Source: Pseudomonadota bacterium
GTDB taxonomy: Bacteria > Pseudomonadota > Gammaproteobacteria > JAKBBU01
Direction of reading: 5' to 3'
Length of the DNA stretch: 64,000 nucleotides
Assembly: GCA_021808365.1 (NCBI GenBank)
Contig: JAKBBU010000001.1
Span: 30,615 to 94,614, forward strand
Shown: positions 1 through 64,000 of the stretch, piece by piece
How positions within the stretch are numbered: position 1 is the first letter of the stretch
How the letters are laid out: each line of letters begins with the position of its first letter
The notes under the pieces: generated by a model
The model's input: the letters and a program-made list of their open reading frames with translations, nothing else
Database searches by the model: none
Told to the model about the DNA's origin: nothing
Translations under genes and position numbers: made by a program

Positions 1-1
1 T

Positions 2-166
2 GCGGGTGATGTATTTGCAGGCGCCTATCTTCATGGTCTGAATCAAGGTGTGAAACCTGCCTTAGCTGCCCGTTTGGCTAGTTTTGCAGCTGCAAAAGTG
101 GTTTCAAAATTTGGTCCGCGGCTTTCGAAGGTGGAAGTGGCTGAGACGTTGGCGCATTTGGAATAG
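2..166 (+). CDS. C-terminal fragment of a PfkB-family carbohydrate/nucleoside kinase (5' end lies outside the window)
   Basis: The open frame entering from the window edge translates to ...AGDVFAGAYLHGLNQGVKPALAARLASFAAAKVVSKFGPRLSKVEVAETLAHLE and stops at TAG 164-166. The GAGDxF(A)G(G/A)(Y/F)L motif is the conserved C-terminal anion-hole motif of ribokinase/PfkB kinases. Confidence 0.5.
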   Translation, partial: AGDVFAGAYLHGLNQGVKPALAARLASFAAAKVVSKFGPRLSKVEVAETLAHLE

Positions 167-553
167 CTCCCACTTTTTTGACGTGGGTGCTGATATTTTT
201 TCCTAAACCCCTTTTATTTTGTAGTAACTAGGCCTATAATGGACTCGTTGATCGACTATAAGGATTTGCGCTAGCTTTTTGGGACACCTCTTGAGGCGTT
301 TTAATAAGATCCAGGGCACTTTATAGACTTTCTTTTTCGTTGCTGCTTATCGTGCTGGAGAATTTCTACCTCGGTGTTTCAGACAAATTATGGTTGGACT
401 GCTCCTTGTGATCTGCGCTCTTTCTGTGGTTTGCTCTGTTCTGGTAGAGGTTTTTTAAGCCGAACGACCCAGGGCTGTCCTCTTACGTGAAGGCGTGGTG
501 TACATTCTAGATTGATGCGGTGACCTTGTTTGTTTTTTGGAGTACCTGGATTT

Positions 554-886
554 ATGAATAAGATTTATGTTGGTAACTTGTCGTATAAGACGACAGATGG
601 CGCTTTACGCGAATTCTTTGCTGAATTTGGCGATATTGAAGATGCTGTTATTATCACCGAGCGCGAAACTGGCCGATCCAAAGGATTTGGTTTCGTCACT
701 TTCAAAACAGCTAATTCTGCTAATGATGCTGTGCAAAAGACTGATGGCCAAATGCTTGATGGTCGTGCTATTCGTGTGAATATCGCACAAAACCGTGAAG
801 GCGGCGCTGGCGGTGGTGCTCGTTCTGGCGGCGGCGGTCGTTCAGGCGAACGCTCAGGCGGCGGTGGCGGAAGAGCCCGTTACTAG
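554..886 (+). CDS. RRM-type RNA-binding protein with a glycine-rich C-terminal tail
   Basis: The translation MNKIYVGNLSYKTTDGALREFFAEFGDIEDAVIITERETGRSKGFGFVTF contains RNP-2 (IYVGNL) and RNP-1 (KGFGFVTF), followed by an RGG/GGGG tail. The ATG at 554 is preferred over 530 because RRM proteins start MxIYVGNL. GGAG lies 11 nt upstream. Confidence 0.8.
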   Translation: MNKIYVGNLSYKTTDGALREFFAEFGDIEDAVIITERETGRSKGFGFVTFKTANSANDAVQKTDGQMLDGRAIRVNIAQNREGGAGGGARSGGGGRSGERSGGGGGRARY

Positions 887-905
887 GCCTTAGCCTCTAT
901 ATGTG

Positions 906-945
906 AAACCCCTGTTTCGGCTTTGCTGGACCAGGGTTTTTTTTT
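906..945 (+). terminator. Rho-independent terminator after the RRM-protein gene
   Basis: The GC-rich hairpin aaacccctg...cagggttt is followed by a run of 9 T, 20 nt after the stop codon. Confidence 0.7.
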
Positions 946-974
946 GCCCGTCATCCTGGGGATTTAGTTTTTAT

Positions 975-1090
975 GTAGGTTGGGTTAGCGTACTTGCGTA
1001 ACCCAACAAAATTAAAGATGAAAAATATTGGATTTTATAGGCGGAATGTTGGGTTACGTCCAGCCTATCGGCTGTTCTAACCCAACCTAC
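975..1090. repeat. Family-A palindromic interspersed repeat, full two-module copy (GTAGGTTGGGTTAG...CGTAACCCAACA ... TGTTGGGTTACG...CTAACCCAACCTAC)
   Basis: Internal inverted repeats are visible. Near-identical modules recur at 7891-7932, 11394-11436, 13799-13908, 43143-43230, with partial copies at 28721-28745 and 50926-50943. Confidence 0.8.
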
Positions 1091-1102
1091 GCCTCCTAAA
1101 AC

Positions 1103-1178
1103 TGGCGCCCCGGACAGGATTCGAACCTGTGACCTATCCCTTAGGAGGGGATCGCGCTATCCCCTGTGCCACCGGGGC
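1103..1178 (-). tRNA. tRNA-Arg (anticodon CCT)
   Basis: The reverse complement reads GCCCCGGTGGCACAGGGGATAGCGCGATCCCCTCCTAAGGGATAGGTCACAGGTTCGAATCCTGTCCGGGGCGCCA. It has a cloverleaf with a GGTTCGAATCC T-arm, anticodon loop CTCCTAA and an encoded CCA. Confidence 0.85.
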
Positions 1179-1453
1179 AAAGTTTTTATAATCCTAAATT
1201 AAGATTAACTTATATTCATAATATATAATACATCGTCTAGAGATTTTGGTCTAGGGATACTTCATAAGAGTTTAATCCATTTTTAGACACAACAATAAAA
1301 AAGTTACTACCGTTGTGCATAAGATTAATTTGTATGAGTAAGTTCGAGTATGATATTTTTAAAGATAAAGTTCATGATGTCTTAGATAAAAAAAATAAAC
1401 TGAAAAAATAGATACTGGCTTAGTGTCCGTTTTTCAGGGGCAGATTAATTGAT

Positions 1454-2113
1454 TCAAAACTCAATCCAAGACTGCCACCCTGCCCTGATTTGTTGTGTGG
1501 TTAGGCATTCATCATCATTAAAGGAAGAAATCCTTTTTGAAAGACTGGATTCCCGCCTCTGCGGGAATGACGCTAAGGAAGAAATCTCTTGTATAAAACT
1601 AGATTTCTGCTGCTGGGACGCGACTGCATAAACTGCCTGAAGTCGAACCACACTACGCCTACTCGCGCTCATTGCAAAGATAGTGATTCGAAAAAAATCT
1701 AAATTTTGTGGCAATGACGACTCAGCATGCAAACACGGATCATGTTCGAACGGTTCAATCACAAAACGAACCTTGATCTTGCCCTGATCCAATGAACATC
1801 TACGACCTAATTTCAGCCACCAAACGACAGATCTATCACGCCAGACTTGAATGGGCTGCATAGCTTGATAGCAATTTGACTTCGTCTTCAACATTGATGC
1901 CACTTGATTTAAAGCATTTTCTGCAGCTCGAAAAACTTCATTTTTTTCATTAAACTGCCCTGCCATTTTAAGTTCCAAGGCGCTGGATATCGATGCCGTC
2001 ATGACAATGGATGTACTTAAAAATAAGAACAATAAGACAATGAATAGAATATTGCCGTGTATACTATTATTGATTAATAACGAAGAAGGCTGCACCAATG
2101 ACACAACACGCAT
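1454..2113 (-). CDS. Hypothetical minor-pilin-like protein (PilX-like), uncertain
   Basis: The ORF lies downstream of and overlaps the pilW-like gene. Its N-terminus is hydrophobic (NILFIVLLFLFLSTSIV) and resembles a pilin-like transmembrane segment. The C-terminal part reads through family-B repeat copy B1 (1545-1571). The start was chosen at the internal Met (MRVV...). Confidence 0.3.
   Translation of the reverse strand: MRVVSLVQPSSLLINNSIHGNILFIVLLFLFLSTSIVMTASISSALELKMAGQFNEKNEVFRAAENALNQVASMLKTKSNCYQAMQPIQVWRDRSVVWWLKLGRRCSLDQGKIKVRFVIEPFEHDPCLHAESSLPQNLDFFRITIFAMSASRRSVVRLQAVYAVASQQQKSSFIQEISSLASFPQRRESSLSKRISSFNDDECLTTQQIRAGWQSWIEF
1545..1571. repeat. Family-B palindromic repeat (CTGGATTCCCGCCTC[T/C]GCGGGAATGAC)
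   Basis: Same element as at 2302-2329 (inverted), 31584-31609, 47521-47557, 56256-56282 and 56531-56557. Confidence 0.8.
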
Positions 2114-2130
2114 TGGCGCAGCCTTCTTCG
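2081..2130. repeat. Family-D hairpin repeat (GAAGGCTGCACCAATG-ACACAACACG-CATTGGCGCAGCCTTC)
   Basis: Perfect inverted repeat with the core GCACCAATG..CACAACACGCATTGGTGC, shared with 18164-18239 and 38141-38224. It is flanked by a further palindrome, ttattgattaataa/ttattaataa. Confidence 0.7.
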
Positions 2131-2133
2131 TTA

Positions 2134-3276
2134 TTAATAAGCAAGATTTCTTGGAGTAAGGATGATGGACCATTCTTTATATAAATATCCTTTTGGATCG
2201 ACAAATTCCTCATTGAGGAAAACATATCGAGTGGTTTGACTTGAAAATCGAAATGGGCTTTTTAATAAAAAATAAAGCGTCAATTGATGATGAGCTATAA
2301 CGTCATTCCTGCGGAGGTGGGAATCCAGTCTTTTAAAAGGGATTTCTTCTTGATGAATTTTCAACGATTCAACATCACTCATCAGCTCACGTTTCTTTTC
2401 ATCTAAATCTTCACGATACAATCCATGAATGGGGAAGCCATCAAGCGTATGTCGACCCGTATCCGCTAAAAAATAATCGCGCTGAACAAAAAGACCGACA
2501 AGCGCATCTTGAGCATATGAAAATCTTAAGTCGTTTGACAAAATAAGATCTTCATAGCTTGATGTTTTTTTGACCGCAACCACTTTAAATAGTTCAGCTT
2601 GGCTACAATCAGAAATAATCCCAATTTTTTCTTTCTCTAAGGGTGAGCCCAATGGAACTCGAATTTTTTTTCCTTTTTGTACAGCTTGTTCAAGCGAAAC
2701 CATCTCCATTGGATCAAGATACCGAATCTCTAAAACATCGCTGTCCTTCAGAGCAATTTTTTGTAAATGAGAAGGCCATTGATTACTTTTATAAATCATC
2801 AGTGCATTACTTTGATTCAATTCATAGCGCGAATCATTGATATTGTTATACACATTAAAACTGGCATCTAATCGTCGACATCCGATAAACCCTGCTTGAC
2901 GAATATCATGTCCAACAAGATGATTTAAAAAACGCCCCTGCTCTTGAAGACGGGCCAGAGCTTCATTTTGACGATCCGTTGCCTTAATGCCCGACCAAAC
3001 CATACCTGCCATTGTGGTGATCATGATCCCTAAAGTGAGTGCGATTAAAACTTCGAGTAACGATTTTCCCGTTTGTTGCTCAAATTGATTTTGAAGAGCC
3101 TGCCCTTCAAGAGTTTTTTGATATGCCCCTTGTTGATTTTTTAAACTTTTCAATTGCAGTTCTGCTAATCCTAAAAGGCCCATTGAAAAAATCAATAAGG
3201 CGATGAGGATCTCAATTAAGCTGAAACCGGATTGAGAGTTGCTGTGTTTTGCCATAGAATCAGCATACCTGATCAT
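2134..3276 (-). CDS. Type IV pilus minor pilin PilW-like protein with an N-terminal PilV-like prepilin segment fused in frame
   Basis: There are two consecutive prepilin-type N-terminal motifs: GFSLIEILIALLIFSMGLLG at residues 17-36 and SLLEVLIALTLGIMITTMAG at residues 72-91. The second is followed by GRFLNHLVGHDIRQAGF, which matches the PilW N-domain. Family-B repeat B2 (2302-2329) is embedded in frame near the C-terminus (FKRLDSHLRRNDV). Confidence 0.55.
   Translation of the reverse strand: MIRYADSMAKHSNSQSGFSLIEILIALLIFSMGLLGLAELQLKSLKNQQGAYQKTLEGQALQNQFEQQTGKSLLEVLIALTLGIMITTMAGMVWSGIKATDRQNEALARLQEQGRFLNHLVGHDIRQAGFIGCRRLDASFNVYNNINDSRYELNQSNALMIYKSNQWPSHLQKIALKDSDVLEIRYLDPMEMVSLEQAVQKGKKIRVPLGSPLEKEKIGIISDCSQAELFKVVAVKKTSSYEDLILSNDLRFSYAQDALVGLFVQRDYFLADTGRHTLDGFPIHGLYREDLDEKKRELMSDVESLKIHQEEIPFKRLDSHLRRNDVIAHHQLTLYFLLKSPFRFSSQTTRYVFLNEEFVDPKGYLYKEWSIILTPRNLAY
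2302..2329. repeat. Family-B palindromic repeat, inverted orientation, inside the pilW-like CDS
   Basis: CGTCATTCCTGCGGAGGTGGGAATCCAG is the reverse complement of the family-B consensus. Confidence 0.8.
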
Positions 3277-3313
3277 GATGGCTTAGTTTGTAAGCCTAAG
3301 AGGAAGATATAAA

Positions 3314-3658
3314 ATGGATAAACCCGAAATCAAAACCTGCCTAGCCTGTGAAGGCGGCGTTCTACCGCTCAAACGTGCTGAGATCAAAAAACACCTTGCT
3401 ACCGATTGCCCAGAATGGAAAGAAACTATTTATGGGAAAGAAATTGCCCGGGATTATCAGTTCAAGGATTATTATGAAACTATCGCCTTTGTAAATGCAG
3501 TGGCGGAGTTGTCGCATCGTGAAAACCATCATCCTGATTTAAAAGTCACTTATAATCATTGCATCGTTTCTTACAGTACCCATGCTGTGGATGCTCTGAC
3601 TGATAATGACTTTATTTGTGCGAAGTTTGTAGATGGGTTATATACTCGCGGCCAATGA
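3314..3658 (+). CDS. phhB: Pterin-4a-carbinolamine dehydratase
   Basis: 114 aa protein carrying the conserved E..HHPD and C..THA motifs typical of PCD/DCoH. An AGGA-containing ribosome-binding site lies upstream. phhA is found about 7 kb away in the same window. Confidence 0.8.
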   Translation: MDKPEIKTCLACEGGVLPLKRAEIKKHLATDCPEWKETIYGKEIARDYQFKDYYETIAFVNAVAELSHRENHHPDLKVTYNHCIVSYSTHAVDALTDNDFICAKFVDGLYTRGQ

Positions 3659-3728
3659 AAACTCGGTTTTTAATTCCTCATTTTAAGGCCACCTTGAAAA
3701 GAGGGAGATTTAGATAACAATTACACCC

Positions 3729-4349
3729 TCAAAAATTCCCCATCTGCGTCGCCAACGTGATCCCCACAAAACTTGCCTCTGAATTCACATCTGCAAAACC
3801 AATCACACTGATGCCAAGATGATTATTCACATCATAAAAAACCTCTGCCTCAAGCGGAAGTCCCACAGTTGAAATGCCCTGCCCTAAAGTATTGGGCGCA
3901 GTGGGCATTTTAGATCCATCTACATATGCAACCCCTGTCGAACCTGAAACATAACCCCAATCATGAACAGAACGAAGACCATACAGTAAACCCATATCTG
4001 CTGCACCGCCAACCATATCATTGGTATGAGGCATTCCTGCGGTAGTCGCGAACCCAATGGCTTGAGGTACAAATTTCTTGGTAGAACTAATTCCCGTTGC
4101 ACGGGTACTCAAAAACTGATCTTGTGTCATGGCATAATTCACGCTGACGTCCGCTTCAAATCCGTTTCTCACTTCTGACATATTTCCAACGCCTACCCCT
4201 AAATTATACCAATAAGGATGGGTTTGGCTGATTTTATAGGGGATTGGAAGTTCTGGATCACTCAGATCCAAGCTTTTTCCAAATGCAAGGCATGGCAAGA
4301 AGCACAGACCTACCAGCCATAACTGATTGCATTTGAGGAAAAAAAACAT
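3729..4349 (-). CDS. Hypothetical outer-membrane (beta-barrel-like) protein
   Basis: It has an N-terminal signal peptide (MFFFLKCNQLWLVGLCFLPCLAFG), alternating Gly/aromatic-rich segments and a C-terminal Phe (…TQMGNF), as in small OMPs. Confidence 0.45.
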   Translation of the reverse strand: MFFFLKCNQLWLVGLCFLPCLAFGKSLDLSDPELPIPYKISQTHPYWYNLGVGVGNMSEVRNGFEADVSVNYAMTQDQFLSTRATGISSTKKFVPQAIGFATTAGMPHTNDMVGGAADMGLLYGLRSVHDWGYVSGSTGVAYVDGSKMPTAPNTLGQGISTVGLPLEAEVFYDVNNHLGISVIGFADVNSEASFVGITLATQMGNF

Positions 4350-4555
4350 AATGACTCATAAAAATTGTAATATGTATCTTTTTTAGTCTAGCACATTTTG
4401 CATCTTTCGTAAAATATTTTATCTTTATTTTTCAAAGAGATAAGTTTTTTTCTCGGAAAATTCCCATTTGCCGTTTTTTCTTACGAGTATAGGATGACAC
4501 CACATAATCAATGCGTTAAGATGCGGGCACATTATAGCATCTGAGGAAGAACTCA

Positions 4556-5878
4556 ATGTCCCATCGCAAAAAACAGAGGATGCCACGCAAAATAAGTTAT
4601 TTTATTGCTCTACTGGGGGTTCTCTTTTATTTTTACGAAACTATTCTTGAACTTGTTCCCAGCACCATTGTTCAAGGCCTCATGCGTAATTTCCATATCA
4701 ATGCCTCAATGATTGGTATCCTTGATACAACTTATTTTGCTGTTTATGCTCTGATGCAAATCCCTGGCGGTTATTTACTGGATCGATTTGGCGCTAAAAA
4801 AATACTGACCCTTGCAGCGCTTTGCTGTTGCTTTGGTCAACTCCTTTTTATCATGACGAACTATTTGAGTATTGCTCTCATTGCCAGAGTGATTATGGGA
4901 TTTGGTGGTGCCTTTGGTCTAATGGGTGCAATGTATCTTATTAATAAATATATTGCGAGACCTTATCTTGGTTTTGCACTGGGTCTTGCTATTCTTTTTG
5001 GGTTGAGCGGTGGTCTTTTCTCCGCACCCCTCACCGCTTTGGAAGAAAGCTATGGTTGGTCATTTAGTCTCTTGCTTTTGGCCTTCGTCGCAGGTCTGTT
5101 GGCTATCATTTTTCGATTATTTCTGACTGACCCAGGTCGGCCTTCTGATACTCCTTTTTATCATGATTTACTCGCAAATCTCAAACAACTCTTAAACTAT
5201 CGTGCACTCTGGCCGATTGCGATCTACGGAGGATTAATTTATATCCCGACAGGTACTTTAGCCAATTTGTGGGGTATTGAATATTTAAAAGTATATTATC
5301 AGGGTGATCCTGCGATTCAAGCGGCAAAAATGAATGGACTGATCTTCTTAGGTTGGATTGTTGGCAGCCCCTTTGTTGGATTAATTTCAGATCGACTCAA
5401 AGAACGTCGGCGTGTTGTGCTTGCTGGCGGTGTTGGGCTTTTCCTCTCTTTACTTTTAATATCGCAAGATACGCATCTTTTGGTTTCGGAAATGTTTGCT
5501 TTAATGTTTACCGTGGGATTTTTTTCAAGTGCGAGTGGTTTAACTTTTGCCATGGGTTGTGAAAGCGTTCCCAAGGTCAAGGGGGGTATGGCGGTAGGGT
5601 TTGTCAATATGATGGCGATTTTGCCAACAATCATTATTTCGCCTCTATTTGGCGTTATACTCGATCAAGGTTGGGCTAGCCAAATGTTACATGGTGCAAA
5701 AATTTATCCCCTGCACGCTTATCAAAATGCATTTATCTTAGAATATGGTCTTGTTTTTGTGGCTTTGTTGGTGGGTTATTTTTTAATGCCGGAGACACTC
5801 GCTGGCCGTTCCCGCAGGGGCGGGACTGCTGACATTTACTCTCCTGGCTGCAAAAAAGGTAAAATCGGCACAAATTGA
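4556..5878 (+). CDS. Major facilitator superfamily transporter
   Basis: About 12 hydrophobic helices are present, including an MFS signature region LDRFGAKK between TM2 and TM3. Confidence 0.75.
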   Translation: MSHRKKQRMPRKISYFIALLGVLFYFYETILELVPSTIVQGLMRNFHINASMIGILDTTYFAVYALMQIPGGYLLDRFGAKKILTLAALCCCFGQLLFIMTNYLSIALIARVIMGFGGAFGLMGAMYLINKYIARPYLGFALGLAILFGLSGGLFSAPLTALEESYGWSFSLLLLAFVAGLLAIIFRLFLTDPGRPSDTPFYHDLLANLKQLLNYRALWPIAIYGGLIYIPTGTLANLWGIEYLKVYYQGDPAIQAAKMNGLIFLGWIVGSPFVGLISDRLKERRRVVLAGGVGLFLSLLLISQDTHLLVSEMFALMFTVGFFSSASGLTFAMGCESVPKVKGGMAVGFVNMMAILPTIIISPLFGVILDQGWASQMLHGAKIYPLHAYQNAFILEYGLVFVALLVGYFLMPETLAGRSRRGGTADIYSPGCKKGKIGTN

Positions 5879-5937
5879 CAATCCTTACGTGGATTCACAT
5901 CAACACAGCACCAGCCTGGAAATTTTTACTGACCCCA

Positions 5938-7845
5938 TTACTTTCTTGTAATTTTTATCTTCGCATGACTGACGGTGTCCAATGAATAGATGTCATAGTC
6001 CAAGGATCCCATGGCTTTTTCTAGTTGAGCTTGCAATGCCGGTGTAGGTACATCTTTAGGATCAGCAGGAACCAATCGAATCAATTGTAAAAGAACATTG
6101 TCTCCATCAGGCAATGCAAATGCAGCAGCCGATACCGGTATTTTTGTTGAGGGTGGAGGCAATGTGAACCCCTCATTTACGATCACTGTATTCACACCGG
6201 CTTTATTGCGTGAAGCATCCACCACATTATAAGCACTTAAGCCATTTTGTTTGGCTAACTGTGCTAAGGGCTGGCCTTTTTGAAGTTGAGTAAGCAATTG
6301 TTTCGCTAAAACTTGGGCTTTTCCACTTGCAGCCTCTTGCGTTAAATTAGAGCGGATCTGAGGTGCGACCTCTGTAAAGGGAAGCACAGCAGAAGGCTGA
6401 TGTTGTTTAACACGAAGGATCACCACTGTTTCGGGATCCAATTGAATCGAATCACTATTATTACCTTGAGCCAACACACTGTTATTAAATGCAGCGGAAT
6501 AAATTTTAGGGTTTGCTGCAATCCCATCTTTTGCACCACTGCGGCTAAATAGAGGCGTTGATTGGATTTGCAACCCAAGTGTTTTTGCAGCAATAGAAAG
6601 ATCCGTTGGATTTTCATAGGCTAAATTAGCAAGTTGATCGCTTTGGTCGGCAAAAAGGCTTTCCGCTTTTTGTCGGGCTAATAAAGTTGTAATTTTCGGA
6701 GTTGCTTGATTCAAGGGGATAATTTGTGAGGGTTTAACCGCCAACAATTTGATGATATCAAAGCCATATTGCGTCCGAATAGGTGCAGAAATCGGTGTTG
6801 TCATCGATAAACTTTGAACGGTTTCACCGAAAGTGCCCTTAAGCTGTCCTGCAGAAATCCACCCAATGCTACCGCCTTTTTTATTCGACAGTGTATCATC
6901 AGAGTCTTTCAACGCCAATTTAGAAAAGTCAGCACCTTGTTTAAGTTGTGCAGCGATTGTATTGACTTTAGTTTGTGCTGCGGCAATTTGAGCGGCAGTG
7001 GCATCTTTAGGGAGCTGTACGAGAATATGGGCAATGTCCTTTTGTTCAGGTAATGTAAACATGGAAAGATTATCTTGATAAAATTGTTTGATTTGTTCAT
7101 CGCTAGGATGAATGTTTTGAGTAAGTTGAGTCAGTGATAATTCGACATAATCAATACTAACTTGTTCTTTGCTTTTAAAAGCATCCATATGATTTTGGTA
7201 ATAAGTTTTTACAACATCATCGGGAATAGAAACAGATTTCACAAAACGGGATGCGGGCACAATGATATAAGAGAAATCACGTTTTTGATGCATGAGCGTA
7301 GAAGTGCTACTAAGTTCATTGGGTAACACAAAAGTGGTATTTGTATAGGCGGATTGTACTTGGCTGATCAACATGATGTTTTGAATATCGTGGATCAATT
7401 GCGTGGTTGTCATTTGTTGTGCGTTAAGGGCTTGGTCGAAACGTTCCTTTGAGAACTGGCCGTGTTCTTGAAAAGCAGGTACGGTTTCTATGACATAATT
7501 AATTTGGGTTTGGCCAACGCGGTAGCCTTGTTTTCGAGCTGCATCGCCGAGAGCTTGGGTGGAAATCATTTGTTTAAGTAGGGTTTCGCGCAAATAGTTG
7601 AGATAGCCGGGACTTTGTGGGAATTGATTACCCATTTGTGCTTGTTGTTGGTCGACAAGGCGCCGAAAAGCACGATTAAATTGAACTTGATTGATCACTT
7701 GGCCATTCACCTTAGCTACAACAGCGTTTTGGGCTGCAGTACCAAAGTAATTGTGAATTCCCCAGAGTGCGAAGGTGACGGAAATAACGATGACGATGAG
7801 CCAGGTCAGCCAGCCCTTGGAACGATCGTGAATGTTTTGTAACAT
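5938..7845 (-). CDS. ppiD: Periplasmic chaperone / peptidyl-prolyl isomerase PpiD
   Basis: The N-terminus MLQNIHDRSKGWLTWLIVIVISVTFALWG is a PpiD-type membrane anchor, followed by a SurA-like region and a parvulin-like region. The hupB - ppiD neighbourhood is conserved, as in E. coli. Confidence 0.8.
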   Translation of the reverse strand: MLQNIHDRSKGWLTWLIVIVISVTFALWGIHNYFGTAAQNAVVAKVNGQVINQVQFNRAFRRLVDQQQAQMGNQFPQSPGYLNYLRETLLKQMISTQALGDAARKQGYRVGQTQINYVIETVPAFQEHGQFSKERFDQALNAQQMTTTQLIHDIQNIMLISQVQSAYTNTTFVLPNELSSTSTLMHQKRDFSYIIVPASRFVKSVSIPDDVVKTYYQNHMDAFKSKEQVSIDYVELSLTQLTQNIHPSDEQIKQFYQDNLSMFTLPEQKDIAHILVQLPKDATAAQIAAAQTKVNTIAAQLKQGADFSKLALKDSDDTLSNKKGGSIGWISAGQLKGTFGETVQSLSMTTPISAPIRTQYGFDIIKLLAVKPSQIIPLNQATPKITTLLARQKAESLFADQSDQLANLAYENPTDLSIAAKTLGLQIQSTPLFSRSGAKDGIAANPKIYSAAFNNSVLAQGNNSDSIQLDPETVVILRVKQHQPSAVLPFTEVAPQIRSNLTQEAASGKAQVLAKQLLTQLQKGQPLAQLAKQNGLSAYNVVDASRNKAGVNTVIVNEGFTLPPPSTKIPVSAAAFALPDGDNVLLQLIRLVPADPKDVPTPALQAQLEKAMGSLDYDIYSLDTVSHAKIKITRK

Positions 7846-7890
7846 AAAACGTCCATCTCCGGTGTTATCCCGGGATTTAGATCAAAAAGC

Positions 7891-7932
7891 GTAGGTTGGG
7901 TTAACCCGGCCTAAGCCGGGCGTAACCCAACA
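7891..7932. repeat. Family-A repeat, single module (GTAGGTTGGGTTAACCCGGCCTAAGCCGGGCGTAACCCAACA)
   Basis: Perfect hairpin. It is preceded by a partial family-C motif (gttatcccgggatttag, 7864-7880) and lies 15 nt from the tRNA-Asp 3' end. Confidence 0.75.
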
Positions 7933-7947
7933 ATTCAACGAGCAAAT

Positions 7948-8024
7948 TGGCGGAGTGGACGGGACTCGAACCCGCGACCCCCGGCGTGACAGGCCGGTAT
8001 TCTAACCAACTGAACTACCACTCC
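7948..8024 (-). tRNA. tRNA-Asp (anticodon GTC)
   Basis: The reverse complement reads GGAGTGGTAGTTCAGTTGGTTAGAATACCGGCCTGTCACGCCGGGGGTCGCGGGTTCGAGTCCCGTCCACTCCGCCA, a canonical tRNA-Asp. Confidence 0.9.
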
Positions 8025-8128
8025 TAAAACATATGCTACGCGACAGCAAAGCCGCCGCTTGCACTTAAGGGAAGGCTACGTCTCCCCCTTAAGAATCCCC
8101 CGTTGCTTTGCAAAAGGCGATTTAAAAA

Positions 8129-8206
8129 TGGTGGGTGTTGAGGGGATCGAACCCCCGACATTCGCCTTGTAAGGGCGACGCTCTACCAGCTGAGCTAAAC
8201 ACCCGC
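8129..8206 (-). tRNA. tRNA-Val (anticodon TAC)
   Basis: The reverse complement reads GCGGGTGTTTAGCTCAGCTGGTAGAGCGTCGCCCTTACAAGGCGAATGTCGGGGGTTCGATCCCCTCAACACCCACCA. The anticodon loop is CTTACAA. Confidence 0.85.
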
Positions 8207-8319
8207 GACTATATGCTAAGTGAAGGCAAAGCCTTCACTTGTATAATCACATGCTGCTAAAACAAGGACCTCTTCTAGGCTTTTAAGCCCTTTTGAGAAG
8301 CCCATGTAGCGTTATTCTA

Positions 8320-8595
8320 TCACTCCTGTACAGCATCTTTCAATGCCTTTCCAGGTCTGAAACCAGGAACATTGGCGGCTTGAATCTGAATTTCAGCCCC
8401 TGTTCTTGGATTACGGCCTGTGCGTGCAGCACGTTTTTTCACGATGAATGTGCCAAAACCTACAAAAGCAGCTTGATCGCCCGCTTTCAAGGCATCGGTA
8501 ATTTTTTGAAATACGAGGTCAACCGCAGCTGCTGCCTTAGATTTTGACAGATCAATCCCTTCAGCAAGCGCATCAACCAATTCAGTTTTGTTCAT
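8320..8595 (-). CDS. hupB: DNA-binding protein HU
   Basis: The translation [13 protein letters not shown]...[26 protein letters not shown] carries the HU/IHF signature. Start taken at MNK, which is two codons inside the longest ORF. Confidence 0.85.
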
Positions 8596-8751
8596 AATCA
8601 AAAGTTCCTCTAAAATCCAAAGGATGAAGGGTCGACGTTATACCAAGGGAATCGAACCTCTGTCAAGCAGAACCTGTTTTTAGAGTTGTCTTGGTTTTTT
8701 TAAACCCAATTTGGTGGGTTGTTATACAAGATTTTTTTTGGATCCCGGATA

Positions 8752-10302
8752 TTAACTAAAAATCAACTTAAACTTCTCTGCATATCGATCAATCGCCTCA
8801 CCATCCTGTTCAGGATGGATGAGGCCGATATGCCCATCAGGGCGAATTAAATAAAGCGCATTACGCAAAAATTTTGCGGTTTCACATGGCGTATTCCAGG
8901 GGAAAACATGAACGATCAAGCCTCGTTGAGCAGCGGCCTCAGAAAATCCCGGCTGCACCTCGCCATAGATATGAATTTGCCAACACAAACTTTCTAAAGA
9001 AACATAATTATCGTGAGGTTGTTGGATCCAAGGCAGACGATCCCCCGCTTGTACTAATTTACTTTTAGACTCGGTCGATCCTACACTTAATTGACTGTGA
9101 CGATAATGGATCCGCGTTTGTGACAGCATGCGAAAAGCAAAGTGACGAACAGCCGATAAACGCATTAATAAGGGCATGAATAATGGAATAACCACGCGCC
9201 GCCAAAGATGGCCGCGCCAAGAAAGATCCGTCATAAATTGAAACGCGCGATCGGTGCTTTTTACTAAAATTCGTGCAAAGGCTTGCCGTTCGGTTTCATA
9301 GGTTTCTAATAAGGTTTGATCAGCCTGCCCTTTCACGACAGCTGCTAATTTCCAAGCCAAATTCATCGCATCACCGATTCCCGTATTCATACCCTGCCCG
9401 CCTGCGGGACTGTGAATATGTGCCGCATCACCGAGCAGAAAAACGCGATCTTGCTGAAAATGTTTAGCAACGCGATGGTGAACATGGTACGTTGAAAACC
9501 AATTGACTTGCTCGATTTTAAAGCCTAAGCGCCCTTGTGCGATGGGCCGAACATCATCGAGAGAAAGATTGGCTTGTTCTTCTTTCGCAGGTGGAATGAT
9601 GCCAATTAATCGCTCTGTTCCATTTTGCCGTGCAGGTAGCACAGCACAAAAATCAGTACCTTCCAGACACAGATCCACATTGTCTGAATGTGTACTGCCT
9701 TCGGTTAAGACATCGGCCACATAAAATAATTGACGGTAAACATCACCCTCAAATTCCATGCTGATCGTATGGCGCGTGGTGCTGCCTGCACCATCACAAC
9801 CACACAGAAAAGGTGTTTGAACGGTTTCGAGGCCGTCTTTTTTTTCAAGCTGAGCTTCAACATAACCCTCTTTATTCTCCGCATGAATCAATTTTGTCTG
9901 GCGCTCAACCGTGATCCTTTTTTCCGATAATTGCTCGATCAATAATTCTTCATGTGCATCTTGTGGAAAACACAGCAGAAAGGGGAATGGACTGATCCCT
10001 TGGCCAACATTGCCGATCGGGATGGATGCAAGAATGTGCGATCCACGGTGTAATCGAACAGAGGCGACTTCAATGCCTCGCGCAATGGCTTTTTGTGCAA
10101 ATCCAAATTGCTTATAAAACTCCAGCGTGCGTGCATGAACGACCATGGCTCTGGAAGTTTGACTCGCAAAGGGATGTTGATCGATGATTCGGACAGGAAT
10201 GCCGTAATGCGTTAAAAAAAGCGCCAGTGTTAACCCCGTTGGTCCTGCACCGACGATTAGAATGGGGTGTTCATCCGTGTTTTTAATCATTGTATCTTCC
10301 AT
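8752..10302 (-). CDS. FAD-dependent aromatic-ring monooxygenase (phenol-hydroxylase/PcpB/MhpA-like) with a thioredoxin-like C-terminal dimerisation domain
   Basis: It has a GxGxxG FAD-binding N-terminus (ILIVGAGPTGLTLALFL), a DG motif and GDAAH. It is about 516 aa with a C-terminal extension typical of phenol 2-monooxygenase family proteins. Confidence 0.75.
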   Translation of the reverse strand: MEDTMIKNTDEHPILIVGAGPTGLTLALFLTHYGIPVRIIDQHPFASQTSRAMVVHARTLEFYKQFGFAQKAIARGIEVASVRLHRGSHILASIPIGNVGQGISPFPFLLCFPQDAHEELLIEQLSEKRITVERQTKLIHAENKEGYVEAQLEKKDGLETVQTPFLCGCDGAGSTTRHTISMEFEGDVYRQLFYVADVLTEGSTHSDNVDLCLEGTDFCAVLPARQNGTERLIGIIPPAKEEQANLSLDDVRPIAQGRLGFKIEQVNWFSTYHVHHRVAKHFQQDRVFLLGDAAHIHSPAGGQGMNTGIGDAMNLAWKLAAVVKGQADQTLLETYETERQAFARILVKSTDRAFQFMTDLSWRGHLWRRVVIPLFMPLLMRLSAVRHFAFRMLSQTRIHYRHSQLSVGSTESKSKLVQAGDRLPWIQQPHDNYVSLESLCWQIHIYGEVQPGFSEAAAQRGLIVHVFPWNTPCETAKFLRNALYLIRPDGHIGLIHPEQDGEAIDRYAEKFKLIFS

Positions 10303-10408
10303 GGTTTAGTATCTCGTCAGGTATAGTAAACTTCTTCAAAGTTGTCATCCTGAGCAAGCGTTAAAAAATTTCAGCATGCCTGACGAATGCGGGAATGATG
10401 AAACTTCA

Positions 10409-11236
10409 CTAACAAAAATGAATATGTTCATTCGCGCTGCCATCGGGTTTAAATCGAGGAGGAAATTCACCTAATTGACGTGCTTGTGCGAGGAGTCCAT
10501 CAATGTCGCTTTGAACAAAATCATAGAGCTGCTGATAGCTCTCAATTTCATAGTAAATCGGCTGAAGAATATCGATCCGATAAGGGGTACGAACGGCATT
10601 CAACGGATCAAACGGCCGACGCTCAGGAATATCGCTGGTTACAGAATAAACTGTTTCTGAAGGTGATGATAAAATCCCACCACCATAGGCGCGTGATCCT
10701 TTTTCTGTTTTGATCAAGCCAAATTCAACGGTAAACCAAAAAATACGTTGTAATAAGGGCCAATCTTTTTTATTGCGAGTCAAGACTTTTTGTGCATAGC
10801 CTGCGACAAAATCAGCGTAAGTAGGATCCATCAACATCGGCGCATGGCCAAATAATTCATGAAAAATATCGGGTTCTTGAACGTAATCCAATTCTTCCGG
10901 AATTCGAATGAACGTGGCTGCGGGGAATTGGCGATGCGCCAATAATTGAAAAAAATGTTCATGTGAAATGAGCGCGGGCACCGGAACCACTTCCCAAGCG
11001 GAGGCGGCTCGAAGTGCGCGTGAAACATCAGGTAGTTGAGGGACGGCATCGTGGGTCAGCCCTAGCTTTTCTAATCCTTCAAGATAAGTTGGGCAGGCGT
11101 GTGCTTTGACGATAGGTAGTTGGCGCTCATAGAGTGTTTTCCAGACAGCATTTTCGGTGTCGCTGTAGTTAATAAACCCTTGTTCATTGGGTTGGTGGGC
11201 TTTGTATTTGCTTTGAAATTCACAGTGTTCGTTCAT
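10409..11236 (-). CDS. phhA: Phenylalanine 4-hydroxylase (aromatic amino-acid hydroxylase)
   Basis: The catalytic-domain motifs match bacterial PhhA: PDxxHExxGHxP is present (EPDIFHELFGHAPML), which supplies the iron ligands. Confidence 0.85.
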   Translation of the reverse strand: MNEHCEFQSKYKAHQPNEQGFINYSDTENAVWKTLYERQLPIVKAHACPTYLEGLEKLGLTHDAVPQLPDVSRALRAASAWEVVPVPALISHEHFFQLLAHRQFPAATFIRIPEELDYVQEPDIFHELFGHAPMLMDPTYADFVAGYAQKVLTRNKKDWPLLQRIFWFTVEFGLIKTEKGSRAYGGGILSSPSETVYSVTSDIPERRPFDPLNAVRTPYRIDILQPIYYEIESYQQLYDFVQSDIDGLLAQARQLGEFPPRFKPDGSANEHIHFC

Positions 11237-11393
11237 GTTTGGCCTTTTATCAGTGCTGTTTTCAAGCGGGCACAGGGGCCCGTCCTTACTTTGATATCAT
11301 CCCATCTTAAGTCTAGGCAAACAATACTAATTTGCGAACTTCCTGATGTAAGGGATGAAATGACATGCTAACATTGAGTTATCCTCTTTAGAA

Positions 11394-11436
11394 TGTTGGG
11401 TTACGTTCAGCCTTCGGCTGCGCTAACCCAACCTAC
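11394..11436. repeat. Family-A repeat, single module (TGTTGGGTTACGTTCAGCCTTCGGCTGCGCTAACCCAACCTAC)
   Basis: Hairpin located 18 nt upstream of the acyl-CoA dehydrogenase start codon. Confidence 0.75.
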
Positions 11437-11454
11437 GCCTTAAGGAACTTAAGC

Positions 11455-12606
11455 ATGGAACTTGACTTCAATCTCGGTGAAACCCGCGACCTACTTCGTG
11501 AAACGGTTCGGCAATTCGCCCAGCAACACATTGCGCCACGGGCAGCAGATATTGATCGCACCAACGAATTTCCCCGTGATCTTTGGCCCCTGCTCGGGCA
11601 AATTGGCTTGTTGGGGATCACCGTTGAACCGGAATACGGTGGCGCAGGCATGGGTTATCTTGAACATGTTCTGGCCATGGAAGAAATCAGTCGAGCCTCG
11701 GCATCTGTCGGTTTGAGTTATGGTGCGCACTCCAATTTGTGTGTCAACCAAATCCGTCTGCGGGGCAGCGATGCGCAACGGCAAAAATATCTACCGAAAT
11801 TAATTTCTGGAGAGCATGTCGGTGCATTGGCTATCAGCGAACCTCAAGCGGGTTCTGATGTGGCGAGCATTTCCCTGTTTGCCGAAAAACGCGGTGATCA
11901 CTATCGCCTCAATGGCCGAAAAATGTGGATCACCAATGGGCCTGATGCTGATGTCTTGGTGGTCTATGCCAAGACACAAAAAGTAGCTTCATCCAAAAGT
12001 TTGTCGGCATTTATTATTGAGAAAAATTTCAAAGGATTTAAAAACGCTCAACATCTCGACAAACTGGGTATGCGAGGATCCAACACCTGTGAATTATTAT
12101 TTGATGACTGTGATGTGCCGGTTGAAAATTTAATTGGCACTGACGGCGGTGGTATGGGGATTTTAATGAGCGGCCTTGATTATGAGCGCGTGGTGCTCGC
12201 GGCTGGACCTGTAGGGATCATGCAAGCTTGCTTGGATCTCGTTCTGCCCTATGTGCGTGAACGCCGCCAATTTGGAAAACCCATTGGCGAATTTGAATTG
12301 ATTCAAGCTAAATTAGCGACGATGTATACTCAAATGAATGCTGCGCGATCTTACTTATATACTGTCGCACAAGCCTGTGATCGAAAAACAGCCACACGCA
12401 AAGATGCGGCTGCGGTGATTTTATTTACAGCTCAGTGGGCGACACAAATCGCACTCGATGCGATACAATGCCTGGGTGGCAATGGTTATATCAATGAATT
12501 TCCGGCTGGCCGTTATTTGCGGGATGCAAAATTATTTGAAATTGGTGCGGGTACGACAGAAATTCGGCAGATGTTGATTGGGCGGGAATTGTTTGAGGGT
12601 CGATAA
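11455..12606 (+). CDS. Isovaleryl-CoA dehydrogenase-like acyl-CoA dehydrogenase
   Basis: Full ACAD fold (N, middle and C domains). The N-terminus closely resembles isovaleryl-CoA dehydrogenase (…[25 protein letters not shown]…). Catalytic Glu lies near the C-terminus. Confidence 0.8.
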
Positions 12607-13794
12607 ATGAAAAATGATGCTAACGATATCGTCATCGTCGCGGCCACTCGTACCGCTATGGGTGGCTTATTGGGTGTTTTCAAAGACGTCACTGCAACAG
12701 CACTGGGCAGCCGAGCTATTGTTGGTGCGCTGGAGCAAACTTTTCTAAAACCCGAAGAGATGGATAGCGCCTTTTTGGGCTGTGTCTTACCTGCAGGCCT
12801 TGGACAAGCGCCTGCCCGGCAAGCGGCATTGGGCGCAAGTCTGCCCTACTCTACTTCAGCACTCACCGTGAATAAAATGTGTGGTTCAGGCATGGCTGCT
12901 GTGATGTTAGCTCACGATGCACTTCGGGTTGGAAGTGCCAACATAGCCATCGCGGGTGGGTTAGAAAGCATGACTCGCGCCCCTTATTTAATTCCCAAAG
13001 CACGTGGAGGATATCGGTTTGGCCATGCTCAAATATTTGATCATATGTTGCTCGATGGACTTGAAGATGCTTACGAAAAAGGCATTTCGATGGGTGTTTT
13101 TGCAGAACGTTGTGCCAGTGATTATGGTTTTTCACGCGAAGTTCAAGATGAGTTTGCTTTAAGATCGCTCATGCGTGCAAAAAAAGCAACGGATGATGGA
13201 ACATTTGCACGAGAAATCACGCCTTTTTTAATTCAATCCTCAGGGATAGAAACAAAAATTGATCAAGATGAAAATGTCTTGCGCGCACAGCCAGATAAAA
13301 TTCCACATCTAAAACCTGCCTTCAAACCCGATGGCACGATCACGGCGGCTAATTCAAGCTCGATTTCAGATGGCGCTGCGGCATTAATTTTGATGCGCCG
13401 GGGCGATGCGGAACAACGCCAACTTAAAATTTTAGCCCGCATTGTCGGCCATACGACGCATGGCGAAAAACCGGATAAATTTCCAATTGCACCCATTGGT
13501 GCGATCAAAAAATTGTATGAAAAAACAGGTTGGGATCCGAAAAGTGTCGATCTCTACGAAATTAATGAAGCATTTGCAGTGGTCACTTTGGCGGCAATGA
13601 ACGATCTTAAACTGGGTGCTGATCAAGTGAATATTCATGGCGGCGCTTGTGTACTGGGTCATCCCATTGGTGCTTCGGGTGCTCGTATTTTAGTCACTTT
13701 ATTGAACGCTCTTCATACGCACAAACTCAAACGCGGCATTGCAAGTTTGTGTATCGGCGGTGGTGAGGCGACGGCGATGGGGATTGAAATATAA
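12607..13794 (+). CDS. Acetyl-CoA C-acyltransferase (thiolase)
   Basis: Thiolase active-site Cys motif NKMCGSGM; C-terminal Cys in CIGGGEATAM. Translationally coupled to the upstream ACAD, whose stop overlaps this ATG. Confidence 0.85.
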   Translation: MKNDANDIVIVAATRTAMGGLLGVFKDVTATALGSRAIVGALEQTFLKPEEMDSAFLGCVLPAGLGQAPARQAALGASLPYSTSALTVNKMCGSGMAAVMLAHDALRVGSANIAIAGGLESMTRAPYLIPKARGGYRFGHAQIFDHMLLDGLEDAYEKGISMGVFAERCASDYGFSREVQDEFALRSLMRAKKATDDGTFAREITPFLIQSSGIETKIDQDENVLRAQPDKIPHLKPAFKPDGTITAANSSSISDGAAALILMRRGDAEQRQLKILARIVGHTTHGEKPDKFPIAPIGAIKKLYEKTGWDPKSVDLYEINEAFAVVTLAAMNDLKLGADQVNIHGGACVLGHPIGASGARILVTLLNALHTHKLKRGIASLCIGGGEATAMGIEI

Positions 13795-13798
13795 ACGT

Positions 13799-13908
13799 GT
13801 AGGTTGGGTTAGTGCAGCCGTTAGGCTGAGCGTAACCCAACAAAAACGCTGCAAAAGAAGGAAATGTTGGGTTACGTCCAGCCTAACGGCTGTTCTAACC
13901 CAACCTAC
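13799..13908. repeat. Family-A repeat, full two-module copy
   Basis: GTAGGTTGGGTTAGTGCAGCCGTTAGGCTGAGCGTAACCCAACA...TGTTGGGTTACGTCCAGCCTAACGGCTGTTCTAACCCAACCTAC. It starts 5 nt after the thiolase stop. Confidence 0.8.
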
Positions 13909-14017
13909 ATTTTTTGACAGTTCATCTAACCTCACAATCACTTCAGTAAATTTGCCATTGAATCTTTTGCATAATTCTGATAACTTCCAAAGGTTGTTAA
14001 CCATCGCCGGACTTTGT

Positions 14018-15058
14018 ATGTCGAAACAAGTAAAAGCCATCGTCGTCTTTGTGCTCTTCGCGCTTCTGCTCATCATCTTGGTCTTCTGGGTCCAGATGCG
14101 CGCAGCAGAAAAAGAAAAAGCAAAGAAACAAATTCCGCCTGCCATCGTCATCACACAACCTGCAAAAACCGAATATTGGCAAAGCAAAGTACAAGCCGTG
14201 GGTACCCTCATGGCCATCCAAGGTGTCACCATCAAATCAACCGTTAATGGCGTCATCACAGGCATTTTTTTTAGATCCGGCCAAAATGTCAAAGCAGGCC
14301 AACCCCTCTTCCAAATTAATCCAGGTGTTGATCGTAACCTTGTCCGCGCCCCGTTTGATGGTCAACTTGGGCTCAAAGAGGTGGATATGGGATCCTATGT
14401 TCGCCCCGGTCTTAAACTGGTTGATATTGAAGATATCAACCCGATGAAGGTACAGTTTTTCGTACCACAAACCTATGTTGGTGGATTATCTCTCGGTCAA
14501 ACGATCACCTTCACTGTGGATGCCTACCCCAATAAAACCTTCACAGGTAAAATTTTCGCCATCGATTCCCAGTTAGATACGGATACCCGTGGACTTGCTG
14601 TTTGGGCGAGCGTTCCTAATATAGACAATGAATTGGTTCCTGGTACCTATGCCAAAGTCACACTCTACACCAGCACTGAAAAACCCGTCGTGGTCGTTCC
14701 TCAAACAGCGATTGGTTATTCGTTTACGGGTAATTTTGTTTACCTTGATGTGAATGGCAAAGCCAAACAAGTACCGATCACCCTCGGTGAGCGTCGAGGA
14801 GATGACATGTCGATCACGAGCGGATTAAAAGCCGGTGATGTGGTTATTGTTGTTGGAACAGGCATGCAAAAATTTGATAATGGGTTCACCCTCTTACCTG
14901 AAGGAACGCCGCAATACCAGCAATTCATTGGTGCAATGAACCAACTCGTCAGCGGTAAAATGACGATGGACCAATTAAAAGCGAAACAAGCGGCAGCAGC
15001 GAAAAAACAACCGCCTGCGATTACACAACCTGCAAGCACAAGTGGCACTACAAAATAA
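14018..15058 (+). CDS. RND efflux periplasmic adaptor (membrane fusion protein), copy 1
   Basis: N-terminal membrane anchor (IVVFVLFALLLIILVFWV), biotinyl/lipoyl-like hairpin motif TGIFFRSGQNVKAGQPLFQINPG, and an Ala/Gln-rich C-terminal tail. The start is placed at the internal ATG after the family-A repeat, because the six-frame ORF reads through the repeat. Confidence 0.8.
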   Translation: MSKQVKAIVVFVLFALLLIILVFWVQMRAAEKEKAKKQIPPAIVITQPAKTEYWQSKVQAVGTLMAIQGVTIKSTVNGVITGIFFRSGQNVKAGQPLFQINPGVDRNLVRAPFDGQLGLKEVDMGSYVRPGLKLVDIEDINPMKVQFFVPQTYVGGLSLGQTITFTVDAYPNKTFTGKIFAIDSQLDTDTRGLAVWASVPNIDNELVPGTYAKVTLYTSTEKPVVVVPQTAIGYSFTGNFVYLDVNGKAKQVPITLGERRGDDMSITSGLKAGDVVIVVGTGMQKFDNGFTLLPEGTPQYQQFIGAMNQLVSGKMTMDQLKAKQAAAAKKQPPAITQPASTSGTTK

Positions 15059-15091
15059 AATTGAGCCCTTAATGAATTTACGGAGTTAGGC

Positions 15092-18000
15092 ATGCATTTT
15101 ACAGACATCTTTATTAAACGCCCCGTTTTTGCGAGTGCACTCAGCTTGATGATCTTCCTCATCGGTACTGTGGCGATGTTTAGCATGCCTGTGCAGCAAT
15201 TTCCGAATATTCAATCCAGTAATATTTCTGTGACCACGAACTACCCTGGTGCAAGCCCTGATTTAATGGCGGGTTTTATTACCACACCGATTGAAAATGC
15301 CATGTCGGGTATCGACAATATTGATTATATGTACAGTACCTCGAGTGAGGGCCAGAGCGTCTTGAATATTGTCCTTGATGTGGGTGCTGATCCGGACGTT
15401 GCACTAACCAATGTGCAATCGAAAGTGACACAGGTTCAATACCAATTCCCTGCGGCTGCGCAAAATCCGATGATCGCAAAAAGCAATGCCACAAGTAATC
15501 CAACCGTGTTTATTGCGTTCCAAAGCGATACCATGACACAGGAACAAATCACTGACTATCTGTTGCGTGTGGTGCAACCCCAAATCCAAACGCTGAGCGG
15601 CGTGAGTCAGGCTCCTATTTTTGGTGAGCGTGAATATGCCATGCGTTTGAATATGGATCCCGGCTTGATGGCGGCCCATAACATCACACCCAATGATGTC
15701 TTTAACGCGATGAATCAACAAAACGTTCAGGCGGCTGCCGGTACCATTGAAAATCAAACTCAAGCCTTTAACGTCTACGCGAGCACGGACATCAATAACG
15801 AAGATCAATTTAACAATATGATCATCGCGAAAAACAATAACACGTTTATTCACATGCGCGATGTGGGTCAAGCCCTCTTAGCTGCGCAAAGTTATAGCAC
15901 GTACGGTAATGTGGATGGAAAACCGACGATTACCATTGGCGTGATCCCAACGGCTACGGCGAACCCTCTTGCGGTTTCAAAGGAGGTTGAAGCGCTTCTT
16001 CCTGTCTTGAAAAAAGAAATGCCTACGACACTCAATGCGAGCATTACTTATGATAGCTCGATTTTTATCCAAGTCGCATTAGATGAAGTCGTCAAAACGA
16101 TTATTGAAGCTGTGATCTTTGTGATCGCCATTATGATGCTCTTCCTAGGATCCATGCGTGCCGTGATGATCCCCTTGGTTACGATTCCACTTTCGATTGT
16201 CGGTGTTTGCGGTGTCATGTTGGCGCTGGGTTATAGTATCAACACAATCACCCTCCTCGCCTTCGTATTAGCTGTTGGACTCGTGGTGGATGATGCGATC
16301 GTCGTGGTTGAAAATGTGTTCCGTCATATAGAAGAAGGCTCAACGCCTTATCAAGCAGCTCTCGTGGGTACGCGAGAAATTGGTTTTGCTGTCATCGCGA
16401 TGACATTCACCTTGGCTGCAGTGTATGCGCCGATTGGTTTCTCAGCGGGGTTGACCGGTATTTTATTTCAGGAATTTGCATTCACGCTCTCTGCTGCTGT
16501 GATCGTTTCAGGTTTTATTGCCTTAACTTTGTCACCGATGATGTGTTCCAAACTTCTCAAACAAGAATCATCCAAGTTTACGAAATATGTCGATCACCAA
16601 TTTGAAAAAATCAAAGTACGTTACGATAAATTAATTCATGCAGTCATTGCAGACTATCGCCCCTATATCGTTGCGGGTGCCACCGTTATTTTATTCTTAG
16701 GTGCTTATTTATTTACTCATATTTCCAGCGAATTAGCACCTACAGAAGATCAGGGTGTGATCTTAACCTATGATGAAAACCCATCACAGGCAAGTATCCC
16801 TTATATCATTAAATATACGAATCAAATGCAAAGCATCTATGAGAGCGTTCCTGAAATGGCGCATTACATCCTCGTGGTTGGTTTCCCCACTAATGCAGGT
16901 ATTACTGTTTTGAGTTTGAAAGATTGGAATGTCCGCAAACGAACCGCCATGGATATTGCCTCTGATTTAGCAGGACGTCTCTGGGCTATTCCAGGTCTTA
17001 AAATCTTCGGCTTCCCACCCATGCCTCTTCCAGGTGCAAGCTTTATGCCGATTCAATTTATTTTGAAAACTTCGGGCACAAATACGACGGAACGTCTCTA
17101 TGCAGCTGGTTTGAAATTGCAAGCGGCGGCAGAAAAATATCCAGGGTTTCAGCATGTCGATCTCGATATGAAACTCAATATGCCTCAAGTGAATGTCAAT
17201 GTGGATCGTAACAAAGCTGCTGATTTGGGGATCCCCATGCAAAATATTGCTGCGGCCCTGGCTAGTTTGTATGGAACACCGGAGCAAAATCAATTTTCGA
17301 TGGATCAACGCAGCTATTGGGTGATCCCTGAATTAGGCAGTAATTTTGATTATCAAAGTAATCCAGAAGATTTGATGAATATTTATCTGCGCGGTAGCAG
17401 CGGCAAACTTATTGCCATGTCTAATGTTGTCGGCTTAACAGAGTCCGTAGTACCTTTGAGTATTAACCATTTCCAACAATTACCCTCAATCACGCTCAAT
17501 GGAACATTAGCCGCGGGTTATACCATGGGTGAGGATCTCACCTACCTTAACAAATTTGTGGCAGAACATTTGCCTCATAATTTGATGGTTGACTATGAAG
17601 GAACATCACGGCAGTACTACCAATCTGCGGCGGCGATGGAACAAGCCTTTATCTTTGCAATCTTGTTTATTTTCCTCGTGTTGGCCGCACAATTTGAAAG
17701 CTATCGTGATCCTTTAATCGTGATGACAACCGTTCCTCTTTCATTAACGGGTGCTTTATTCACACTTATGATGGCCGGTGGTTCGATCAACATTTATAGT
17801 GAAATTGGTTTAATTACCTTAGTGGGTTTGATCAGTAAACACGGTATTTTGATCGTAGAATTTGCGAATCAAATTCAGGAGCATACTGGCAAGAGCATAA
17901 AAGAGGCAGTTATCGAATCCGCAGGTATGCGTCTTCGTCCCATTTTAATGACAACGGGTGCGATGGTATTAGCGGCCTTTCCTCTGGCGCTGGCAACGGG

Positions 18001-18151
18001 AGCAAGCTCCGTTTCACGTAATGATTTAGGCTGGGTTATTTTTGGCGGTATGATGTTGGGAACTTGTTTCTCACTCTTGGTTGTTCCTACCGTCTATACC
18101 TTGCTGGCCAGTGTGAAAGTAAAACCGCAAGATGCGGATGAATTGCATTAG
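15092..18151 (+). CDS. RND-family multidrug efflux permease (AcrB/AcrD/MexB-like)
   Basis: 1019 aa with 12 predicted transmembrane segments and two large periplasmic loops. Conserved RND motifs are present (…GLVVDDAIVVVENV…). Confidence 0.9.
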   Translation: MHFTDIFIKRPVFASALSLMIFLIGTVAMFSMPVQQFPNIQSSNISVTTNYPGASPDLMAGFITTPIENAMSGIDNIDYMYSTSSEGQSVLNIVLDVGADPDVALTNVQSKVTQVQYQFPAAAQNPMIAKSNATSNPTVFIAFQSDTMTQEQITDYLLRVVQPQIQTLSGVSQAPIFGEREYAMRLNMDPGLMAAHNITPNDVFNAMNQQNVQAAAGTIENQTQAFNVYASTDINNEDQFNNMIIAKNNNTFIHMRDVGQALLAAQSYSTYGNVDGKPTITIGVIPTATANPLAVSKEVEALLPVLKKEMPTTLNASITYDSSIFIQVALDEVVKTIIEAVIFVIAIMMLFLGSMRAVMIPLVTIPLSIVGVCGVMLALGYSINTITLLAFVLAVGLVVDDAIVVVENVFRHIEEGSTPYQAALVGTREIGFAVIAMTFTLAAVYAPIGFSAGLTGILFQEFAFTLSAAVIVSGFIALTLSPMMCSKLLKQESSKFTKYVDHQFEKIKVRYDKLIHAVIADYRPYIVAGATVILFLGAYLFTHISSELAPTEDQGVILTYDENPSQASIPYIIKYTNQMQSIYESVPEMAHYILVVGFPTNAGITVLSLKDWNVRKRTAMDIASDLAGRLWAIPGLKIFGFPPMPLPGASFMPIQFILKTSGTNTTERLYAAGLKLQAAAEKYPGFQHVDLDMKLNMPQVNVNVDRNKAADLGIPMQNIAAALASLYGTPEQNQFSMDQRSYWVIPELGSNFDYQSNPEDLMNIYLRGSSGKLIAMSNVVGLTESVVPLSINHFQQLPSITLNGTLAAGYTMGEDLTYLNKFVAEHLPHNLMVDYEGTSRQYYQSAAAMEQAFIFAILFIFLVLAAQFESYRDPLIVMTTVPLSLTGALFTLMMAGGSINIYSEIGLITLVGLISKHGILIVEFANQIQEHTGKSIKEAVIESAGMRLRPILMTTGAMVLAAFPLALATGASSVSRNDLGWVIFGGMMLGTCFSLLVVPTVYTLLASVKVKPQDADELH

Positions 18152-18163
18152 GTTTTTTTGAAC

Positions 18164-18239
18164 AGAGACTTCGTCACAAGGAAGAGTGCACCAATGCCAC
18201 AACACGCATTGGTGCACTCTTCCTTGTGACGAAGTCTCT
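18164..18239. repeat. Family-D hairpin repeat (AGAGACTTCGTCACAAGGAAGAGTGCACCAATGCCACAACACGCATTGGTGCACTCTTCCTTGTGACGAAGTCTCT)
   Basis: Perfect 33-bp-arm inverted repeat starting 13 nt after the RND gene stop. Same core as 2081-2130 and 38141-38224. Confidence 0.8.
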
Positions 18240-18246
18240 AACCTAA

Positions 18247-18311
18247 GCTGAGTTATGAAAAGCTTTACGTATTAGCCCAAGCTTACTCTAGAAAAGCTTT
18301 TCATAACTCAG
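18247..18311. repeat. Second perfect palindrome (CTGAGTTATGAAAAGCTTT...AAAGCTTTTCATAACTCAG)
   Basis: Perfect 19-bp-arm inverted repeat immediately following the family-D copy and upstream of the second adaptor gene. Confidence 0.7.
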
Positions 18312-18335
18312 GTTAATCTAAATTGAGAAAGAAAG

Positions 18336-19277
18336 ATGTCAAAACGTACAAAATGGATCATCGTGCTCCTCGTCATCATCGGGCTGATTATTGGGATGAG
18401 TATTTATCATGAAGTAGGTAAAACAAAACCTGCACCCCAAATTCCACCCACCGTCGTTGATGCTTCAACCTCGCAAGCACAAAATTGGAATTTACGGATC
18501 CCTGCCACAGGTATTTTGGAAGGTAGCCCCGGTGTTACCTTACAATCTACGGTCACTCAAGGCGGCGTTGTTACCGGTATTTTTTTCCGTTCTGGTCAAT
18601 ATGTTAAAGTTGGTCAACCCCTTTTTCAAATTAATCCTGGCGATAATCGTACGATCATCGCAGCCCCTTTTTCAGGCCGTGTTGGTTTGAAATTAGTTGA
18701 GCTGGGCAGTTATGTCATGCAAGGTACGAAATTAGTGACGATCCAAAGTTACACGCCCATCAAAGTCGATTTTACAATTCCGCAATCTTATTTGGCCAAT
18801 GTCGCCATCGGCGATACTGCTCTCGTGAATGTGAGTACCTACCCTGGTCAATCATTTACTGCACAGGTTTATGCCATCAATGCTTCATTGGATCCTGATT
18901 CACGCACCATTGAAATGTGGGCCAGCTTGCCCAATCAAGCGCAAAAACTATTACCCGGCATGTTTGTTGAAGTGACTTTGATTGTTGCACAACAAGTTCC
19001 AGTTGTCGTTGTTCCAAAATCAGCTGTAGTCCATTCAGATGCGGGTGACTATGTTTTTGTCCTCAACAACGGTATTGCACATAAAACGGATGTCGTTGTT
19101 GCTATGACCGTTGATAATCAAGTGGGTCTTTCAAAAGGCTTAAAGGGCAATGAACAAGTTGCCTCAAGCAATGCGATGGCTCTTGATGATGGTTGGCCGG
19201 TGATCGTTACTGGGACGCCGCAATATCAACAATATGAAGCTGCACAGGCGAAAACGTCCACTGTTGGCCCATCTTGA
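18336..19277 (+). CDS. RND efflux periplasmic adaptor (membrane fusion protein), copy 2, paralog of 14018-15058
   Basis: N-terminal anchor and the nearly identical hairpin motif TGIFFRSGQYVKVGQPLFQINPG; the C-terminal domain is also conserved (GTPQYQQ). Confidence 0.75.
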   Translation: MSKRTKWIIVLLVIIGLIIGMSIYHEVGKTKPAPQIPPTVVDASTSQAQNWNLRIPATGILEGSPGVTLQSTVTQGGVVTGIFFRSGQYVKVGQPLFQINPGDNRTIIAAPFSGRVGLKLVELGSYVMQGTKLVTIQSYTPIKVDFTIPQSYLANVAIGDTALVNVSTYPGQSFTAQVYAINASLDPDSRTIEMWASLPNQAQKLLPGMFVEVTLIVAQQVPVVVVPKSAVVHSDAGDYVFVLNNGIAHKTDVVVAMTVDNQVGLSKGLKGNEQVASSNAMALDDGWPVIVTGTPQYQQYEAAQAKTSTVGPS

Positions 19278-19289
19278 TAACGAACGTCC

Positions 19290-19356
19290 GTCATCCCGGA
19301 ATTTAGTCGTTCTTGCATGTACTCACGCTTAGAACGACTAAATTCCGGGATGACGG
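19290..19356. repeat. Family-C palindromic repeat (GTCATCCCGGAATTTAGTCGTTCT...AGAACGACTAAATTCCGGGATGAC)
   Basis: Long inverted repeat. A second full copy lies at 56146-56200. Partial copies are at 950-975, 7864-7880, 25801-25822 and 56286-56302, and a variant at 27313-27355. Confidence 0.8.
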
Positions 19357-19374
19357 GTACTATTTGGATCTGTC

Positions 19375-20202
19375 ATGAATGATTTGATTTCTACAATCGA
19401 AGCTGCTTATGCTCAACGTGAATCGTTGAGGGCTGATGATTTTGATCCTATACTCAAAACGGCTATTTTAACGGCTATTTCCCTACTCAACACAGGTAAA
19501 GCACGTGTGGCTGAAAAAAACCATACCGGTTGGATCGTGAATGAATGGCTGAAAAAAGCGGTGCTTTTATATTTTCGAATGCAACCTAATCAAATGCACG
19601 ATGGAGCACATCCGCCTTTTTACGATAAAGTTCCAATGAAATTTGCTGGAATGAGCGAAGCGAATTTACAAGAAAGCGGTGTTCGCATTGTTCCACCTGC
19701 CAGTATTCGTTATGGTGCCTATGTTGCGCCTAATACAGTTGTCATGCCCTCCTTCATTAATATCGGTGCCTATGTGGATACAGGCACGATGATCGACACT
19801 TGGGCCACTGTGGGTTCCTGCGCGCAAATTGGTAAGAATGTTCATCTGTCGGGTGGTGTTGGCATTGGTGGTGTGCTCGAACCTTTACAAGCCCGCCCGA
19901 CGATCATTGAAGACAATTGTTTTATTGGCGCACGCTCTGAAGTGGCTGAAGGTGTGATCGTCGAAGCGGGTTCTGTTTTATCCATGGGTGTTTATTTAGG
20001 GCAAAGCACACCCATTTATAATCGTCTCACGGGTGAAACGATCTATGGCCGCGTCCCCGCTGGGAGCGTGGTCGTGCCCGGCACACGCCCTTCACAGACT
20101 GGAGAATGTGCCCTGTATTGCGCAGTAATCGTGAAACAAGTTGATGCGCAAACGCGGGCAAAGACAAGCTTGAATGATTTGTTGAGGCTTGATAATAAAT
20201 AA
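19375..20202 (+). CDS. dapD: 2,3,4,5-tetrahydropyridine-2,6-dicarboxylate N-succinyltransferase
   Basis: Near-identity to E. coli DapD over long stretches ([53 protein letters not shown]). Confidence 0.9.
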
Positions 20203-20260
20203 AGTCTCATCGGGTTTATTATCAAAGTTAAAAAAGCAGCATACACTACTTGTACTTATT

Positions 20261-21112
20261 CTATAATAATCCTTTTAATATGGCTACTGCCAAATTCACC
20301 GTTTTAGCACCTCTATCCAAGCTTGGATTTAACTCCACAATTTCAGCGCCCAAAAATTTAGTGTTATTTCTAATCAAGGGCAAAGTCTCTAAAAAATCAG
20401 CAGATCTTATACCATCGGCTTCTGGTACACCCACACCTGGTGCATCAATTGGATCAATCCCATCGAGATCAATACTGATCCCAAAACCCACCGTTTTTTT
20501 AGTTACTAAATCAATGGCTTCATTTAATACTACTTCAAGCCCGCGCGAATTGACTTCATCCATATGATAAATACGAATGTTCAAGCGCTTTAATAATTCA
20601 TGTTCTTCAGGTTCAAAACTTCGCGCACCAATCAACGCCACATTTTGCGGCAATAATTTTGGAGTTTTACTTAAAATAGTCGTTAATGCGGGATCACCCT
20701 CACCGAGTAAGGCGGCCAACGGCATACCGTGAATATTCTGACTCGGTGTGGTATGAAACGTATGACTATCCATGTGAGCATCAAACCAAATTAAACCAAT
20801 CGGGCCTTCTTGTTGTTTCGCAAATGAAACACCGCTCCAAGTTCCAATCGCACAACTGTGATCGCCGCCGAGAGTTAATACTTTTTCGTGGGCCCGCACT
20901 GTTTGTGCAGATAATTCTGCCAACCGCGTACACATTCTTACCACGTCAGGTAGCGCTTGCGCACCCCTCAGTGAAATTTGAGGTTGAAGGGGAGGATACC
21001 AAAGTGCTTTCCCTGTTAAATTGCAGGAGGACTGAATCGCCCAAGGGCCTTCTGCAGAACCTGCTTTATTACCCGCTAAATCGCTGGCATAACTTAGAAT
21101 GTGAACCGTCAT
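20261..21112 (-). CDS. Arginase-family ureohydrolase (arginase/agmatinase)
   Basis: The Mn-binding motifs GGDHS, DAHMDSH and SIDLDGIDP are present. Arginase-like length (283 aa). Confidence 0.75.
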   Translation of the reverse strand: MTVHILSYASDLAGNKAGSAEGPWAIQSSCNLTGKALWYPPLQPQISLRGAQALPDVVRMCTRLAELSAQTVRAHEKVLTLGGDHSCAIGTWSGVSFAKQQEGPIGLIWFDAHMDSHTFHTTPSQNIHGMPLAALLGEGDPALTTILSKTPKLLPQNVALIGARSFEPEEHELLKRLNIRIYHMDEVNSRGLEVVLNEAIDLVTKKTVGFGISIDLDGIDPIDAPGVGVPEADGIRSADFLETLPLIRNNTKFLGAEIVELNPSLDRGAKTVNLAVAILKGLL

Positions 21113-21192
21113 AGAACCTCCGTAAATACTCTTTTGTTTTCAGGCTCGTATGTATATTATATCTTTGTAATCCATAAGATCAAAGGCAAACC

Positions 21193-22323
21193 ATGAGTAA
21201 TCCTCTTGAACTCACCCAACAACTGGTTTCTCGCCTCTCTATCACACCCGAAGATGATGGCTGCCAAAAACTCATCGCAGACCGACTTTCACGTATTGGT
21301 TTTCACATCGAACACCTTCCTCGCCAAGATGTCGACAACCTCTATGCCCGGCATGGACATCGAGGTCCACTCCTTCTCTTTGTTGGACACACCGACGTTG
21401 TTCCTTCAGGACCCCGTGAACACTGGCACAGCGATCCTTTTATCCCTACTATTCGCAATGGTCATCTCTACGGTCGTGGCGTGGCCGATATGAAGGGCAG
21501 TCTTGCTGCAATGGTTATTGCCTGTGAACGCTTTTTTAAACAACACCCACATGTCGCTGGATCCGTAGCCTTCTTAATCACCAGCGATGAAGAAGGTCCC
21601 GCTCTTCACGGCACACGTGACATCGTCAAGCATCTACAAAGCCGCGGTGAACAAATCAACTATTGCATCGTTGGAGAACCCAGTTGCGAAACTGTTTTAG
21701 GCGACACAATCAAAGTCGGGCGTCGTGGCTCACTTTCCGGTATGTTAACCATCCAAGGTCAACAGGGTCATATTGCCTATCCTCATCGTGCTGATAATCC
21801 CATTCACCGATTTGCGCCCGTATTACAAGAATTATGCGCAATGTCTTGGGATTCTGGTAATGCTGATTTTCCACCGACCTCTTTTCAAATTTCAACGATT
21901 CAAGCAGGGATTGGATCAACCAACACCATACCAGGCCAACTCGATGTTAAATTCAACTTTCGGTTTTCAAATGTTTTCACGGTGAATGCGCTCAAGGAAC
22001 GTGTCATCGCTGTTTTAAATGAACATCGCCTGCAATACAAAATGACTTGGCAACATTCCGGCGATCCCTTTTTAACACCGGATGGCCCTTTTCGACAAAT
22101 TGCTCGTCAAGCCGTCAATGAAATCACGGGCATTACGCCTGTTTATTCAACCAGTGGCGGCACTTCGGATGGTCGTTTTATCGCACAAACTGGGGCCCAA
22201 GTCATCGAATTTGGATTGTGTAATCCGACGATCCATCAAGTCAATGAATGTGTTAAAGTGAACGATTTAGAGCAACTCGCTAAGATTTATGAGCGGATGA
22301 TGGTATTGTTATTAACGGGTTAA
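21193..22323 (+). CDS. dapE: Succinyl-diaminopimelate desuccinylase
   Basis: M20 peptidase fold with HTDVVP and GRG(x)DMKG motifs. The length and N-terminus match DapE. Confidence 0.9.
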   Translation: MSNPLELTQQLVSRLSITPEDDGCQKLIADRLSRIGFHIEHLPRQDVDNLYARHGHRGPLLLFVGHTDVVPSGPREHWHSDPFIPTIRNGHLYGRGVADMKGSLAAMVIACERFFKQHPHVAGSVAFLITSDEEGPALHGTRDIVKHLQSRGEQINYCIVGEPSCETVLGDTIKVGRRGSLSGMLTIQGQQGHIAYPHRADNPIHRFAPVLQELCAMSWDSGNADFPPTSFQISTIQAGIGSTNTIPGQLDVKFNFRFSNVFTVNALKERVIAVLNEHRLQYKMTWQHSGDPFLTPDGPFRQIARQAVNEITGITPVYSTSGGTSDGRFIAQTGAQVIEFGLCNPTIHQVNECVKVNDLEQLAKIYERMMVLLLTG

Positions 22324-22336
22324 ACGGGAATCAAAC

Positions 22337-22726
22337 ATGAAAAAACAAATCATTCATACCGAAAACGCACCCCGTGCGATCGGTATTTATTCACAAGCTG
22401 TGCGTGCAGGCGACTTTCTCTACATTTCTGGCCAAATTCCCTTTGTACCTGAAACCATGGTGCTGGTCGAAGGTGGGATCCGAGAACAAGTTATTCAAGT
22501 CTTTAAAAATTTAGAAGCCATTGCGCAAGCAGCTGGAACTGATCTCGCTCATGCCATTAAATTAACGATTTATTTAACCGACCTTGGCGATTTTCCCATC
22601 ATCAATGAAGTCATGGCTGAATACGTACCAGAACCTTATCCTGCGCGTGTCACCATTCAAGTCTCCGCCCTACCCAAGGGTGCTGAGGTTGAAATTGATG
22701 CGATTCTTCTTTTTGATAATGGCTAA
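22337..22726 (+). CDS. ridA: RidA/YjgF-family enamine/imine deaminase
   Basis: 129 aa with the characteristic PARV..QV..LP motif near the C-terminus. Confidence 0.85.
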   Translation: MKKQIIHTENAPRAIGIYSQAVRAGDFLYISGQIPFVPETMVLVEGGIREQVIQVFKNLEAIAQAAGTDLAHAIKLTIYLTDLGDFPIINEVMAEYVPEPYPARVTIQVSALPKGAEVEIDAILLFDNG

Positions 22727-22729
22727 ACC

Positions 22730-23887
22730 GTGATTATTTTTCGTTACCTCGCTAAAGAAGTCTACCAAACCTGCCTGGCCATCTCAGGGATCCTGCTCTT
22801 CGTCATCATCTGTAACCAGATGATCGTCTACCTCACCAATGCCGCAGCAGGTAACCTTCCCGTCTTCGTCGTCTTCAAACTCATCCTCATCCAAATTCCC
22901 CTCTTCCTCACCATCTTACTCCCGCTCGGCTTCTTCCTCAGTATTCTTCTTGCCTACGGTCGCATGTACGTCGAAAGTGAAATGATCGCTCTTGGCGCTT
23001 GCGGATTCGGTAACATTCGCCTTGTTATTTCAACGCTTCTTCTTTCCATTTTCATCGTGCTTATCGTCACCTATCTTGCTTTTATCTCTGATCCCAAAGT
23101 CACGGCCTATCAATATCAACTCCAAGCTAAAATGGGCTTAACAACGGTCGTACAAACTCTCATGCCTGGTCGGTTTCGAGCACTCGATGGCGATAAATAC
23201 GTCATCTATGTGGGCGGAATGTCACGTGATCGCAAGACAATGAGTGATATTTTCATTGCTAATCGGCACAACACACACCAAGCTTCTGCCGATCAAGCGC
23301 AAGACTTCAATGTGCTCACCGCAAAATCTGGCGATTTTTACATCGATCCTAAAAATGGCGCAGAATTTATTGTCTGTCATGATGGTTATTACTATAGTGG
23401 CACGCCAGGTACTAAAAATTACCAAATTGTTAAATTTACGCAGGTGGCTTATTGGTTACAAAATAAAATCACCTCGATTTCAACCAAGGCCGCCGCCGTT
23501 TCAACAAGCACACTCGTTAAAAATTTAAAAAATAATGCCAACTATCAAGCTGAATTACAAAAACGGATCTCCATGCCGCTGATGATCCCCATTGTCACTC
23601 TACTGGCAATTCCTTTGAGTCGCGTACGACCAAGACAAGGTAAATTTGCACGTATTGTTCCTGCTATTTTGCTTTACATCCTCTATGCAAATACCATTTT
23701 AGTGGCCCAAAAATGGGTGCAAAATGGGCAAATCCCCCTGACTCTCGGTCTCTGGTGGATCCATGCAGGTATGTTGCTCATTGCTGCTTGGTTTTTAATT
23801 GATCTGTATGGGTGGCCAAAGGCAATTGATAAACTTTATTTTTGGCGAAAATCCTTCTCGCGTCATCCTGGGATCGAGGAAATATAA
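22730..23887 (+). CDS. lptF: LPS export ABC permease LptF
   Basis: The YjgP/YjgQ-family N-terminus MIIFRYLAKEV matches LptF, with 6 transmembrane segments and a periplasmic beta-jellyroll region. Confidence 0.8.
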   Translation: MIIFRYLAKEVYQTCLAISGILLFVIICNQMIVYLTNAAAGNLPVFVVFKLILIQIPLFLTILLPLGFFLSILLAYGRMYVESEMIALGACGFGNIRLVISTLLLSIFIVLIVTYLAFISDPKVTAYQYQLQAKMGLTTVVQTLMPGRFRALDGDKYVIYVGGMSRDRKTMSDIFIANRHNTHQASADQAQDFNVLTAKSGDFYIDPKNGAEFIVCHDGYYYSGTPGTKNYQIVKFTQVAYWLQNKITSISTKAAAVSTSTLVKNLKNNANYQAELQKRISMPLMIPIVTLLAIPLSRVRPRQGKFARIVPAILLYILYANTILVAQKWVQNGQIPLTLGLWWIHAGMLLIAAWFLIDLYGWPKAIDKLYFWRKSFSRHPGIEEI

Positions 23888-23903
23888 AAGTGATTTCTTC
23901 ATT

Positions 23904-24968
23904 ATGAAACAATTAACCCGCTACATCGGCATACACATCATAGCAGCTACTTTAATTGTCGCACTCTTGGTCGTCGGGCTTGTCTTTTTATTCACCTTGG
24001 TGGGTGAATTAGGTAGCCTCGGTCATGGCGATTACAATTTATGGCAAGCTATCCAATATATTTTGCTCGCAGCCCCCCTTCAATTTTACCAACTCTATCC
24101 CATGGTCAGCCTCGTTGGCAGCTTAATGGCACTTGGCATGTTAGCTTCGCGTAGCGAATTGACGGTCATGCGCGCAGCGGGTTATTCGATCGCACAAATC
24201 ACGCACGATGTTTTACTTTCGGGAACCTTACTCTTAGTATTGATCACGGCATTGGGTGAATTATGGGTGCCTACTGCCCTTCAAACAGCACACACGGAAA
24301 AAATTAGGGCCATCAATGGTGAATCAGCGCTTCATACCGAAAGTGGCATTTGGATGCGTGATCGAAGTAATTTTTTACATATTCAAACCGTTTACCCGGA
24401 TCGTCATTTAGCCGGATTAACTCGTTATCAATTTAATGATCAAGGTCAATTGATTGCTGTCAGCCATATTGACGAAGCACGTTATGCGCATAAAGAATGG
24501 ACCTTGAAAGGAATTACAAAAACAGTGATGGACCCCAATGGTATTCGTGTAGAAACAACAGCAACCCAGCAGGCTGACTTTAATCTTTATCCTGATTTAT
24601 TTGCTGAAACGCAGGTAGATTCAACAACACTTTCCCTTTCTAAATTGTGGGAATATGTAGTCTTTCAAAAGAAAAGCCATCAACCTGCAGCCAGTGATGC
24701 CTACACCTTTTGGCGGCGCATTTTACAGCCTTTTTCAACCTTAGTGATGATGTTTTTAGCCGTGCCCTTTGTGTTTGGATCCTTGCGTTCTGTGACGATT
24801 GGCTTACGTATGGTCTGTGGGATGGTGCTTGGCGGTTCATTTTATTTACTCAATCAATTCCTTGGCCCCTTGAGCCTGGTTTATCAAGTGCCCGCTTGGA
24901 TTGCCGCAAGTATTCCGACGGTCTTGTTTATTATTATCGGTGCTTTTTTAATGCGGCAGGTGAGATAA
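23904..24968 (+). CDS. lptG: LPS export ABC permease LptG
   Basis: YjgP/YjgQ paralog immediately downstream of lptF. The start is placed at MKQLTRYIG; the longer six-frame ORF overlaps the lptF 3' end. Confidence 0.8.
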   Translation: MKQLTRYIGIHIIAATLIVALLVVGLVFLFTLVGELGSLGHGDYNLWQAIQYILLAAPLQFYQLYPMVSLVGSLMALGMLASRSELTVMRAAGYSIAQITHDVLLSGTLLLVLITALGELWVPTALQTAHTEKIRAINGESALHTESGIWMRDRSNFLHIQTVYPDRHLAGLTRYQFNDQGQLIAVSHIDEARYAHKEWTLKGITKTVMDPNGIRVETTATQQADFNLYPDLFAETQVDSTTLSLSKLWEYVVFQKKSHQPAASDAYTFWRRILQPFSTLVMMFLAVPFVFGSLRSVTIGLRMVCGMVLGGSFYLLNQFLGPLSLVYQVPAWIAASIPTVLFIIIGAFLMRQVR

Positions 24969-25766
24969 GAAAAAAGGCAACCTTGCCTCGAAGCGCAAAT
25001 CAAACTTTGCATCATAATGCACTTGCACTAAATACAAACCATTGGGAGAAGCGGTTTTACCCGCAGCTCTACGATCACGCTGTTTTAAAACTTCATAAGC
25101 CCAATGGGGATCACGTTCACCATACCCAATGGGTAACAAGACCCCTGCAATATTTCTTACCATATGATGCAAAAATGCGTTGGCTTGAATATCCATGATC
25201 ACTAGATCACCTTGGCGCTGTATGCGAATAAAATCAATGGATCGGAAGGGACTCAAGGATTGACAAGCTGCAGAACGAAACGATGAAAAATCATGTTCAC
25301 CCACTAAACATTGTGCTGCCTCATGCATGCGTGATTCATCAAGGGGACGGTGTTCAAAGGTAATCTCTTGGCGATATAAAGCAGGATGAATGGATTGGTT
25401 TAAAATCATATAGACATAACGCCGTGCTCGCGCAGAAAATCGCGCATGAAAATCATCGGGCATTTCTTTAACCCACTGCACTCGTATATGCGGAGGCAAA
25501 TAGACATTGGTTCCAAATACCCAAGCTTTTAGATCACGCTGCGCGCTTGAAATAAAATGAACCACTTGTTGCGTGGCATGAACACCTGCATCGGTTCGAC
25601 CTGCACAAAAAATGTCGATGGGATGATCCGCAATGCGAGAGAGCGCTTTTTCTAATTCACCTTGTAGCGTTAAAAAGCCAGGTTGTTTTTGCCAACCGGA
25701 ATAGGTGGCGCCGTTGTATTCGATTCCGAGGGCGAGTTTCATTTTTGTTTTATTGTCATTATCCAT
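24948..25766 (-). CDS. truA: tRNA pseudouridine(38-40) synthase
   Basis: TruA motifs are present (KLALGIEYNGATYSGWQKQ, catalytic GRTDAGVHA). The true start may be the internal MKLAL codon at about 25742. Confidence 0.85.
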   Translation of the reverse strand: MDNDNKTKMKLALGIEYNGATYSGWQKQPGFLTLQGELEKALSRIADHPIDIFCAGRTDAGVHATQQVVHFISSAQRDLKAWVFGTNVYLPPHIRVQWVKEMPDDFHARFSARARRYVYMILNQSIHPALYRQEITFEHRPLDESRMHEAAQCLVGEHDFSSFRSAACQSLSPFRSIDFIRIQRQGDLVIMDIQANAFLHHMVRNIAGVLLPIGYGERDPHWAYEVLKQRDRRAAGKTASPNGLYLVQVHYDAKFDLRFEARLPFFLSHLPH

Positions 25767-25792
25767 AGATTTAAAATATACCTCATAAATTA

Positions 25793-27265
25793 TTATTTCC
25801 CCGTCATCCTGGGATTTATAGGAGCCGTTTTTCCCGCGAGCGAAGATGACTCATCTTTTTCTTTGGGAGCATCCTCAGCCAACTCCAGCGGTGCAAGCTT
25901 TAAACCGGACTCAGGTTGTTTAGGTGATTCAACAGGTTTCACGGGTGCAGGCGAGGCAGGAGGTGCAAATTCACTTTCATGTTTTTTGACCTGTGTAGGC
26001 CATTTTACTTCATGTCGAGCTAAGATACGTTCCCATAAATTTGAATCTAATACTTTTATTTGTTCGCGATATTCTTGCATCGCATTTTGATAAGCGACCT
26101 GATTTGGCATTAAAGTATAGAGCTCAAATAATTTATCTAATAATTCAATACGCTGAGGTGTTTTAGCCAATGCGGCCAGTAAAACAGACTCGGCTGGTTT
26201 ATAACGTTCATAGGCAATATAAACCTCAGCCTCTTCAAGAGGATCAGCCACAACAGGTTCACTCACTATTTCCATAGGTGAAGGAGGTGCATCATTGACT
26301 TGCTTTGTAGATTTAAATGTAGGTAATTCAATCGCTAGTGAAGAAAAATCGTTTACTTTTGTCTGAGCAAAATGATGTTCTTTTCGCCACCGTAAATAAA
26401 AAATAACGGCACCCGCAAGACAAGCTAAGGCCAATAGCATTAATAGAATTGGAAATGAATGTCTTGATTGAGAAGGTGATAAATTTTTCAACGGTGATGC
26501 TGACAATTGCGTAGCTGAGAGCGTTTGTATGTTGACGGCAGGTGTCACCACCGGCTTTACCGTCGCCAATGGTGTAGGTTGTATTTGAATCAACTCTTGG
26601 CGCAATTCATTAATTTGATTCTCTTGCTGTTGAATAATCCCCTGCAAATTTTGGTTTTGTTGCTGAATTTGTTGGAGTTGATAAACTAAAATGCTGTTTG
26701 ACTGTTTTAAGGCTTGATTGATAAATACTTCCGGTATTGATGACAGTGTATCTTGATTCGCCGTAGGCCCATAAACCTCCGCATAAGTACCCGGAGGAAC
26801 AGGTGTCTGATTGGCAAGAATAGCCGATTGAACTACTGCTTGGGCCGAGCGAGGTTGCGTTTTTAATTCGGGCGGATCGAGCAAAACAGTATATTGCTGA
26901 TTTAAAAAACCATTAGGCCACGAAAAAGAAAGAATGAAATTAAGATAGGGATCATGAACCGGATCCAATGTGTAAATATGCAATACTGACATCCCTTCAC
27001 GATTATTTCCCACTTTAAATTGAAGGTTAGAGACTGAATCGTTGTAACGAATATGGTTCATATCATAAGCCTCTTTCGAAGCGAGCCCCACCTTAATGTT
27101 ATCCAGCGAGGTTGAACCTAATGATCGTAAAGGAACTTCTGCATCAAGCGGTTGATCAAGATAAGAGTGCACTTTGATTGGCCCCAACGCTAAGGCCCAG
27201 AGCAAGGTTGGCCAAAGCAAGGCAGAAAAGAAACAAAGTAATAAAATTAAAAAAACCTTGCGCAA
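25793..27265 (-). CDS. FimV/HubP-like pilus-assembly / polar-landmark protein
   Basis: The N-terminal FimV signature (LGPIKVHSYLDQPLDAEVPL...IKVGLASKEAY) is followed by a Pro/Thr-rich linker, a coiled coil (QQQNQNLQGIIQQQENQINELRQ), a transmembrane helix and a C-terminal TPR-like FimV domain. The truA-fimV adjacency is as in Pseudomonas. Confidence 0.6.
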   Translation of the reverse strand: MRKVFLILLLCFFSALLWPTLLWALALGPIKVHSYLDQPLDAEVPLRSLGSTSLDNIKVGLASKEAYDMNHIRYNDSVSNLQFKVGNNREGMSVLHIYTLDPVHDPYLNFILSFSWPNGFLNQQYTVLLDPPELKTQPRSAQAVVQSAILANQTPVPPGTYAEVYGPTANQDTLSSIPEVFINQALKQSNSILVYQLQQIQQQNQNLQGIIQQQENQINELRQELIQIQPTPLATVKPVVTPAVNIQTLSATQLSASPLKNLSPSQSRHSFPILLMLLALACLAGAVIFYLRWRKEHHFAQTKVNDFSSLAIELPTFKSTKQVNDAPPSPMEIVSEPVVADPLEEAEVYIAYERYKPAESVLLAALAKTPQRIELLDKLFELYTLMPNQVAYQNAMQEYREQIKVLDSNLWERILARHEVKWPTQVKKHESEFAPPASPAPVKPVESPKQPESGLKLAPLELAEDAPKEKDESSSLAGKTAPINPRMTGK

Positions 27266-27312
27266 AGAGAACCCCGTCTTCTATGACAACAGGGTATTAT
27301 AGCTTACCCACT

Positions 27313-27355
27313 TTTCGCTGTCATCCTGAGTCGGTGCTAGCGCTTGCTCAGGATG
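27313..27355. repeat. Family-C variant palindrome (GTCATCCTGAGTCGGTGCTAGCGCTTGCTCAGGATGAC) overlapping the glmM stop
   Basis: Perfect hairpin with the same GTCATCC termini as family C. A second, similar copy lies at 10351-10400. Confidence 0.65.
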
Positions 27356-28697
27356 ACAGTCCTATCACCTTTTTTACTACATTCGCCAAATACTCAGCAG
27401 CCTCGTCCACAACAGCCCGATCTTCACCCTCCACCATTACACGCACGACAGGCTCCGTTCCTGAAGGCCGCAACAACACTCTACCCTTGCCTGCAAAATT
27501 AATCTCAGCTTCACGTGCTGCCTTCTCAATTTCTGGAAAATCACCCAACACAATCGCCTTCGAGATCGGCACATTGATCAAACGTTGTGGATATTTCTCC
27601 ATGCCTCGCTTCAACTCATACAACGATTTTCCTGTCTTACTCATCGCTGACAAAACCTGCAACCCCGAAATAATCCCATCGCCTGTGGTTGTCGAACTCA
27701 AACAAATAATATGTCCTGATGACTCTCCGCCTAATTGCCATTGATGAAGCCTCAATGCTTCCATCACATAACGATCACCCACAGCGCTACGAACAAAGTC
27801 AATACCTTGGTCTTTTAAGGCTAATTCCAGGCCCAAATTGCTCATCTGCGTACCGACAACACCACCCTGTAAACGACCTTCGGCCAAATAATTCATAGCA
27901 ATGATATAGACCAATTCATCACCATCGACAATTTCACCTCGCTGATCCACCATAATCACGCGATCGCCATCCCCATCAAAAGCAATCCCTGCATGCGCTT
28001 TCTCCAGCAAGACATGCTCCGCCAACATACTCGGATCCGTTGCACCACAATGATCATTAATGTTGCGACCATTTGGACTTACCCCAATCTCAATAACCTC
28101 CGCACCCAATTCACGAAATACCAGGGGAGCAACGTAATAATTAGCGCCATTCGCGCAATCGACCACCAACTTCATTCCCGCCAAATGCGGGCCCAAGGGC
28201 ACTGAACTTTTACAAAACTCAATATATCGCCCAGGCGTATCTAAAACCCGAGAGATTTTTCCTAATTTATCAGGCGTTACGGTTTGCAGTTCCTGATCCA
28301 TCTGAGCTTCAATATCAAGCTCAATTTCATCGGGTAATTTTCGACCCGAGCTTGAAAAAATTTTAATGCCATTATCTTGATAATGATTATGGGAGGCACT
28401 GATCACCACGCCGGCACTTGCACGAAAAGCCTGTGTTAAATATGCAATGGCGGGTGTGGGCATTGGGCCTGTTAATTGGCTCGCAACGCCTGCGGCAGAT
28501 AATCCAGAGGCCAAGGCAGTTTCCAACATATAACCTGAGCTGCGTGTATCTTTGCCAATTAAAACACGGCATTCACCCGTCCTGGCCAAGACTCGTCCCA
28601 TCGCCCAACCTAATTTGAGTACAAAATCAGGCAATATTGGAAATTGCCCTACGCGGCCACGGATCCCATCGGTTCCAAAATATTGTCGTGTTTTCAT
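27348..28697 (-). CDS. glmM: Phosphoglucosamine mutase
   Basis: The active-site motif SASHNP is present ([14 protein letters not shown]), along with the typical N-terminus [14 protein letters not shown]. Confidence 0.9.
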
Positions 28698-28753
28698 ATA
28701 ATTCCTTGATATACATACAGGCTAACCCAACCTGCCCCAACCTACATAAATTT

Positions 28754-29581
28754 TTAACATCTAATTGCGTTAACAACCTTCACCGCCTCCACCGTCTCCC
28801 GTACATCATGCGTACGGATCACATCTGCACCTTGTGCAACTGCCCATGTTGTTGCAGCTAAAGAACCTGCAAGACGTTCTTCAGGTGGAATACCCAACAA
28901 TTCCCCAATGAATGTTTTACGTGAAATACCTACCAACAATGGAAATCCAAGCGATTTAAATTTTGCCAAATTTCTCAATAATTCCAAATTTTCATCACAC
29001 GATTTCCCAAAATTCCCAGCGCCAATACCAGGATCAACCCAAATCCGATCCGGTGCAATCCCTGCTTCTAAACAGGCAGAAATCCGCTGTGCAAGAAATT
29101 GTTTAACTTCACTTATAACACCCGAAGGATAAACATTATGCGCACGATCTTGAGGAGCGCCATGTGGAAACTGCATGTGCATTAAACAAACGGATAAATT
29201 TGTTTCAGCAAGCGCTGACAAGGCACCTGGCTCACGCAATGCCCGTGTATCATTGATCAACGATATACCCAGATCAGCGACAACGCGAATGACATCAGCC
29301 TTACTGGTGTCTACAGAAATAGGAATCGGCAATTCTCGAATAAGCAAACGCAAAGCGGGCAACAAACGTTCCAATTCAAGTTCACAGGAAATTGTAGGAT
29401 GTAATTTGGGTTGCGTAGATTCTGCGCCAATATCAATGATGGTAGCACCCTGCTCTACCATTAAGATTGCACGTTCCAGCGCCATTTCTGGTGATGAAAC
29501 ATGGCTTCCAATAAAGAAGGAATCTGGGGAGAGATTTAAGATCCCCATGACTCGTGGAATATTTTTGCTACTAAACTTCAA
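28754..29581 (-). CDS. folP: Dihydropteroate synthase
   Basis: Pterin-binding domain with the [11 protein letters not shown] and DIGAEST motifs. Confidence 0.9.
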
Positions 29582-31509
29582 CTCACCGTACCCGTTGAAG
29601 AGCCATCTTCTTGAACTTGATCTTTAGGTTGAGCAGGATCAACAGATGTTGGAGCAGCCGGCGGTGGTAATTCATCATCAATCCAATCTTTTGGAGGACG
29701 AGGCACTTTCCCTGACATGATTTCTCCAATTTGGAATTCATCGATGGTTTCATACTTCATTAAAGCATCTGCCATGAGATGTAATTTATCAATATTTTCC
29801 TTCAATAATTGCTCAGCACGTTTGTAATTGACTTCAATGATCCGCTTGACTTCTTCATCAATCAAATGAGCAGTATCTTCTGAGAATTCTTTGTGTTTAG
29901 TGACAGAATGCCCAAGGAAGACTTCGCCATCCTCTTCGCCAAACGAAAGTGGTCCGATGCGATCAGATAAACCCCACTTGGTCACCATTGCACGTGCAAT
30001 CTTCGTCGCGCGTTCAATATCATTTGAGGCACCTGTCGTGACATGTTGAGGTCCGAAAATAATAATTTCAGCTAAACGCCCACCAAACAGAGCGGAAATC
30101 TGACTTTCCAAACGTTGCAGGCTGTAACTATAACGATCATCTTCCGGTAAAAAGACGGTAACGCCCAAGGCACGGCCGCGGGGAATGATCGTCACTTTAT
30201 AAACAGGATCGTGTTCAGGCACTAAGCGACCTACGATGGCATGACCTGATTCATGATAAGCCGTTAATTTCTTTTCTTGCTCACTCATCACCATGGTTTT
30301 GCGTTCAACGCCCATGATGATTTTATCTTTGGCTTTTTCCATTTCCGCCATATTGACGGATTTTTTATTCGAGCGAGCTGCATAAAGCGCCGCTTCATTG
30401 ACTAAATTCGCGAGATCCGCACCTGAAAATCCAGGTGTCCCACGCGCAATGACGGATGGAACAACATCATCGCCCGCAGGAATTTTGCGTAAATGAACTT
30501 TAAGAATTTGCTCGCGACCACGAATATCAGGTAGCGACACGACGACTTGCCGATCGAACCGACCTGGGCGCAATAAAGCAGGATCCAGCACATCAGGACG
30601 ATTGGTTGCGGCGATAACGATCACGCCTTCTTTGCCTTCGAAGCCATCCATCTCAACGAGTAATTGATTTAACGTTTGTTCGCGTTCGTCATGTCCACCA
30701 CCAAGACCTGCGCCACGATGGCGACCTACAGCATCGATTTCATCAATAAAAATAATACAGGGTGCTTGTTTTTTTGCTTGTTCAAACATATCGCGTACAC
30801 GCGAAGCTCCGACACCGACAAACATTTCAACAAAGTCAGAACCTGAAATAGAAAAGAAGGGTACTTTTGCTTCGCCGGCAACCGCTTTTGCGAGTAAGGT
30901 TTTACCGGTTCCTGGTGGACCGACCATTAAAATGCCGCGCGGAATTTTGCCGCCTAAATTTTGAAATTTGCTCGGGTCGCGTAAAAAGTCGACTAATTCT
31001 TTAACTTCTTCCTTAGCTTCATCAACGCCCGCGACGTCAGCAAAGGTAACTTGAATTTGATCTTCACTCAATAAGCGCGCGCGACTTCGGCCAAACGACA
31101 TGGCGCCACCGCGCCCACCGCCGCCACTTTGCATTTGGCGCATGAAAAAAATCCAGACGCCGATGAGCAAGAGCATTGGGAACCAACTGACGAAGATGCG
31201 CATGAAGAGCCCGCTTTCTTCTTGGACTTTTCCGCTGACATTGACATTGTGTTTGAGGAGTTGGTTGAGGAGGAAGGGATCTTGCATAGGGATAACGGAG
31301 GAAATCACGCGATTGTTTTGAGTGACCGCCGTGATAGAGTCGTCCACAATTTCAGCTGAGGTGACGTTGCCTTGATCGACTTCTTGTAGGAATTGGCTAT
31401 AGCTGACTTTTTCAGAAGTATTGGCTTTGGAGCCGAAATTGCTGAAGACGAAAATAAGGACGAGGGCAATAATGGCCCATAGGAGAAGATTTTTAAGCAT
31501 GTCGTTCAA
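29578..31509 (-). CDS. ftsH: ATP-dependent zinc metalloprotease FtsH
   Basis: Walker A motif GPPGTGKT, the AAA second region of homology, and the zinc-binding HESGHA. The rlmE-ftsH-folP-glmM order is conserved. Confidence 0.95.
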
Positions 31510-31583
31510 GGAGGACCCCTTTTCTCAAGACAAAGTATTTTCTCAATTATACGCGTTATTGTTTGAAGATGCTAATTGCCGCC

Positions 31584-31609
31584 GTCATTCCCGCCTCCGC
31601 GGGAATGAC
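31584..31609. repeat. Family-B repeat core (GTCATTCCCGCCTCCGCGGGAATGAC) between ftsH and rlmE
   Basis: Perfect palindrome; this copy lacks the CTGGAT arm. Confidence 0.75.
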
Positions 31610-31639
31610 GGTCCTGTGGTGATCCGATAACAGGAAGAA

Positions 31640-32260
31640 TCATTCGCTTTTAAACCCCCTCGCCAAAAAATACAATTCAGAAGAACGTGCACGTGAAGCA
31701 TCGGGTTTTCGGATCACAACTTTTGTAAAACATGAGCGCAATAATTTAACAATGTCATCAAAGCCAGCACCTTGAAAACCCTTAGCTAAAAACCCCCCAC
31801 CGGGTTTGAGGGTTTTTTGTGCAAAATCGATGGCGCATTCGACTAAATAAACTGAACGCGCTTGATCGGCGGAAGTAACGCCGGACAGATTAGGTGCCAT
31901 ATCGGATAGCACCCAATCTACAGGTTGCGTTAAAAGCGTTTGTAATTGGGTTAATACATCAAGCTCAAGAAAATCACCTTGAATGAAGGTCACGCCAGGA
32001 ATGGGATCCATAGGCAGCAAGTCCATCGCAATAATTTTCCCATTGGACTTGAGTAAATCAGCTGCAACTTGAGACCAACCTCCTGGAGCCGCGCCAAGGT
32101 CCACAAGCGTCATACCGGGTTTGAAGAGTTTATCTTTTTCTTGAAGTTCAAGCAGTTTAAAAGCTGCGCGCGATCGGTAACCGGCTGCCTTGGCTTGCTT
32201 GACATAGGGGTCACTAAAATGTTCTTGCAGCCAGCGGCTGCTGCTTTTTGTGCGGGACAT
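31640..32260 (-). CDS. rlmE: 23S rRNA (uridine2552-2'-O)-methyltransferase RlmE/FtsJ
   Basis: [18 protein letters not shown] is the N-terminal signature of RlmE. The start is chosen at MSRTK, which avoids overlap with the upstream gene. Confidence 0.85.
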
Positions 32261-32267
32261 AGGGGAA

Positions 32268-32888
32268 TTATACCGTTTTTTGATCCAAAACATTTGGCGA
32301 ATTAACCCATTCCAAAAACGCTTCTCGGCTGTTAGTCTTGTGATTTTCTTTTAACCAAGCCTCATAAGCGGGCAATACTGAATGCCCTATCGTGCGAGAG
32401 TCCACAGCAAAATAAAGATAAGAATCTTGGAGTTTTGCTTTCCAGAGAGAAGGTTCGCCCGATAAAATAATGACTATGGACGAAGCAAAGCCGGTGCGAT
32501 CAATACCGTGACGGCAATGAATCAAAACAGGCCGTGGTGCCTGATTCAAGATATTAACTAATGCCCGCAATTGTTCTGCCGATAGTGTGCCGCGTACAGG
32601 CATGGCGAGATCATAATGCACCGTACCCGTGTCTTTCATCGCCTTCATTTCATCATCGTACCAAGGTTGCCCAGGATTAGAGCCTCGTAAATTAATGACT
32701 GACTTAATGTGATACCTTGGAATATAATGTTCAAAATCGCGTTTAGATAATTGCGCGCTTCGGTAAACTTGATGAGGGATCACAGTAAAAACATGATCGC
32801 CCTTCACAAGATAAAAAATAAAAAGGCCTGTAACACACAGGCCTATTAAGATAAGAAGGCAAGTCTTCTTAAAACGAATGTTTATCAA
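32268..32888 (-). CDS. Membrane-anchored protein tyrosine/dual-specificity phosphatase-like protein
   Basis: N-terminal transmembrane helix ([18 protein letters not shown]) and the CX5R P-loop [10 protein letters not shown], with an Asp-containing general-acid loop upstream. Confidence 0.6.
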
Positions 32889-34595
32889 TTACTCGCCTTC
32901 CTTTCCTTCCATTTTTTCCTTCAACAGATCACCCAAAGTTGCTGTACCGATTTCCTTCTCAGTTTTACGGCTGTATTCCTTAATAGCATCAGCTTCTTCT
33001 TTCGCATCTTTTGCTTTGATGGACAAATTGATGATCCGGGTTTTCTTATCAACGCCCATATACTTCGCTTCGATTTCCTCACCGATTTTAAGTTCTATGC
33101 GCCCATCATCCGAACGTTCTTTGCTGACTTCAGAAGCTTTCACAAAACCTTCAATGGAATCACCCAGATCAATTTTCACACCCTTCGTATCAACTTCAAG
33201 AACAACACCTTTAACGATACTGCCTTTTTCCGTCATTTCGACAAAATTATTGAATGGATCATGCTCAAGTTGCTTGATGCCCAATGAAACACGTTCGCGC
33301 TCAGGGTCAATTGCAAGAATGATCGCCTCAACTTCATCACCCTTCTTGTAATTTTTAACCGCTTCTTCACCGGTAACATTCCAAGAAATGTCAGAAAAAT
33401 GGATTAAACCATCAATGTCTCCAGGCAAGCCAATGAAAATACCAAAATCAGTGATCGATTTAATTTTACCGCGAATGCGCTCACCTTTTTTATGGGTTTC
33501 TGAAAACTCTTTCCATGGGTTGGATTTACATTGCTTAATACCCAATGAAATTCGGCGACGCTCACCATCGATGTCTAAGACCATGACTTCAACTTCATTG
33601 CCAAGTTGGACCACTTTTCCAGGGTTGACGTTTTTATTGGTCCAATCCATTTCTGAAGAGTGAACAAGACCCTCAATACCCTCTTCGAGTTCAACAAATG
33701 CACCGTAATCAGTAATATTAGAAACACGTCCAGTCAGGCGTGTATTTACAGGATAACGACGTTGTGCATCGCTCCATGGATCTTCACCCAATTGCTTAAT
33801 GCCTAAAGAAACACGATTGCGTTCGCGATCGATTTTGAGGATTCTGACATTAATTTCATCACCAACAGTGACCACTTCACTAGGATGCTTCACACGTTTC
33901 CAAGACATATCCGTGATATGTAAGAGGCCATCAATCCCGCCCAGATCCACAAATGCGCCGTATTCAGTTAAGTTCTTCACAACACCCTTGATTTCTTGAC
34001 CTTCCAACAAGCTAGCGAGCGATTCTTGGCGTTCTGCACCACCTTCACTCCCGAAATCACGACGAGAAAGAACCACATTGGAACGTTTTTGATCAAATTT
34101 AATGATCTTGAAATCCATTGTTTTGCCTTCAAGATGAGTTTGATCCGTTCGACCACCGATGAGCGATCCTGGCAGGAATGCAACAACGGTGCCTTCTGCC
34201 AATTCAACCCTGAAACCGCCTTTGACTTTCGAAACAACATTACCCGTAACAGGTTCGCTAGACGCAAATTTTTCTTCGAGGATTGCCCATGCTCTGCGTT
34301 GTTTGGCCTTGCCGCGGGAAAGAACAGTGTTACCAAAGGCATCGTCAATCGCATCGATGACTACATCGATTAATTCACCTTCTTTAATGGTAATTTCACC
34401 CGAGGCGTCCTTGAATTCTTCCGTGGGAATTGAACATTCGGATTTCAAACCAGCGTTTAAAATAACGCGATCTGGACGGATGGAGACAACGGTGGCTTGG
34501 ATGAGATCCCCTGGTGCCATTTTGATGTCTTTTAAACTTGCTTCGAATAATTCGGCAAAACTCATTTTCTCTTGTGTAGCCATTTTTGTTTCCAC
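32889..34595 (-). CDS. rpsA: 30S ribosomal protein S1
   Basis: Six S1 domains and the highly conserved N-terminus MxESFAELFEESLK. Confidence 0.95.
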
Positions 34596-34697
34596 GGATA
34601 GTTGCTAATTTATTTCCCATAAGGGGCCGTCTTCACAAAAACATGAAGAAATGATAGATTACCAGGATCTATAGATAGTTTCAACCTGTGGAACGAC

Positions 34698-37600
34698 ATG
34701 AAAACAAGACTCTCGCTTTCCCCTATCCTTCCCCAAAAAGCGGGTCACATCATCAAACAAGCAGGTTTTGTAGGAAGTAGTATTGGACTGGCCATGGCGC
34801 AGGCAGCCGATCAACATCCTGGTGTCACCGTCGTGATTACACCGGATAATCGTAGCGCACAGCAATTAGCGTCAGAACTTCTCTTTTTCTATCCTCAAGA
34901 CGATCTGACCTTGCTCAATTTTCCGGATTGGGAAACCCTGCCCTATGATATTTTTTCACCCCATCAAGATTTAGTGTCTGAACGGATCCACACCCTCGCC
35001 CGCCTGTCCTCGCTCTCAAAAGGCGTGTTGATTGTTCCGATCAAAACCTTACTCCAACGATTGGCACCGAAAGAATTCATCGGTGCTCATCATCTCGATG
35101 TGAAAGTGGGTGATCGCATCGACTTAATACGGTTTAAACGCGAATTAGCAAAATGTGCATATCGATCTGTTAATGAAGTCGTAGAGCACAGCGAATATGC
35201 TGTGCGAGGTTCGATCATCGATCTCTTCCCCATGGGCAGTCCACATCCTTATCGGATTGATCTGTTCGATGATGAGATTGAAAGCATTCGAATTTTTGAT
35301 CCTGAAACCCAACGCACCGCGCACAATGTTGATCACATCAGCTTATTGCCCGCGCATGAATTTCCACTGACTGAAGAATCCATCGCAACATTTCGCCAAA
35401 ATTTTCGAGCACGGTTTACGGGAAATCCCTTGTCCTGCCCACTTTATCAAGATGTGAGTCAAGGATTGTGTCCTTCGGGCATCGAATATTATCTGCCCTT
35501 ATTTTTTGATCACACGCTCACGCTGTTTGATTATTTACCCGAAGATTGTTTATTGCTCAGCATGAATGGTTTGATGGAGGCCGCCACAAGTTTTTGGCAA
35601 GAAATTAAAGAGCGTTACGAGCAACGCGCGCATGACATTACGCGCCCTATTTTAAAACCGGACGAATTATATATCACGGTTGATGCTTGCATGGGGCGAT
35701 TGCGTGATTTTCCACAATTGAAATTGCTACAGGAACGCGATCACGATCAAGCCCTCAATGTCAATATTCGTGAATTACCGAATGTGCTCATTGAGCACCG
35801 CAGTTCACATCCACTCTCAGCGCTTGATCAATTCCTCAAGACGCATTCAGGCCGTATTTTATTTGTCGCCGAATCACGCGGGCGACGCGAAGCCTTATTG
35901 GATTTATTAAAAACGATCCATATTCAACCTGAAAGCTATGAGCAGTGGGCAACATTTTTAGACGCTGATGTGAAAACAGGCATTATTGTTGCACCGCTGG
36001 ATCGCGGATTATGGTTGAATGATCCCAATTTGATTGTGCTCACAGAATCACAGCTTTTCGGTGAACACACCGTTTCGCAAGAACGCCGAAAACGCCAACA
36101 CACCGACGTTGAGATGCTGATCCGTAATTTAGCAGAATTGTCGATCGGCGATCCCGTCGTACATATTGATCATGGCGTGGGCCGTTATTTGGGACTGCAA
36201 ACTTTAAAAATTCAGGATTATCCTGAAGAATTTTTACAATTAGAATATGCCGGTGGCGATAAACTTTATGTACCGGTTTCTTCGTTAGATCTGATCAGCC
36301 GCTACAGCGGCAGCGATCCTGAACATGCACCCTTGCATCGTTTGGGAACAGACCAATGGCAGAAAGCTAAACGCAAAGCTGCCGAACAAGCCGAAGATGT
36401 GGCGGCTGAATTATTGGATTTGTATGCCCAACGTGCCGCTCGAAAAGGTCATGCCTTTCCACTGCCGGATGAGCAATACTTTATATTTTCAGCGGGATTT
36501 CCTTATGAAGAAACGCCTGATCAACAATCCGCGATTGCGGCCGTCATCAAAGATTTAGTTTCAGAACAACCCATGGATCGGCTCATTTGCGGCGACGTGG
36601 GTTTTGGAAAAACAGAAGTCGCGCTGCGTGCGGCCTTTTTAACCGTGCAGGGCGGCAAACAAGTGGCCATCTTGGTGCCAACAACCTTGCTGGCTCAACA
36701 ACATTACGAATCGTTTTGCGATCGATTCGCCGATTGGCCGGTGAGTGTTGAATTATTATCGCGCTTTCGAACGAAGAAAGAACAAACTGATGTCATTGCC
36801 CGTTTAAAATCAGGCAAAGTTGATATTCTGATCGGCACACATGCCCTCCTCCAATCGCAAATTTGTTTTAATGATTTAGGCCTCTTGATCATCGATGAAG
36901 AACATCGTTTTGGTGTCAATCAAAAAGAACGCTTAAAAAGCCTGCGCGCTGAAGTGGATATTTTAACCCTCACCGCGACGCCAATCCCGAGAACCTTAAA
37001 CATGGCGATGTCAGGTCTGCGCGAATTATCGATCATCGCGACACCGCCTGCACGCCGTTTATCGATTAAAACCTTTGTGCATGAACATCAACCCGCTTTA
37101 ATCCGTGAAGCGGTTTTGCGGGAAATTTTGCGCGGTGGTCAAGTGTATTATTTACATAATCGTGTTGAAACCATCGAAAAAACCGCTGAAAAATTACGCG
37201 AATGGGTCCCTGAAGCGCGGATCCGTGTCGGCCATGGTCAATTGCATGAACGTGAACTTGAGTCCGTCATGTCTGATTTTTATCACCAGCGTTTTAATGT
37301 GCTAGTTTGCACGACGATCATTGAAACGGGAATTGACGTTCCCACAGCAAATACGATCATCATGGATCGCGCAGATTTGTTTGGATTTGCGCAATTACAT
37401 CAATTGCGAGGCCGCGTCGGTCGCTCGCATCATCAAGCTTATGCTTATTTATTGACTCCTGATCCTAAAACATTGACGAAAGATGCCGAAAAGCGCCTCG
37501 ATGCATTTTCAGCCTTGGAAGATTTAGGGATTGGATTTACATTGGCCACGCACGACATGGAAATTCGCGGTGCAGGTGAATTGCTGGGTGAAAATCAAAG

Positions 37601-38144
37601 TGGACATGTTCATGCGATCGGTTTTTCTTTGTATATGGAATTGCTGGAACGTGCAATTGCCATGATTAAATCCGGTGTTACGCCTGCGCTACAACAACCT
37701 TTACGCCGTGGTGTAGAAATTGATCTGAAAGTCTGCGCGCTGATCCGTGAAGATTATATGCCCGATGTGCACCATCGTTTAGTGTTTTATAAACAATTAG
37801 CCAGCGCCGTTGATTTGAAAAAAATGCGTGATCTGCAAGTTGAAATGATTGATCGTTTCGGTTTATTACCGGATGTCACCAAACATCTTTTTCGTATCGC
37901 CGAACTAAAACTTCATGCAAAACCGCTCGGCATTAAAAAAATCGAAGCTGGCCCTCAAGGCGGTTCCATCGAATTCGATGAAAAACCCAATATTAATTTT
38001 GATAAGTTAATGTCTTGGATCCAACAAAGCCCTCAAAAATATAAATTCAATGGGAAGAATCGATTGGCGTTTACCTTGCCCAGCGAGACCTTTGAAAAGC
38101 GCGTCGAATTGGTTGAGGGGTTGTTGGGTGAGTTGCATTTCTGA
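34698..38144 (+). CDS. mfd: Transcription-repair coupling factor
   Basis: 1148 aa with a UvrB-homology region, an RNA polymerase-interacting domain, a DEAD/DEAH-box helicase (GDVGFGKTEVA, DEEH) and a C-terminal TRCF domain. Confidence 0.95.
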   Translation: MKTRLSLSPILPQKAGHIIKQAGFVGSSIGLAMAQAADQHPGVTVVITPDNRSAQQLASELLFFYPQDDLTLLNFPDWETLPYDIFSPHQDLVSERIHTLARLSSLSKGVLIVPIKTLLQRLAPKEFIGAHHLDVKVGDRIDLIRFKRELAKCAYRSVNEVVEHSEYAVRGSIIDLFPMGSPHPYRIDLFDDEIESIRIFDPETQRTAHNVDHISLLPAHEFPLTEESIATFRQNFRARFTGNPLSCPLYQDVSQGLCPSGIEYYLPLFFDHTLTLFDYLPEDCLLLSMNGLMEAATSFWQEIKERYEQRAHDITRPILKPDELYITVDACMGRLRDFPQLKLLQERDHDQALNVNIRELPNVLIEHRSSHPLSALDQFLKTHSGRILFVAESRGRREALLDLLKTIHIQPESYEQWATFLDADVKTGIIVAPLDRGLWLNDPNLIVLTESQLFGEHTVSQERRKRQHTDVEMLIRNLAELSIGDPVVHIDHGVGRYLGLQTLKIQDYPEEFLQLEYAGGDKLYVPVSSLDLISRYSGSDPEHAPLHRLGTDQWQKAKRKAAEQAEDVAAELLDLYAQRAARKGHAFPLPDEQYFIFSAGFPYEETPDQQSAIAAVIKDLVSEQPMDRLICGDVGFGKTEVALRAAFLTVQGGKQVAILVPTTLLAQQHYESFCDRFADWPVSVELLSRFRTKKEQTDVIARLKSGKVDILIGTHALLQSQICFNDLGLLIIDEEHRFGVNQKERLKSLRAEVDILTLTATPIPRTLNMAMSGLRELSIIATPPARRLSIKTFVHEHQPALIREAVLREILRGGQVYYLHNRVETIEKTAEKLREWVPEARIRVGHGQLHERELESVMSDFYHQRFNVLVCTTIIETGIDVPTANTIIMDRADLFGFAQLHQLRGRVGRSHHQAYAYLLTPDPKTLTKDAEKRLDAFSALEDLGIGFTLATHDMEIRGAGELLGENQSGHVHAIGFSLYMELLERAIAMIKSGVTPALQQPLRRGVEIDLKVCALIREDYMPDVHHRLVFYKQLASAVDLKKMRDLQVEMIDRFGLLPDVTKHLFRIAELKLHAKPLGIKKIEAGPQGGSIEFDEKPNINFDKLMSWIQQSPQKYKFNGKNRLAFTLPSETFEKRVELVEGLLGELHF

Positions 38145-38224
38145 TATTCATCAAGTACAAAGAAGACTGCACCAATGCGCGTTGTGGCATTGATGCAGTC
38201 TTCTTTGTACTTGATGAATATCAG
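38141..38224. repeat. Family-D hairpin repeat overlapping the mfd stop (CTGATATTCATCAAGTACAAAGAAGACTGCACCAATGCGCGTTGTGGCATTGATGCAGTCTTCTTTGTACTTGATGAATATCAG)
   Basis: Perfect 30-bp-arm inverted repeat with the same GCACCAATG core. Confidence 0.8.
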
Positions 38225-38255
38225 AAATGCTATAAGGATAGTATAAAGGTGAACC

Positions 38256-39539
38256 ATGTTTAGTCAGGCACAAAAAAAGCTTCTTTTCCTTTCGGCATTA
38301 GGCGGGGTTTTAGAGTTTTACGATTTTGTTATTTATGCCTTTTTGACGCCGTATCTTTCAAAAGAATTTTTTCCAACGCAAGACCACACCCTTTCTTTAA
38401 TTATGACGTTTGCTACTTTTTCTATTGGTTATTTAGTTAGACCTTTGGGTGGTATTATATTTGGCCATTTCGGAGATAAATTGGGTAGAAAGAAAACATT
38501 TACTTTTTCTATCTTGATCATGGCCTTGTCTACATTAAGTATTGCGTTTATTCCTTCTTATGCAGTAATAGGCATTGCTGCACCGTTTATATTAATTACA
38601 GGTCGTATTTTGCAAGGCTTATCCCTGAGTGGTGAAATTCCGGGTGCTCTTACTTATGTGAGTGAGTCTATGCCAGAGAAAAAAGGTTTCGCTTGTGGCA
38701 TTATCTTTTTTTCACTGATTCTTGGTATCGGTTTTGGTTCTTTGATTTTAGCAATGCTTCAAGCTTGTTTTACTGAACAAGTTTTACTAATTTGGGGTTG
38801 GCGAATTCCATTTGTTATCGGTGGGATTTTTGGTTTATTAAGTTATTTTTTGCGCCGTCAATTAAAAGAGTCTCAACTGTTTCTTAAGATAAAGAATGAA
38901 ACTGCCCGTTTCCCAATTATGGATGTTTTGTTAAAAGCTCCTCGAAATTGCCTGCTTGCTTGCTTTTTGACCGGTTCCAGTGCTGCCGCACCTACTTTGC
39001 TTTTGTTATTCACGCCAACCTACATCACGAGTGTATTAAATATAAGTTCTAATTCCTATGTTTGGTGGAATACTGTAGCTGTTTTTTTAGCTGCTTTTTT
39101 TTCTTTTGTACTAGGATTGCTTGCGGATAAAACAAACCTTAAAGCTTTATGTTTTATTGTGCTTGTTTCTACAATCATTCTTGCTTATCCCATCTTTATC
39201 ATTTTTTCAAATTACTTCGATTTTTACTTTATCGCTCTATTTATGTGCGCTTTTTTAGCAGGCGCCTATGGTGGTAGCATACCTGGTTTTTTACCTGAAT
39301 TATTTGCGACTTCTTATCGTTATAGTGGCATTGCTCTAAGTTACAATGTGGGTTTTGCTATTTTTGGAGGATTAGCCCCACTTGTTGCAATGATATTAAT
39401 TAATAAAACCAATTCTGTAACTTCACCAGCTTTATATTTAGTTTGTATATCGGCTTTAGCAGGTATTGCCTTATATTTTCTTAAGGCAACCAAGCTGGAG
39501 AAATGCGAACAGTCCAATGACGATCCTTATTTAGAATAA
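38256..39539 (+). CDS. MFS transporter, metabolite:H+ symporter (ProP/KgtP-like) family
   Basis: The N-terminus LEFYDFVIYAFLTPYLSKEFFP and the motif GHFGDKLGRKK are MHS-family signatures. 12 transmembrane segments. AT-rich codon usage. Confidence 0.75.
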   Translation: MFSQAQKKLLFLSALGGVLEFYDFVIYAFLTPYLSKEFFPTQDHTLSLIMTFATFSIGYLVRPLGGIIFGHFGDKLGRKKTFTFSILIMALSTLSIAFIPSYAVIGIAAPFILITGRILQGLSLSGEIPGALTYVSESMPEKKGFACGIIFFSLILGIGFGSLILAMLQACFTEQVLLIWGWRIPFVIGGIFGLLSYFLRRQLKESQLFLKIKNETARFPIMDVLLKAPRNCLLACFLTGSSAAAPTLLLLFTPTYITSVLNISSNSYVWWNTVAVFLAAFFSFVLGLLADKTNLKALCFIVLVSTIILAYPIFIIFSNYFDFYFIALFMCAFLAGAYGGSIPGFLPELFATSYRYSGIALSYNVGFAIFGGLAPLVAMILINKTNSVTSPALYLVCISALAGIALYFLKATKLEKCEQSNDDPYLE

Positions 39540-40054
39540 ACAACTTTCTCAGATTCTGGCTGACAAAAATAGTTTGTATAAACCACCTCATCCCATTGTT
39601 GAATCCTATTGTTATGTAATGTAAATATTGCGATAGTTGTTGTTGGATAATAGGTTCCGCGATTGTCATAAATATCTTCATTAAAATGCACAATCAATTT
39701 ATCATCAGCGCTCATAACTTCAAGCAAAGGAAAGCGAATTTTTCCTTGAATATTTTTTCCAACTTGAGAAAAATGAGTATCAAATTGATCATAACCTGTA
39801 TATACTTTTTTGCCATTGATAATAAGGGTCGTGTTTGGCTCAAAATATTTTTCAGTGATATTACGCGAAAGTATTTTACCTTGAGATGCCCAGGCTTTAT
39901 TAATATACGTAAACGTACCAATGATTAATTGTTCCTGAGCCTGAGTTACAGGTCCATCTGTTTTTGTTATAAGTGCTTGAGCTCCTTGTGCAAAAGCATT
40001 TAAACTCATTGAACATAAAAATAAACTGATAACTAAGCGTTTTATTTTTGACAT
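39527..40054 (-). CDS. Hypothetical secreted protein (NTF2/SnoaL-like fold suspected)
   Basis: Signal peptide MSKIKRLVISLFLCSMSLNAFA. No strong motif beyond that. It converges on and overlaps the MFS gene 3' end by about 13 nt. Confidence 0.4.
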   Translation of the reverse strand: MSKIKRLVISLFLCSMSLNAFAQGAQALITKTDGPVTQAQEQLIIGTFTYINKAWASQGKILSRNITEKYFEPNTTLIINGKKVYTGYDQFDTHFSQVGKNIQGKIRFPLLEVMSADDKLIVHFNEDIYDNRGTYYPTTTIAIFTLHNNRIQQWDEVVYTNYFCQPESEKVVYSK

Positions 40055-40058
40055 ACTC

Positions 40059-40361
40059 TTACTCAGCCACTTCTGTAAAATGTCCTGCTGCATATTCGTG
40101 CAACACACTAGCAATAAAGGTCTGGTAAGGTAATCCTTTATAGGCTGCTTTTCGCTTTAGGCGTTGTAAATCTCCGCTTGAAAGACGCAGGGTTACTCGC
40201 TCATCTTTACGAAGAAAATTAGCAGCAGCCTCCTTGGCAAAAGCTTTTTCTTTCTCAAAATTTTTCACGCGTTTCCATTCGCCGCGCTCAACAGATTCAA
40301 GAAGTTCTTGCTCTTCCGGGTCAAGTTTCACGTCAAATACTTTTCGTTTCGTTTTCATCAT
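40059..40361 (-). CDS. brnA: BrnA-family antitoxin (type II TA)
   Basis: The translation …KVFDVKLDPEEQELLESVERGEWKRVKNFEKEKAFAKEAA…VTLRLSSGDLQRLKRKAAYKGLPYQTFIASVLHEYAAG matches the BrnA antitoxin consensus. It overlaps the upstream toxin gene by 4 nt. Confidence 0.65.
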   Translation of the reverse strand: MMKTKRKVFDVKLDPEEQELLESVERGEWKRVKNFEKEKAFAKEAAANFLRKDERVTLRLSSGDLQRLKRKAAYKGLPYQTFIASVLHEYAAGHFTEVAE

Positions 40362-40654
40362 ACACCTACCTTAACTAAATATTTCTTTGTAAGCTTCCGG
40401 CTTGGAAAAATGGTTTTAAGAAATACCGTTTGTTCATTTTTCGTCACATAAGGCACTAAATATACATACCCATCGATATCAACAACATAAATTTTTTGGT
40501 TTGGATATTTTACTCTATTAGGATGATCGATAACGTCCAACAAATTACCATTATTCAGAGCTACGACCACATCTTCAAAGCTGATATGGCGCCCTTTTAT
40601 TAAGAGCTGATTTTTATCAGCTGAAAATTCGTAATCTGGTTTTGGACTCTCCAT
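40358..40654 (-). CDS. brnT: BrnT-family ribonuclease toxin (DUF497)
   Basis: 98 aa, FEWDxxK-type N-terminus (YEFSADKNQ), and a gene organisation typical of brnT-brnA (toxin first, 4-nt overlap). Confidence 0.6.
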   Translation of the reverse strand: MESPKPDYEFSADKNQLLIKGRHISFEDVVVALNNGNLLDVIDHPNRVKYPNQKIYVVDIDGYVYLVPYVTKNEQTVFLKTIFPSRKLTKKYLVKVGV

Positions 40655-40725
40655 GTTCTAAAGATAACACAATGTTCGACTTTTGTCAACTCGTTCATTA
40701 GGGTCTATATTTTTAGCTGTACCCA

Positions 40726-42069
40726 TTACAACACCGCCAGCGCCTCATCCAATTTACTCACAGCAATCACTTCGATGCCCTCAGGTGCAACCTTGGGTGC
40801 ATTTCCCTTGGGCACAATTGCCCGTTTAAATCCATGTTTAGCGGCTTCACGTAAACGTTCTTGGCCGCTGGGGACTGGTCGAATCTCACCGGCGAGACCA
40901 ATTTCACCAAAGACGACTAAATCCTGTTCCAAACTACGCTGCCGCAAGCTGGTTAAAACTGAACAAATGATCGCTAAATCAGCACCGGGTTCTACTACGC
41001 GGATCCCACCAACAGCATTGACAAATACATCTTGATCATAAGTCGCCACACCGCCATGACGATGCAAAACCGCCAATAACATGGCCAATCGATTTTGATC
41101 GAGCCCTACGGTTACGCGACGCGGATTGGCTAAATGGCTGGTATCAACCAAGGCTTGAACTTCAACCAACAACGGCCGACTACCCTCCCAAGTCACCATG
41201 ATCGTACTGCCCTTGGATTCTCCGTGGTGCGATAAAAAAATGGCGGAAGGATGACTCACTTCGCGCAATCCTTTGTCGGTCATCGCAAAGACACCCAATT
41301 CATTGACGGCACCGAAACGATTTTTCACAGCGCGGATCACGCGAAAACGGCTATCGCTTTCACCTTCAAAATATAAAACCGTATCGACCATGTGTTCTAA
41401 GACGCGAGGACCTGCTAGTGTTCCTTCCTTAGTCACATGTCCAACCAAAAATAAAGCCGTGCCCGTTTGTTTAGCAAATTGAACTAAGCGCCCTGCACTT
41501 TCGCGCACCTGCCCTACGCCGCCGGGTGCGGATTGTAGATTTTCAGTGTGCACGGTTTGAATAGAATCGATCACAATGATCTTAGGCAATTCTTGCTGAG
41601 CAATACTGATGATCCGCTCTACAGAAGTTTCTGCTAATAATTTTAGATCCTCACCCAATCCCAAGCGGCGAGCACGGAGCGTGACTTGAGTGAGCGATTC
41701 TTCGCCCGTGACGTAGAGCGCAGGAATAGAACGTTGCATATGGCAGAGGGTTTGTAAGAGTACGGTGGATTTTCCAATCCCTGGATCACCGCCGAGCAGG
41801 ACGACAGAACCTTCCACCAAGCCGCCGCCGAGCACGCGATCCAATTCGCTCAAACCTGTAGGCATACGCGCTTCATGTTGAATGTGAACCTCACTCAAAC
41901 GCATGATTTGAGAAGTTGTAGCTGCATAGCCTTGAAACCGCGAAGATTTAGGAAGCACCGCTTCTTCGGTAAAGCTATTCCAAGCGCCGCAATCGGCACA
42001 TTGCCCCATCCATTTGGGCGAAGGTACACCGCAGTTTTGGCAGACGTAGTTGAGTTTTATTTTTGACAT
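40726..42069 (-). CDS. radA: DNA repair protein RadA/Sms
   Basis: N-terminal C4 zinc finger (CQNCGVPSPKWMGQCADCGAW), RecA-like Walker A motif GDPGIGKST, a KNRFG motif and a Lon-like C-terminal domain. Confidence 0.9.
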   Translation of the reverse strand: MSKIKLNYVCQNCGVPSPKWMGQCADCGAWNSFTEEAVLPKSSRFQGYAATTSQIMRLSEVHIQHEARMPTGLSELDRVLGGGLVEGSVVLLGGDPGIGKSTVLLQTLCHMQRSIPALYVTGEESLTQVTLRARRLGLGEDLKLLAETSVERIISIAQQELPKIIVIDSIQTVHTENLQSAPGGVGQVRESAGRLVQFAKQTGTALFLVGHVTKEGTLAGPRVLEHMVDTVLYFEGESDSRFRVIRAVKNRFGAVNELGVFAMTDKGLREVSHPSAIFLSHHGESKGSTIMVTWEGSRPLLVEVQALVDTSHLANPRRVTVGLDQNRLAMLLAVLHRHGGVATYDQDVFVNAVGGIRVVEPGADLAIICSVLTSLRQRSLEQDLVVFGEIGLAGEIRPVPSGQERLREAAKHGFKRAIVPKGNAPKVAPEGIEVIAVSKLDEALAVL

Positions 42070-42231
42070 GAGCTTAGACTATTGAGATTTGAGGAAGAAA
42101 GCAAGTCGGACTTGAGTTATAAAAGAGCAAAAAACTTGACGTTAAAAAATTAGTCATTTATAGTCCTATTTCAAGTTGGGACAAACTTTGCTTGATAAAA
42201 ATATTATAGTAAAAATGCTAAATGGAGAACA

Positions 42232-42891
42232 ATGATGAGTTATTTGAAACTTTTCGCCGATCTGAAACCGCTTACCGAATTCAAGGGAAGTATTAGTGAC
42301 TTTCTTAAGTTTACAGGTGACTTTAAAAAATTAGAAAAAATTACCTTGGTAAATGTTAAACAACATTCTGTACTTGAGTTAAAAAACAGAGTTAACCAGC
42401 TGATTAATAAAATTCCTGAATTGGTAAATTTACAATCATTCAAGTTGGAGAGTTTTCATTATTATCAAGATGAAGAGACCTTTAATGATTTATTTAAAGC
42501 ATTACCAGTCGATCTAAATTCTCTTGAACTGCCACATTTTTTAGTTGACAGTGCTGATAAGGTGGATAAAATAGCGGCATTATTTTCTACGTTTCCGAAA
42601 GGCTTAAAATCGCTTGATTTATCAAACAATAACCTTTTGTGCTATATAGTACCGTTATTCGAGAAAAATTCACACGCTACCCCTTTTTCAAATCTGCCTC
42701 CAGAATTAGTTAACCTAAATTTGTCTGAAAATACTTTGGAGGTAACCTCCAATGATCGATCGGGTTATCAAATAAGACCAACATGTGCTGTAAATAACAC
42801 TCTCTCTCAATTGCGAGAAAGGAAGATAAATGTGTTACTGACGACAGTTGCTGATCTTGGTGAACAAAATGAAATTGAGTTTAAATTTTAA
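42232..42891 (+). CDS. Small leucine-rich-repeat (LRR)-like protein, candidate secreted effector
   Basis: LxxLxLxxNxL units are present (LKSLDLSNNNL, LVNLNLSENTL, LNSLELPHFL). There are no homologs among the core genes here, and the region is AT-rich. Confidence 0.5.
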   Translation: MMSYLKLFADLKPLTEFKGSISDFLKFTGDFKKLEKITLVNVKQHSVLELKNRVNQLINKIPELVNLQSFKLESFHYYQDEETFNDLFKALPVDLNSLELPHFLVDSADKVDKIAALFSTFPKGLKSLDLSNNNLLCYIVPLFEKNSHATPFSNLPPELVNLNLSENTLEVTSNDRSGYQIRPTCAVNNTLSQLRERKINVLLTTVADLGEQNEIEFKF

Positions 42892-43129
42892 TCAACTTAT
42901 TCCGGCTGGTCTTGCCTCTTAAAACGCTTAAAGTCGAAACTGGCCGGTTTAAATGTTTTGCCAAAACACGAAGGACCGCTTAATTCGCTTTATTATTTTC
43001 TGGTGGTGCTTTTACGTAAACCAACAAGACTTCTTCGCCATTGGAAAGCGTTCGCATGTCGCCAATCCGATCGTTGGATGCGTTTGGCATAACTCGAATG
43101 GCAAGGGTTGTTTTATGTTCTGGCATCAT
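42881..43129 (-). pseudogene. DUF167/YggU-family gene interrupted by an in-frame TAA
   Basis: The N-terminal part MMPEHKTTLAIRVMPNASNDRIGDMRTLSNGEEVLLVYVKAPPENNKAN stops at TAA (plus 42980-42982). The same frame continues AVLRVLAKHLNRPVSTLSVLRGKTSRNKLIKI, which aligns with the YggU C-terminus (…[35 protein letters not shown]). The 3' end overlaps the LRR gene 3' end. Confidence 0.4.
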
Positions 43130-43142
43130 GACAACTTTTAAA

Positions 43143-43230
43143 AGTAGGTTGGGTTAGAACAGCCGACAGGCTGAACGTAACCCAACAAGCTCTGCAAAAA
43201 ACAAAAATGTTGGGTTACGCACACCCTTCG
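43143..43230. repeat. Family-A repeat, full first module plus truncated second module
   Basis: GTAGGTTGGGTTAGAACAGCCGACAGGCTGAACGTAACCCAACA...TGTTGGGTTACGCACACCCTTCGGGC. It is followed at 43234-43266 by a separate perfect hairpin (GACGATTCTAAGTTGGCAACTTAGAATCGTC) overlapping the argH stop. Confidence 0.75.
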
Positions 43231-43243
43231 GGCTTTGACGATT

Positions 43244-44710
43244 CTAAGTTGGCAACTTAGAATCGTCAGAAATTGATGAAAAATGATCAGATAACTTAAA
43301 CTGTTCCGAAACCTTCTGCATCAATTGATGTTTCTCATCGATCCAAGCTTGTGTTTGCGAAATTTTCTCATGAAAAAAGGCAATCTCGTGATCGAGCTCG
43401 GCATCATGAGCATGTGCAATGGTCTCGAGCGAGAGCGCTTCATAAACGCTTTCATCAATGGCATTTGAAAATTCTCGCATTTGCGCAAGGCTTAATTCTT
43501 CAAGGGTACAATTTTTCTGCGTGCAGTGTGCAACCATCTTTCCAACGATTTCATGCGCAGTACGAAAGGCAACTTTCTTTTTGACGAGGTATTCGGCTAA
43601 TGCAGTTGCATTTAAAAAGCCTTTTTGTGTAGCGGTAAACATAGCTTGACGATTAATGGTTAAACTACTTAATAAGGGCGTATAAACAGTCAATACTGCC
43701 TGCAAGGTTTTTACCGTATCAAACAAGGGTTCTTTATCTTCTTGTAGATCACGATTATACGTTAAGGGTAATCCTTTCATTAATGTTAAAAGATTCATTA
43801 ATGATCCATAAACCCGCCCTGTTTTTCCACGCGTTAATTCTGCCACATCAGGATTTTTTTTCTGCGGCATCATGCTACTGCCTGTGCAAAACGCATCACC
43901 CATTTCAATGAAATTAAATTCTTGGCTGGACCAGAGAATTAATTCTTCACTCAAACGAGACAGATGCATCATGATGAGGCTTGCGATGGATAAAAATTCA
44001 ATCACAAAATCACGATCGCTGACTGCATCCATATTGTTTAAATATACAGCATTGAACTTTAGCAATGAAGCCACATCGTGTTTATCAATCCCAAAACTAC
44101 TGCCATTTAAGGCCCCTGCCCCTAATGGTGATTGATTGACACGCGACCAAGTAGATTGTAATCGTTCACTATCGCGTTGCAACATAGCCGCATAAGCTAG
44201 AAAATATTGAGAAAGAATGACTGGCTGAGCTCGTTGTAAATGCGTATAACCTGGCACAACTACGTCGCGGTGCGATTGTGCGAGTTGGACTAATTGTTCT
44301 TGTAATTGTAGCAATCGATCCAGGATATCTACAGTTTGGCGACGCAGATACAAATGTAAATCCAAGGCCACTTGATCATTGCGGCTGCGCGCAGTGTGCA
44401 GTTTTCCAGCAACGTCCCCTATTTCCGCATGAAGTAAACGCTCAATATTCATATGAATATCTTCATCTTCCATGCGAAATTGAAGCTTCCCTGCTTCTAT
44501 TTTTTGTGCAATTGTCGCTAAGCCATGTTGTAAAATTTGAGCATCGTGCTGATCTAAAATCTGGCGCTGACCCAACATCGCTGCATGCGCCATGCTGCCC
44601 AGGAGATCATCATAGGCGAGCGCCTGATCAACATGGATCGATGCTGTGAATTGCTCGACTTCAGGGTGTGTGCTCGCATTAAATCGACCTCCCCAGAGTT
44701 TTTTACTCAT
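43244..44710 (-). CDS. argH: Argininosuccinate lyase
   Basis: The fumarate-lyase signature [12 protein letters not shown] is present, and the N-terminus KLWGGRF is typical of ArgH. The start is placed at [10 protein letters not shown]; the six-frame ORF extends further upstream into argG. Confidence 0.85.
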
Positions 44711-45908
44711 CCCCTTCTCCGTTTTGAACTCTATGATAAACCTCCGTCGGCAAGCCGAAAATTTTAATAAATCCTTTAGCTGCTTCATGATCAAATTGAT
44801 CAGAGGCATCATAGGTGGCTAATTTTTTCACATAGAGCGAGCATGGCGATGTTCTCCCCACAACCGTCGCATGGCCTTTAAATAATTTTAGCCGAACTAT
44901 TCCACTGACGCGCGTTTGCGTTTCTGTTAAAAATGCTTGGAGGGCTGTACGCAAGGGTGAAAACCAAAGCCCATCATAAATTAAATTCGCAAATTGCTGA
45001 TCGATCACCGGTTTAAACCGTGCCACTTCACGCACCAAGGTCAAGGCTTCAAGAGCACGATGTGCGGTAATTAAAGTAATAGCCGCCGGTGCTTCATATA
45101 CTTCGCGTGATTTAATGCCGATCAAGCGATTTTCAATATGATCGATCCGCCCAATGCCGTGACGGCCTGCACATTGATTAAGTTGTTCAATGCAATCTTC
45201 AAATGATCGTTGCTGTCCATTGAATCCTATGGGAATTCCTTGCTCGAATTCAATTGTGATTTCTTCAGGCGTTTGTGGTGTTTCGGCTACAGGTTGTGTC
45301 AGCGCATAAGCAGCTTCTGGCGGTTCGACCCAGGGATCTTCAAGGACGCCACATTCACAGCTACGTCCCCAAAGATTTTGATCGATGCTAAAAGGATTTT
45401 CAAGGTTAACGGGTAATGGGATCCCATGTTGCTTGGCATAGGCGATTGCATCCTCACGCGCCATAGGATGTTCTCTGGCGGGTGCGATAATTTGTAAATT
45501 GGGCGCGAGTGCCTTAATGCTGATATCAAAACGTACTTGATCGTTGCCCTTCCCTGTGCAGCCATGTGCAACTGCAACCGCACCTTCTTTTTTTGCAATG
45601 TCGACGAGTGTTTTGGCAATCAATGGGCGTGATAAGGCTGAAATCAAGGGGTAAACACCTTCATACATGACATTGGCATGCAAGGCTGGTGCAAGAAATT
45701 CTTGTGCAAATTGTTGTTTTAATGGCAGTGAATAATGTTTGATCGCACCGACTTTGAGGGCTTTTTCTTCAATGGGTTTGAGATCTTTACCTTCGCCAAT
45801 GTCGGCAGTGACGGTGACAACGTCATAGCCATAGCGTTCTTTGAGCCATTTAACAGCACAGGATGTATCGAGTCCGCCGGAGTAGGCGAGAATTACTTTT
45901 TTATTCAT
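44703..45908 (-). CDS. argG: Argininosuccinate synthase
   Basis: [11 protein letters not shown]-loop and conservation across the full-length ArgG. Confidence 0.9.
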
Positions 45909-45920
45909 TACTGACTCCTT

Positions 45921-46844
45921 TTATTTTAATAATAAATCTAACAAAATCGCTTTCTGGATATGCAAACGATTTTCACTTTGTTGAAAAACGACGGAGCATG
46001 CGCTGTCGGCCAGTGAATTGCTGACTTCTTTATCGCGCTCCATCGGCAAACAATGCATAAAAATTGCGTCAGGATCTGCATGTGCCATTAAGGCTTCATT
46101 GACTTGAAACCCTTCAAACACATGATCCGCACGCTGTGCTTCAAATCCCATGCTCGTCCAAACATCCGTATAGATAGCTTGTGCTTGTTTAACCGCTGCT
46201 TGAGGTGTTAAAAAAGCTTTAATATTGCCGCTATTTGATGTTAGTCGCCCCAATGCACGTGCAAGAATCCCAGGATCAGGCTGGCGGCTGTTTGGACAAC
46301 AATAATGCACATTGATGCCCATTTGTGGCGCTAATAATAGGAAACTATGTAACATATTATTACCATCACCGATATAAGTCATCGTCAATCCAGAGAGTTC
46401 GCCCCAACATTCTGTGAGCGTCAATAAATCCGCAAGCACTTGGCAGGGATGATGTAAATTAGACAACCCATTGATGATCGGTACTTTCGCAACACGGGCC
46501 ATTTGTTGTAAGGTATCGTCTGCGTGGGTACGGATCATGATGCCATGGCAATAACCGCTTAAGACATTGGCATAATCTTCTGGCGTTTCAGATTTACGCG
46601 TACTTTCGATGCTTTCAATGACATCGCCACCGAGTTCCCGCATCGCGATGGTAAAGCTAAACCGCGTCCGCAGAGATTGCTTATCAAAAATCAGTGCCAA
46701 TTGTTGGCCGGATAAATCGGTTCTGAGTTGGTGGACGCGACGTTGGGCTTTGAGACGGATGGCCGTATTGATGAGAGCTTGAATTTGGGCTGGCTTAAGT
46801 TCTTCGCCCGTAAGTAGGTGCTTGTGATGGGTTGTAGATTGCAT
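45921..46844 (-). CDS. argF: Ornithine carbamoyltransferase
   Basis: The STRTR carbamoyl-phosphate motif is present (SLRTRFSF), together with HPCQ and HCLP motifs. The start is placed at MQSTTHHKHLLTGEEL, since OTCs begin …HLL.L.D. The longer ORF has no homology in its first 39 residues. Confidence 0.8.
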   Translation of the reverse strand: MQSTTHHKHLLTGEELKPAQIQALINTAIRLKAQRRVHQLRTDLSGQQLALIFDKQSLRTRFSFTIAMRELGGDVIESIESTRKSETPEDYANVLSGYCHGIMIRTHADDTLQQMARVAKVPIINGLSNLHHPCQVLADLLTLTECWGELSGLTMTYIGDGNNMLHSFLLLAPQMGINVHYCCPNSRQPDPGILARALGRLTSNSGNIKAFLTPQAAVKQAQAIYTDVWTSMGFEAQRADHVFEGFQVNEALMAHADPDAIFMHCLPMERDKEVSNSLADSACSVVFQQSENRLHIQKAILLDLLLK

Positions 46845-46944
46845 TTTGGGCGTGCTTTTAACACAAAAAAAAGGCCTTGTGGCAAGCTTTTGGGGCTTTA
46901 CAGCCAAGTGTGTTGCATGTTTCATAACCACCTCGTCATTGTCG

Positions 46945-46981
46945 ATTGAATAAATATTCAATATAATGTATTATTATACAC
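46945..46981. promoter_or_regulatory. Tandem ARG boxes (ArgR operator) in the argF-argR divergent region
   Basis: ATTGAATAAATATTCAAT is a perfect 18-bp palindrome matching the ARG-box consensus wnTGAATwwwwATTCAnw. After a 1-bp gap it is followed by a degenerate second box, ATAATGTATTATTATACA. It lies 39-75 bp upstream of the argR ATG. Confidence 0.5.
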
Positions 46982-47019
46982 TCAGAGATGTGAGAATGCA
47001 ACCCCAAAAAAGAGGATTT

Positions 47020-47493
47020 ATGAAAAAGAAGATTGAAAAGCCTAATAAAACTCAATTGATTGTCGCCATCCAATCGATGCTGCGAAATGGATGTTTTGAA
47101 ACTCAGGACGACATTTGCCAAGCCCTTGAAAAAAAAGGGTTTGACGTCACTCAGGTGACGATTTCACGGATCATGAATAAGTTGGGTGCTGTGAAAATGA
47201 ATGAAGATCAGAAGATGGTCTATCGATTACCGGTCGAAACAACGTCGATCAAGGCGCAAGATGCCTTAAGTCAATTTGTACTAAACATTCTGCGTAATGA
47301 GGTACTGATTGTGATTCATGTTGCGCCCGGCTCGGCCCAATTGGTTGCCCGATTATTGGATCAGCAACATAAATTGGGCATTTTAGGTACGATTGCGGGC
47401 GATGATACGATCGTGGTGATCCCTGAAAAAGTGGCTCAGATTGATCAATTAATGAAGAAGGTTTCGGAGCTTTTGTTGGGGAAAGGTGTTTAG
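47020..47493 (+). CDS. argR: Arginine repressor
   Basis: Winged-helix N-domain (…QDDICQALEKKGFDVTQVTISRIMNKLGAVK) and a C-terminal arginine-binding/oligomerisation domain (GTIAGDDTIVVI). The start is placed at MKKKIEKPNK. Confidence 0.85.
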   Translation: MKKKIEKPNKTQLIVAIQSMLRNGCFETQDDICQALEKKGFDVTQVTISRIMNKLGAVKMNEDQKMVYRLPVETTSIKAQDALSQFVLNILRNEVLIVIHVAPGSAQLVARLLDQQHKLGILGTIAGDDTIVVIPEKVAQIDQLMKKVSELLLGKGV

Positions 47494-47520
47494 TAAAAAT
47501 AATGAAGTTGGCTTTTTGAA

Positions 47521-47557
47521 ACTGGATTCCCGCCTCCGCGGGAATGACAGGCCGTTG
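47521..47557. repeat. Family-B palindromic repeat between argR and yajQ
   Basis: CTGGATTCCCGCCTCCGCGGGAATGAC. Confidence 0.8.
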
Positions 47558-47565
47558 TGGAGGTT

Positions 47566-48048
47566 TCAATCCCGAAAATTATCAAATTGCAGAGGAATAT
47601 CCAGTTTTTGCTCGCGTAAAAAACTGATGGCTTCTTGAAGGTCATCACGTTTTTTGCCGGTGACTCTGACTTGATCACCTTGAATAGAGGCTTGAACCTT
47701 GCTCTTTTGTTCCTTGATCAATTTGGATATTTTCTTGGCATTTTCCGTATCAATACCCTGCTTGATTTCCACAATTTGTCGTGCTTCATGCAGACTCGTT
47801 TGGACATCTTTAAAAACAAGGATCCGAATATCCAATTGACGGGCCGCAACACGTTTTTCGAGGATATCTTTCATTTGCTTGAGTTGAAAATCCGTCGGCG
47901 CGCTCATCGTGAGCTTTTCATCTTTTAATTCAAACTTGGCTTTGACGCCCTTAAAATCAAAACGGTTATCGACTTCACGTTGGGCTTGATCAACGGCATT
48001 GGTAATTTCATGTTGATCAACTTTTGACACGATATCAAATGATGGCAT
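47566..48048 (-). CDS. yajQ: YajQ-family (UPF0234) nucleotide/c-di-GMP-binding protein
   Basis: MPSFDIVSKVDxxEVxNAVDQAxREVxxRFDFKG is the highly conserved YajQ N-terminus. About 160 aa. Confidence 0.8.
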   Translation of the reverse strand: MPSFDIVSKVDQHEITNAVDQAQREVDNRFDFKGVKAKFELKDEKLTMSAPTDFQLKQMKDILEKRVAARQLDIRILVFKDVQTSLHEARQIVEIKQGIDTENAKKISKLIKEQKSKVQASIQGDQVRVTGKKRDDLQEAISFLREQKLDIPLQFDNFRD

Positions 48049-48059
48049 GATTTTTTCTC

Positions 48060-49676
48060 CTAATGATTTTTTTCTAAAATCCACACTAATCCATTAATAG
48101 TGCTCTCTTCCTGTCTACGTAGCGCGACAGATTCACAAGCCCACACTGAGAAACCATATTTCTGGATCAATTCTAAAACATATTGCTCATGATGTGCAAA
48201 GCGGGCTGTGGTTTCTAATTTGTAAGGATAGTGAACCGATTTTTCCACCGTAAAGCAAAAAAAGCCTGAAGTTTGAAGCAAACGCATGGCTTCACAAAAA
48301 ACAGCGTCTAAATCACCCACATAAATAAACACATCAGCCGCAAGAATAAGATCGGCTTTTTCTTGAATATTCACAAGTGCATGGAACAGATCATCTTCAA
48401 TTAATTGATCATAAATCGATAGTTGTGCAGCAATCGCGAGCATTTTTTTTGATAAATCAATCCCAATTAATTTTCCGGCATAAGGCTTGAAGAGTTTACC
48501 ACATAATCCTGTACCGCAACCGAGATCCAAGATCCGTGCAGCTTGAGGCTTTAATGAAGTCACGCTTTGAAGGCTTTTGAGCAATAATTGCGGCGCTTGA
48601 TAACCCAGCGTATCGACCAAATGTCGATCATAATGATCGGCATAACGATCAAATAAATGCTGAATATAATCAGATGGTGCGGATGAAGGTGTGCATTCTT
48701 GTTTCATCGCTTGCAGCATGTAGGCGACAGAATGATTATTGGGTTTTAAAGCAAGTACACATTCATAATGTGCCATTGCTTTTTCTTTTTCTTTGAGCTC
48801 TGCATAAAGATTGGCAATGTTTTGATGCGCTTCCGACATGGCAGGATCCAAATCAATCGCTTTATTGTAATGCAAAATCGCGAGCTCTTTTTCACCTTTT
48901 TGATGAGCAATCACACCTAGATTGTATTGTAAATTAGCGGATTGATCACTGATGTGTGCTGCTTGTTTAAAGTAAATATCTGCACGGTTTAATTGTTGTT
49001 CCGCCAATAGGACAACGCCCAAATTATAAAGCGCTTCATAAAAATCAGGTTGGCGATCGAGGACTTTTTCATAATGATCGATGGCCAGTGTGTATTTTTC
49101 TTGCAATTGATAGAGTTTTCCCAATTGAAAATGCACTTGAGGCAAATGAGGGGCAAATTCTAGGATACTTTTTAAGCAATCAATGGCCCGATCAAATTCT
49201 TTTTCTTTATCGAAGATGCGGGCTAAATTATACCAAGCGGCCAAGTAATCTTGACGAAGATCCAAGGCTTTTCTGTAGCAATCCTTTGCCGCTTGAGTCT
49301 CATGAAGCCGATCATAGGCATTGCCCAGATTGTTATAAGACTCAGCATGGTTGGGATCACATTCCAAAGCTTGCCGATGGACGGCAATGGCTTCGGTAAA
49401 TCGTTGTTGCGCCTGCAAGGTATTACCCAAATGATTATGGTAAGCGGGTTCATTGGGATCTTGTTCAATGGCCAAACGTAGGTAGCGCTCAGCTTGAACA
49501 AAATCGGATTGTTGTGCTGCAATGATCCCTAGCATATGGATCAAATCTGCCTGTGCGGGCTGGACTTCATGAGCTTGCTCAAAGAGTGCTTTTGCCTGAT
49601 CAAGCTGCTTGGATTCGAAGGCTTTTTGCGCTTGAGCAAGGGTTTCTTCAAAAGATGAGGAGATATTTTTAATCAT
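48060..49676 (-). CDS. TPR-repeat protein fused to a class I SAM-dependent methyltransferase domain
   Basis: At least 8 TPR units in the N-terminal 330 aa (repeated …A..Y..AL.L.P….A..NLG…). The C-terminal domain carries SAM-binding motif I ([12 protein letters not shown]) and motif post-I (LIGIDLS). Confidence 0.7.
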
Positions 49677-49826
49677 GATTTCATATTAACTCGAATCAAA
49701 CCCCTCTGCCTACCCATCATAAAGAAACCGCTTGCATTAAGACTGAACATATGTTCTAATTTGCCGAGTTTGTGCCCGAGTCCTCACTGGGTTGCAGAAA
49801 GTAAAAAGTTTGTTCAGAGGAAAGAA

Positions 49827-50054
49827 ATGTTAATACTTACAAGACGTCCGGGCGAATCCCTCGTAATTGGTGATGATCCTAAAGTGGAAATTATCGTGCT
49901 AAGCACGCGTGGTAACCAAGTGCGAATTGGGATCAATGCCCCTAAGGATGTTTCCGTGCATCGCGAAGAAATCTATAACCGGATTAAAGAAATGGAAGGA
50001 AAATCAAATGGCATTAAGGAAGCTCAGGGAGTTACTACTTCCGTAGATGAATAG
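49827..50054 (+). CDS. csrA: Carbon storage regulator CsrA, with an extended C-terminus
   Basis: [50 protein letters not shown] is a near-consensus CsrA core, followed by a roughly 25-aa tail. A hairpin at 50071-50091 followed by a short T-run lies downstream. Confidence 0.8.
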
Positions 50055-50108
50055 GCATAGTCTTTGCAAACTCGGTCAATGATTGACCGAGCTGACTTTT
50101 AACTACTT

Positions 50109-50498
50109 ATGAATTTTTCACTTCTCGTTAAAGTCGCACCCTTCGCTCATCAAGGCTCACTCACAGCTTATCGTTTCTGTATCGCCGCATTATCTTCTGG
50201 GCATTGCATTCTTCAAGTCTTCTTTTATCAAGATGGTGTCTATAATGCTTCATCCCTTAATACACCTGCTGGTGATGAGATTGATCTACCTATGCTCTGG
50301 GCCGAGCTTGCTAAGATCCACGGCATAGAACTCTCTCTTTGTAGTGCTTCTGCTGTTCGACGAGGCATCTTGGATGCTGCTTATGCTGAACAATTTGAAA
50401 AAACTGCTCATAATTTGCTTGCTCCCTTCAAAATCGCGAGTTTAACGCGATTTTTTGAGGTGGCTTCTCAGAATCGTTTGGTTGTTTTTGAGAGTTAA
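50109..50498 (+). CDS. tusD: Sulfurtransferase TusD (DsrE family)
   Basis: 129 aa. The N-terminus resembles E. coli TusD, including the conserved Cys (…CSASAVRRGI). Confidence 0.75.
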   Translation: MNFSLLVKVAPFAHQGSLTAYRFCIAALSSGHCILQVFFYQDGVYNASSLNTPAGDEIDLPMLWAELAKIHGIELSLCSASAVRRGILDAAYAEQFEKTAHNLLAPFKIASLTRFFEVASQNRLVVFES

Positions 50499-50547
50499 GT
50501 AACTCAAGTAATGCAATGACGGGATAACCTAGAAACTTGGAAAACTG

Positions 50548-50904
50548 ATGAAACGAATCCTTTTCATCTTCCGTAACCCACCCTATGGAAATTCTACTTC
50601 CTCAGAAGGTCTTGATCTTCTACTGGGAGCCAGCGTCTTCGAATTTGAACTCAGTTTAGCTTTCATTGATGATGGTGTTTTTCAAATCAAATATAATCAA
50701 CAAACGGATCCTCTTGGACTTAAAAACTTCTCTGCTATTTTAGCTGCCCTACCTCATTATGGCATCGAACACATCTATGTCGAACAAGAATCGCTGCAAA
50801 AGCGAGGTCTTCTTCAAACTGATCTGATTATTGAAACTAAACTCATCAGCGCTGCGCTTCTGTCTGATCAAATAATAAGCAGTGATTTTGTGTTTCATTT
50901 CTAA
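50548..50904 (+). CDS. tusC: Sulfurtransferase TusC (DsrF family)
   Basis: 118 aa, MKRILFIFRNPPYGNSTSSEGLDLLL, in the TusC position downstream of tusD. No tusB-like ORF follows. Confidence 0.7.
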   Translation: MKRILFIFRNPPYGNSTSSEGLDLLLGASVFEFELSLAFIDDGVFQIKYNQQTDPLGLKNFSAILAALPHYGIEHIYVEQESLQKRGLLQTDLIIETKLISAALLSDQIISSDFVFHF

Positions 50905-50964
50905 TGCTATACTTCAAAAAGGCTGCGCTAACCCAACCTACGTCCTTATGAAAGAGCAAGCTTC

Positions 50965-52716
50965 ATGAGCAAACCCGTAATCAATCTCATCTTAATTGAA
51001 AATAGTCAAGAAGACAGCGCCCGACTAATCAAATTTCTGGAATCTTCCGAAGACATTCACTTTCAAATCACTCATCTTCACCTATTACGGGAATTTGAGG
51101 CTTATCCCGATCAAACGCACTTCGAAATCATGCTGCTCGATCTCAATCTTCCCGATACGCGCGGTATTGAAACCGTGACCGTTGCACACATCAAAGCCCC
51201 CGAACTACCCATCATTGTCCTCTCTTCTGAAGAAGAAGAATCGTTGGCCTTGAATGTGGTACAAGCAGGTGCTCAAGATTATTTAATCAAAAAAGACCTC
51301 GATGCTCACGCGCTCATACGAACCATCCGTTATGCCATGGAACGCAATCGATTAATGGTGGCCTTGGGCGAATTAAATCGACGCCAACAATTTCTCGCGA
51401 CCCATGATCTCCTTACCCATCTTCCCAACCGCCAACTCTTGCAAGATCGTCTTGAACAAGCACTCGTACACAGCCAACGCTATAAACAATTATTTGCTGT
51501 AATGTTCATCGATTTGGATAGTTTTAAAACGATCAACGATTCACTAGGGCATGATTATGGCGATCAATTACTTAAAATGGTCGCAGAACGATTAACGCAC
51601 TGCATTCGAACCACAGATACCCTCGCCCGTCTGGGTGGTGATGAATTTATTGTTGTCTTAACACATTTAAATGATCTCGAATCTATCAACCGCGTCGCTG
51701 AAAATATTCTTCAAATTTATACCCAACCCTTCATGCTTAAAGAACATGAGGTTTACGTGACTGCCAGTATCGGCATTGCGATTTATCCACATGATGGCAA
51801 TGAAATAAAAACGCTGCTAAAAAATGCAGATGCCGCCATGTACAGTGCAAAAGCCCTCGGGCGTAATAATTATGCGTTTTATACACCCGAATTACAGATC
51901 TCTTCCTATCAAAAATTGACCTTAATTAATAATTTGCGCCGTGCTCTCGAAGGCAATGAATTTATGATCTATTATCAACCACAGATTGATACACAGACCA
52001 ATAAACTCATCGGCTTAGAAGCCTTACTGCGATGGCACCATTATCGACTAGGTTTCATTGAGCCGCAAAATTTTATTAACGTTGCTGAAGAAGCAGGCCT
52101 TATTGTGCCGATCGGTGCCTGGGTCTTAAAAACCGCCTGTGAGCATTATTTAGTCTGGCAAGAAGAAGGCATCGCCCCACCCTTTCTTGCAGTTAATTTA
52201 TCCGTGCGGCAATTTTCTCAACCTGGTTTTGTCAGCACGATTAAAAAAATTCTAGATGAGGCTAACTTTGATCCGTGTCATTTGGATTTAGAGTTAACCG
52301 AAAGCATCATCATGAATGATCCGGAAGAAGTCATTTTAGAATTGCATGCTTTAAAAAAATTGGGGATTCATATTTCGATCGATGATTTTGGTACGGGTTA
52401 TTCTTCCTTGAGCTATCTTAAAAACTTGCCTATTGACACCCTGAAAATTGATAAAAGTTTTGTCACAGGTTTAGCTGAAGATGAAAGTAATACAAAAATT
52501 ATTCAGGCTATTATTGCCCTAGCGCACAGCCTCGGGATTGATGTGCTTGCTGAAGGGGTTGAAACGATAGAGGAAAAGAATTTATTGATTGCTCGTGGAT
52601 GTACGCGGATGCAGGGTTATCTTTTTCATTATCCAATGAGCATGGAAGAAACGGGGGATTTTTTGCGAAAACCGCAAAAAGTCAAAAAGACCTTAATAAC
52701 TCAAAAGAAAACCTAA
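50965..52716 (+). CDS. Response regulator with receiver, GGDEF and EAL domains
   Basis: Receiver domain with acidic pocket and phospho-acceptor Asp (MLLDLNLPD). GGDEF domain with an intact RLGGDEF. EAL domain with EALLRW and DDFGTGYSS motifs. Confidence 0.85.
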   Translation: MSKPVINLILIENSQEDSARLIKFLESSEDIHFQITHLHLLREFEAYPDQTHFEIMLLDLNLPDTRGIETVTVAHIKAPELPIIVLSSEEEESLALNVVQAGAQDYLIKKDLDAHALIRTIRYAMERNRLMVALGELNRRQQFLATHDLLTHLPNRQLLQDRLEQALVHSQRYKQLFAVMFIDLDSFKTINDSLGHDYGDQLLKMVAERLTHCIRTTDTLARLGGDEFIVVLTHLNDLESINRVAENILQIYTQPFMLKEHEVYVTASIGIAIYPHDGNEIKTLLKNADAAMYSAKALGRNNYAFYTPELQISSYQKLTLINNLRRALEGNEFMIYYQPQIDTQTNKLIGLEALLRWHHYRLGFIEPQNFINVAEEAGLIVPIGAWVLKTACEHYLVWQEEGIAPPFLAVNLSVRQFSQPGFVSTIKKILDEANFDPCHLDLELTESIIMNDPEEVILELHALKKLGIHISIDDFGTGYSSLSYLKNLPIDTLKIDKSFVTGLAEDESNTKIIQAIIALAHSLGIDVLAEGVETIEEKNLLIARGCTRMQGYLFHYPMSMEETGDFLRKPQKVKKTLITQKKT

Positions 52717-53529
52717 AAAAATCCAAGCACCTACCCAATGATTATTAATAAAAGCTTGTATATAGGCTTGGTGCTTCCTCACTAAGACCTGTTGATAGAT
52801 AAAATGAGCCGATGCAGCAGCAATGCAAACATAATAAAATGGTTTCATATTCAGAGATAGACCAAGTGCTATAAAGCCAAGAATAAAAATAACTTGAAGT
52901 ATCGCAATAATGAAACAATCCCATTGAGCAAATAAAATCGCCGTTGATTTAATGCCTGCTTTTAGATCATCCTCGCGATCAGCCATGGCATAAAAGGTGT
53001 CGTAGATCACGGCATAAAGAGTTGCTAGCAGATAAATCCACAGGGCAAGCCAGGAAAGATGTCCTTGGACGGAAGCAAAGGCCATAGGAATACTCATATA
53101 CCAAGCAAGCCCTAAAAATAATTGAGGAAAATAAGTGTATCGTTTCATGAAGGGATAAATCATCCCTAGAAAAAGGGCAATGGGAGATAATAAGAGGGTG
53201 AGCCGATTTAATTGCAAGACTAAGATCAGTGCAATGCTGACCAATAAACCAAATAAAACCCAAGCTGATTGCAGTGAAAGTTCGCCTGTTGCCAAGGGTC
53301 TTTTTTGGGTACGTTTAACTTGTCGATCAAAATGCCGATCAGCAATATCATTGATCACGCAACCCGCGGATCGCATGACGAGAACGCCTAGTATAAAAAT
53401 GATGATATTTTTAATGCCAGGCCTACCCTCACCTGCTATCCATAGAGCCCATAATGTGGGCCAAAGTAGCAATAAAATGGGCCAGGGGCGATGGAGACGC
53501 ATGAGACGTACGTAAGACGAGATCTTCAT
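52693..53529 (-). CDS. ubiA: 4-hydroxybenzoate octaprenyltransferase
   Basis: UbiA prenyltransferase motifs are present (NDxxDxxxD: CVINDIADRHFD). The N-terminus RLMRLHRPWPILLLLWPTLWAL is typical of UbiA. Confidence 0.85.
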   Translation of the reverse strand: MKISSYVRLMRLHRPWPILLLLWPTLWALWIAGEGRPGIKNIIIFILGVLVMRSAGCVINDIADRHFDRQVKRTQKRPLATGELSLQSAWVLFGLLVSIALILVLQLNRLTLLLSPIALFLGMIYPFMKRYTYFPQLFLGLAWYMSIPMAFASVQGHLSWLALWIYLLATLYAVIYDTFYAMADREDDLKAGIKSTAILFAQWDCFIIAILQVIFILGFIALGLSLNMKPFYYVCIAAASAHFIYQQVLVRKHQAYIQAFINNHWVGAWIFLGFLLSY

Positions 53530-54575
53530 TAGGTATCCCTTCGAAAAATCATTCGGCCCTGAGCCATGAAACTGATGATGAATAAAAAAGCATCGGCCAT
53601 GATTTTTGCAGGGATCACGCTGATCCCAAGTCCTTGGTTCAATAATTTAATCAATAAATAAGAGGAAAGCATAATCCCTACAGCTAATATGCCATATCGT
53701 TTGAGTTCTCGCCCAAGTTTTGATCGGTGTGCTTTATAAACAAGATATTTATTGTTATAAAAATTAAACAGACTTGAAATAATGCGCGCGATGACGACGC
53801 TGCTGATTAAATTAGCGCCAGAATAATGGCAAAGTGAAAAAATACTTAAATCGATTAAAAACGAAAGAAAAGAGATGATGATAAATCGAAGAAATACAAA
53901 GTAAACACGAAACGAATCGAGAATGGGATTAAAATGTGAAGATCGATTATCATCAATGTAGACCGTTGAAATGGTGATTTGTTGAACATTAATTGCTTGA
54001 TCAGCTAAATACATTAAACATTCCAATTCAAAATCATAGCGATTCGAGTGAAATTCAACAAAGGCGCTTAATAAAGCTTTGGGGATAGCGCGTAACCCTG
54101 TTTGTGTATCGCTGACTTCTCGTTTGTAAATTTTTTTAAACAGCCAGCGTGTGAGTTCATTACCGAACTTACTGCGCGCGGGTGTTTTTCCACTAAATTC
54201 ACGGACACCCAAAATAAAATGATTTGGATTTTTTTCAAGGGCTTGTGCCAATCGAATGACGTCTTGAACCAGGTGTTGGCCGTCGGCATCGAGGGTGACG
54301 ACACCAAGACAATCGGGGGCGTGTTCGAGAAGGTAATGAAATCCTGTTTTGAGGGCAGCACCCTTGCCTTGGTTATGGTCATGGTTCAATACGGTAACAT
54401 TGGGTAGTTTTGCACAGGCTTCAAAAAGAGGTTGCATTTTTTCATCCGAACCGTCGTTGATGATCAGGGTAGGATATTCTGCCGTGGGTAAGTGGGTGAT
54501 GAGGGTGAGTAGTTGCTCATCGGGGTTATAGGCCGGGATGAGTAGATAAACTTTGGAAGGAAGTTTATTGTTCAT
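53529..54575 (-). CDS. Family-2 glycosyltransferase (polyprenyl-phosphate sugar transferase-like) fused to a GtrA-like membrane domain
   Basis: N-terminal GT-A fold (VYLLIPAYNPDEQ, DAD in VTLDADGQH). The C-terminal 120 aa has four transmembrane helices typical of GtrA-family proteins. Confidence 0.7.
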   Translation of the reverse strand: MNNKLPSKVYLLIPAYNPDEQLLTLITHLPTAEYPTLIINDGSDEKMQPLFEACAKLPNVTVLNHDHNQGKGAALKTGFHYLLEHAPDCLGVVTLDADGQHLVQDVIRLAQALEKNPNHFILGVREFSGKTPARSKFGNELTRWLFKKIYKREVSDTQTGLRAIPKALLSAFVEFHSNRYDFELECLMYLADQAINVQQITISTVYIDDNRSSHFNPILDSFRVYFVFLRFIIISFLSFLIDLSIFSLCHYSGANLISSVVIARIISSLFNFYNNKYLVYKAHRSKLGRELKRYGILAVGIMLSSYLLIKLLNQGLGISVIPAKIMADAFLFIISFMAQGRMIFRRDT

Positions 54576-55180
54576 GTGGACTCATTGGCCTCTTCTTCGT
54601 CACAAAAATCGTAGAAGTGTTGTTCCGTCACTACACCATCGAGGAATACATCGTGTTTGTGTGTCAAAATTTCGTCAACCTTTTGAAGTTCATAGGCTAG
54701 CCCGAGTAGGTAGGGCTTTGTTTTTTTTGCCTGTGTAAGTTTAAACGAAAATGCGCGATCATAGTAGCCTGCGCCGCGTCCTAAGCGAGCACCTTTGTGG
54801 TCAAAGGCGACAAGAGGAACGAGGACGAGATCGAGTTCAGCGGCTGGGATAGCCTGTATATGTGCTTGGGGCTCGAGGATGCCATGAGCATTGGGGTGCA
54901 AGGACTGATTTTCGGTGTAGTGTTGGAAGATGAGCGTGGGTGGTTCTGCGTATTGAATTTTAGGTAGATAGAGTGTTTTACTCATTGCCCAGGCGAGTTT
55001 GATGAGTTCACTGGGGTCGACTTCTCCGTCTTGGGCATGGTAGACGGCGATGCTGTGGCTGGCTTTGAAGGTGTTTTGTTGGGCGATAGTGGTCGCGATG
55101 GCTTGGGCGGCTTTTTCTTGGAGGTTTTTGGGAATTGCTTTGCGTGCATTGCGAAGTGTTTGTCGTAGGTCTTTGGACAT
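54572..55180 (-). CDS. ygfA: 5-formyltetrahydrofolate cyclo-ligase
   Basis: MTHFS-family motifs (…LDLVLVPLVAFDHKGARLGRGAGYYDR). The start is chosen at MSKD, which gives good ribosome-binding-site spacing (AAGG, 8 nt). It lies divergent to ygfB-pepP-ubiH, as in E. coli. Confidence 0.75.
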   Translation of the reverse strand: MSKDLRQTLRNARKAIPKNLQEKAAQAIATTIAQQNTFKASHSIAVYHAQDGEVDPSELIKLAWAMSKTLYLPKIQYAEPPTLIFQHYTENQSLHPNAHGILEPQAHIQAIPAAELDLVLVPLVAFDHKGARLGRGAGYYDRAFSFKLTQAKKTKPYLLGLAYELQKVDEILTHKHDVFLDGVVTEQHFYDFCDEEEANEST

Positions 55181-55194
55181 TGTCATTGCCTTAG

Positions 55195-55380
55195 AAACAA
55201 AAACCCCGCCATATCGTGACAAGCTTCATTCTGAACCCGGGAGTCCAGGTGGGGCAGATGCGGGATGTATCAGGCGTTCTACTCAAGGCAGACATGCACA
55301 ACAACTCCCTAAATTTTAGCCCCTTATCGTTACTTATAGGTCCAAAGAACGATCACTTATTCGTAAACACAGCGGGATTA
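55195..55380 (-). ncRNA. ssrS: Candidate 6S RNA (ssrS) in the 5' leader of ygfA. This is a hypothesis from synteny, not a sequence match.
   Basis: A 320-bp ORF-free region lies upstream of ygfA, which in E. coli and many gammaproteobacteria is co-transcribed with ssrS. A minus-strand promoter-like site is present (TTGTAA, 16-nt spacer, TATACT, with -10 at plus 55386-55391). The termini of the candidate can pair (5' AAUCCCGC with 3' GCGGGGUU). Confidence 0.3.
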
Positions 55381-55465
55381 GTTACAGTATAACAAATTTA
55401 TTCTTAATTACAATTTTAAGGCGTTGTCATTCTTGACAGCTTTTTTGCTAAATGAGTGTGAAAAG

Positions 55466-55474
55466 TGGTATAAT
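55466..55474 (+). promoter_or_regulatory. Extended -10 promoter element (TGgTATAAT) for ygfB
   Basis: TGGTATAAT lies 27 nt upstream of the ygfB ATG. A strong GGGGG ribosome-binding site sits at 55492-55496. Confidence 0.35.
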
Positions 55475-55500
55475 GCCTCATTGGCCTTCTAGGGGGAAAT

Positions 55501-56097
55501 ATGCAAGCACAACGGACACTCAATTTCAATGATATAGGCTCTGCCATTGGCCAAAAACGTATTTTTTCAGGCCCTTCTTATGCCCACGGTTGGCTCTGTG
55601 GCATGATTTGTGCGGGCAATAAAATGAATGGTTCATCTTGGGCGGAATTACTCCTGGGCATCGATGATCACAGCAATCTTAAAGCTCTAGAAAGCCGCCA
55701 ACTCTTGTTGGATCTTCACCGTGCTAGCTGTGAGCAATTACATAATTTTTCATTTGAGTTTCAAGTCCTTCTTCCTGATGATGAGAGCGACCTCATGACC
55801 CGTGCAACCTCACTCAGTGAGTGGTGCGAGGGTTTTCTTGAGAGTCTGGCTCTTGCAGGCATTGGACTCGGCACCGGCCAATTGAAGGAATGTCAAGATG
55901 TGTTGCGTGATTTTACTGAAATTGCAGCTCTTGATTATGACCAAATTAAGGCATCTAAATCTGATCAAGAGTCATTCGAGCAAGTTGTTGAATATGTCCG
56001 GATGGCCGTTCTGTTGATTTACACTGTTATGACTACGAAACAAAATCGTTCACGTCGTTTTTCACCGGAATCAATCACGGAAGATTATTTGCATTAG
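55501..56097 (+). CDS. ygfB: UPF0149/YgfB-family protein
   Basis: 198 aa, acidic, with the YgfB/YecA N-domain. Its position upstream of pepP-ubiH-ubiI matches the E. coli ygfB-pepP-ubiH-visC cluster. Confidence 0.7.
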   Translation: MQAQRTLNFNDIGSAIGQKRIFSGPSYAHGWLCGMICAGNKMNGSSWAELLLGIDDHSNLKALESRQLLLDLHRASCEQLHNFSFEFQVLLPDDESDLMTRATSLSEWCEGFLESLALAGIGLGTGQLKECQDVLRDFTEIAALDYDQIKASKSDQESFEQVVEYVRMAVLLIYTVMTTKQNRSRRFSPESITEDYLH

Positions 56098-56145
56098 CCT
56101 CGATGTCATTCTCGCGGAGTATAATGTAGTATATCGTCATCCCGG

Positions 56146-56200
56146 GATTTAGTCGTTCTTCGCGCGTACTCGCGCGTTAGAACGACTTAATACCCGGGAT
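56146..56200. repeat. Family-C palindromic repeat (GTCATCCCGGGATTTAGTCGTTCTTCGCGCGTACTCGCGCGTTAGAACGACTTAATACCCGGGAT)
   Basis: Second full copy of the 19290-19356 element. It sits in a mosaic with a partial family-B copy (56105-56120), family-B copy B5 (56256-56282) and a partial family-C copy (56286-56302). Confidence 0.8.
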
Positions 56201-56255
56201 CCAGGAAATAAAAAAAGGATTTTTTCACCAAAAGAAAAAATCCCTTTTTATAAGA

Positions 56256-56282
56256 CTGGATTCCCGCCTCCGCGGGAATGAC
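56256..56282. repeat. Family-B palindromic repeat, about 45 nt upstream of pepP
   Basis: CTGGATTCCCGCCTCCGCGGGAATGAC. Confidence 0.8.
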
Positions 56283-56326
56283 GAGTGTTATAAATCCCGG
56301 GATGACGACATGGCGCAGGGGCTACC

Positions 56327-57667
56327 ATGAAACCCATCATCACCACCGAAGAATACACACAGCGTCGTCGTCGCTTGCTCGATGCAATGGGCCATTCAAT
56401 TGCAATTATTAAAAATGATCCCGAACGCGTTCGAAATGGCGATGGCCATTATCCCTACCGTTCAAACAGTTCATTTTATTATCTCACCGGATTTTCTGAA
56501 CCCGAGGCTATTTTAGTTCTTATTAGAAGACTGGATTCCCGCCTCCGCGGGAATGACGTTGGGGAATCTATACTTTTCGTTCGGCCACGTTGTCCCGCTG
56601 AAGAACAATGGACGGGTCTACGCGCAGGAACTGAAGGCGCGGTTCAAGATTATCAAGTTGATCAAGCTTTTCCTCTTGATGAATTTGATACACGTTTACC
56701 TGAATTATTGAGCAATCAAACCCGTTTAATGTATCAATTTGGGCGTGACCCACAGTGGGATGCGCGCATATTAAATGCTTTAAATGCAGCCCGTCGTTTT
56801 ATTCGCCAAGGTAAACACGTGCCGGATCAAATCCTGTCCATCGACACGCTGCTCGATGAAATGCGATTAATTAAAAGCCCCTCTGAAATTCAAATGATGC
56901 GATACATTGCCGATCACTCTGCTAAAGCCCATGTTCGCGCCATGAAGCATTGCCGCCCTGCCCTCAATGAATATCATTTAGCAGCTGAAATTCATCATGA
57001 ATTAGCGCTTGAGGGATCGCATGAAACAGCCTATCCATCTATTGTGGGCAGTGGTGCGAATGCCTGTATTCTTCATTACACCGATAATAAAGCTATTTTG
57101 CGCGACGGCGATTTAGTGTTGATCGACGCTGGCGGTGAATATGGAAATTATAGTGCAGATATTACACGAACATTTCCGATCAATGGAACCTTTAATCCAC
57201 AGCAAAAAGCTCTGTACAATCTTGTGTTAAAGGCACAAATGGCTGCGATTGAATTAATTAAACCTGGATTAATATGGTCGGCGATTCAAGAAACGATCGT
57301 AAAAGTGTTCACAAAAGGTCTTATTGAATTAGGGATTTTAAATGGTAAGTTTGATGATTTAATTCACAAACAAGCTTATTTGCCCTTCTACATGCACTCA
57401 AGTGGGCATTGGTTGGGGCTTGATACGCATGATGTCGGTTCTTATCGCAAAGCTGATGGACAATGGCGTCCTTTAGAAGCTGGCATGGTGTTGACGGTTG
57501 AACCTGGCTTGTATATTTCGCCCGATGCTGAAAATATTGATCCGATCTGGAAAGGGATAGCCATTCGCATTGAAGATGATATTCTCGTCACAAGTTCGGG
57601 TCATGAAGTATTAAGCCAAGCGGCACCGAAAACGGTGAAAGAAATCGAAGCGTTGATGCAAGGTTAG
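56327..57667 (+). CDS. pepP: Xaa-Pro aminopeptidase
   Basis: N-terminal creatinase-like domain plus M24 pita-bread domain with the metal ligands DAGGEYGNYSADITRT, HxxGHWLGLDTHD and EPG. A 27-nt family-B repeat lies in frame at codons 69-77. Confidence 0.85.
   Translation: MKPIITTEEYTQRRRRLLDAMGHSIAIIKNDPERVRNGDGHYPYRSNSSFYYLTGFSEPEAILVLIRRLDSRLRGNDVGESILFVRPRCPAEEQWTGLRAGTEGAVQDYQVDQAFPLDEFDTRLPELLSNQTRLMYQFGRDPQWDARILNALNAARRFIRQGKHVPDQILSIDTLLDEMRLIKSPSEIQMMRYIADHSAKAHVRAMKHCRPALNEYHLAAEIHHELALEGSHETAYPSIVGSGANACILHYTDNKAILRDGDLVLIDAGGEYGNYSADITRTFPINGTFNPQQKALYNLVLKAQMAAIELIKPGLIWSAIQETIVKVFTKGLIELGILNGKFDDLIHKQAYLPFYMHSSGHWLGLDTHDVGSYRKADGQWRPLEAGMVLTVEPGLYISPDAENIDPIWKGIAIRIEDDILVTSSGHEVLSQAAPKTVKEIEALMQG
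56531..56557. repeat. Family-B palindromic repeat inserted in frame inside pepP
   Basis: CTGGATTCCCGCCTCCGCGGGAATGAC is identical to the intergenic copies at 47521 and 56256. Here it encodes RLDSRLRGND in a surface-loop position, where E. coli PepP has a shorter loop. Confidence 0.85.
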
Positions 57668-57669
57668 TT

Positions 57670-64000: not shown

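Follow-up and report, generated by a model that had tools for sequence, protein, structure and literature searches.

Gene-boundary repeats in a Pseudomonadota genome are probably GTAG-tagged REPs and REPINs

The palindromic repeats dispersed over a 64-kb stretch of a Pseudomonadota genome (the whole analysed stretch, hereafter the window) are probably GTAG-tagged REPs, and the copies with two modules REPINs, which a RAYT (REP-associated tyrosine transposase) of the Escherichia coli TnpA-REP type may move or may once have moved. We assign them to REPs and REPINs because they carry a 5′ GTAG, form an imperfect palindrome, pair into inverted doublets with GTAG outward, and are all extragenic, and because the same core flanks RAYT genes in other genomes. 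A preliminary description had called them 'MITE/REP-like' elements at gene boundaries. The REP part of this label is borne out by the features just named and the MITE part falls, since target-site duplications are lacking at the sites tested; the significance of the GTAG tag and of a transposase partner had been missed. This kind of element is already known, i.e., these are ordinary REP/REPIN repeats, and current understanding is unchanged. Repeats of this kind are spread through bacterial genomes by a domesticated transposase.

Copies in the window and their neighbouring genes

The window contains seven complete and three partial REP modules, spread over seven intergenic sites (Table 1). The motif GTAGGTTGGGTTAG, with up to two mismatches, gives 10 strand-matches against 0.14 expected (a chance expectation of about 0.1), and the pattern GGGTTA-N3-30-TAACCC gives 7 matches against 0.04 expected. 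A profile search with nhmmer recovers the same set of modules and no extra members. All seven sites fall within the intergenic 10.1% of the window (P ~1e-7). The seven sites of the preliminary description all exist, with coordinates off by 1–5 nt at most.

The repeat families in the window are 45–53 nt long, and the similarity between copies ends at the element boundaries. The segments 1045–1090 and 13863–13908 (repeat family D4) are identical at 45 of 46 positions, and their flanks are unrelated. The copies are therefore independent of one another and not parts of one larger duplicated segment, in agreement with the dispersed insertions proposed earlier. Nor are they confined to the window, as a complete module lies ~7 kb past its right end in the same genome (L175:2047–2089); the density is seven sites in 64 kb and one in the next 9 kb.

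Table 1 REP modules and spacers in the window
Feature	Position	Strand	Remarks
REP module, left half of doublet 1	975..1007	+	5′ GTAG, short upper stem GCGTACTTGCG; dG −9.7 kcal/mol as DNA (GTAG unpaired, 9-bp lower stem)
Spacer of doublet 1, 40 nt, A/T-rich	1008..1047	.	
REP module, right half of doublet 1	1048..1090	-	GTAG on minus strand, 1087–1090; 12 nt from 3′ end of tRNA-Arg(CCT) (1103–1178, -)
Single REP module	7891..7931	+	Upper stem CCCGGC/GCCGGG; 16 nt past 3′ end of tRNA-Asp (7948–8024, -); upstream of ppiD-like gene start at 7845 (-)
Single REP module	11395..11436	-	Divergent region, phhA (10409–11236, -) / acyl-CoA dehydrogenase gene; ends 18 nt ahead of the latter's ATG at 11455
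REP module, left half of doublet 2	13799..13841	+	Begins 4 nt past thiolase stop codon (13792–13794)
Spacer of doublet 2, 24 nt, A-rich	13842..13865	.	
REP module, right half of doublet 2	13866..13908	-	Followed by TTTTTT
Degenerate REP remnant	28720..28745	-	CTAACCCAACCTGC + CCCAACCTAC, 3′ arm partly duplicated; weak nhmmer match, E 0.25; between folP (28754–29581, -) and glmM (27348–28697, -)
REP module, left half of doublet 3	43144..43186	+	
Spacer of doublet 3, 22 nt, A-rich	43187..43208	.	
Truncated second module of doublet 3	43209..43231	-	GTTGGGTTACGCACACCC..., without closing arm and CTAC; nhmmer E 2e-4, covering only profile positions 24–50; just downstream of argH stop codon (43244–43246, -)
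Half module	50921..50943	-	GGCTGCGCTAACCCAACCTAC; nhmmer E 1.6e-5; between DsrE-family gene (50548–50904, +) and GGDEF/EAL gene (50965, +)

The distances to the thiolase, acyl-CoA dehydrogenase, and argH genes are as had been claimed. The claim that open reading frames running through the repeats gain false N-terminal extensions also stands: the frame 13739..15058 is such an artefact, and the called gene begins at the equivalent of position 14018.

Since every copy sits at a gene boundary, one might propose that the hairpins are mainly host regulatory signals (intrinsic terminators, protectors of RNA 3′ ends, or mRNA or tRNA processing sites) kept there by selection, and that the copies resemble each other through a shared protein or RNase partner instead of transposition. 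The folds are very stable as RNA, doublet 2 lies directly behind the thiolase stop codon and runs into T6, and in 73 kb of this genome all three tRNA transcription units are followed by a REP copy within 12–28 nt. Moreover, E. coli REPs are reported to affect mRNA turnover (PMC3479197). However, most copies are without a downstream U-run: the T6 run follows 13866–13908 only, 43144–43186 is followed by TTTT when read on the minus strand, and an intrinsic-terminator consensus scan of the window lists no REP copy. The copy at 11395–11436 is located in a divergent promoter/5′ region, and the orientation of the copies relative to transcription is mixed. The tRNA association is absent in other genomes, where a preference for tRNA 3′ sides was rejected as a general rule, because among 119 other loci a copy is near only one of six tRNAs, and upstream. 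In addition, a purely local origin does not explain why the same 30-nt sequence recurs beside RAYT genes in several phyla. We therefore consider it unlikely that regulation is the main identity of the hairpins. An Rfam search of the window gives three tRNAs and 6S RNA as its only matches at the gathering score, and none to the repeats. A regulatory role is compatible with REPs and REPINs as a secondary, exapted use, and the hairpins at gene ends may serve, like E. coli REPs, as 3′-end barriers or terminators at the RNA level.

Module anatomy and doublets

In the REP module (GTAGGTTGGGTTA...TAACCCAAC), GTAG stands unpaired ahead of a lower stem of 9 bp (GTTGGGTTA/TAACCCAAC); a small irregular junction then leads into an upper stem-loop that varies. 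GTAG is at the 5′ end and unpaired in the predicted fold of all seven complete modules, and the lower stem is unchanging among the window copies. The junction is a conserved irregularity (A/G ... CGT) between the lower stem and the upper part, which consists of a stem of 5–6 bp and a loop of 3–4 nt in the folds of the complete modules. The modules had been described as perfect hairpins with invariant arms and a variable loop. Invariance holds for the 9-bp lower stem, but the hairpin is not perfect, as GTAG is unpaired and the junction breaks the stem; what had been taken for a variable loop is in fact the base-paired upper stem with its short loop.

In the doublets, two modules are inverted with GTAG outward, 22–40 nt apart, and the whole (88–116 bp in the window) can also fold as a single long hairpin. 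For 13799–13908, the dG of this fold is −47.1 kcal/mol as DNA (z −11.9) and −82.2 kcal/mol as RNA (z −15.1). A spacer of roughly 25 nt and rich in A, as reported before, is found in doublets 2 and 3 (24 and 22 nt), but the spacer of doublet 1 is longer and A/T-rich. Most window copies have the upper stem CAGCC-N3-4-GGCTG. This upper stem is absent from the other genomes sampled, which fits amplification inside the host lineage.

The small size and inverted ends of the two-module copies would also suit classical MITEs, i.e., deletion derivatives of DDE-type IS elements that have terminal inverted repeats and target-site duplications and are mobilised in trans. QMITE2 of Coxiella (150–190 bp), which is described in this way and for which direct repeats of 7–11 nt are reported, contains a GTAG REP starting GTAGGTTGGG (PMC5896051, PMC2817692). 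Nevertheless, no direct repeats of ≥6 nt are found within 45 nt of either end at the four complete sites tested, and the REPs themselves are the only terminal inverted repeats found. The inverted 'ends' are entire self-folding hairpins tagged with GTAG, which are also found singly, so that single modules coexist with doublets. The window doublets are shorter than QMITE2, and the only gene repeatedly flanked by the repeat encodes a Y1/HUH RAYT, not a DDE transposase. We reject classical MITEs because target-site duplications are lacking at the sites tested, and regard this origin as highly unlikely.

The stem contains GTTGGGT, which fits GTTRRRY, and ACCCAAC, which fits RYYYAAC, and a related GTAG REP of Coxiella is an insertion target of IS1111 (PMC5896051). 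It could thus be argued that the repeats are recombination or insertion targets, where either IS110/IS1111-family elements land or an integron integrase acts on attC-like folds. Within the module, however, the two motifs (GTTGGGT ... ACCCAAC) come in the opposite order to that of attC. An integron attC site was rejected on this ground, together with the dispersal of the copies and the lack of a flanking integrase. The seven sites are flanked by ordinary housekeeping genes; no integrase, gene of the IS110 family, or cassette array is seen there, and a REP targeted by an IS would still be a REP, put to a secondary use. We judge this explanation extremely improbable.

The REP population of this genome may be past its activity, old and in decay: near-identity is limited to one pair of copies, and three of the ten units are truncated. 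Contigs with the thiolase locus are 99.96–100% identical across it and show no difference in presence or absence of the repeat; the nearest other relatives have thiolase identities of 71% and 68%. The two nearest relatives (L167 and L168) were rejected as empty sites: they have no copy in 36.7 kb, but the genes after thiolase and before acyl-CoA dehydrogenase differ.

The core and RAYT genes in other genomes

The exact core is present in at least 119 genome stretches from several phyla, nearly always extragenic and in GTAG-outward doublets. We compared 188 modules from 119 loci of other genomes. Because GTAG and most of the lower stem were part of the search pattern, their invariance across genomes is partly by construction. 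Extragenic modules number 184 of 188. Pairs are GTAG-outward (head-to-head) in 43 cases, inward (tail-to-tail) in 2, and tandem in 2, with spacers of 9–55 nt. In 86% of the modules a pyrimidine directly precedes GTAG. Plasmids and phages were rejected as the main home of the core, which occurs in only 8 of 72,556 plasmid records and 37 of 2.9 million viral contigs. At one locus (L073), two REPINs sit in frame within an ORF of 1271 aa for a methyltransferase.

The inner part of the module varies widely. There are 123 different inner sequences; for 71 of them, folding is better than in 95% or more of their own shuffled versions. In the gap-free subset, 99.4% of cells in the upper stem pair, as compared with 91.5% in shuffles, and 13 cells are changed on both sides against 4.7 expected, a number reached in none of 500 shuffles. 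The sequence of the upper stem is free to vary provided that pairing is kept.

All nine RAYT loci examined in other genomes (L011, L060, L124, L125, L128, L129, L169, L170, and L174) have REPs of the GTAGGTTGGG type alongside the RAYT gene. In six of them, REPs lie on both sides. Opposite orientations of the flanking REPs are seen in L124 (Legionella fallonii), L125/L126, L128, L129, and L169 (a Methylomonas contig). In L174, a cyanobacterial-type contig with a RAYT named Nodosilinea sp., the upstream copy is degenerate. The remaining three have no REP or a partial one on one side. At L011, a REPIN stands at the 3′ end of the RAYT gene only, and the stop codon of the gene overlaps the GTAG of the REPIN; at L060, a full REP is accompanied by a fragment; and at L170, on a Legionella contig that carries SidE/SidJ genes, two REPs lie upstream of the RAYT gene and a hairpin lacking GTAG lies downstream.

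With 158.6 bits, the L011 ORF lies above the cut-off of 80 for NCBIfam NF047646 ('REP-associated tyrosine transposase'), and it matches E. coli TnpA-REP (PDB 4ER8) with an E-value of 9e-36. Among the aligned RAYTs, the HUH motif is present in all and the tyrosine motif YxxNPVKHG in all but one truncated variant. Pfam Y1_Tnp gives no match at E ≤0.01 on the partial RAYT ORFs, and the family was assigned via NCBIfam and PDB. The RAYT genes of L011 and L060, the two found directly beside REPs in a genome scan, are frameshifted.

No RAYT is found in the six frames of the window, either with a profile of seven RAYT sequences (best E-value 1.2) or with phmmer and an approximate sequence of E. coli TnpA-REP used as bait, and none was found in the 9 kb beyond the window. 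Five candidates for the host genome's RAYT (P0147, P0192, P0179, P0271, and P0269) were rejected, as all belong to other organisms; protein searches and a protein-cluster look-up likewise led to other organisms alone.

By analogy with the work on E. coli TnpA-REP, the partner would be a single-copy HUH/Y1 enzyme, a RAYT like those of group 2, that binds the folded REP on single-stranded DNA. The enzyme would read GTAG, the lower stem, and the junction, and would cut and rejoin the DNA beside the REP, thereby moving or copying a pair of REPs without duplicating the target site. Such a RAYT may act, or may once have acted, on the copies in the window.

Relation to known REP systems

The closest published relative is the REP of Coxiella burnetii (GTAGGTTGGGCTGAGC...GAAGCCCAAC), a GTAG REP (GTAGGTTGGGCTGAGCTTGCGAAGCCCAAC) listed with the cognate RAYT YP_001425023 (Nunvar 2010, PMC2817692). 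The two begin with the same ten bases (GTAGGTTGGG), close with CCCAAC, and agree in layout, with a lower stem, a GC-flanked inner part, and a loop. They differ at positions 7–9 of the lower stem, which is GGGCTG...AGCCC in Coxiella and GGGTTA...TAACCC in the window. Moreover, the Coxiella REP lies within QMITE2 and is targeted by IS1111, whereas no direct repeats or IS elements are found at the window copies. Both hosts may belong to one order: Coxiella is in Legionellales, and the window's organism may be as well, judging from its ankyrin-repeat and eukaryote-like kinase genes.

The E. coli REP/BIME system with TnpA-REP (a group 2 RAYT; PDB 4ER8) is similar in anatomy. Its REPs likewise start with GTAG and form an imperfect palindrome that an irregularity interrupts in mid-stem (PMC3479197, PMC8266576). 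An upper half with a structural role only, inverted pairs, and extragenic location are common to both, and the RAYT that accompanies REPs of the window type is a clear homologue of TnpA-REP. On the other hand, the stem sequence in E. coli is GCCGGATG..., the linkers of BIMEs fall into defined types with IHF sites whereas the window spacers are simply A-rich, and the cleavage dinucleotide CT of TnpA-REP is not enriched before GTAG (9 of 188 modules in other genomes).

In Pseudomonas REPINs (Bertels & Rainey 2011, PMC3116915), too, a short spacer separates two inverted REPs, and the whole forms a long hairpin. The doublet has been read as a non-autonomous unit, the counterpart of two REPs flanking a RAYT gene (PMC3116915). 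Pseudomonas REPs, however, are shorter, near-perfect palindromes served by group 3 RAYTs, whereas the window family is bulged and E. coli-like.

GTAG REPs, head-to-head dimers, and REPtrons have been described, with 24 families (Di Nocera et al. 2013, PMC3733652). The window family agrees with this super-family in the GTAG tag, stems of 6–13 bp, pairable loops flanked by GC residues, the predominance of head-to-head dimers 20–100 bp apart, the location of copies between unidirectional and convergent genes and occasionally inside genes, and the sharing of some families by distant species. The core has no match in the text or supplements of that paper, where the consensuses stand in a figure, and Legionella is not mentioned there. 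The core is also absent from RepRanger 2025, and a literature search for the exact sequence gives only chance matches in unrelated papers.

It is possible, though doubtful, that one REPIN–RAYT lineage (core GTAGGTTGGGTTAGC...CGTAACCCAAC, with a RAYT clade of 55–85% protein identity) is common, nearly unchanged, to several phyla and classes, i.e., Gamma-, Beta-, and Alphaproteobacteria, deltaproteobacterial lineages such as Desulfocapsa, Nitrospirae, Zixibacteria, and Cyanobacteria. REPIN–RAYT systems are usually described as vertically inherited. If true, a lineage that crosses phyla would mean either repeated horizontal spread or a very strong long-term constraint on the recognition code between enzyme and DNA.

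For annotation, the elements account for several artefactual ORF extensions and mark gene boundaries, and masking them ahead of gene calling is advisable in this lineage. With them, the known hosts of bulged REPs of the E. coli type come to include a Legionellales-like lineage. The collected modules also provide a clean natural data set on transposase recognition: none of them departs in GTAG, lower stem, or junction (across other genomes, GTAG and most of the lower stem were set by the search pattern), and the upper stem varies if paired, which is the pattern predicted by SELEX work in E. coli. The near-identity of the core across phyla offers a usable test of how far REPIN–RAYT systems move horizontally.

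Structure and placement of the family-A repeats

With up to two mismatches, GTAGGTTGGGTTAG matches both strands of the window 10 times versus 0.14 expected from shuffles, and the pattern GGGTTA-N3-30-TAACCC matches 7 times versus 0.04 expected. Site-by-site reading and a search with a profile built from the complete modules give the same sites, indicating that the dispersed palindromic family is real. The profile search of the window found no family-A copies beyond seven complete and three partial units.

Folded alone as single-stranded DNA (-9.7 to -16.8 kcal/mol), every complete module leaves its first four bases, GTAG, unpaired. A 9-bp lower stem (GTTGGGTTA/TAACCCAAC) leads into a small irregular junction (A or AG on the 5' side, CGT on the 3' side), topped by an upper stem of 3–6 bp and a loop of 3–4 nt. 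The preliminary description had perfect hairpins with invariant arms and a variable loop; the arms are invariant, but the junction makes the hairpin imperfect, and the supposed loop is largely a second, variable stem. In the doublets (REPINs), two inverted modules point their GTAG outward across A-rich spacers of 40, 24, and 22 nt, of which only the latter two agree with the roughly 25 nt described before. The doublet at the thiolase gene can also fold as a single long hairpin (DNA, -47.1 kcal/mol, z -11.9; RNA, -82.2 kcal/mol, z -15.1). In the remnant, the 3' arm is duplicated in tandem (10 nt; CCCAACCTGC / CCCAACCTAC).

Copy-to-copy similarity does not extend past the elements themselves (repeat families of 45–53 nt), indicating that the copies are independent, as proposed, rather than pieces of one duplicated block. 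An additional complete module lies ~7 kb past the right end of the window in the same genome (L175:2047-2089, in the flank); therefore, family A is not confined to the window. Of the ten units, three are truncated, and near-identity (45/46 positions) is limited to a single pair of copies; the population in the source genome may be old.

Genes leave only 10.1% of the window uncovered, yet this fraction holds all seven sites (P about 1e-7), in accordance with the gene-boundary location first described, including the copies after the thiolase and argH stop codons and within 20 nt of the acyl-CoA dehydrogenase ATG. Two intergenic regions are convergent, four co-directional, and one divergent, the same distribution as reported for REPs (PMC3733652). 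The long ORF 13739..15058, which runs through a doublet, is an artefact, as had been suspected of such read-through ORFs; the gene is called from the position equivalent to 14018. A clear T-run follows only one copy, and a terminator scan of the window lists none of them. A secondary, putative RNA-level role of the copies at gene ends is plausible.

Three tRNA transcription units occur in 73 kb of the source genome (tRNA-Arg, window 1103-1178; tRNA-Val plus tRNA-Asp, the latter at 7948-8024; tRNA-Thr, L175:2118-2193), each with a family-A REP 12–28 nt past its 3' end. In other genomes (119 loci listed), one of six tRNAs has a copy nearby, upstream.

Repeats and other features of the window (all family-A units found by both reading and profile search)
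Feature	Position	Strand	Context
Complete REP module	975-1007	+	Site 975-1090, between RRM-type RNA-binding protein gene and tRNA-Arg 3' end (12 nt away)
Complete REP module	1048-1090	-	Same site
Complete REP module	7891-7931	+	16 nt beyond tRNA-Asp 3' end; upstream of ppiD-like gene
Complete REP module	11395-11436	-	Divergent region ahead of acyl-CoA dehydrogenase gene; 18 nt to its ATG
Complete REP module	13799-13841	+	Site 13799-13908, begins 4 nt past thiolase stop codon; then T6
Complete REP module	13866-13908	-	Same site
REP remnant	28720-28745		folP / glmM intergenic
Complete REP module	43144-43186	+	Site 43144-43231, directly beyond argH stop codon
Truncated module	43209-43231		Same site
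Half module	50921-50943		DsrE-family gene / GGDEF/EAL gene intergenic
CGTC-tagged copies	1545-1572, 2301-2324, 31583-31610, 47522-47549, 56256-56283, 56531-56558		
CGTCATCCCGGGATTTAG copies	about 948-966, 7863-7880, 19289-19306, 19338-19355, 23861-23878, 25802-25819, 56135-56152, 56290-56307		
52-nt palindromes	2080-2131, 18176-18227, 38157-38208		Two right past long ORF ends (15092..18151, 34698..38144)
6S RNA gene	55199-55381	-	Rfam RF00013, 59.5 bits (gathering score 46.4)
Ankyrin-repeat protein, 592 aa	60519-62297		Also given as L175/L176 10774-12553

The same core in other genomes

Scanning one genome per species for exact matches to GTAGGTTGGGTTA-N5-30-TAACCCAAC returns at least 119 stretches. 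Among the matches listed are cultured isolates (three Dyella species, Marinobacterium, Eikenella halliae, Iodobacter, Methylocucumis, Nodosilinea LEGE 06152, and Floridaenema) and long contigs or chromosomes of uncultured organisms (Prochloron, Nitrospirales, Zixibacteria, Deltaproteobacteria, and Hyphomicrobiaceae), with Gallionellaceae, Thiomargarita, Legionella, and Coxiellaceae also among the uncultured.

From the listed loci we collected 188 modules, 184 of them extragenic. The most frequent form, GTAGGTTGGGTT-AGC...CGT-AACCCAAC, accounts for 114; the base before GTAG is a pyrimidine in 86%, and the last C is followed by A in 76%. Where modules are paired, the arrangement is head-to-head with GTAG outward in 43 cases, tail-to-tail in 2, and tandem in 2, with spacers of 9–55 nt. 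The inner part takes 123 different sequences and yet pairs. In the gap-free subset, two upper-stem pairs alternate between CG, GC, and UA with 99.4% of cells paired, a covariation matched by none of 500 shuffles. The junction is near-fixed and the upper stem free but paired, while GTAG and the lower stem are fixed, an invariance partly built into the cross-genome sample because the search pattern fixed GTAG and most of the lower stem. In copies flanking RAYT genes (RAYT, REP-associated tyrosine transposase), which were found independently, the ninth pair is altered on both sides (GTTGGGTTG...CAACCCAAC).

The dominant upper stem is lineage-specific among the listed loci: GCGCAGCG in Dyella, GCGATAGCG in several Methylococcaceae and cyanobacteria, and CAGCC-N3-4-GGCTG only in the genome of the window. 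Such a pattern would be expected from amplification inside the individual genomes.

The sole intragenic case among the 188 modules is a Methylomicrobium MAG (L073), in which two REPINs (4016-4099 and 5508-5620) lie in frame within 3083-6898 (-), a 1271-aa Eco57I/N6-methylase ORF that both leave unbroken; one lies inside a stretched Eco57I domain match.

The RAYT partner and a proposed mechanism

With an approximate E. coli TnpA-REP sequence as bait against all ORFs of the fetched loci, we obtain two ORFs directly adjoining REPs, in L011 (Methyloglobulus) and L060. For the L011 ORF, the NCBIfam model NF047646 "REP-associated tyrosine transposase" (cut-off 80) gives 158.6 bits, and a comparison with the solved structure of E. 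coli TnpA-REP (4ER8) gives E 9e-36. The ORF has a REPIN at the 3' end only, whose GTAG overlaps the stop codon; in L060 there is a full REP plus a fragment, and both RAYT genes are frameshifted. The L011 gene and REPIN are bracketed by an inverted pair of another hairpin, GGACGGGGTTTRYAACCCTGT (6046-6078, 6915-6947), so that this REPtron (RAYT gene with flanking REPs) may have another repeat family nested about it.

The L011 RAYT has 7155 homologues at E 1e-20 or better. All seven inspected lie among GTAGGTTGGG-type REPs, as do nine of nine RAYT loci counting L011 and L060. REPs of opposite orientations stand on both sides of the gene in five of the seven: L124 (Legionella fallonii), L125/L126 (a long contig), L128, L129, and L169 (a Methylomonas contig). 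A Legionella contig with SidE/SidJ genes (L170) has two REPs upstream and a GTAG-less hairpin downstream, and in L174, the contig of a RAYT named Nodosilinea sp., the REP copy upstream of the gene is degenerate. The HUH motif is present in every aligned RAYT, and the YxxNPVKHG tyrosine motif is missing from a single, truncated variant. The REPIN is thus the two REPs of the REPtron minus the gene, as proposed for Pseudomonas (PMC3116915). No RAYT gene occurs in the window or the adjoining 9 kb.

Published studies (PMC3479197, PMC8266576) show that E. coli TnpA-REP recognises the REP in its folded, single-stranded form, making extensive contacts with GTAG and reading the lower stem and mid-stem bulge; the upper half is needed only as structure, and cutting and rejoining take place nearby. 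The RAYT clade of family A is a clear homologue and the division into fixed and free parts is the same; from these we infer the same mechanism. The RAYT would bind the folded REP on single-stranded DNA, read GTAG, lower stem, and junction with the upper half serving only as structure, and cut and rejoin nearby, leaving no target-site duplication. Such an enzyme probably acts, or formerly acted, in the source genome. As to where it would cut, CT, the cleavage dinucleotide of E. coli TnpA-REP, precedes GTAG in only 9 of the 188 modules. No direct repeats of 6 nt or more flank the elements at four complete sites tested.

The contigs carrying the thiolase locus are all 99.96–100% identical across it, and in the next-nearest organisms the thiolase is only 71% and 68% identical, the neighbouring genes differ, and no family-A copies occur (36.7 kb of contigs). 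Therefore, no true empty site or presence/absence polymorphism is demonstrable among them.

Other repeats and relation to known families

A second, CGTC-tagged palindrome family, CGTCATTCCCGC-N4-GCGGGAAT(CCAG), gives 11 strand-matches in the window versus 0 expected and agrees with the CGTC-tagged REP super-family (Di Nocera 2013, PMC3733652), which has no known transposase. Some copies lie inside listed ORFs lacking a Pfam match (e.g. 1454..2173), and such ORFs may therefore be spurious. A third repeat, CGTCATCCCGGGATTTAG, has 7 matches versus 0.03 expected; two copies precede family-A REPs by 7–10 nt (at 975 and 7891), suggesting that the two families form composite arrangements. Palindromes of 52 nt (ACGAAGAAGGCTGCACCAATG...CATTGGCGCAGCCTTCTTCGT) make up a further family, which looks terminator-like from the position of two copies after long ORFs. 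The ankyrin-repeat gene, together with a eukaryote-like Ser/Thr kinase gene in the flank beyond the window, suggests an intracellular, Legionellales-like source organism; a second MAG (GCA_027437435.1) has the ankyrin gene divided into two parts, indicating that two closely related strains exist.

No Rfam family matches family A in the window scan. The earlier label "MITE/REP-like" holds for its REP half, given the GTAG tag, the inverted doublets, and the RAYT link elsewhere; a classical MITE is rejected because no target duplication flanks the four complete sites tested. An attC site is rejected as well, with the motif order reversed and no integrase among the flanking genes. Among published sequences, the Coxiella burnetii REP GTAGGTTGGGCTGAGCTTGCGAAGCCCAAC comes closest; it has its own RAYT (Nunvar et al., PMC2817692) and was later placed inside QMITE2 and identified as the IS1111 target (PMC5896051). 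More broadly, family A belongs to the GTAG-tagged REP super-family, for which Di Nocera et al. already describe head-to-head dimers, paired GC-flanked "loops", families common to distant species, and occasional intragenic copies (PMC3733652). Both its enzyme and its bulged stem place family A with the E. coli type (group 2), not with the Pseudomonas type (group 3). Family A is thus of a kind already known, GTAG-type REPs and REPINs partnered by an E. coli-like RAYT; it is mildly unusual only in how widely its identical core is spread among phyla and in how tightly this core is paired with a single RAYT clade.

Follow-up and report, generated by a model that had tools for sequence, protein, structure and literature searches.

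A probable CGTC-1 palindrome carried in frame by the pepP gene of an uncultured Legionellales-like bacterium

The pepP gene, which encodes an Xaa-Pro aminopeptidase, occupies positions 56327–57667 (+) of the 64-kb stretch of DNA analysed here (the window). It is an uninterrupted open reading frame (ORF) of 446 aa with AMP_N and Peptidase_M24 domains. Within it, at 56531–56557 (+), lies a 27-nucleotide palindromic repeat, CTGGATTCCCGCCTCCGCGGGAATGAC, made up of the stem ATTCCCGC/GCGGGAAT, the loop CTCC, the tail CTGG and the tag GACG. The repeat encodes L69–D77 and, with the preceding arginine, reads R68-LDSRLRGND77. The frame is kept, no stop is introduced and the ORF is intact, which confirms the reading in an earlier note on this DNA of an in-frame repeat contributing RLDSRLRGND.

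Two further exact copies are present, both intergenic and on the + strand: one at 47522–47548, between the convergent genes argR and yajQ (DUF520), and one at 56256–56282, between a UPF0149 gene and pepP, in the same orientation as the pepP copy. The identity of both to the pepP copy had been claimed before and was borne out, but the interval then given for the first (47521–47557) is corrected here. Over 32 of 32 nucleotides (AAGA, the 27-mer and G; 56527–56558 versus 56252–56283), the pepP copy matches the one lying 275 bp upstream, and outside AAGA and G their flanks are not homologous. Directly upstream of the 56256 copy is an A/T-rich, bidirectional terminator-like hairpin (56217–56243), the 3′ arm of which (GAAAAAATCCCTTTTT) resembles a 'left arm' that accompanies two of the near copies, 1545 and 2302. 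Near copies are found at 1545–1571 (+, one mismatch), 2302–2328 (−, two mismatches) and 31583–31609 (+, three mismatches); the last is a fuller palindrome with a symmetric 13-bp stem (31582–31611), located between ftsH and rlmE. These six exact and near matches in 64 kb compare with 0.00 expected from 100 shuffles. Half of them (3/6) overlap coding sequences (CDSs), and the other three, all intergenic, are flanked by genes that converge or run in the same direction. All six are singlets; the nearest copies on opposite strands are 757 bp apart, and there is no inverted pair.

The repeat coincides with an enlarged loop in PepP. When the query is aligned with 119 homologues by MAFFT, none of them (0/119) carries the extra segment, and seven extra columns are filled by the query only; the suggestion that the segment is a lineage-specific insertion thus agrees with the alignment. 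Alignment by phmmer to the solved PepP proteins of Pseudomonas aeruginosa and Yersinia pestis places gaps of seven and six residues, respectively, at the repeat site, and at the codon level pepP has 12 codons where its closest relative has 5. The net gain is therefore 7 residues (21 nt), as against a repeat-identical block of 32 nt: either the insertion removed some host codons or the loop was originally shorter. An AlphaFold (AF2) model of PepP has a mean pLDDT of 94.1, with only the block 71–80 dropping to 68. In this model, the nine encoded residues form the loop (69–77) of a β-hairpin in the N-terminal domain, between strands 62–68 and 78–85, and the model and the phmmer gaps agree with the loop position between N-domain strands that had been proposed. 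The model superposes on solved PepP structures with TM-scores of 0.93–0.95, and the catalytic and metal-binding positions (H250, D267, D278, H357, H361, H368, E392 and E416) are invariant. As judged from the model, the PepP fold and catalytic residues are left intact by the loop insertion. A close pepP orthologue with an empty site was not found in the databases searched, the 90% protein cluster of PepP has a single member and the nearest homologue among 5.8 billion proteins is 59% identical. Because of this distance, the insertion in pepP is deduced from its absence in distant homologues together with the identity of the repeat.

The sequence derives from a metagenome-assembled genome (MAG), and short repeats can mislead assemblers. 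A mis-assembly might have joined the repeat into pepP, or an ancestral PepP sequence might resemble the repeat by coincidence. Four other contigs, drawn from two more ENA assemblies and two MAGs at NCBI, are 99.98–100% identical to the window over their overlaps. Only one of these, L243, reaches the repeat part of pepP, and it carries the same copy, as does L001, which comes from a fifth assembly. Two independent assemblies covering the site thus agree, and the other three match the window wherever they overlap it. Moreover, the pepP ORF is intact and its predicted fold is that of PepP, and an ancestral origin is excluded by the 32-nt identity to other copies and the absence of the segment from 119 homologues. 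The artefact or coincidence reading is effectively refuted.

For two sister copies, empty sites are available for comparison. The copy at 2302–2328 is the core of a 51-nt (17-codon) in-frame insertion (2299–2349, −) in a pilW-like ORF (2134–3276); the insertion consists of the left arm GAAGAAATCCCTTTTAAAAGA and the core, and encodes EEIPFKRLDSHLRRNDV. The copy at 1545–1571, again preceded by a left arm, belongs to a 61-nt insertion (1513–1573, +) in the 3′ tail of a pilX-like CDS. This CDS is on the − strand, so the copy is read antisense, as SFPQRRESS. An 84%-identical relative, L242 from ERZ25039529, has empty sites for both insertions and, as 61 is not a multiple of 3, the pilX-like C-terminal tail is in a different frame from that in L242. 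The absence of two genic copies from L242 indicates that the family has recently been mobile in this lineage. At the pilX site, the inserted block is flanked by a 13-nt arm-like direct repeat (TAAGGAAGAAATC); at the pilW site, no repeat flanks the insertion and there is no target-site duplication relative to the empty site. PilW protein homologues were too divergent (37% identity) to prove the pilW insertion, which was settled at the DNA level with L242. In all, three window copies have an additional A/T-rich left arm, which is about 22 nt long.

The earlier note had placed all three near copies within open frames. This holds for the 2302 copy, which lies in a real gene and is read in the same frame as the pepP copy, but not for the other two: the frame around the 1545 copy (1449..1631, 60 aa) and that around the 31583 copy (31421..31630, 69 aa) are short, spurious ORFs, the former copy being antisense in the pilX-like 3′ tail and the latter intergenic between ftsH and rlmE. 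We also considered miniature inverted-repeat elements (MITEs), which are 70–300 bp in length, with terminal inverted repeats derived from insertion sequences and a target-site duplication. This identity was rejected: the unit here is 27–61 nt, there is no duplication at the pilW empty site and the 13-nt repeat at pilX is ambiguous.

Repetitive extragenic palindromes (REPs) are small non-coding, non-autonomous hairpin repeats. We conclude that the 27-mer is very probably a single unit of the CGTC-1 REP family (dRS3 in Neisseria, RPE-6 in Rickettsia conorii) that was added to pepP as a tolerated passenger. The family is defined by a CGTC tag, an 8-bp AT-initiated stem, a 4-nt loop and a CCA tail, and the paper describing it treats dRS3 of Neisseria and RPE-6 of R. 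conorii as the same family (Di Nocera, De Gregorio & Rocco 2013, BMC Genomics 14:522; PMC3733652). In the window, five copies carry GGGAATGACG on the + strand, which is CGTCATTCCC on the − strand, and the sixth (47522) has GACA, that is, TGTC, which the definition allows. The stem is 8 bp long and AT-initiated and encloses the 4-nt loop CTCC. The + strand CTGG, or CCAG on the tagged strand, fits the CCA tail in five of six copies. The copies are interspersed, with intergenic members between convergent or co-directional genes; the family as a whole is found mainly between unidirectional or convergent genes. Head-to-head dimers, which are typical of CGTC-1 without strictly defining it, are absent from the window; among 333 copies in other genomes, 24 adjacent pairs are inverted and 26 direct. 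The Neisseria REP seed ATTCCCGCGCAGGCGGGAATC (a 21-mer) is identical to the window repeat at 20 of 21 positions, with the sole difference in the loop, and the RS3-IN primer matches at 21 of 22. Six-frame translation of loop variants yields the published intragenic peptides DSRLRGND, VIPAKAGI, WIPAFAGMT, RHSRESGNP and SFPRKRES. The RPE-6 identity follows from the published equivalence and the matching peptides, with no Rickettsia DNA compared directly. A search of Rfam gave no family covering the repeat.

The repeat is therefore not new, and the pepP case is a further instance of a published family already known inside genes. In-frame CGTC-1 copies encoding, for example, DSRLRGND, VIPAKAGI, WIPAFAGMT and SFPRKRES have been tabulated in Rickettsia, Sphingomonas, Coxiella and other species, the hosts including S. 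wittichii, S. alaskensis, E. litoralis, H. neapolitanus, M. aeruginosavorus, C. chlorochromatii and C. burnetii; DSRLRGND occurs in R. conorii hemA and GSRLRGND in C. burnetii FeoB (PMC3733652). Contrary to the earlier note, which called such in-frame colonization rarely described outside Rickettsiales, the same peptides are thus found in frame in several species outside that order. We found further in-frame copies in Patescibacteria and in viral contigs, among them one within the exonuclease domain of PolA from a Patescibacteria MAG, one within a GT2 domain and one in a Wzy_C protein. The exact 27-mer spans more than ten phyla, in isolates as well as MAGs; Patescibacteria, Planctomycetota, Chloroflexota, Cloacimonadota and Omnitrophota are among them.

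The note had further proposed that the element is constrained to stay open in at least one frame. No such constraint is needed, because five of the six frames of the 27-mer are stop-free by composition, and all five are used in published intragenic copies (PMC3733652). This bears on the interpretation from which the proposal came, that of a selfish element similar to Rickettsia palindromic elements (RPEs), adapted to coding regions, with its frame kept open by selection and creating new, possibly functional peptides. The pepP and pilW-like copies do share a frame and an orientation, giving RLDS(R/H)LR(G/R)ND, and half of the window copies overlap CDSs. However, two copies would share one of five usable frames by chance about one time in five, the copy in the pilX-like CDS is read antisense, giving SFPQRRESS, and in low-GC loci only about 6–7 of 110 copies lie within long ORFs. 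Furthermore, the PepP loop has the lowest confidence in the model, with no sign of a new fold. We consider adaptation to coding regions decidedly unlikely.

How might the copy have reached pepP? On the comparisons above, one CGTC-1 copy was added to the gene in this lineage, lengthening the β-hairpin loop by a net seven residues. Selection would purge most insertions into genes and spare those that keep the frame, are read in a stop-free frame, of which there are five, and lie where a loop or tail can accommodate them; the pepP copy would be such a tolerated passenger. The element itself was presumably copied in trans, the activity being encoded at another locus. For this the best candidate is an HUH/Y1 (RAYT-type) transposase that works on the hairpin in single-stranded form, as has been proposed for the near-identical Neisseria 21-mer (Bertels & Rainey, bioRxiv 10.1101/2021.07.10.451892). 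We place this step at somewhat short of an even chance, because no linkage to any transposase was found. Using phmmer with E. coli RayT, and then with 21 RAYT/TIRYT sequences (PMC3733652 Additional file 5), we searched the 9,545 ORFs of the window and of 240 loci that carry the repeat, without a hit; the positive control gave the expected match. The window and 15 kb of extra flank, about 79 kb of this genome in all, lack a RAYT/Y1 transposase, and no RAYT or other transposase lies near the 333 copies in the 240 loci. All-against-all BLASTP clustering of neighbouring genes returned as recurrent only phage structural genes and TspB and Zot of the Neisseria Nf prophage. Reciprocally, 80 RAYT loci from JGI metagenomes contained only GTAG-tagged hairpins and no CGTC-1 core. 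Di Nocera et al. (2013, PMC3733652) likewise describe no transposase association for CGTC REPs, in conflict with Bertels & Rainey. The window has no REPIN, that is, no two inverted REPs within about 130 bp; a REPIN–RAYT system also has a cognate RAYT gene in the genome, usually with the REP beside it.

This lack of a transposase in the loci searched would suit a different origin, in which local templated repair, gene conversion or template switching off the copy 275 bp upstream, rather than transposition, gave rise to the pepP copy. The two copies share 32 of 32 nucleotides, orientation and proximity, and the 13-nt direct repeat flanking the pilX block is suggestive of a microhomology-guided event. 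By contrast, the flanks of the two copies differ beyond AAGA and G, the pilW insertion has no flanking repeat, and an identical copy is also found at 47522, 9 kb off, which shows that copies need not be close. Local copying is, in our view, unlikely.

The hairpin might also have been kept in pepP for an RNA or DNA role, as a pause or processing site in a pepP–ubiH–ubiI-like transcript or a site for a host protein, with the peptide as a by-product. The 8-bp GC-rich hairpin is stable as RNA (−14.1 kcal/mol, z about −3), and REPs are generally regarded as RNA or DNA elements downstream of genes. However, it matches no Rfam family and has no counterpart in any pepP orthologue, and the intergenic copies occupy ordinary REP positions, so no special genic role is needed. 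We regard such a role as highly improbable, and retain the tolerated passenger as the preferred reading.

That REP hairpins are tolerated within coding sequences is already documented. The pepP case provides a clean example, structurally mapped on a model, in a housekeeping enzyme of an uncultured Legionellales-like bacterium, backed by empty-site comparisons for the pilW-like and pilX-like copies. Annotators should recognize a REP behind the peptides LDSR(L/F)RGND, VIPA.AGIQ, WIPA.AGMT, RHSR..GNP and SFPR.RES. What copies CGTC-type REPs, and why their sequence is so uniform across phyla, are questions that have stood since 2013. A broader reading, which we think improbable, is that CGTC-1 is a near-universal bacterial palindrome that is still inserting without a link to RAYT or any other recurrent transposase. 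If true, it would imply an unrecognized mechanism of mobilization or generation, or else a host factor, conserved universally, that holds the sequence constant, and in-frame colonization of genes, as in pepP, would continue to supply bacterial proteins in general with loop insertions.

Like other CGTC-1 REPs, the repeat is interspersed and mostly downstream of genes, with occasional in-frame intragenic copies encoding the same peptides; neither the host, an uncultured Legionellales-like gammaproteobacterium, nor the target, pepP, is in the published list (PMC3733652). It departs from typical CGTC-1 in that the window copies are singlets, whereas head-to-head dimers are said to predominate (PMC3733652), and in the left arm of about 22 nt on three copies. 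With Neisseria dRS3/RS3, which Bertels & Rainey regard as the REPIN population of a Group 2 RAYT, it shares the core ATTCCC-N8-GGGAAT (bioRxiv 10.1101/2021.07.10.451892). In Neisseria, however, dRS3 forms large clusters (NIMEs) and inverted pairs and serves as the Nf prophage attachment site, whereas here the copies are single and no RAYT was found in about 79 kb or near the 333 copies.

The comparison with RPEs made in the earlier note is closer than an analogy, as RPE-6, dRS3 and hairpins of the kind seen in the window are placed together in the CGTC-1 family (PMC3733652). RPEs, too, are palindromic repeats that have entered housekeeping genes without shifting the frame and are tolerated within loops (Ogata et al. 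2000/2002, as cited in PMC3733652). The pepP loop (69–77), as modelled, has the permissive in-frame surface position that characterizes them, and the pilW-like gene likewise has an in-frame insertion, of 17 codons. The classic RPE-1 is larger, at 100–150 bp and 30–50 added residues, compared with 27–51 nt and 7–17 residues here; the present host also lies outside Rickettsiales. The QMITE1 and QMITE2 elements of Coxiella burnetii, from a related order, are small non-autonomous repeats that overlap ORF ends and alter C-termini, as does the pilX-like copy (Wachter et al. 2018; PMC5896051). Unlike the window repeat, they are at least 150 bp long with terminal inverted repeats and direct repeats, and QMITE2 carries a GTAG REP rather than a CGTC REP (PMC5896051). 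Finally, enterobacterial RU/ERIC-type sequences are also small palindromic repeats with open frames that occur within genes (Delihas 2007; PMC2759123), but they belong to unrelated sequence families of 100–170 bp (PMC2759123).

The repeat inside pepP is very probably a non-autonomous repetitive extragenic palindrome (REP) of the CGTC-1 family that inserted in frame and is tolerated there. The pepP ORF (56327..57667, 446 aa, with AMP_N and Peptidase_M24 domains) matches solved PepP structures with E values of 1e-115 to 1e-142, and its copy of the 27-mer CTGGATTCCCGCCTCCGCGGGAATGAC, at 56531-56557, is translated as R68-L-D-S-R-L-R-G-N-D77. In a MAFFT alignment with the 119 best homologues, the query, and 0 of the 119, fills seven additional columns located between LVLI and G-x-x-x-GE, bearing out the earlier note's proposal of a lineage-specific addition; HMMER alignments leave 7- and 6-residue gaps at the repeat site in P. 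aeruginosa and Y. pestis PepP, respectively. At the codon level, 12 codons in the window (AGA AGA CTG ... GAC GTT) face 5 in the nearest relative, L002 (CCC GGT CGC AAA GAA). In the protein collection searched, no orthologue is closer than L002 (59% identity), which leaves no true empty-site pepP allele for comparison. The net gain is 21 nt, compared with a repeat-identical block of 32 nt, indicating either the loss of a few codons from the host gene or a shorter ancestral loop. In L002, around pepP codons 66-70, the hairpin loop I-P-G-R is encoded by ATT CCC GGT CGC, which matches the REP stem ATTCCCGC at 7 of 8 bases in a different frame, a post hoc match possibly due to chance. The match might hint at the conserved PG-R loop codons offering a REP-like target.

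An AlphaFold2 model of PepP, built with 42 homologues (mean pLDDT 94.1), puts residues 69-77 in a loop between two strands, 62-68 and 78-85, in agreement with the suggestion, made from the DNA alone, that the repeat falls in a loop between N-domain strands. The loop of this β-hairpin is predicted to consist of exactly the nine residues that the 27-mer encodes, and block 71-80 is the lowest-confidence stretch of the model (pLDDT 68). TM-scores against P. aeruginosa, Y. pestis and E. coli PepP are 0.93-0.95. The homologue alignment shows no variation at H250, D267, D278, H357, H361, H368, E392 and E416; by offset, the first seven presumably correspond to E. coli His243, Asp260, Asp271, His350, His354, His361 and Glu383, mutated in a PDB series, and E416 presumably to E. 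coli Glu406. Because the residues at catalytic positions are invariant and the predicted fold is that of solved PepP, the protein with its insert looks functional.

The pepP copy is present and unchanged in contigs of ERZ27237230 and ERZ27237103, and across their overlaps the contigs of ERZ27233573, GCA_027437435.1 and GCA_027326615.1 share 99.98-100% identity with the window; these agreeing contigs from further assemblies rule out an assembly artefact. Window 54572-60013 holds 6S RNA (ssrS, 55199-55381, minus strand), 5-formyl-THF cyclo-ligase, UPF0149 (ygfB-like), pepP and two ubiH/ubiI-like genes, an order syntenic with E. coli ssrS-ygfA / ygfB-pepP-ubiH-ubiI that supports pepP orthology. 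The host is an uncultured Legionellales-like gammaproteobacterium, its best named PepP matches being from Legionella (53-55% identity). A 592-aa ankyrin-repeat protein is encoded at 60519-62297 (plus strand; in GCA_027437435.1, L244 10774-12553, a 1-nt indel breaks it into ORFs of 274 aa and 326 aa) and a Ser/Thr-kinase-like gene lies right past the window's right end; such eukaryote-like proteins are consistent with a host-associated lifestyle.

The 27-mer has six matches in the window and none in dinucleotide-preserving shuffles. Three are exact: 47522-47548, between the convergent genes argR and yajQ; 56256-56282, upstream of pepP and adjoining a terminator-like hairpin; and the copy internal to pepP. 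The diverged copies lie at 1545-1571 (plus strand, antisense within the pilX-like gene tail), 2302-2328 (minus strand, internal to the pilW-like gene) and 31583-31609 (between ftsH and rlmE). Three of the six are intergenic, all at ordinary REP positions, and the two gene-internal copies, in pepP and the pilW-like gene, are read in the same frame. The open frames seen in the earlier note at copies 1545 and 31583 are spurious, being short plus-strand ORFs. When the six copies are aligned with their flanks, conservation ends with a core of 27-28 nt, except for an A/T-rich 'left arm' (AAGRAGAAATCCYTTTTNAAAGA) common to copies 1545, 2302 and 56256. The 27-mer forms a stable hairpin as RNA or DNA (about -14 kcal/mol). 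Over 32 nt, the pepP copy is identical to the copy 275 bp upstream; we regard local templated repair from that neighbouring copy as an improbable copying step.

Other repeats are also present. The 229-bp spacer 5′ of pepP combines at least three repeat types in a mosaic that resembles Neisseria NIMEs. It includes a larger composite palindrome with a CGTC tag at its start (CGTCATCCCGGGATTTAGTCGTTCTTCGCGCG...; 56135-56206, and again at 19289-19351), which is 93-94% identical to a copy at an unrelated locus, 6297-6540, on the contig of a relative (L242) and is thus another mobile repeat. GTAG-tagged REPs (GTAGGTTGGGTTA...TAACCCAAC) occur at 1045-1101, 7872-7925, 11391-11447, 13780-13919, 43144-43251 and 50921-50952, frequently as inverted pairs and in several cases adjoining tRNA genes; they represent the other REP superfamily, the kind used as IS1111 target in Coxiella.

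Family 1 of the CGTC-tagged REPs is defined by a CGTC tag that stays unpaired, a stem of 8 bp beginning with AT, a loop of 4 nt and the tail CCA (PMC3733652). The minus-strand sequence of the window element is CGTC-ATTCCCGC-GGAG-GCGGGAAT-CCA-G, with all of these features, and the element is a member of this described family, which Di Nocera et al. 2013 equate with Neisseria dRS3 and R. conorii RPE-6 (PMC3733652). It differs from the Neisseria 21-mer at a single loop base. Related published sequences come from Neisseria, namely the RS3 primers (CATTCCCGCGCAGGCGGGAATC) and the REP/REPIN seed ATTCCCGCGCAGGCGGGAATC, which N. meningitidis carries in 241 copies and which is assigned to a Group 2 RAYT (10.1101/2021.07.10.451892), and from Francisella, as an FtrB probe that includes GATTCCCGCCTACGCGGGAATGAC. 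Intragenic CGTC-1 copies encode DSRLRGND in 5-aminolevulinate synthase and DSRFCRND in an aminopeptidase of R. conorii, and GSRLRGND in FeoB and VIPACAGMT in a fimT-like pilin of C. burnetii; many further genes, from Rickettsia, Sphingomonas, Erythrobacter, Halothiobacillus, Micavibrio and Chlorobium, contain copies that encode VIPAKAGI, WIPAFAGMT, CHSRESGNP and SFPRKRES (PMC3733652, Additional file 3). In-frame colonisation, which the earlier note called rarely described outside Rickettsiales, is thus already described for this family, including in Coxiella. Six-frame translation of the consensus with common loops gives exactly the published peptides. Five of the six frames are stop-free from composition alone, the remaining one stopping at TGA in AATGAC; openness is therefore a by-product of composition and no evidence of selection on the element, contrary to the supposed constraint to stay open. 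A MITE was rejected, as the element is too short, lacks IS-type terminal repeats and has no clear target duplication; the Coxiella QMITEs, of at least 150 bp and in QMITE2 with a GTAG REP, are unrelated (PMC5896051). New here are the host, pepP as target, the structural mapping and the empty-site evidence.

That evidence comes from L242, a contig from another sample. It lacks any CGTC-1 core, and its synteny with the window covers 1-3527, where nucleotide identity is 82-84%. Global alignment reveals two blocks missing from it. The first, 51 nt (17 codons) at 2299-2349 in the pilW-like gene, comprises left arm and core, encodes EEIPFKRLDSHLRRNDV and has no target duplication. The second, 61 nt at 1513-1573 at the pilX-like 3′ end, has TAAGGAAGAAATC-like sequence on either flank and, 61 not being a multiple of 3, puts the C-terminal tail in another frame. 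The mobile unit can thus be about 50 nt (arm and core), and the family has moved since the two genomes diverged. The 61-nt insertion is bracketed on both sides by TAA(A)GGAAGAAATC (window 1513-1586 versus L242), and the ancestral L242 site already held TAAGGACGAAATCCC, similar to the element's own left arm; target preference, duplication or microhomology-guided copying may be involved.

PilW-like homologues are too distant to reveal the insertion by themselves. The REP-encoded segment replaces the region that holds the W..V.SV motif in other PilW proteins. The pilW-like ORF (2134-3276, minus strand) has two prepilin-type N-terminal segments, GFSLIEILIALLIFS (residues 17-31) and KSLLEVLIALTLG (71-83), as does relative P0122, and resembles an in-frame fusion of a truncated PilV-like leader to PilW. 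The stop codon of the pilW-like gene is provided by a 52-nt palindrome of unrelated sequence, inserted at 2080-2131 where pilW meets pilX and absent from L242. This belongs to a second palindromic family (ACRAAGAAGNCTGCACCAATG...CATTGGTGCAGNCTTCTTYGT), found also at 38157-38208 and 18164-18239, the latter a perfect 76-nt palindrome with a 34-bp stem. At L242 1996-2612, a PIN/PhdYeFM toxin-antitoxin pair, missing from the matching window place, lies between the pilX-like and RRM-protein genes.

At least 118 stretches of species-representative genomes contain the exact 27-mer. Among the matches listed (loci L123-L240), it spans, CTCC loop included, more than ten phyla, in isolates (Ramlibacter, Azohydromonas, Silvimonas, Zobellella and Pseudomonas) and MAGs (Patescibacteria/CPR, Planctomycetota, Chloroflexota, Cloacimonadota, Omnitrophota, Bdellovibrionota, Desulfobacterota and others), a spread far exceeding the five phyla reported for CGTC REPs in 2013 (PMC3733652). 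A loop-degenerate pattern is found in more than 120 contigs of viral or prophage origin (loci L003-L122 among them). The 333 copies listed have unrelated flanks, CTGC, CTTC, TTTC, CTCC and CTAC as their commonest loops, and adjacent pairs both inverted and direct. In loci with GC below 0.5, 7 of 110 copies lie within ORFs extending at least 60 codons on either side; of these ORFs, a 167-aa one (L078) looks spurious, and Pfam confirms three, namely the DNA polymerase I of a Patescibacteria genome, a glycosyltransferase-2 domain and a Wzy_C membrane protein. In the polymerase (L137, a Patescibacteria MAG), CGTC-1 is in frame (SFPRRRESS) within the 3′-5′ exonuclease domain, and a second unit, a degenerate one, follows about 25 residues later; PolA is a recurrent REP target according to the 2013 paper (PMC3733652). 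In viral contig L104, it is in frame inside the GT2 domain, where it encodes VIPAQAGIQ, twice in one 836-aa protein.

No Y1/HUH transposase was found in the window plus 15 kb of additional flank (Pfam on called genes, phmmer), and 21 RAYT/TIRYT queries matched none of 9,545 ORFs around the 333 copies (240 loci listed). When the same ORFs were clustered, the recurrent neighbours were all structural proteins of phages or belonged to the filamentous prophage of Neisseria, known to integrate at dRS3. The CGTC-1 core was absent from 80 RAYT-encoding metagenome loci (250 kb), whose perfect flanking hairpins carry GTAG tags. A single-copy RAYT elsewhere in the genome may act in trans, and we give RAYT-type single-strand transposition somewhat less than an even chance of being the copying step; the probability left over after this and local repair goes to no particular mechanism. 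The transposase absence agrees with Table 1 of Di Nocera et al., where CGTC REPs stand without transposase-gene association (PMC3733652), and fits uneasily with the Neisseria RAYT assignment (10.1101/2021.07.10.451892). The breadth of the exact sequence across phyla, together with the lack of a linked transposase, is the sole aspect that may lead somewhere new, and it extends a question already raised in the 2013 paper (PMC3733652).
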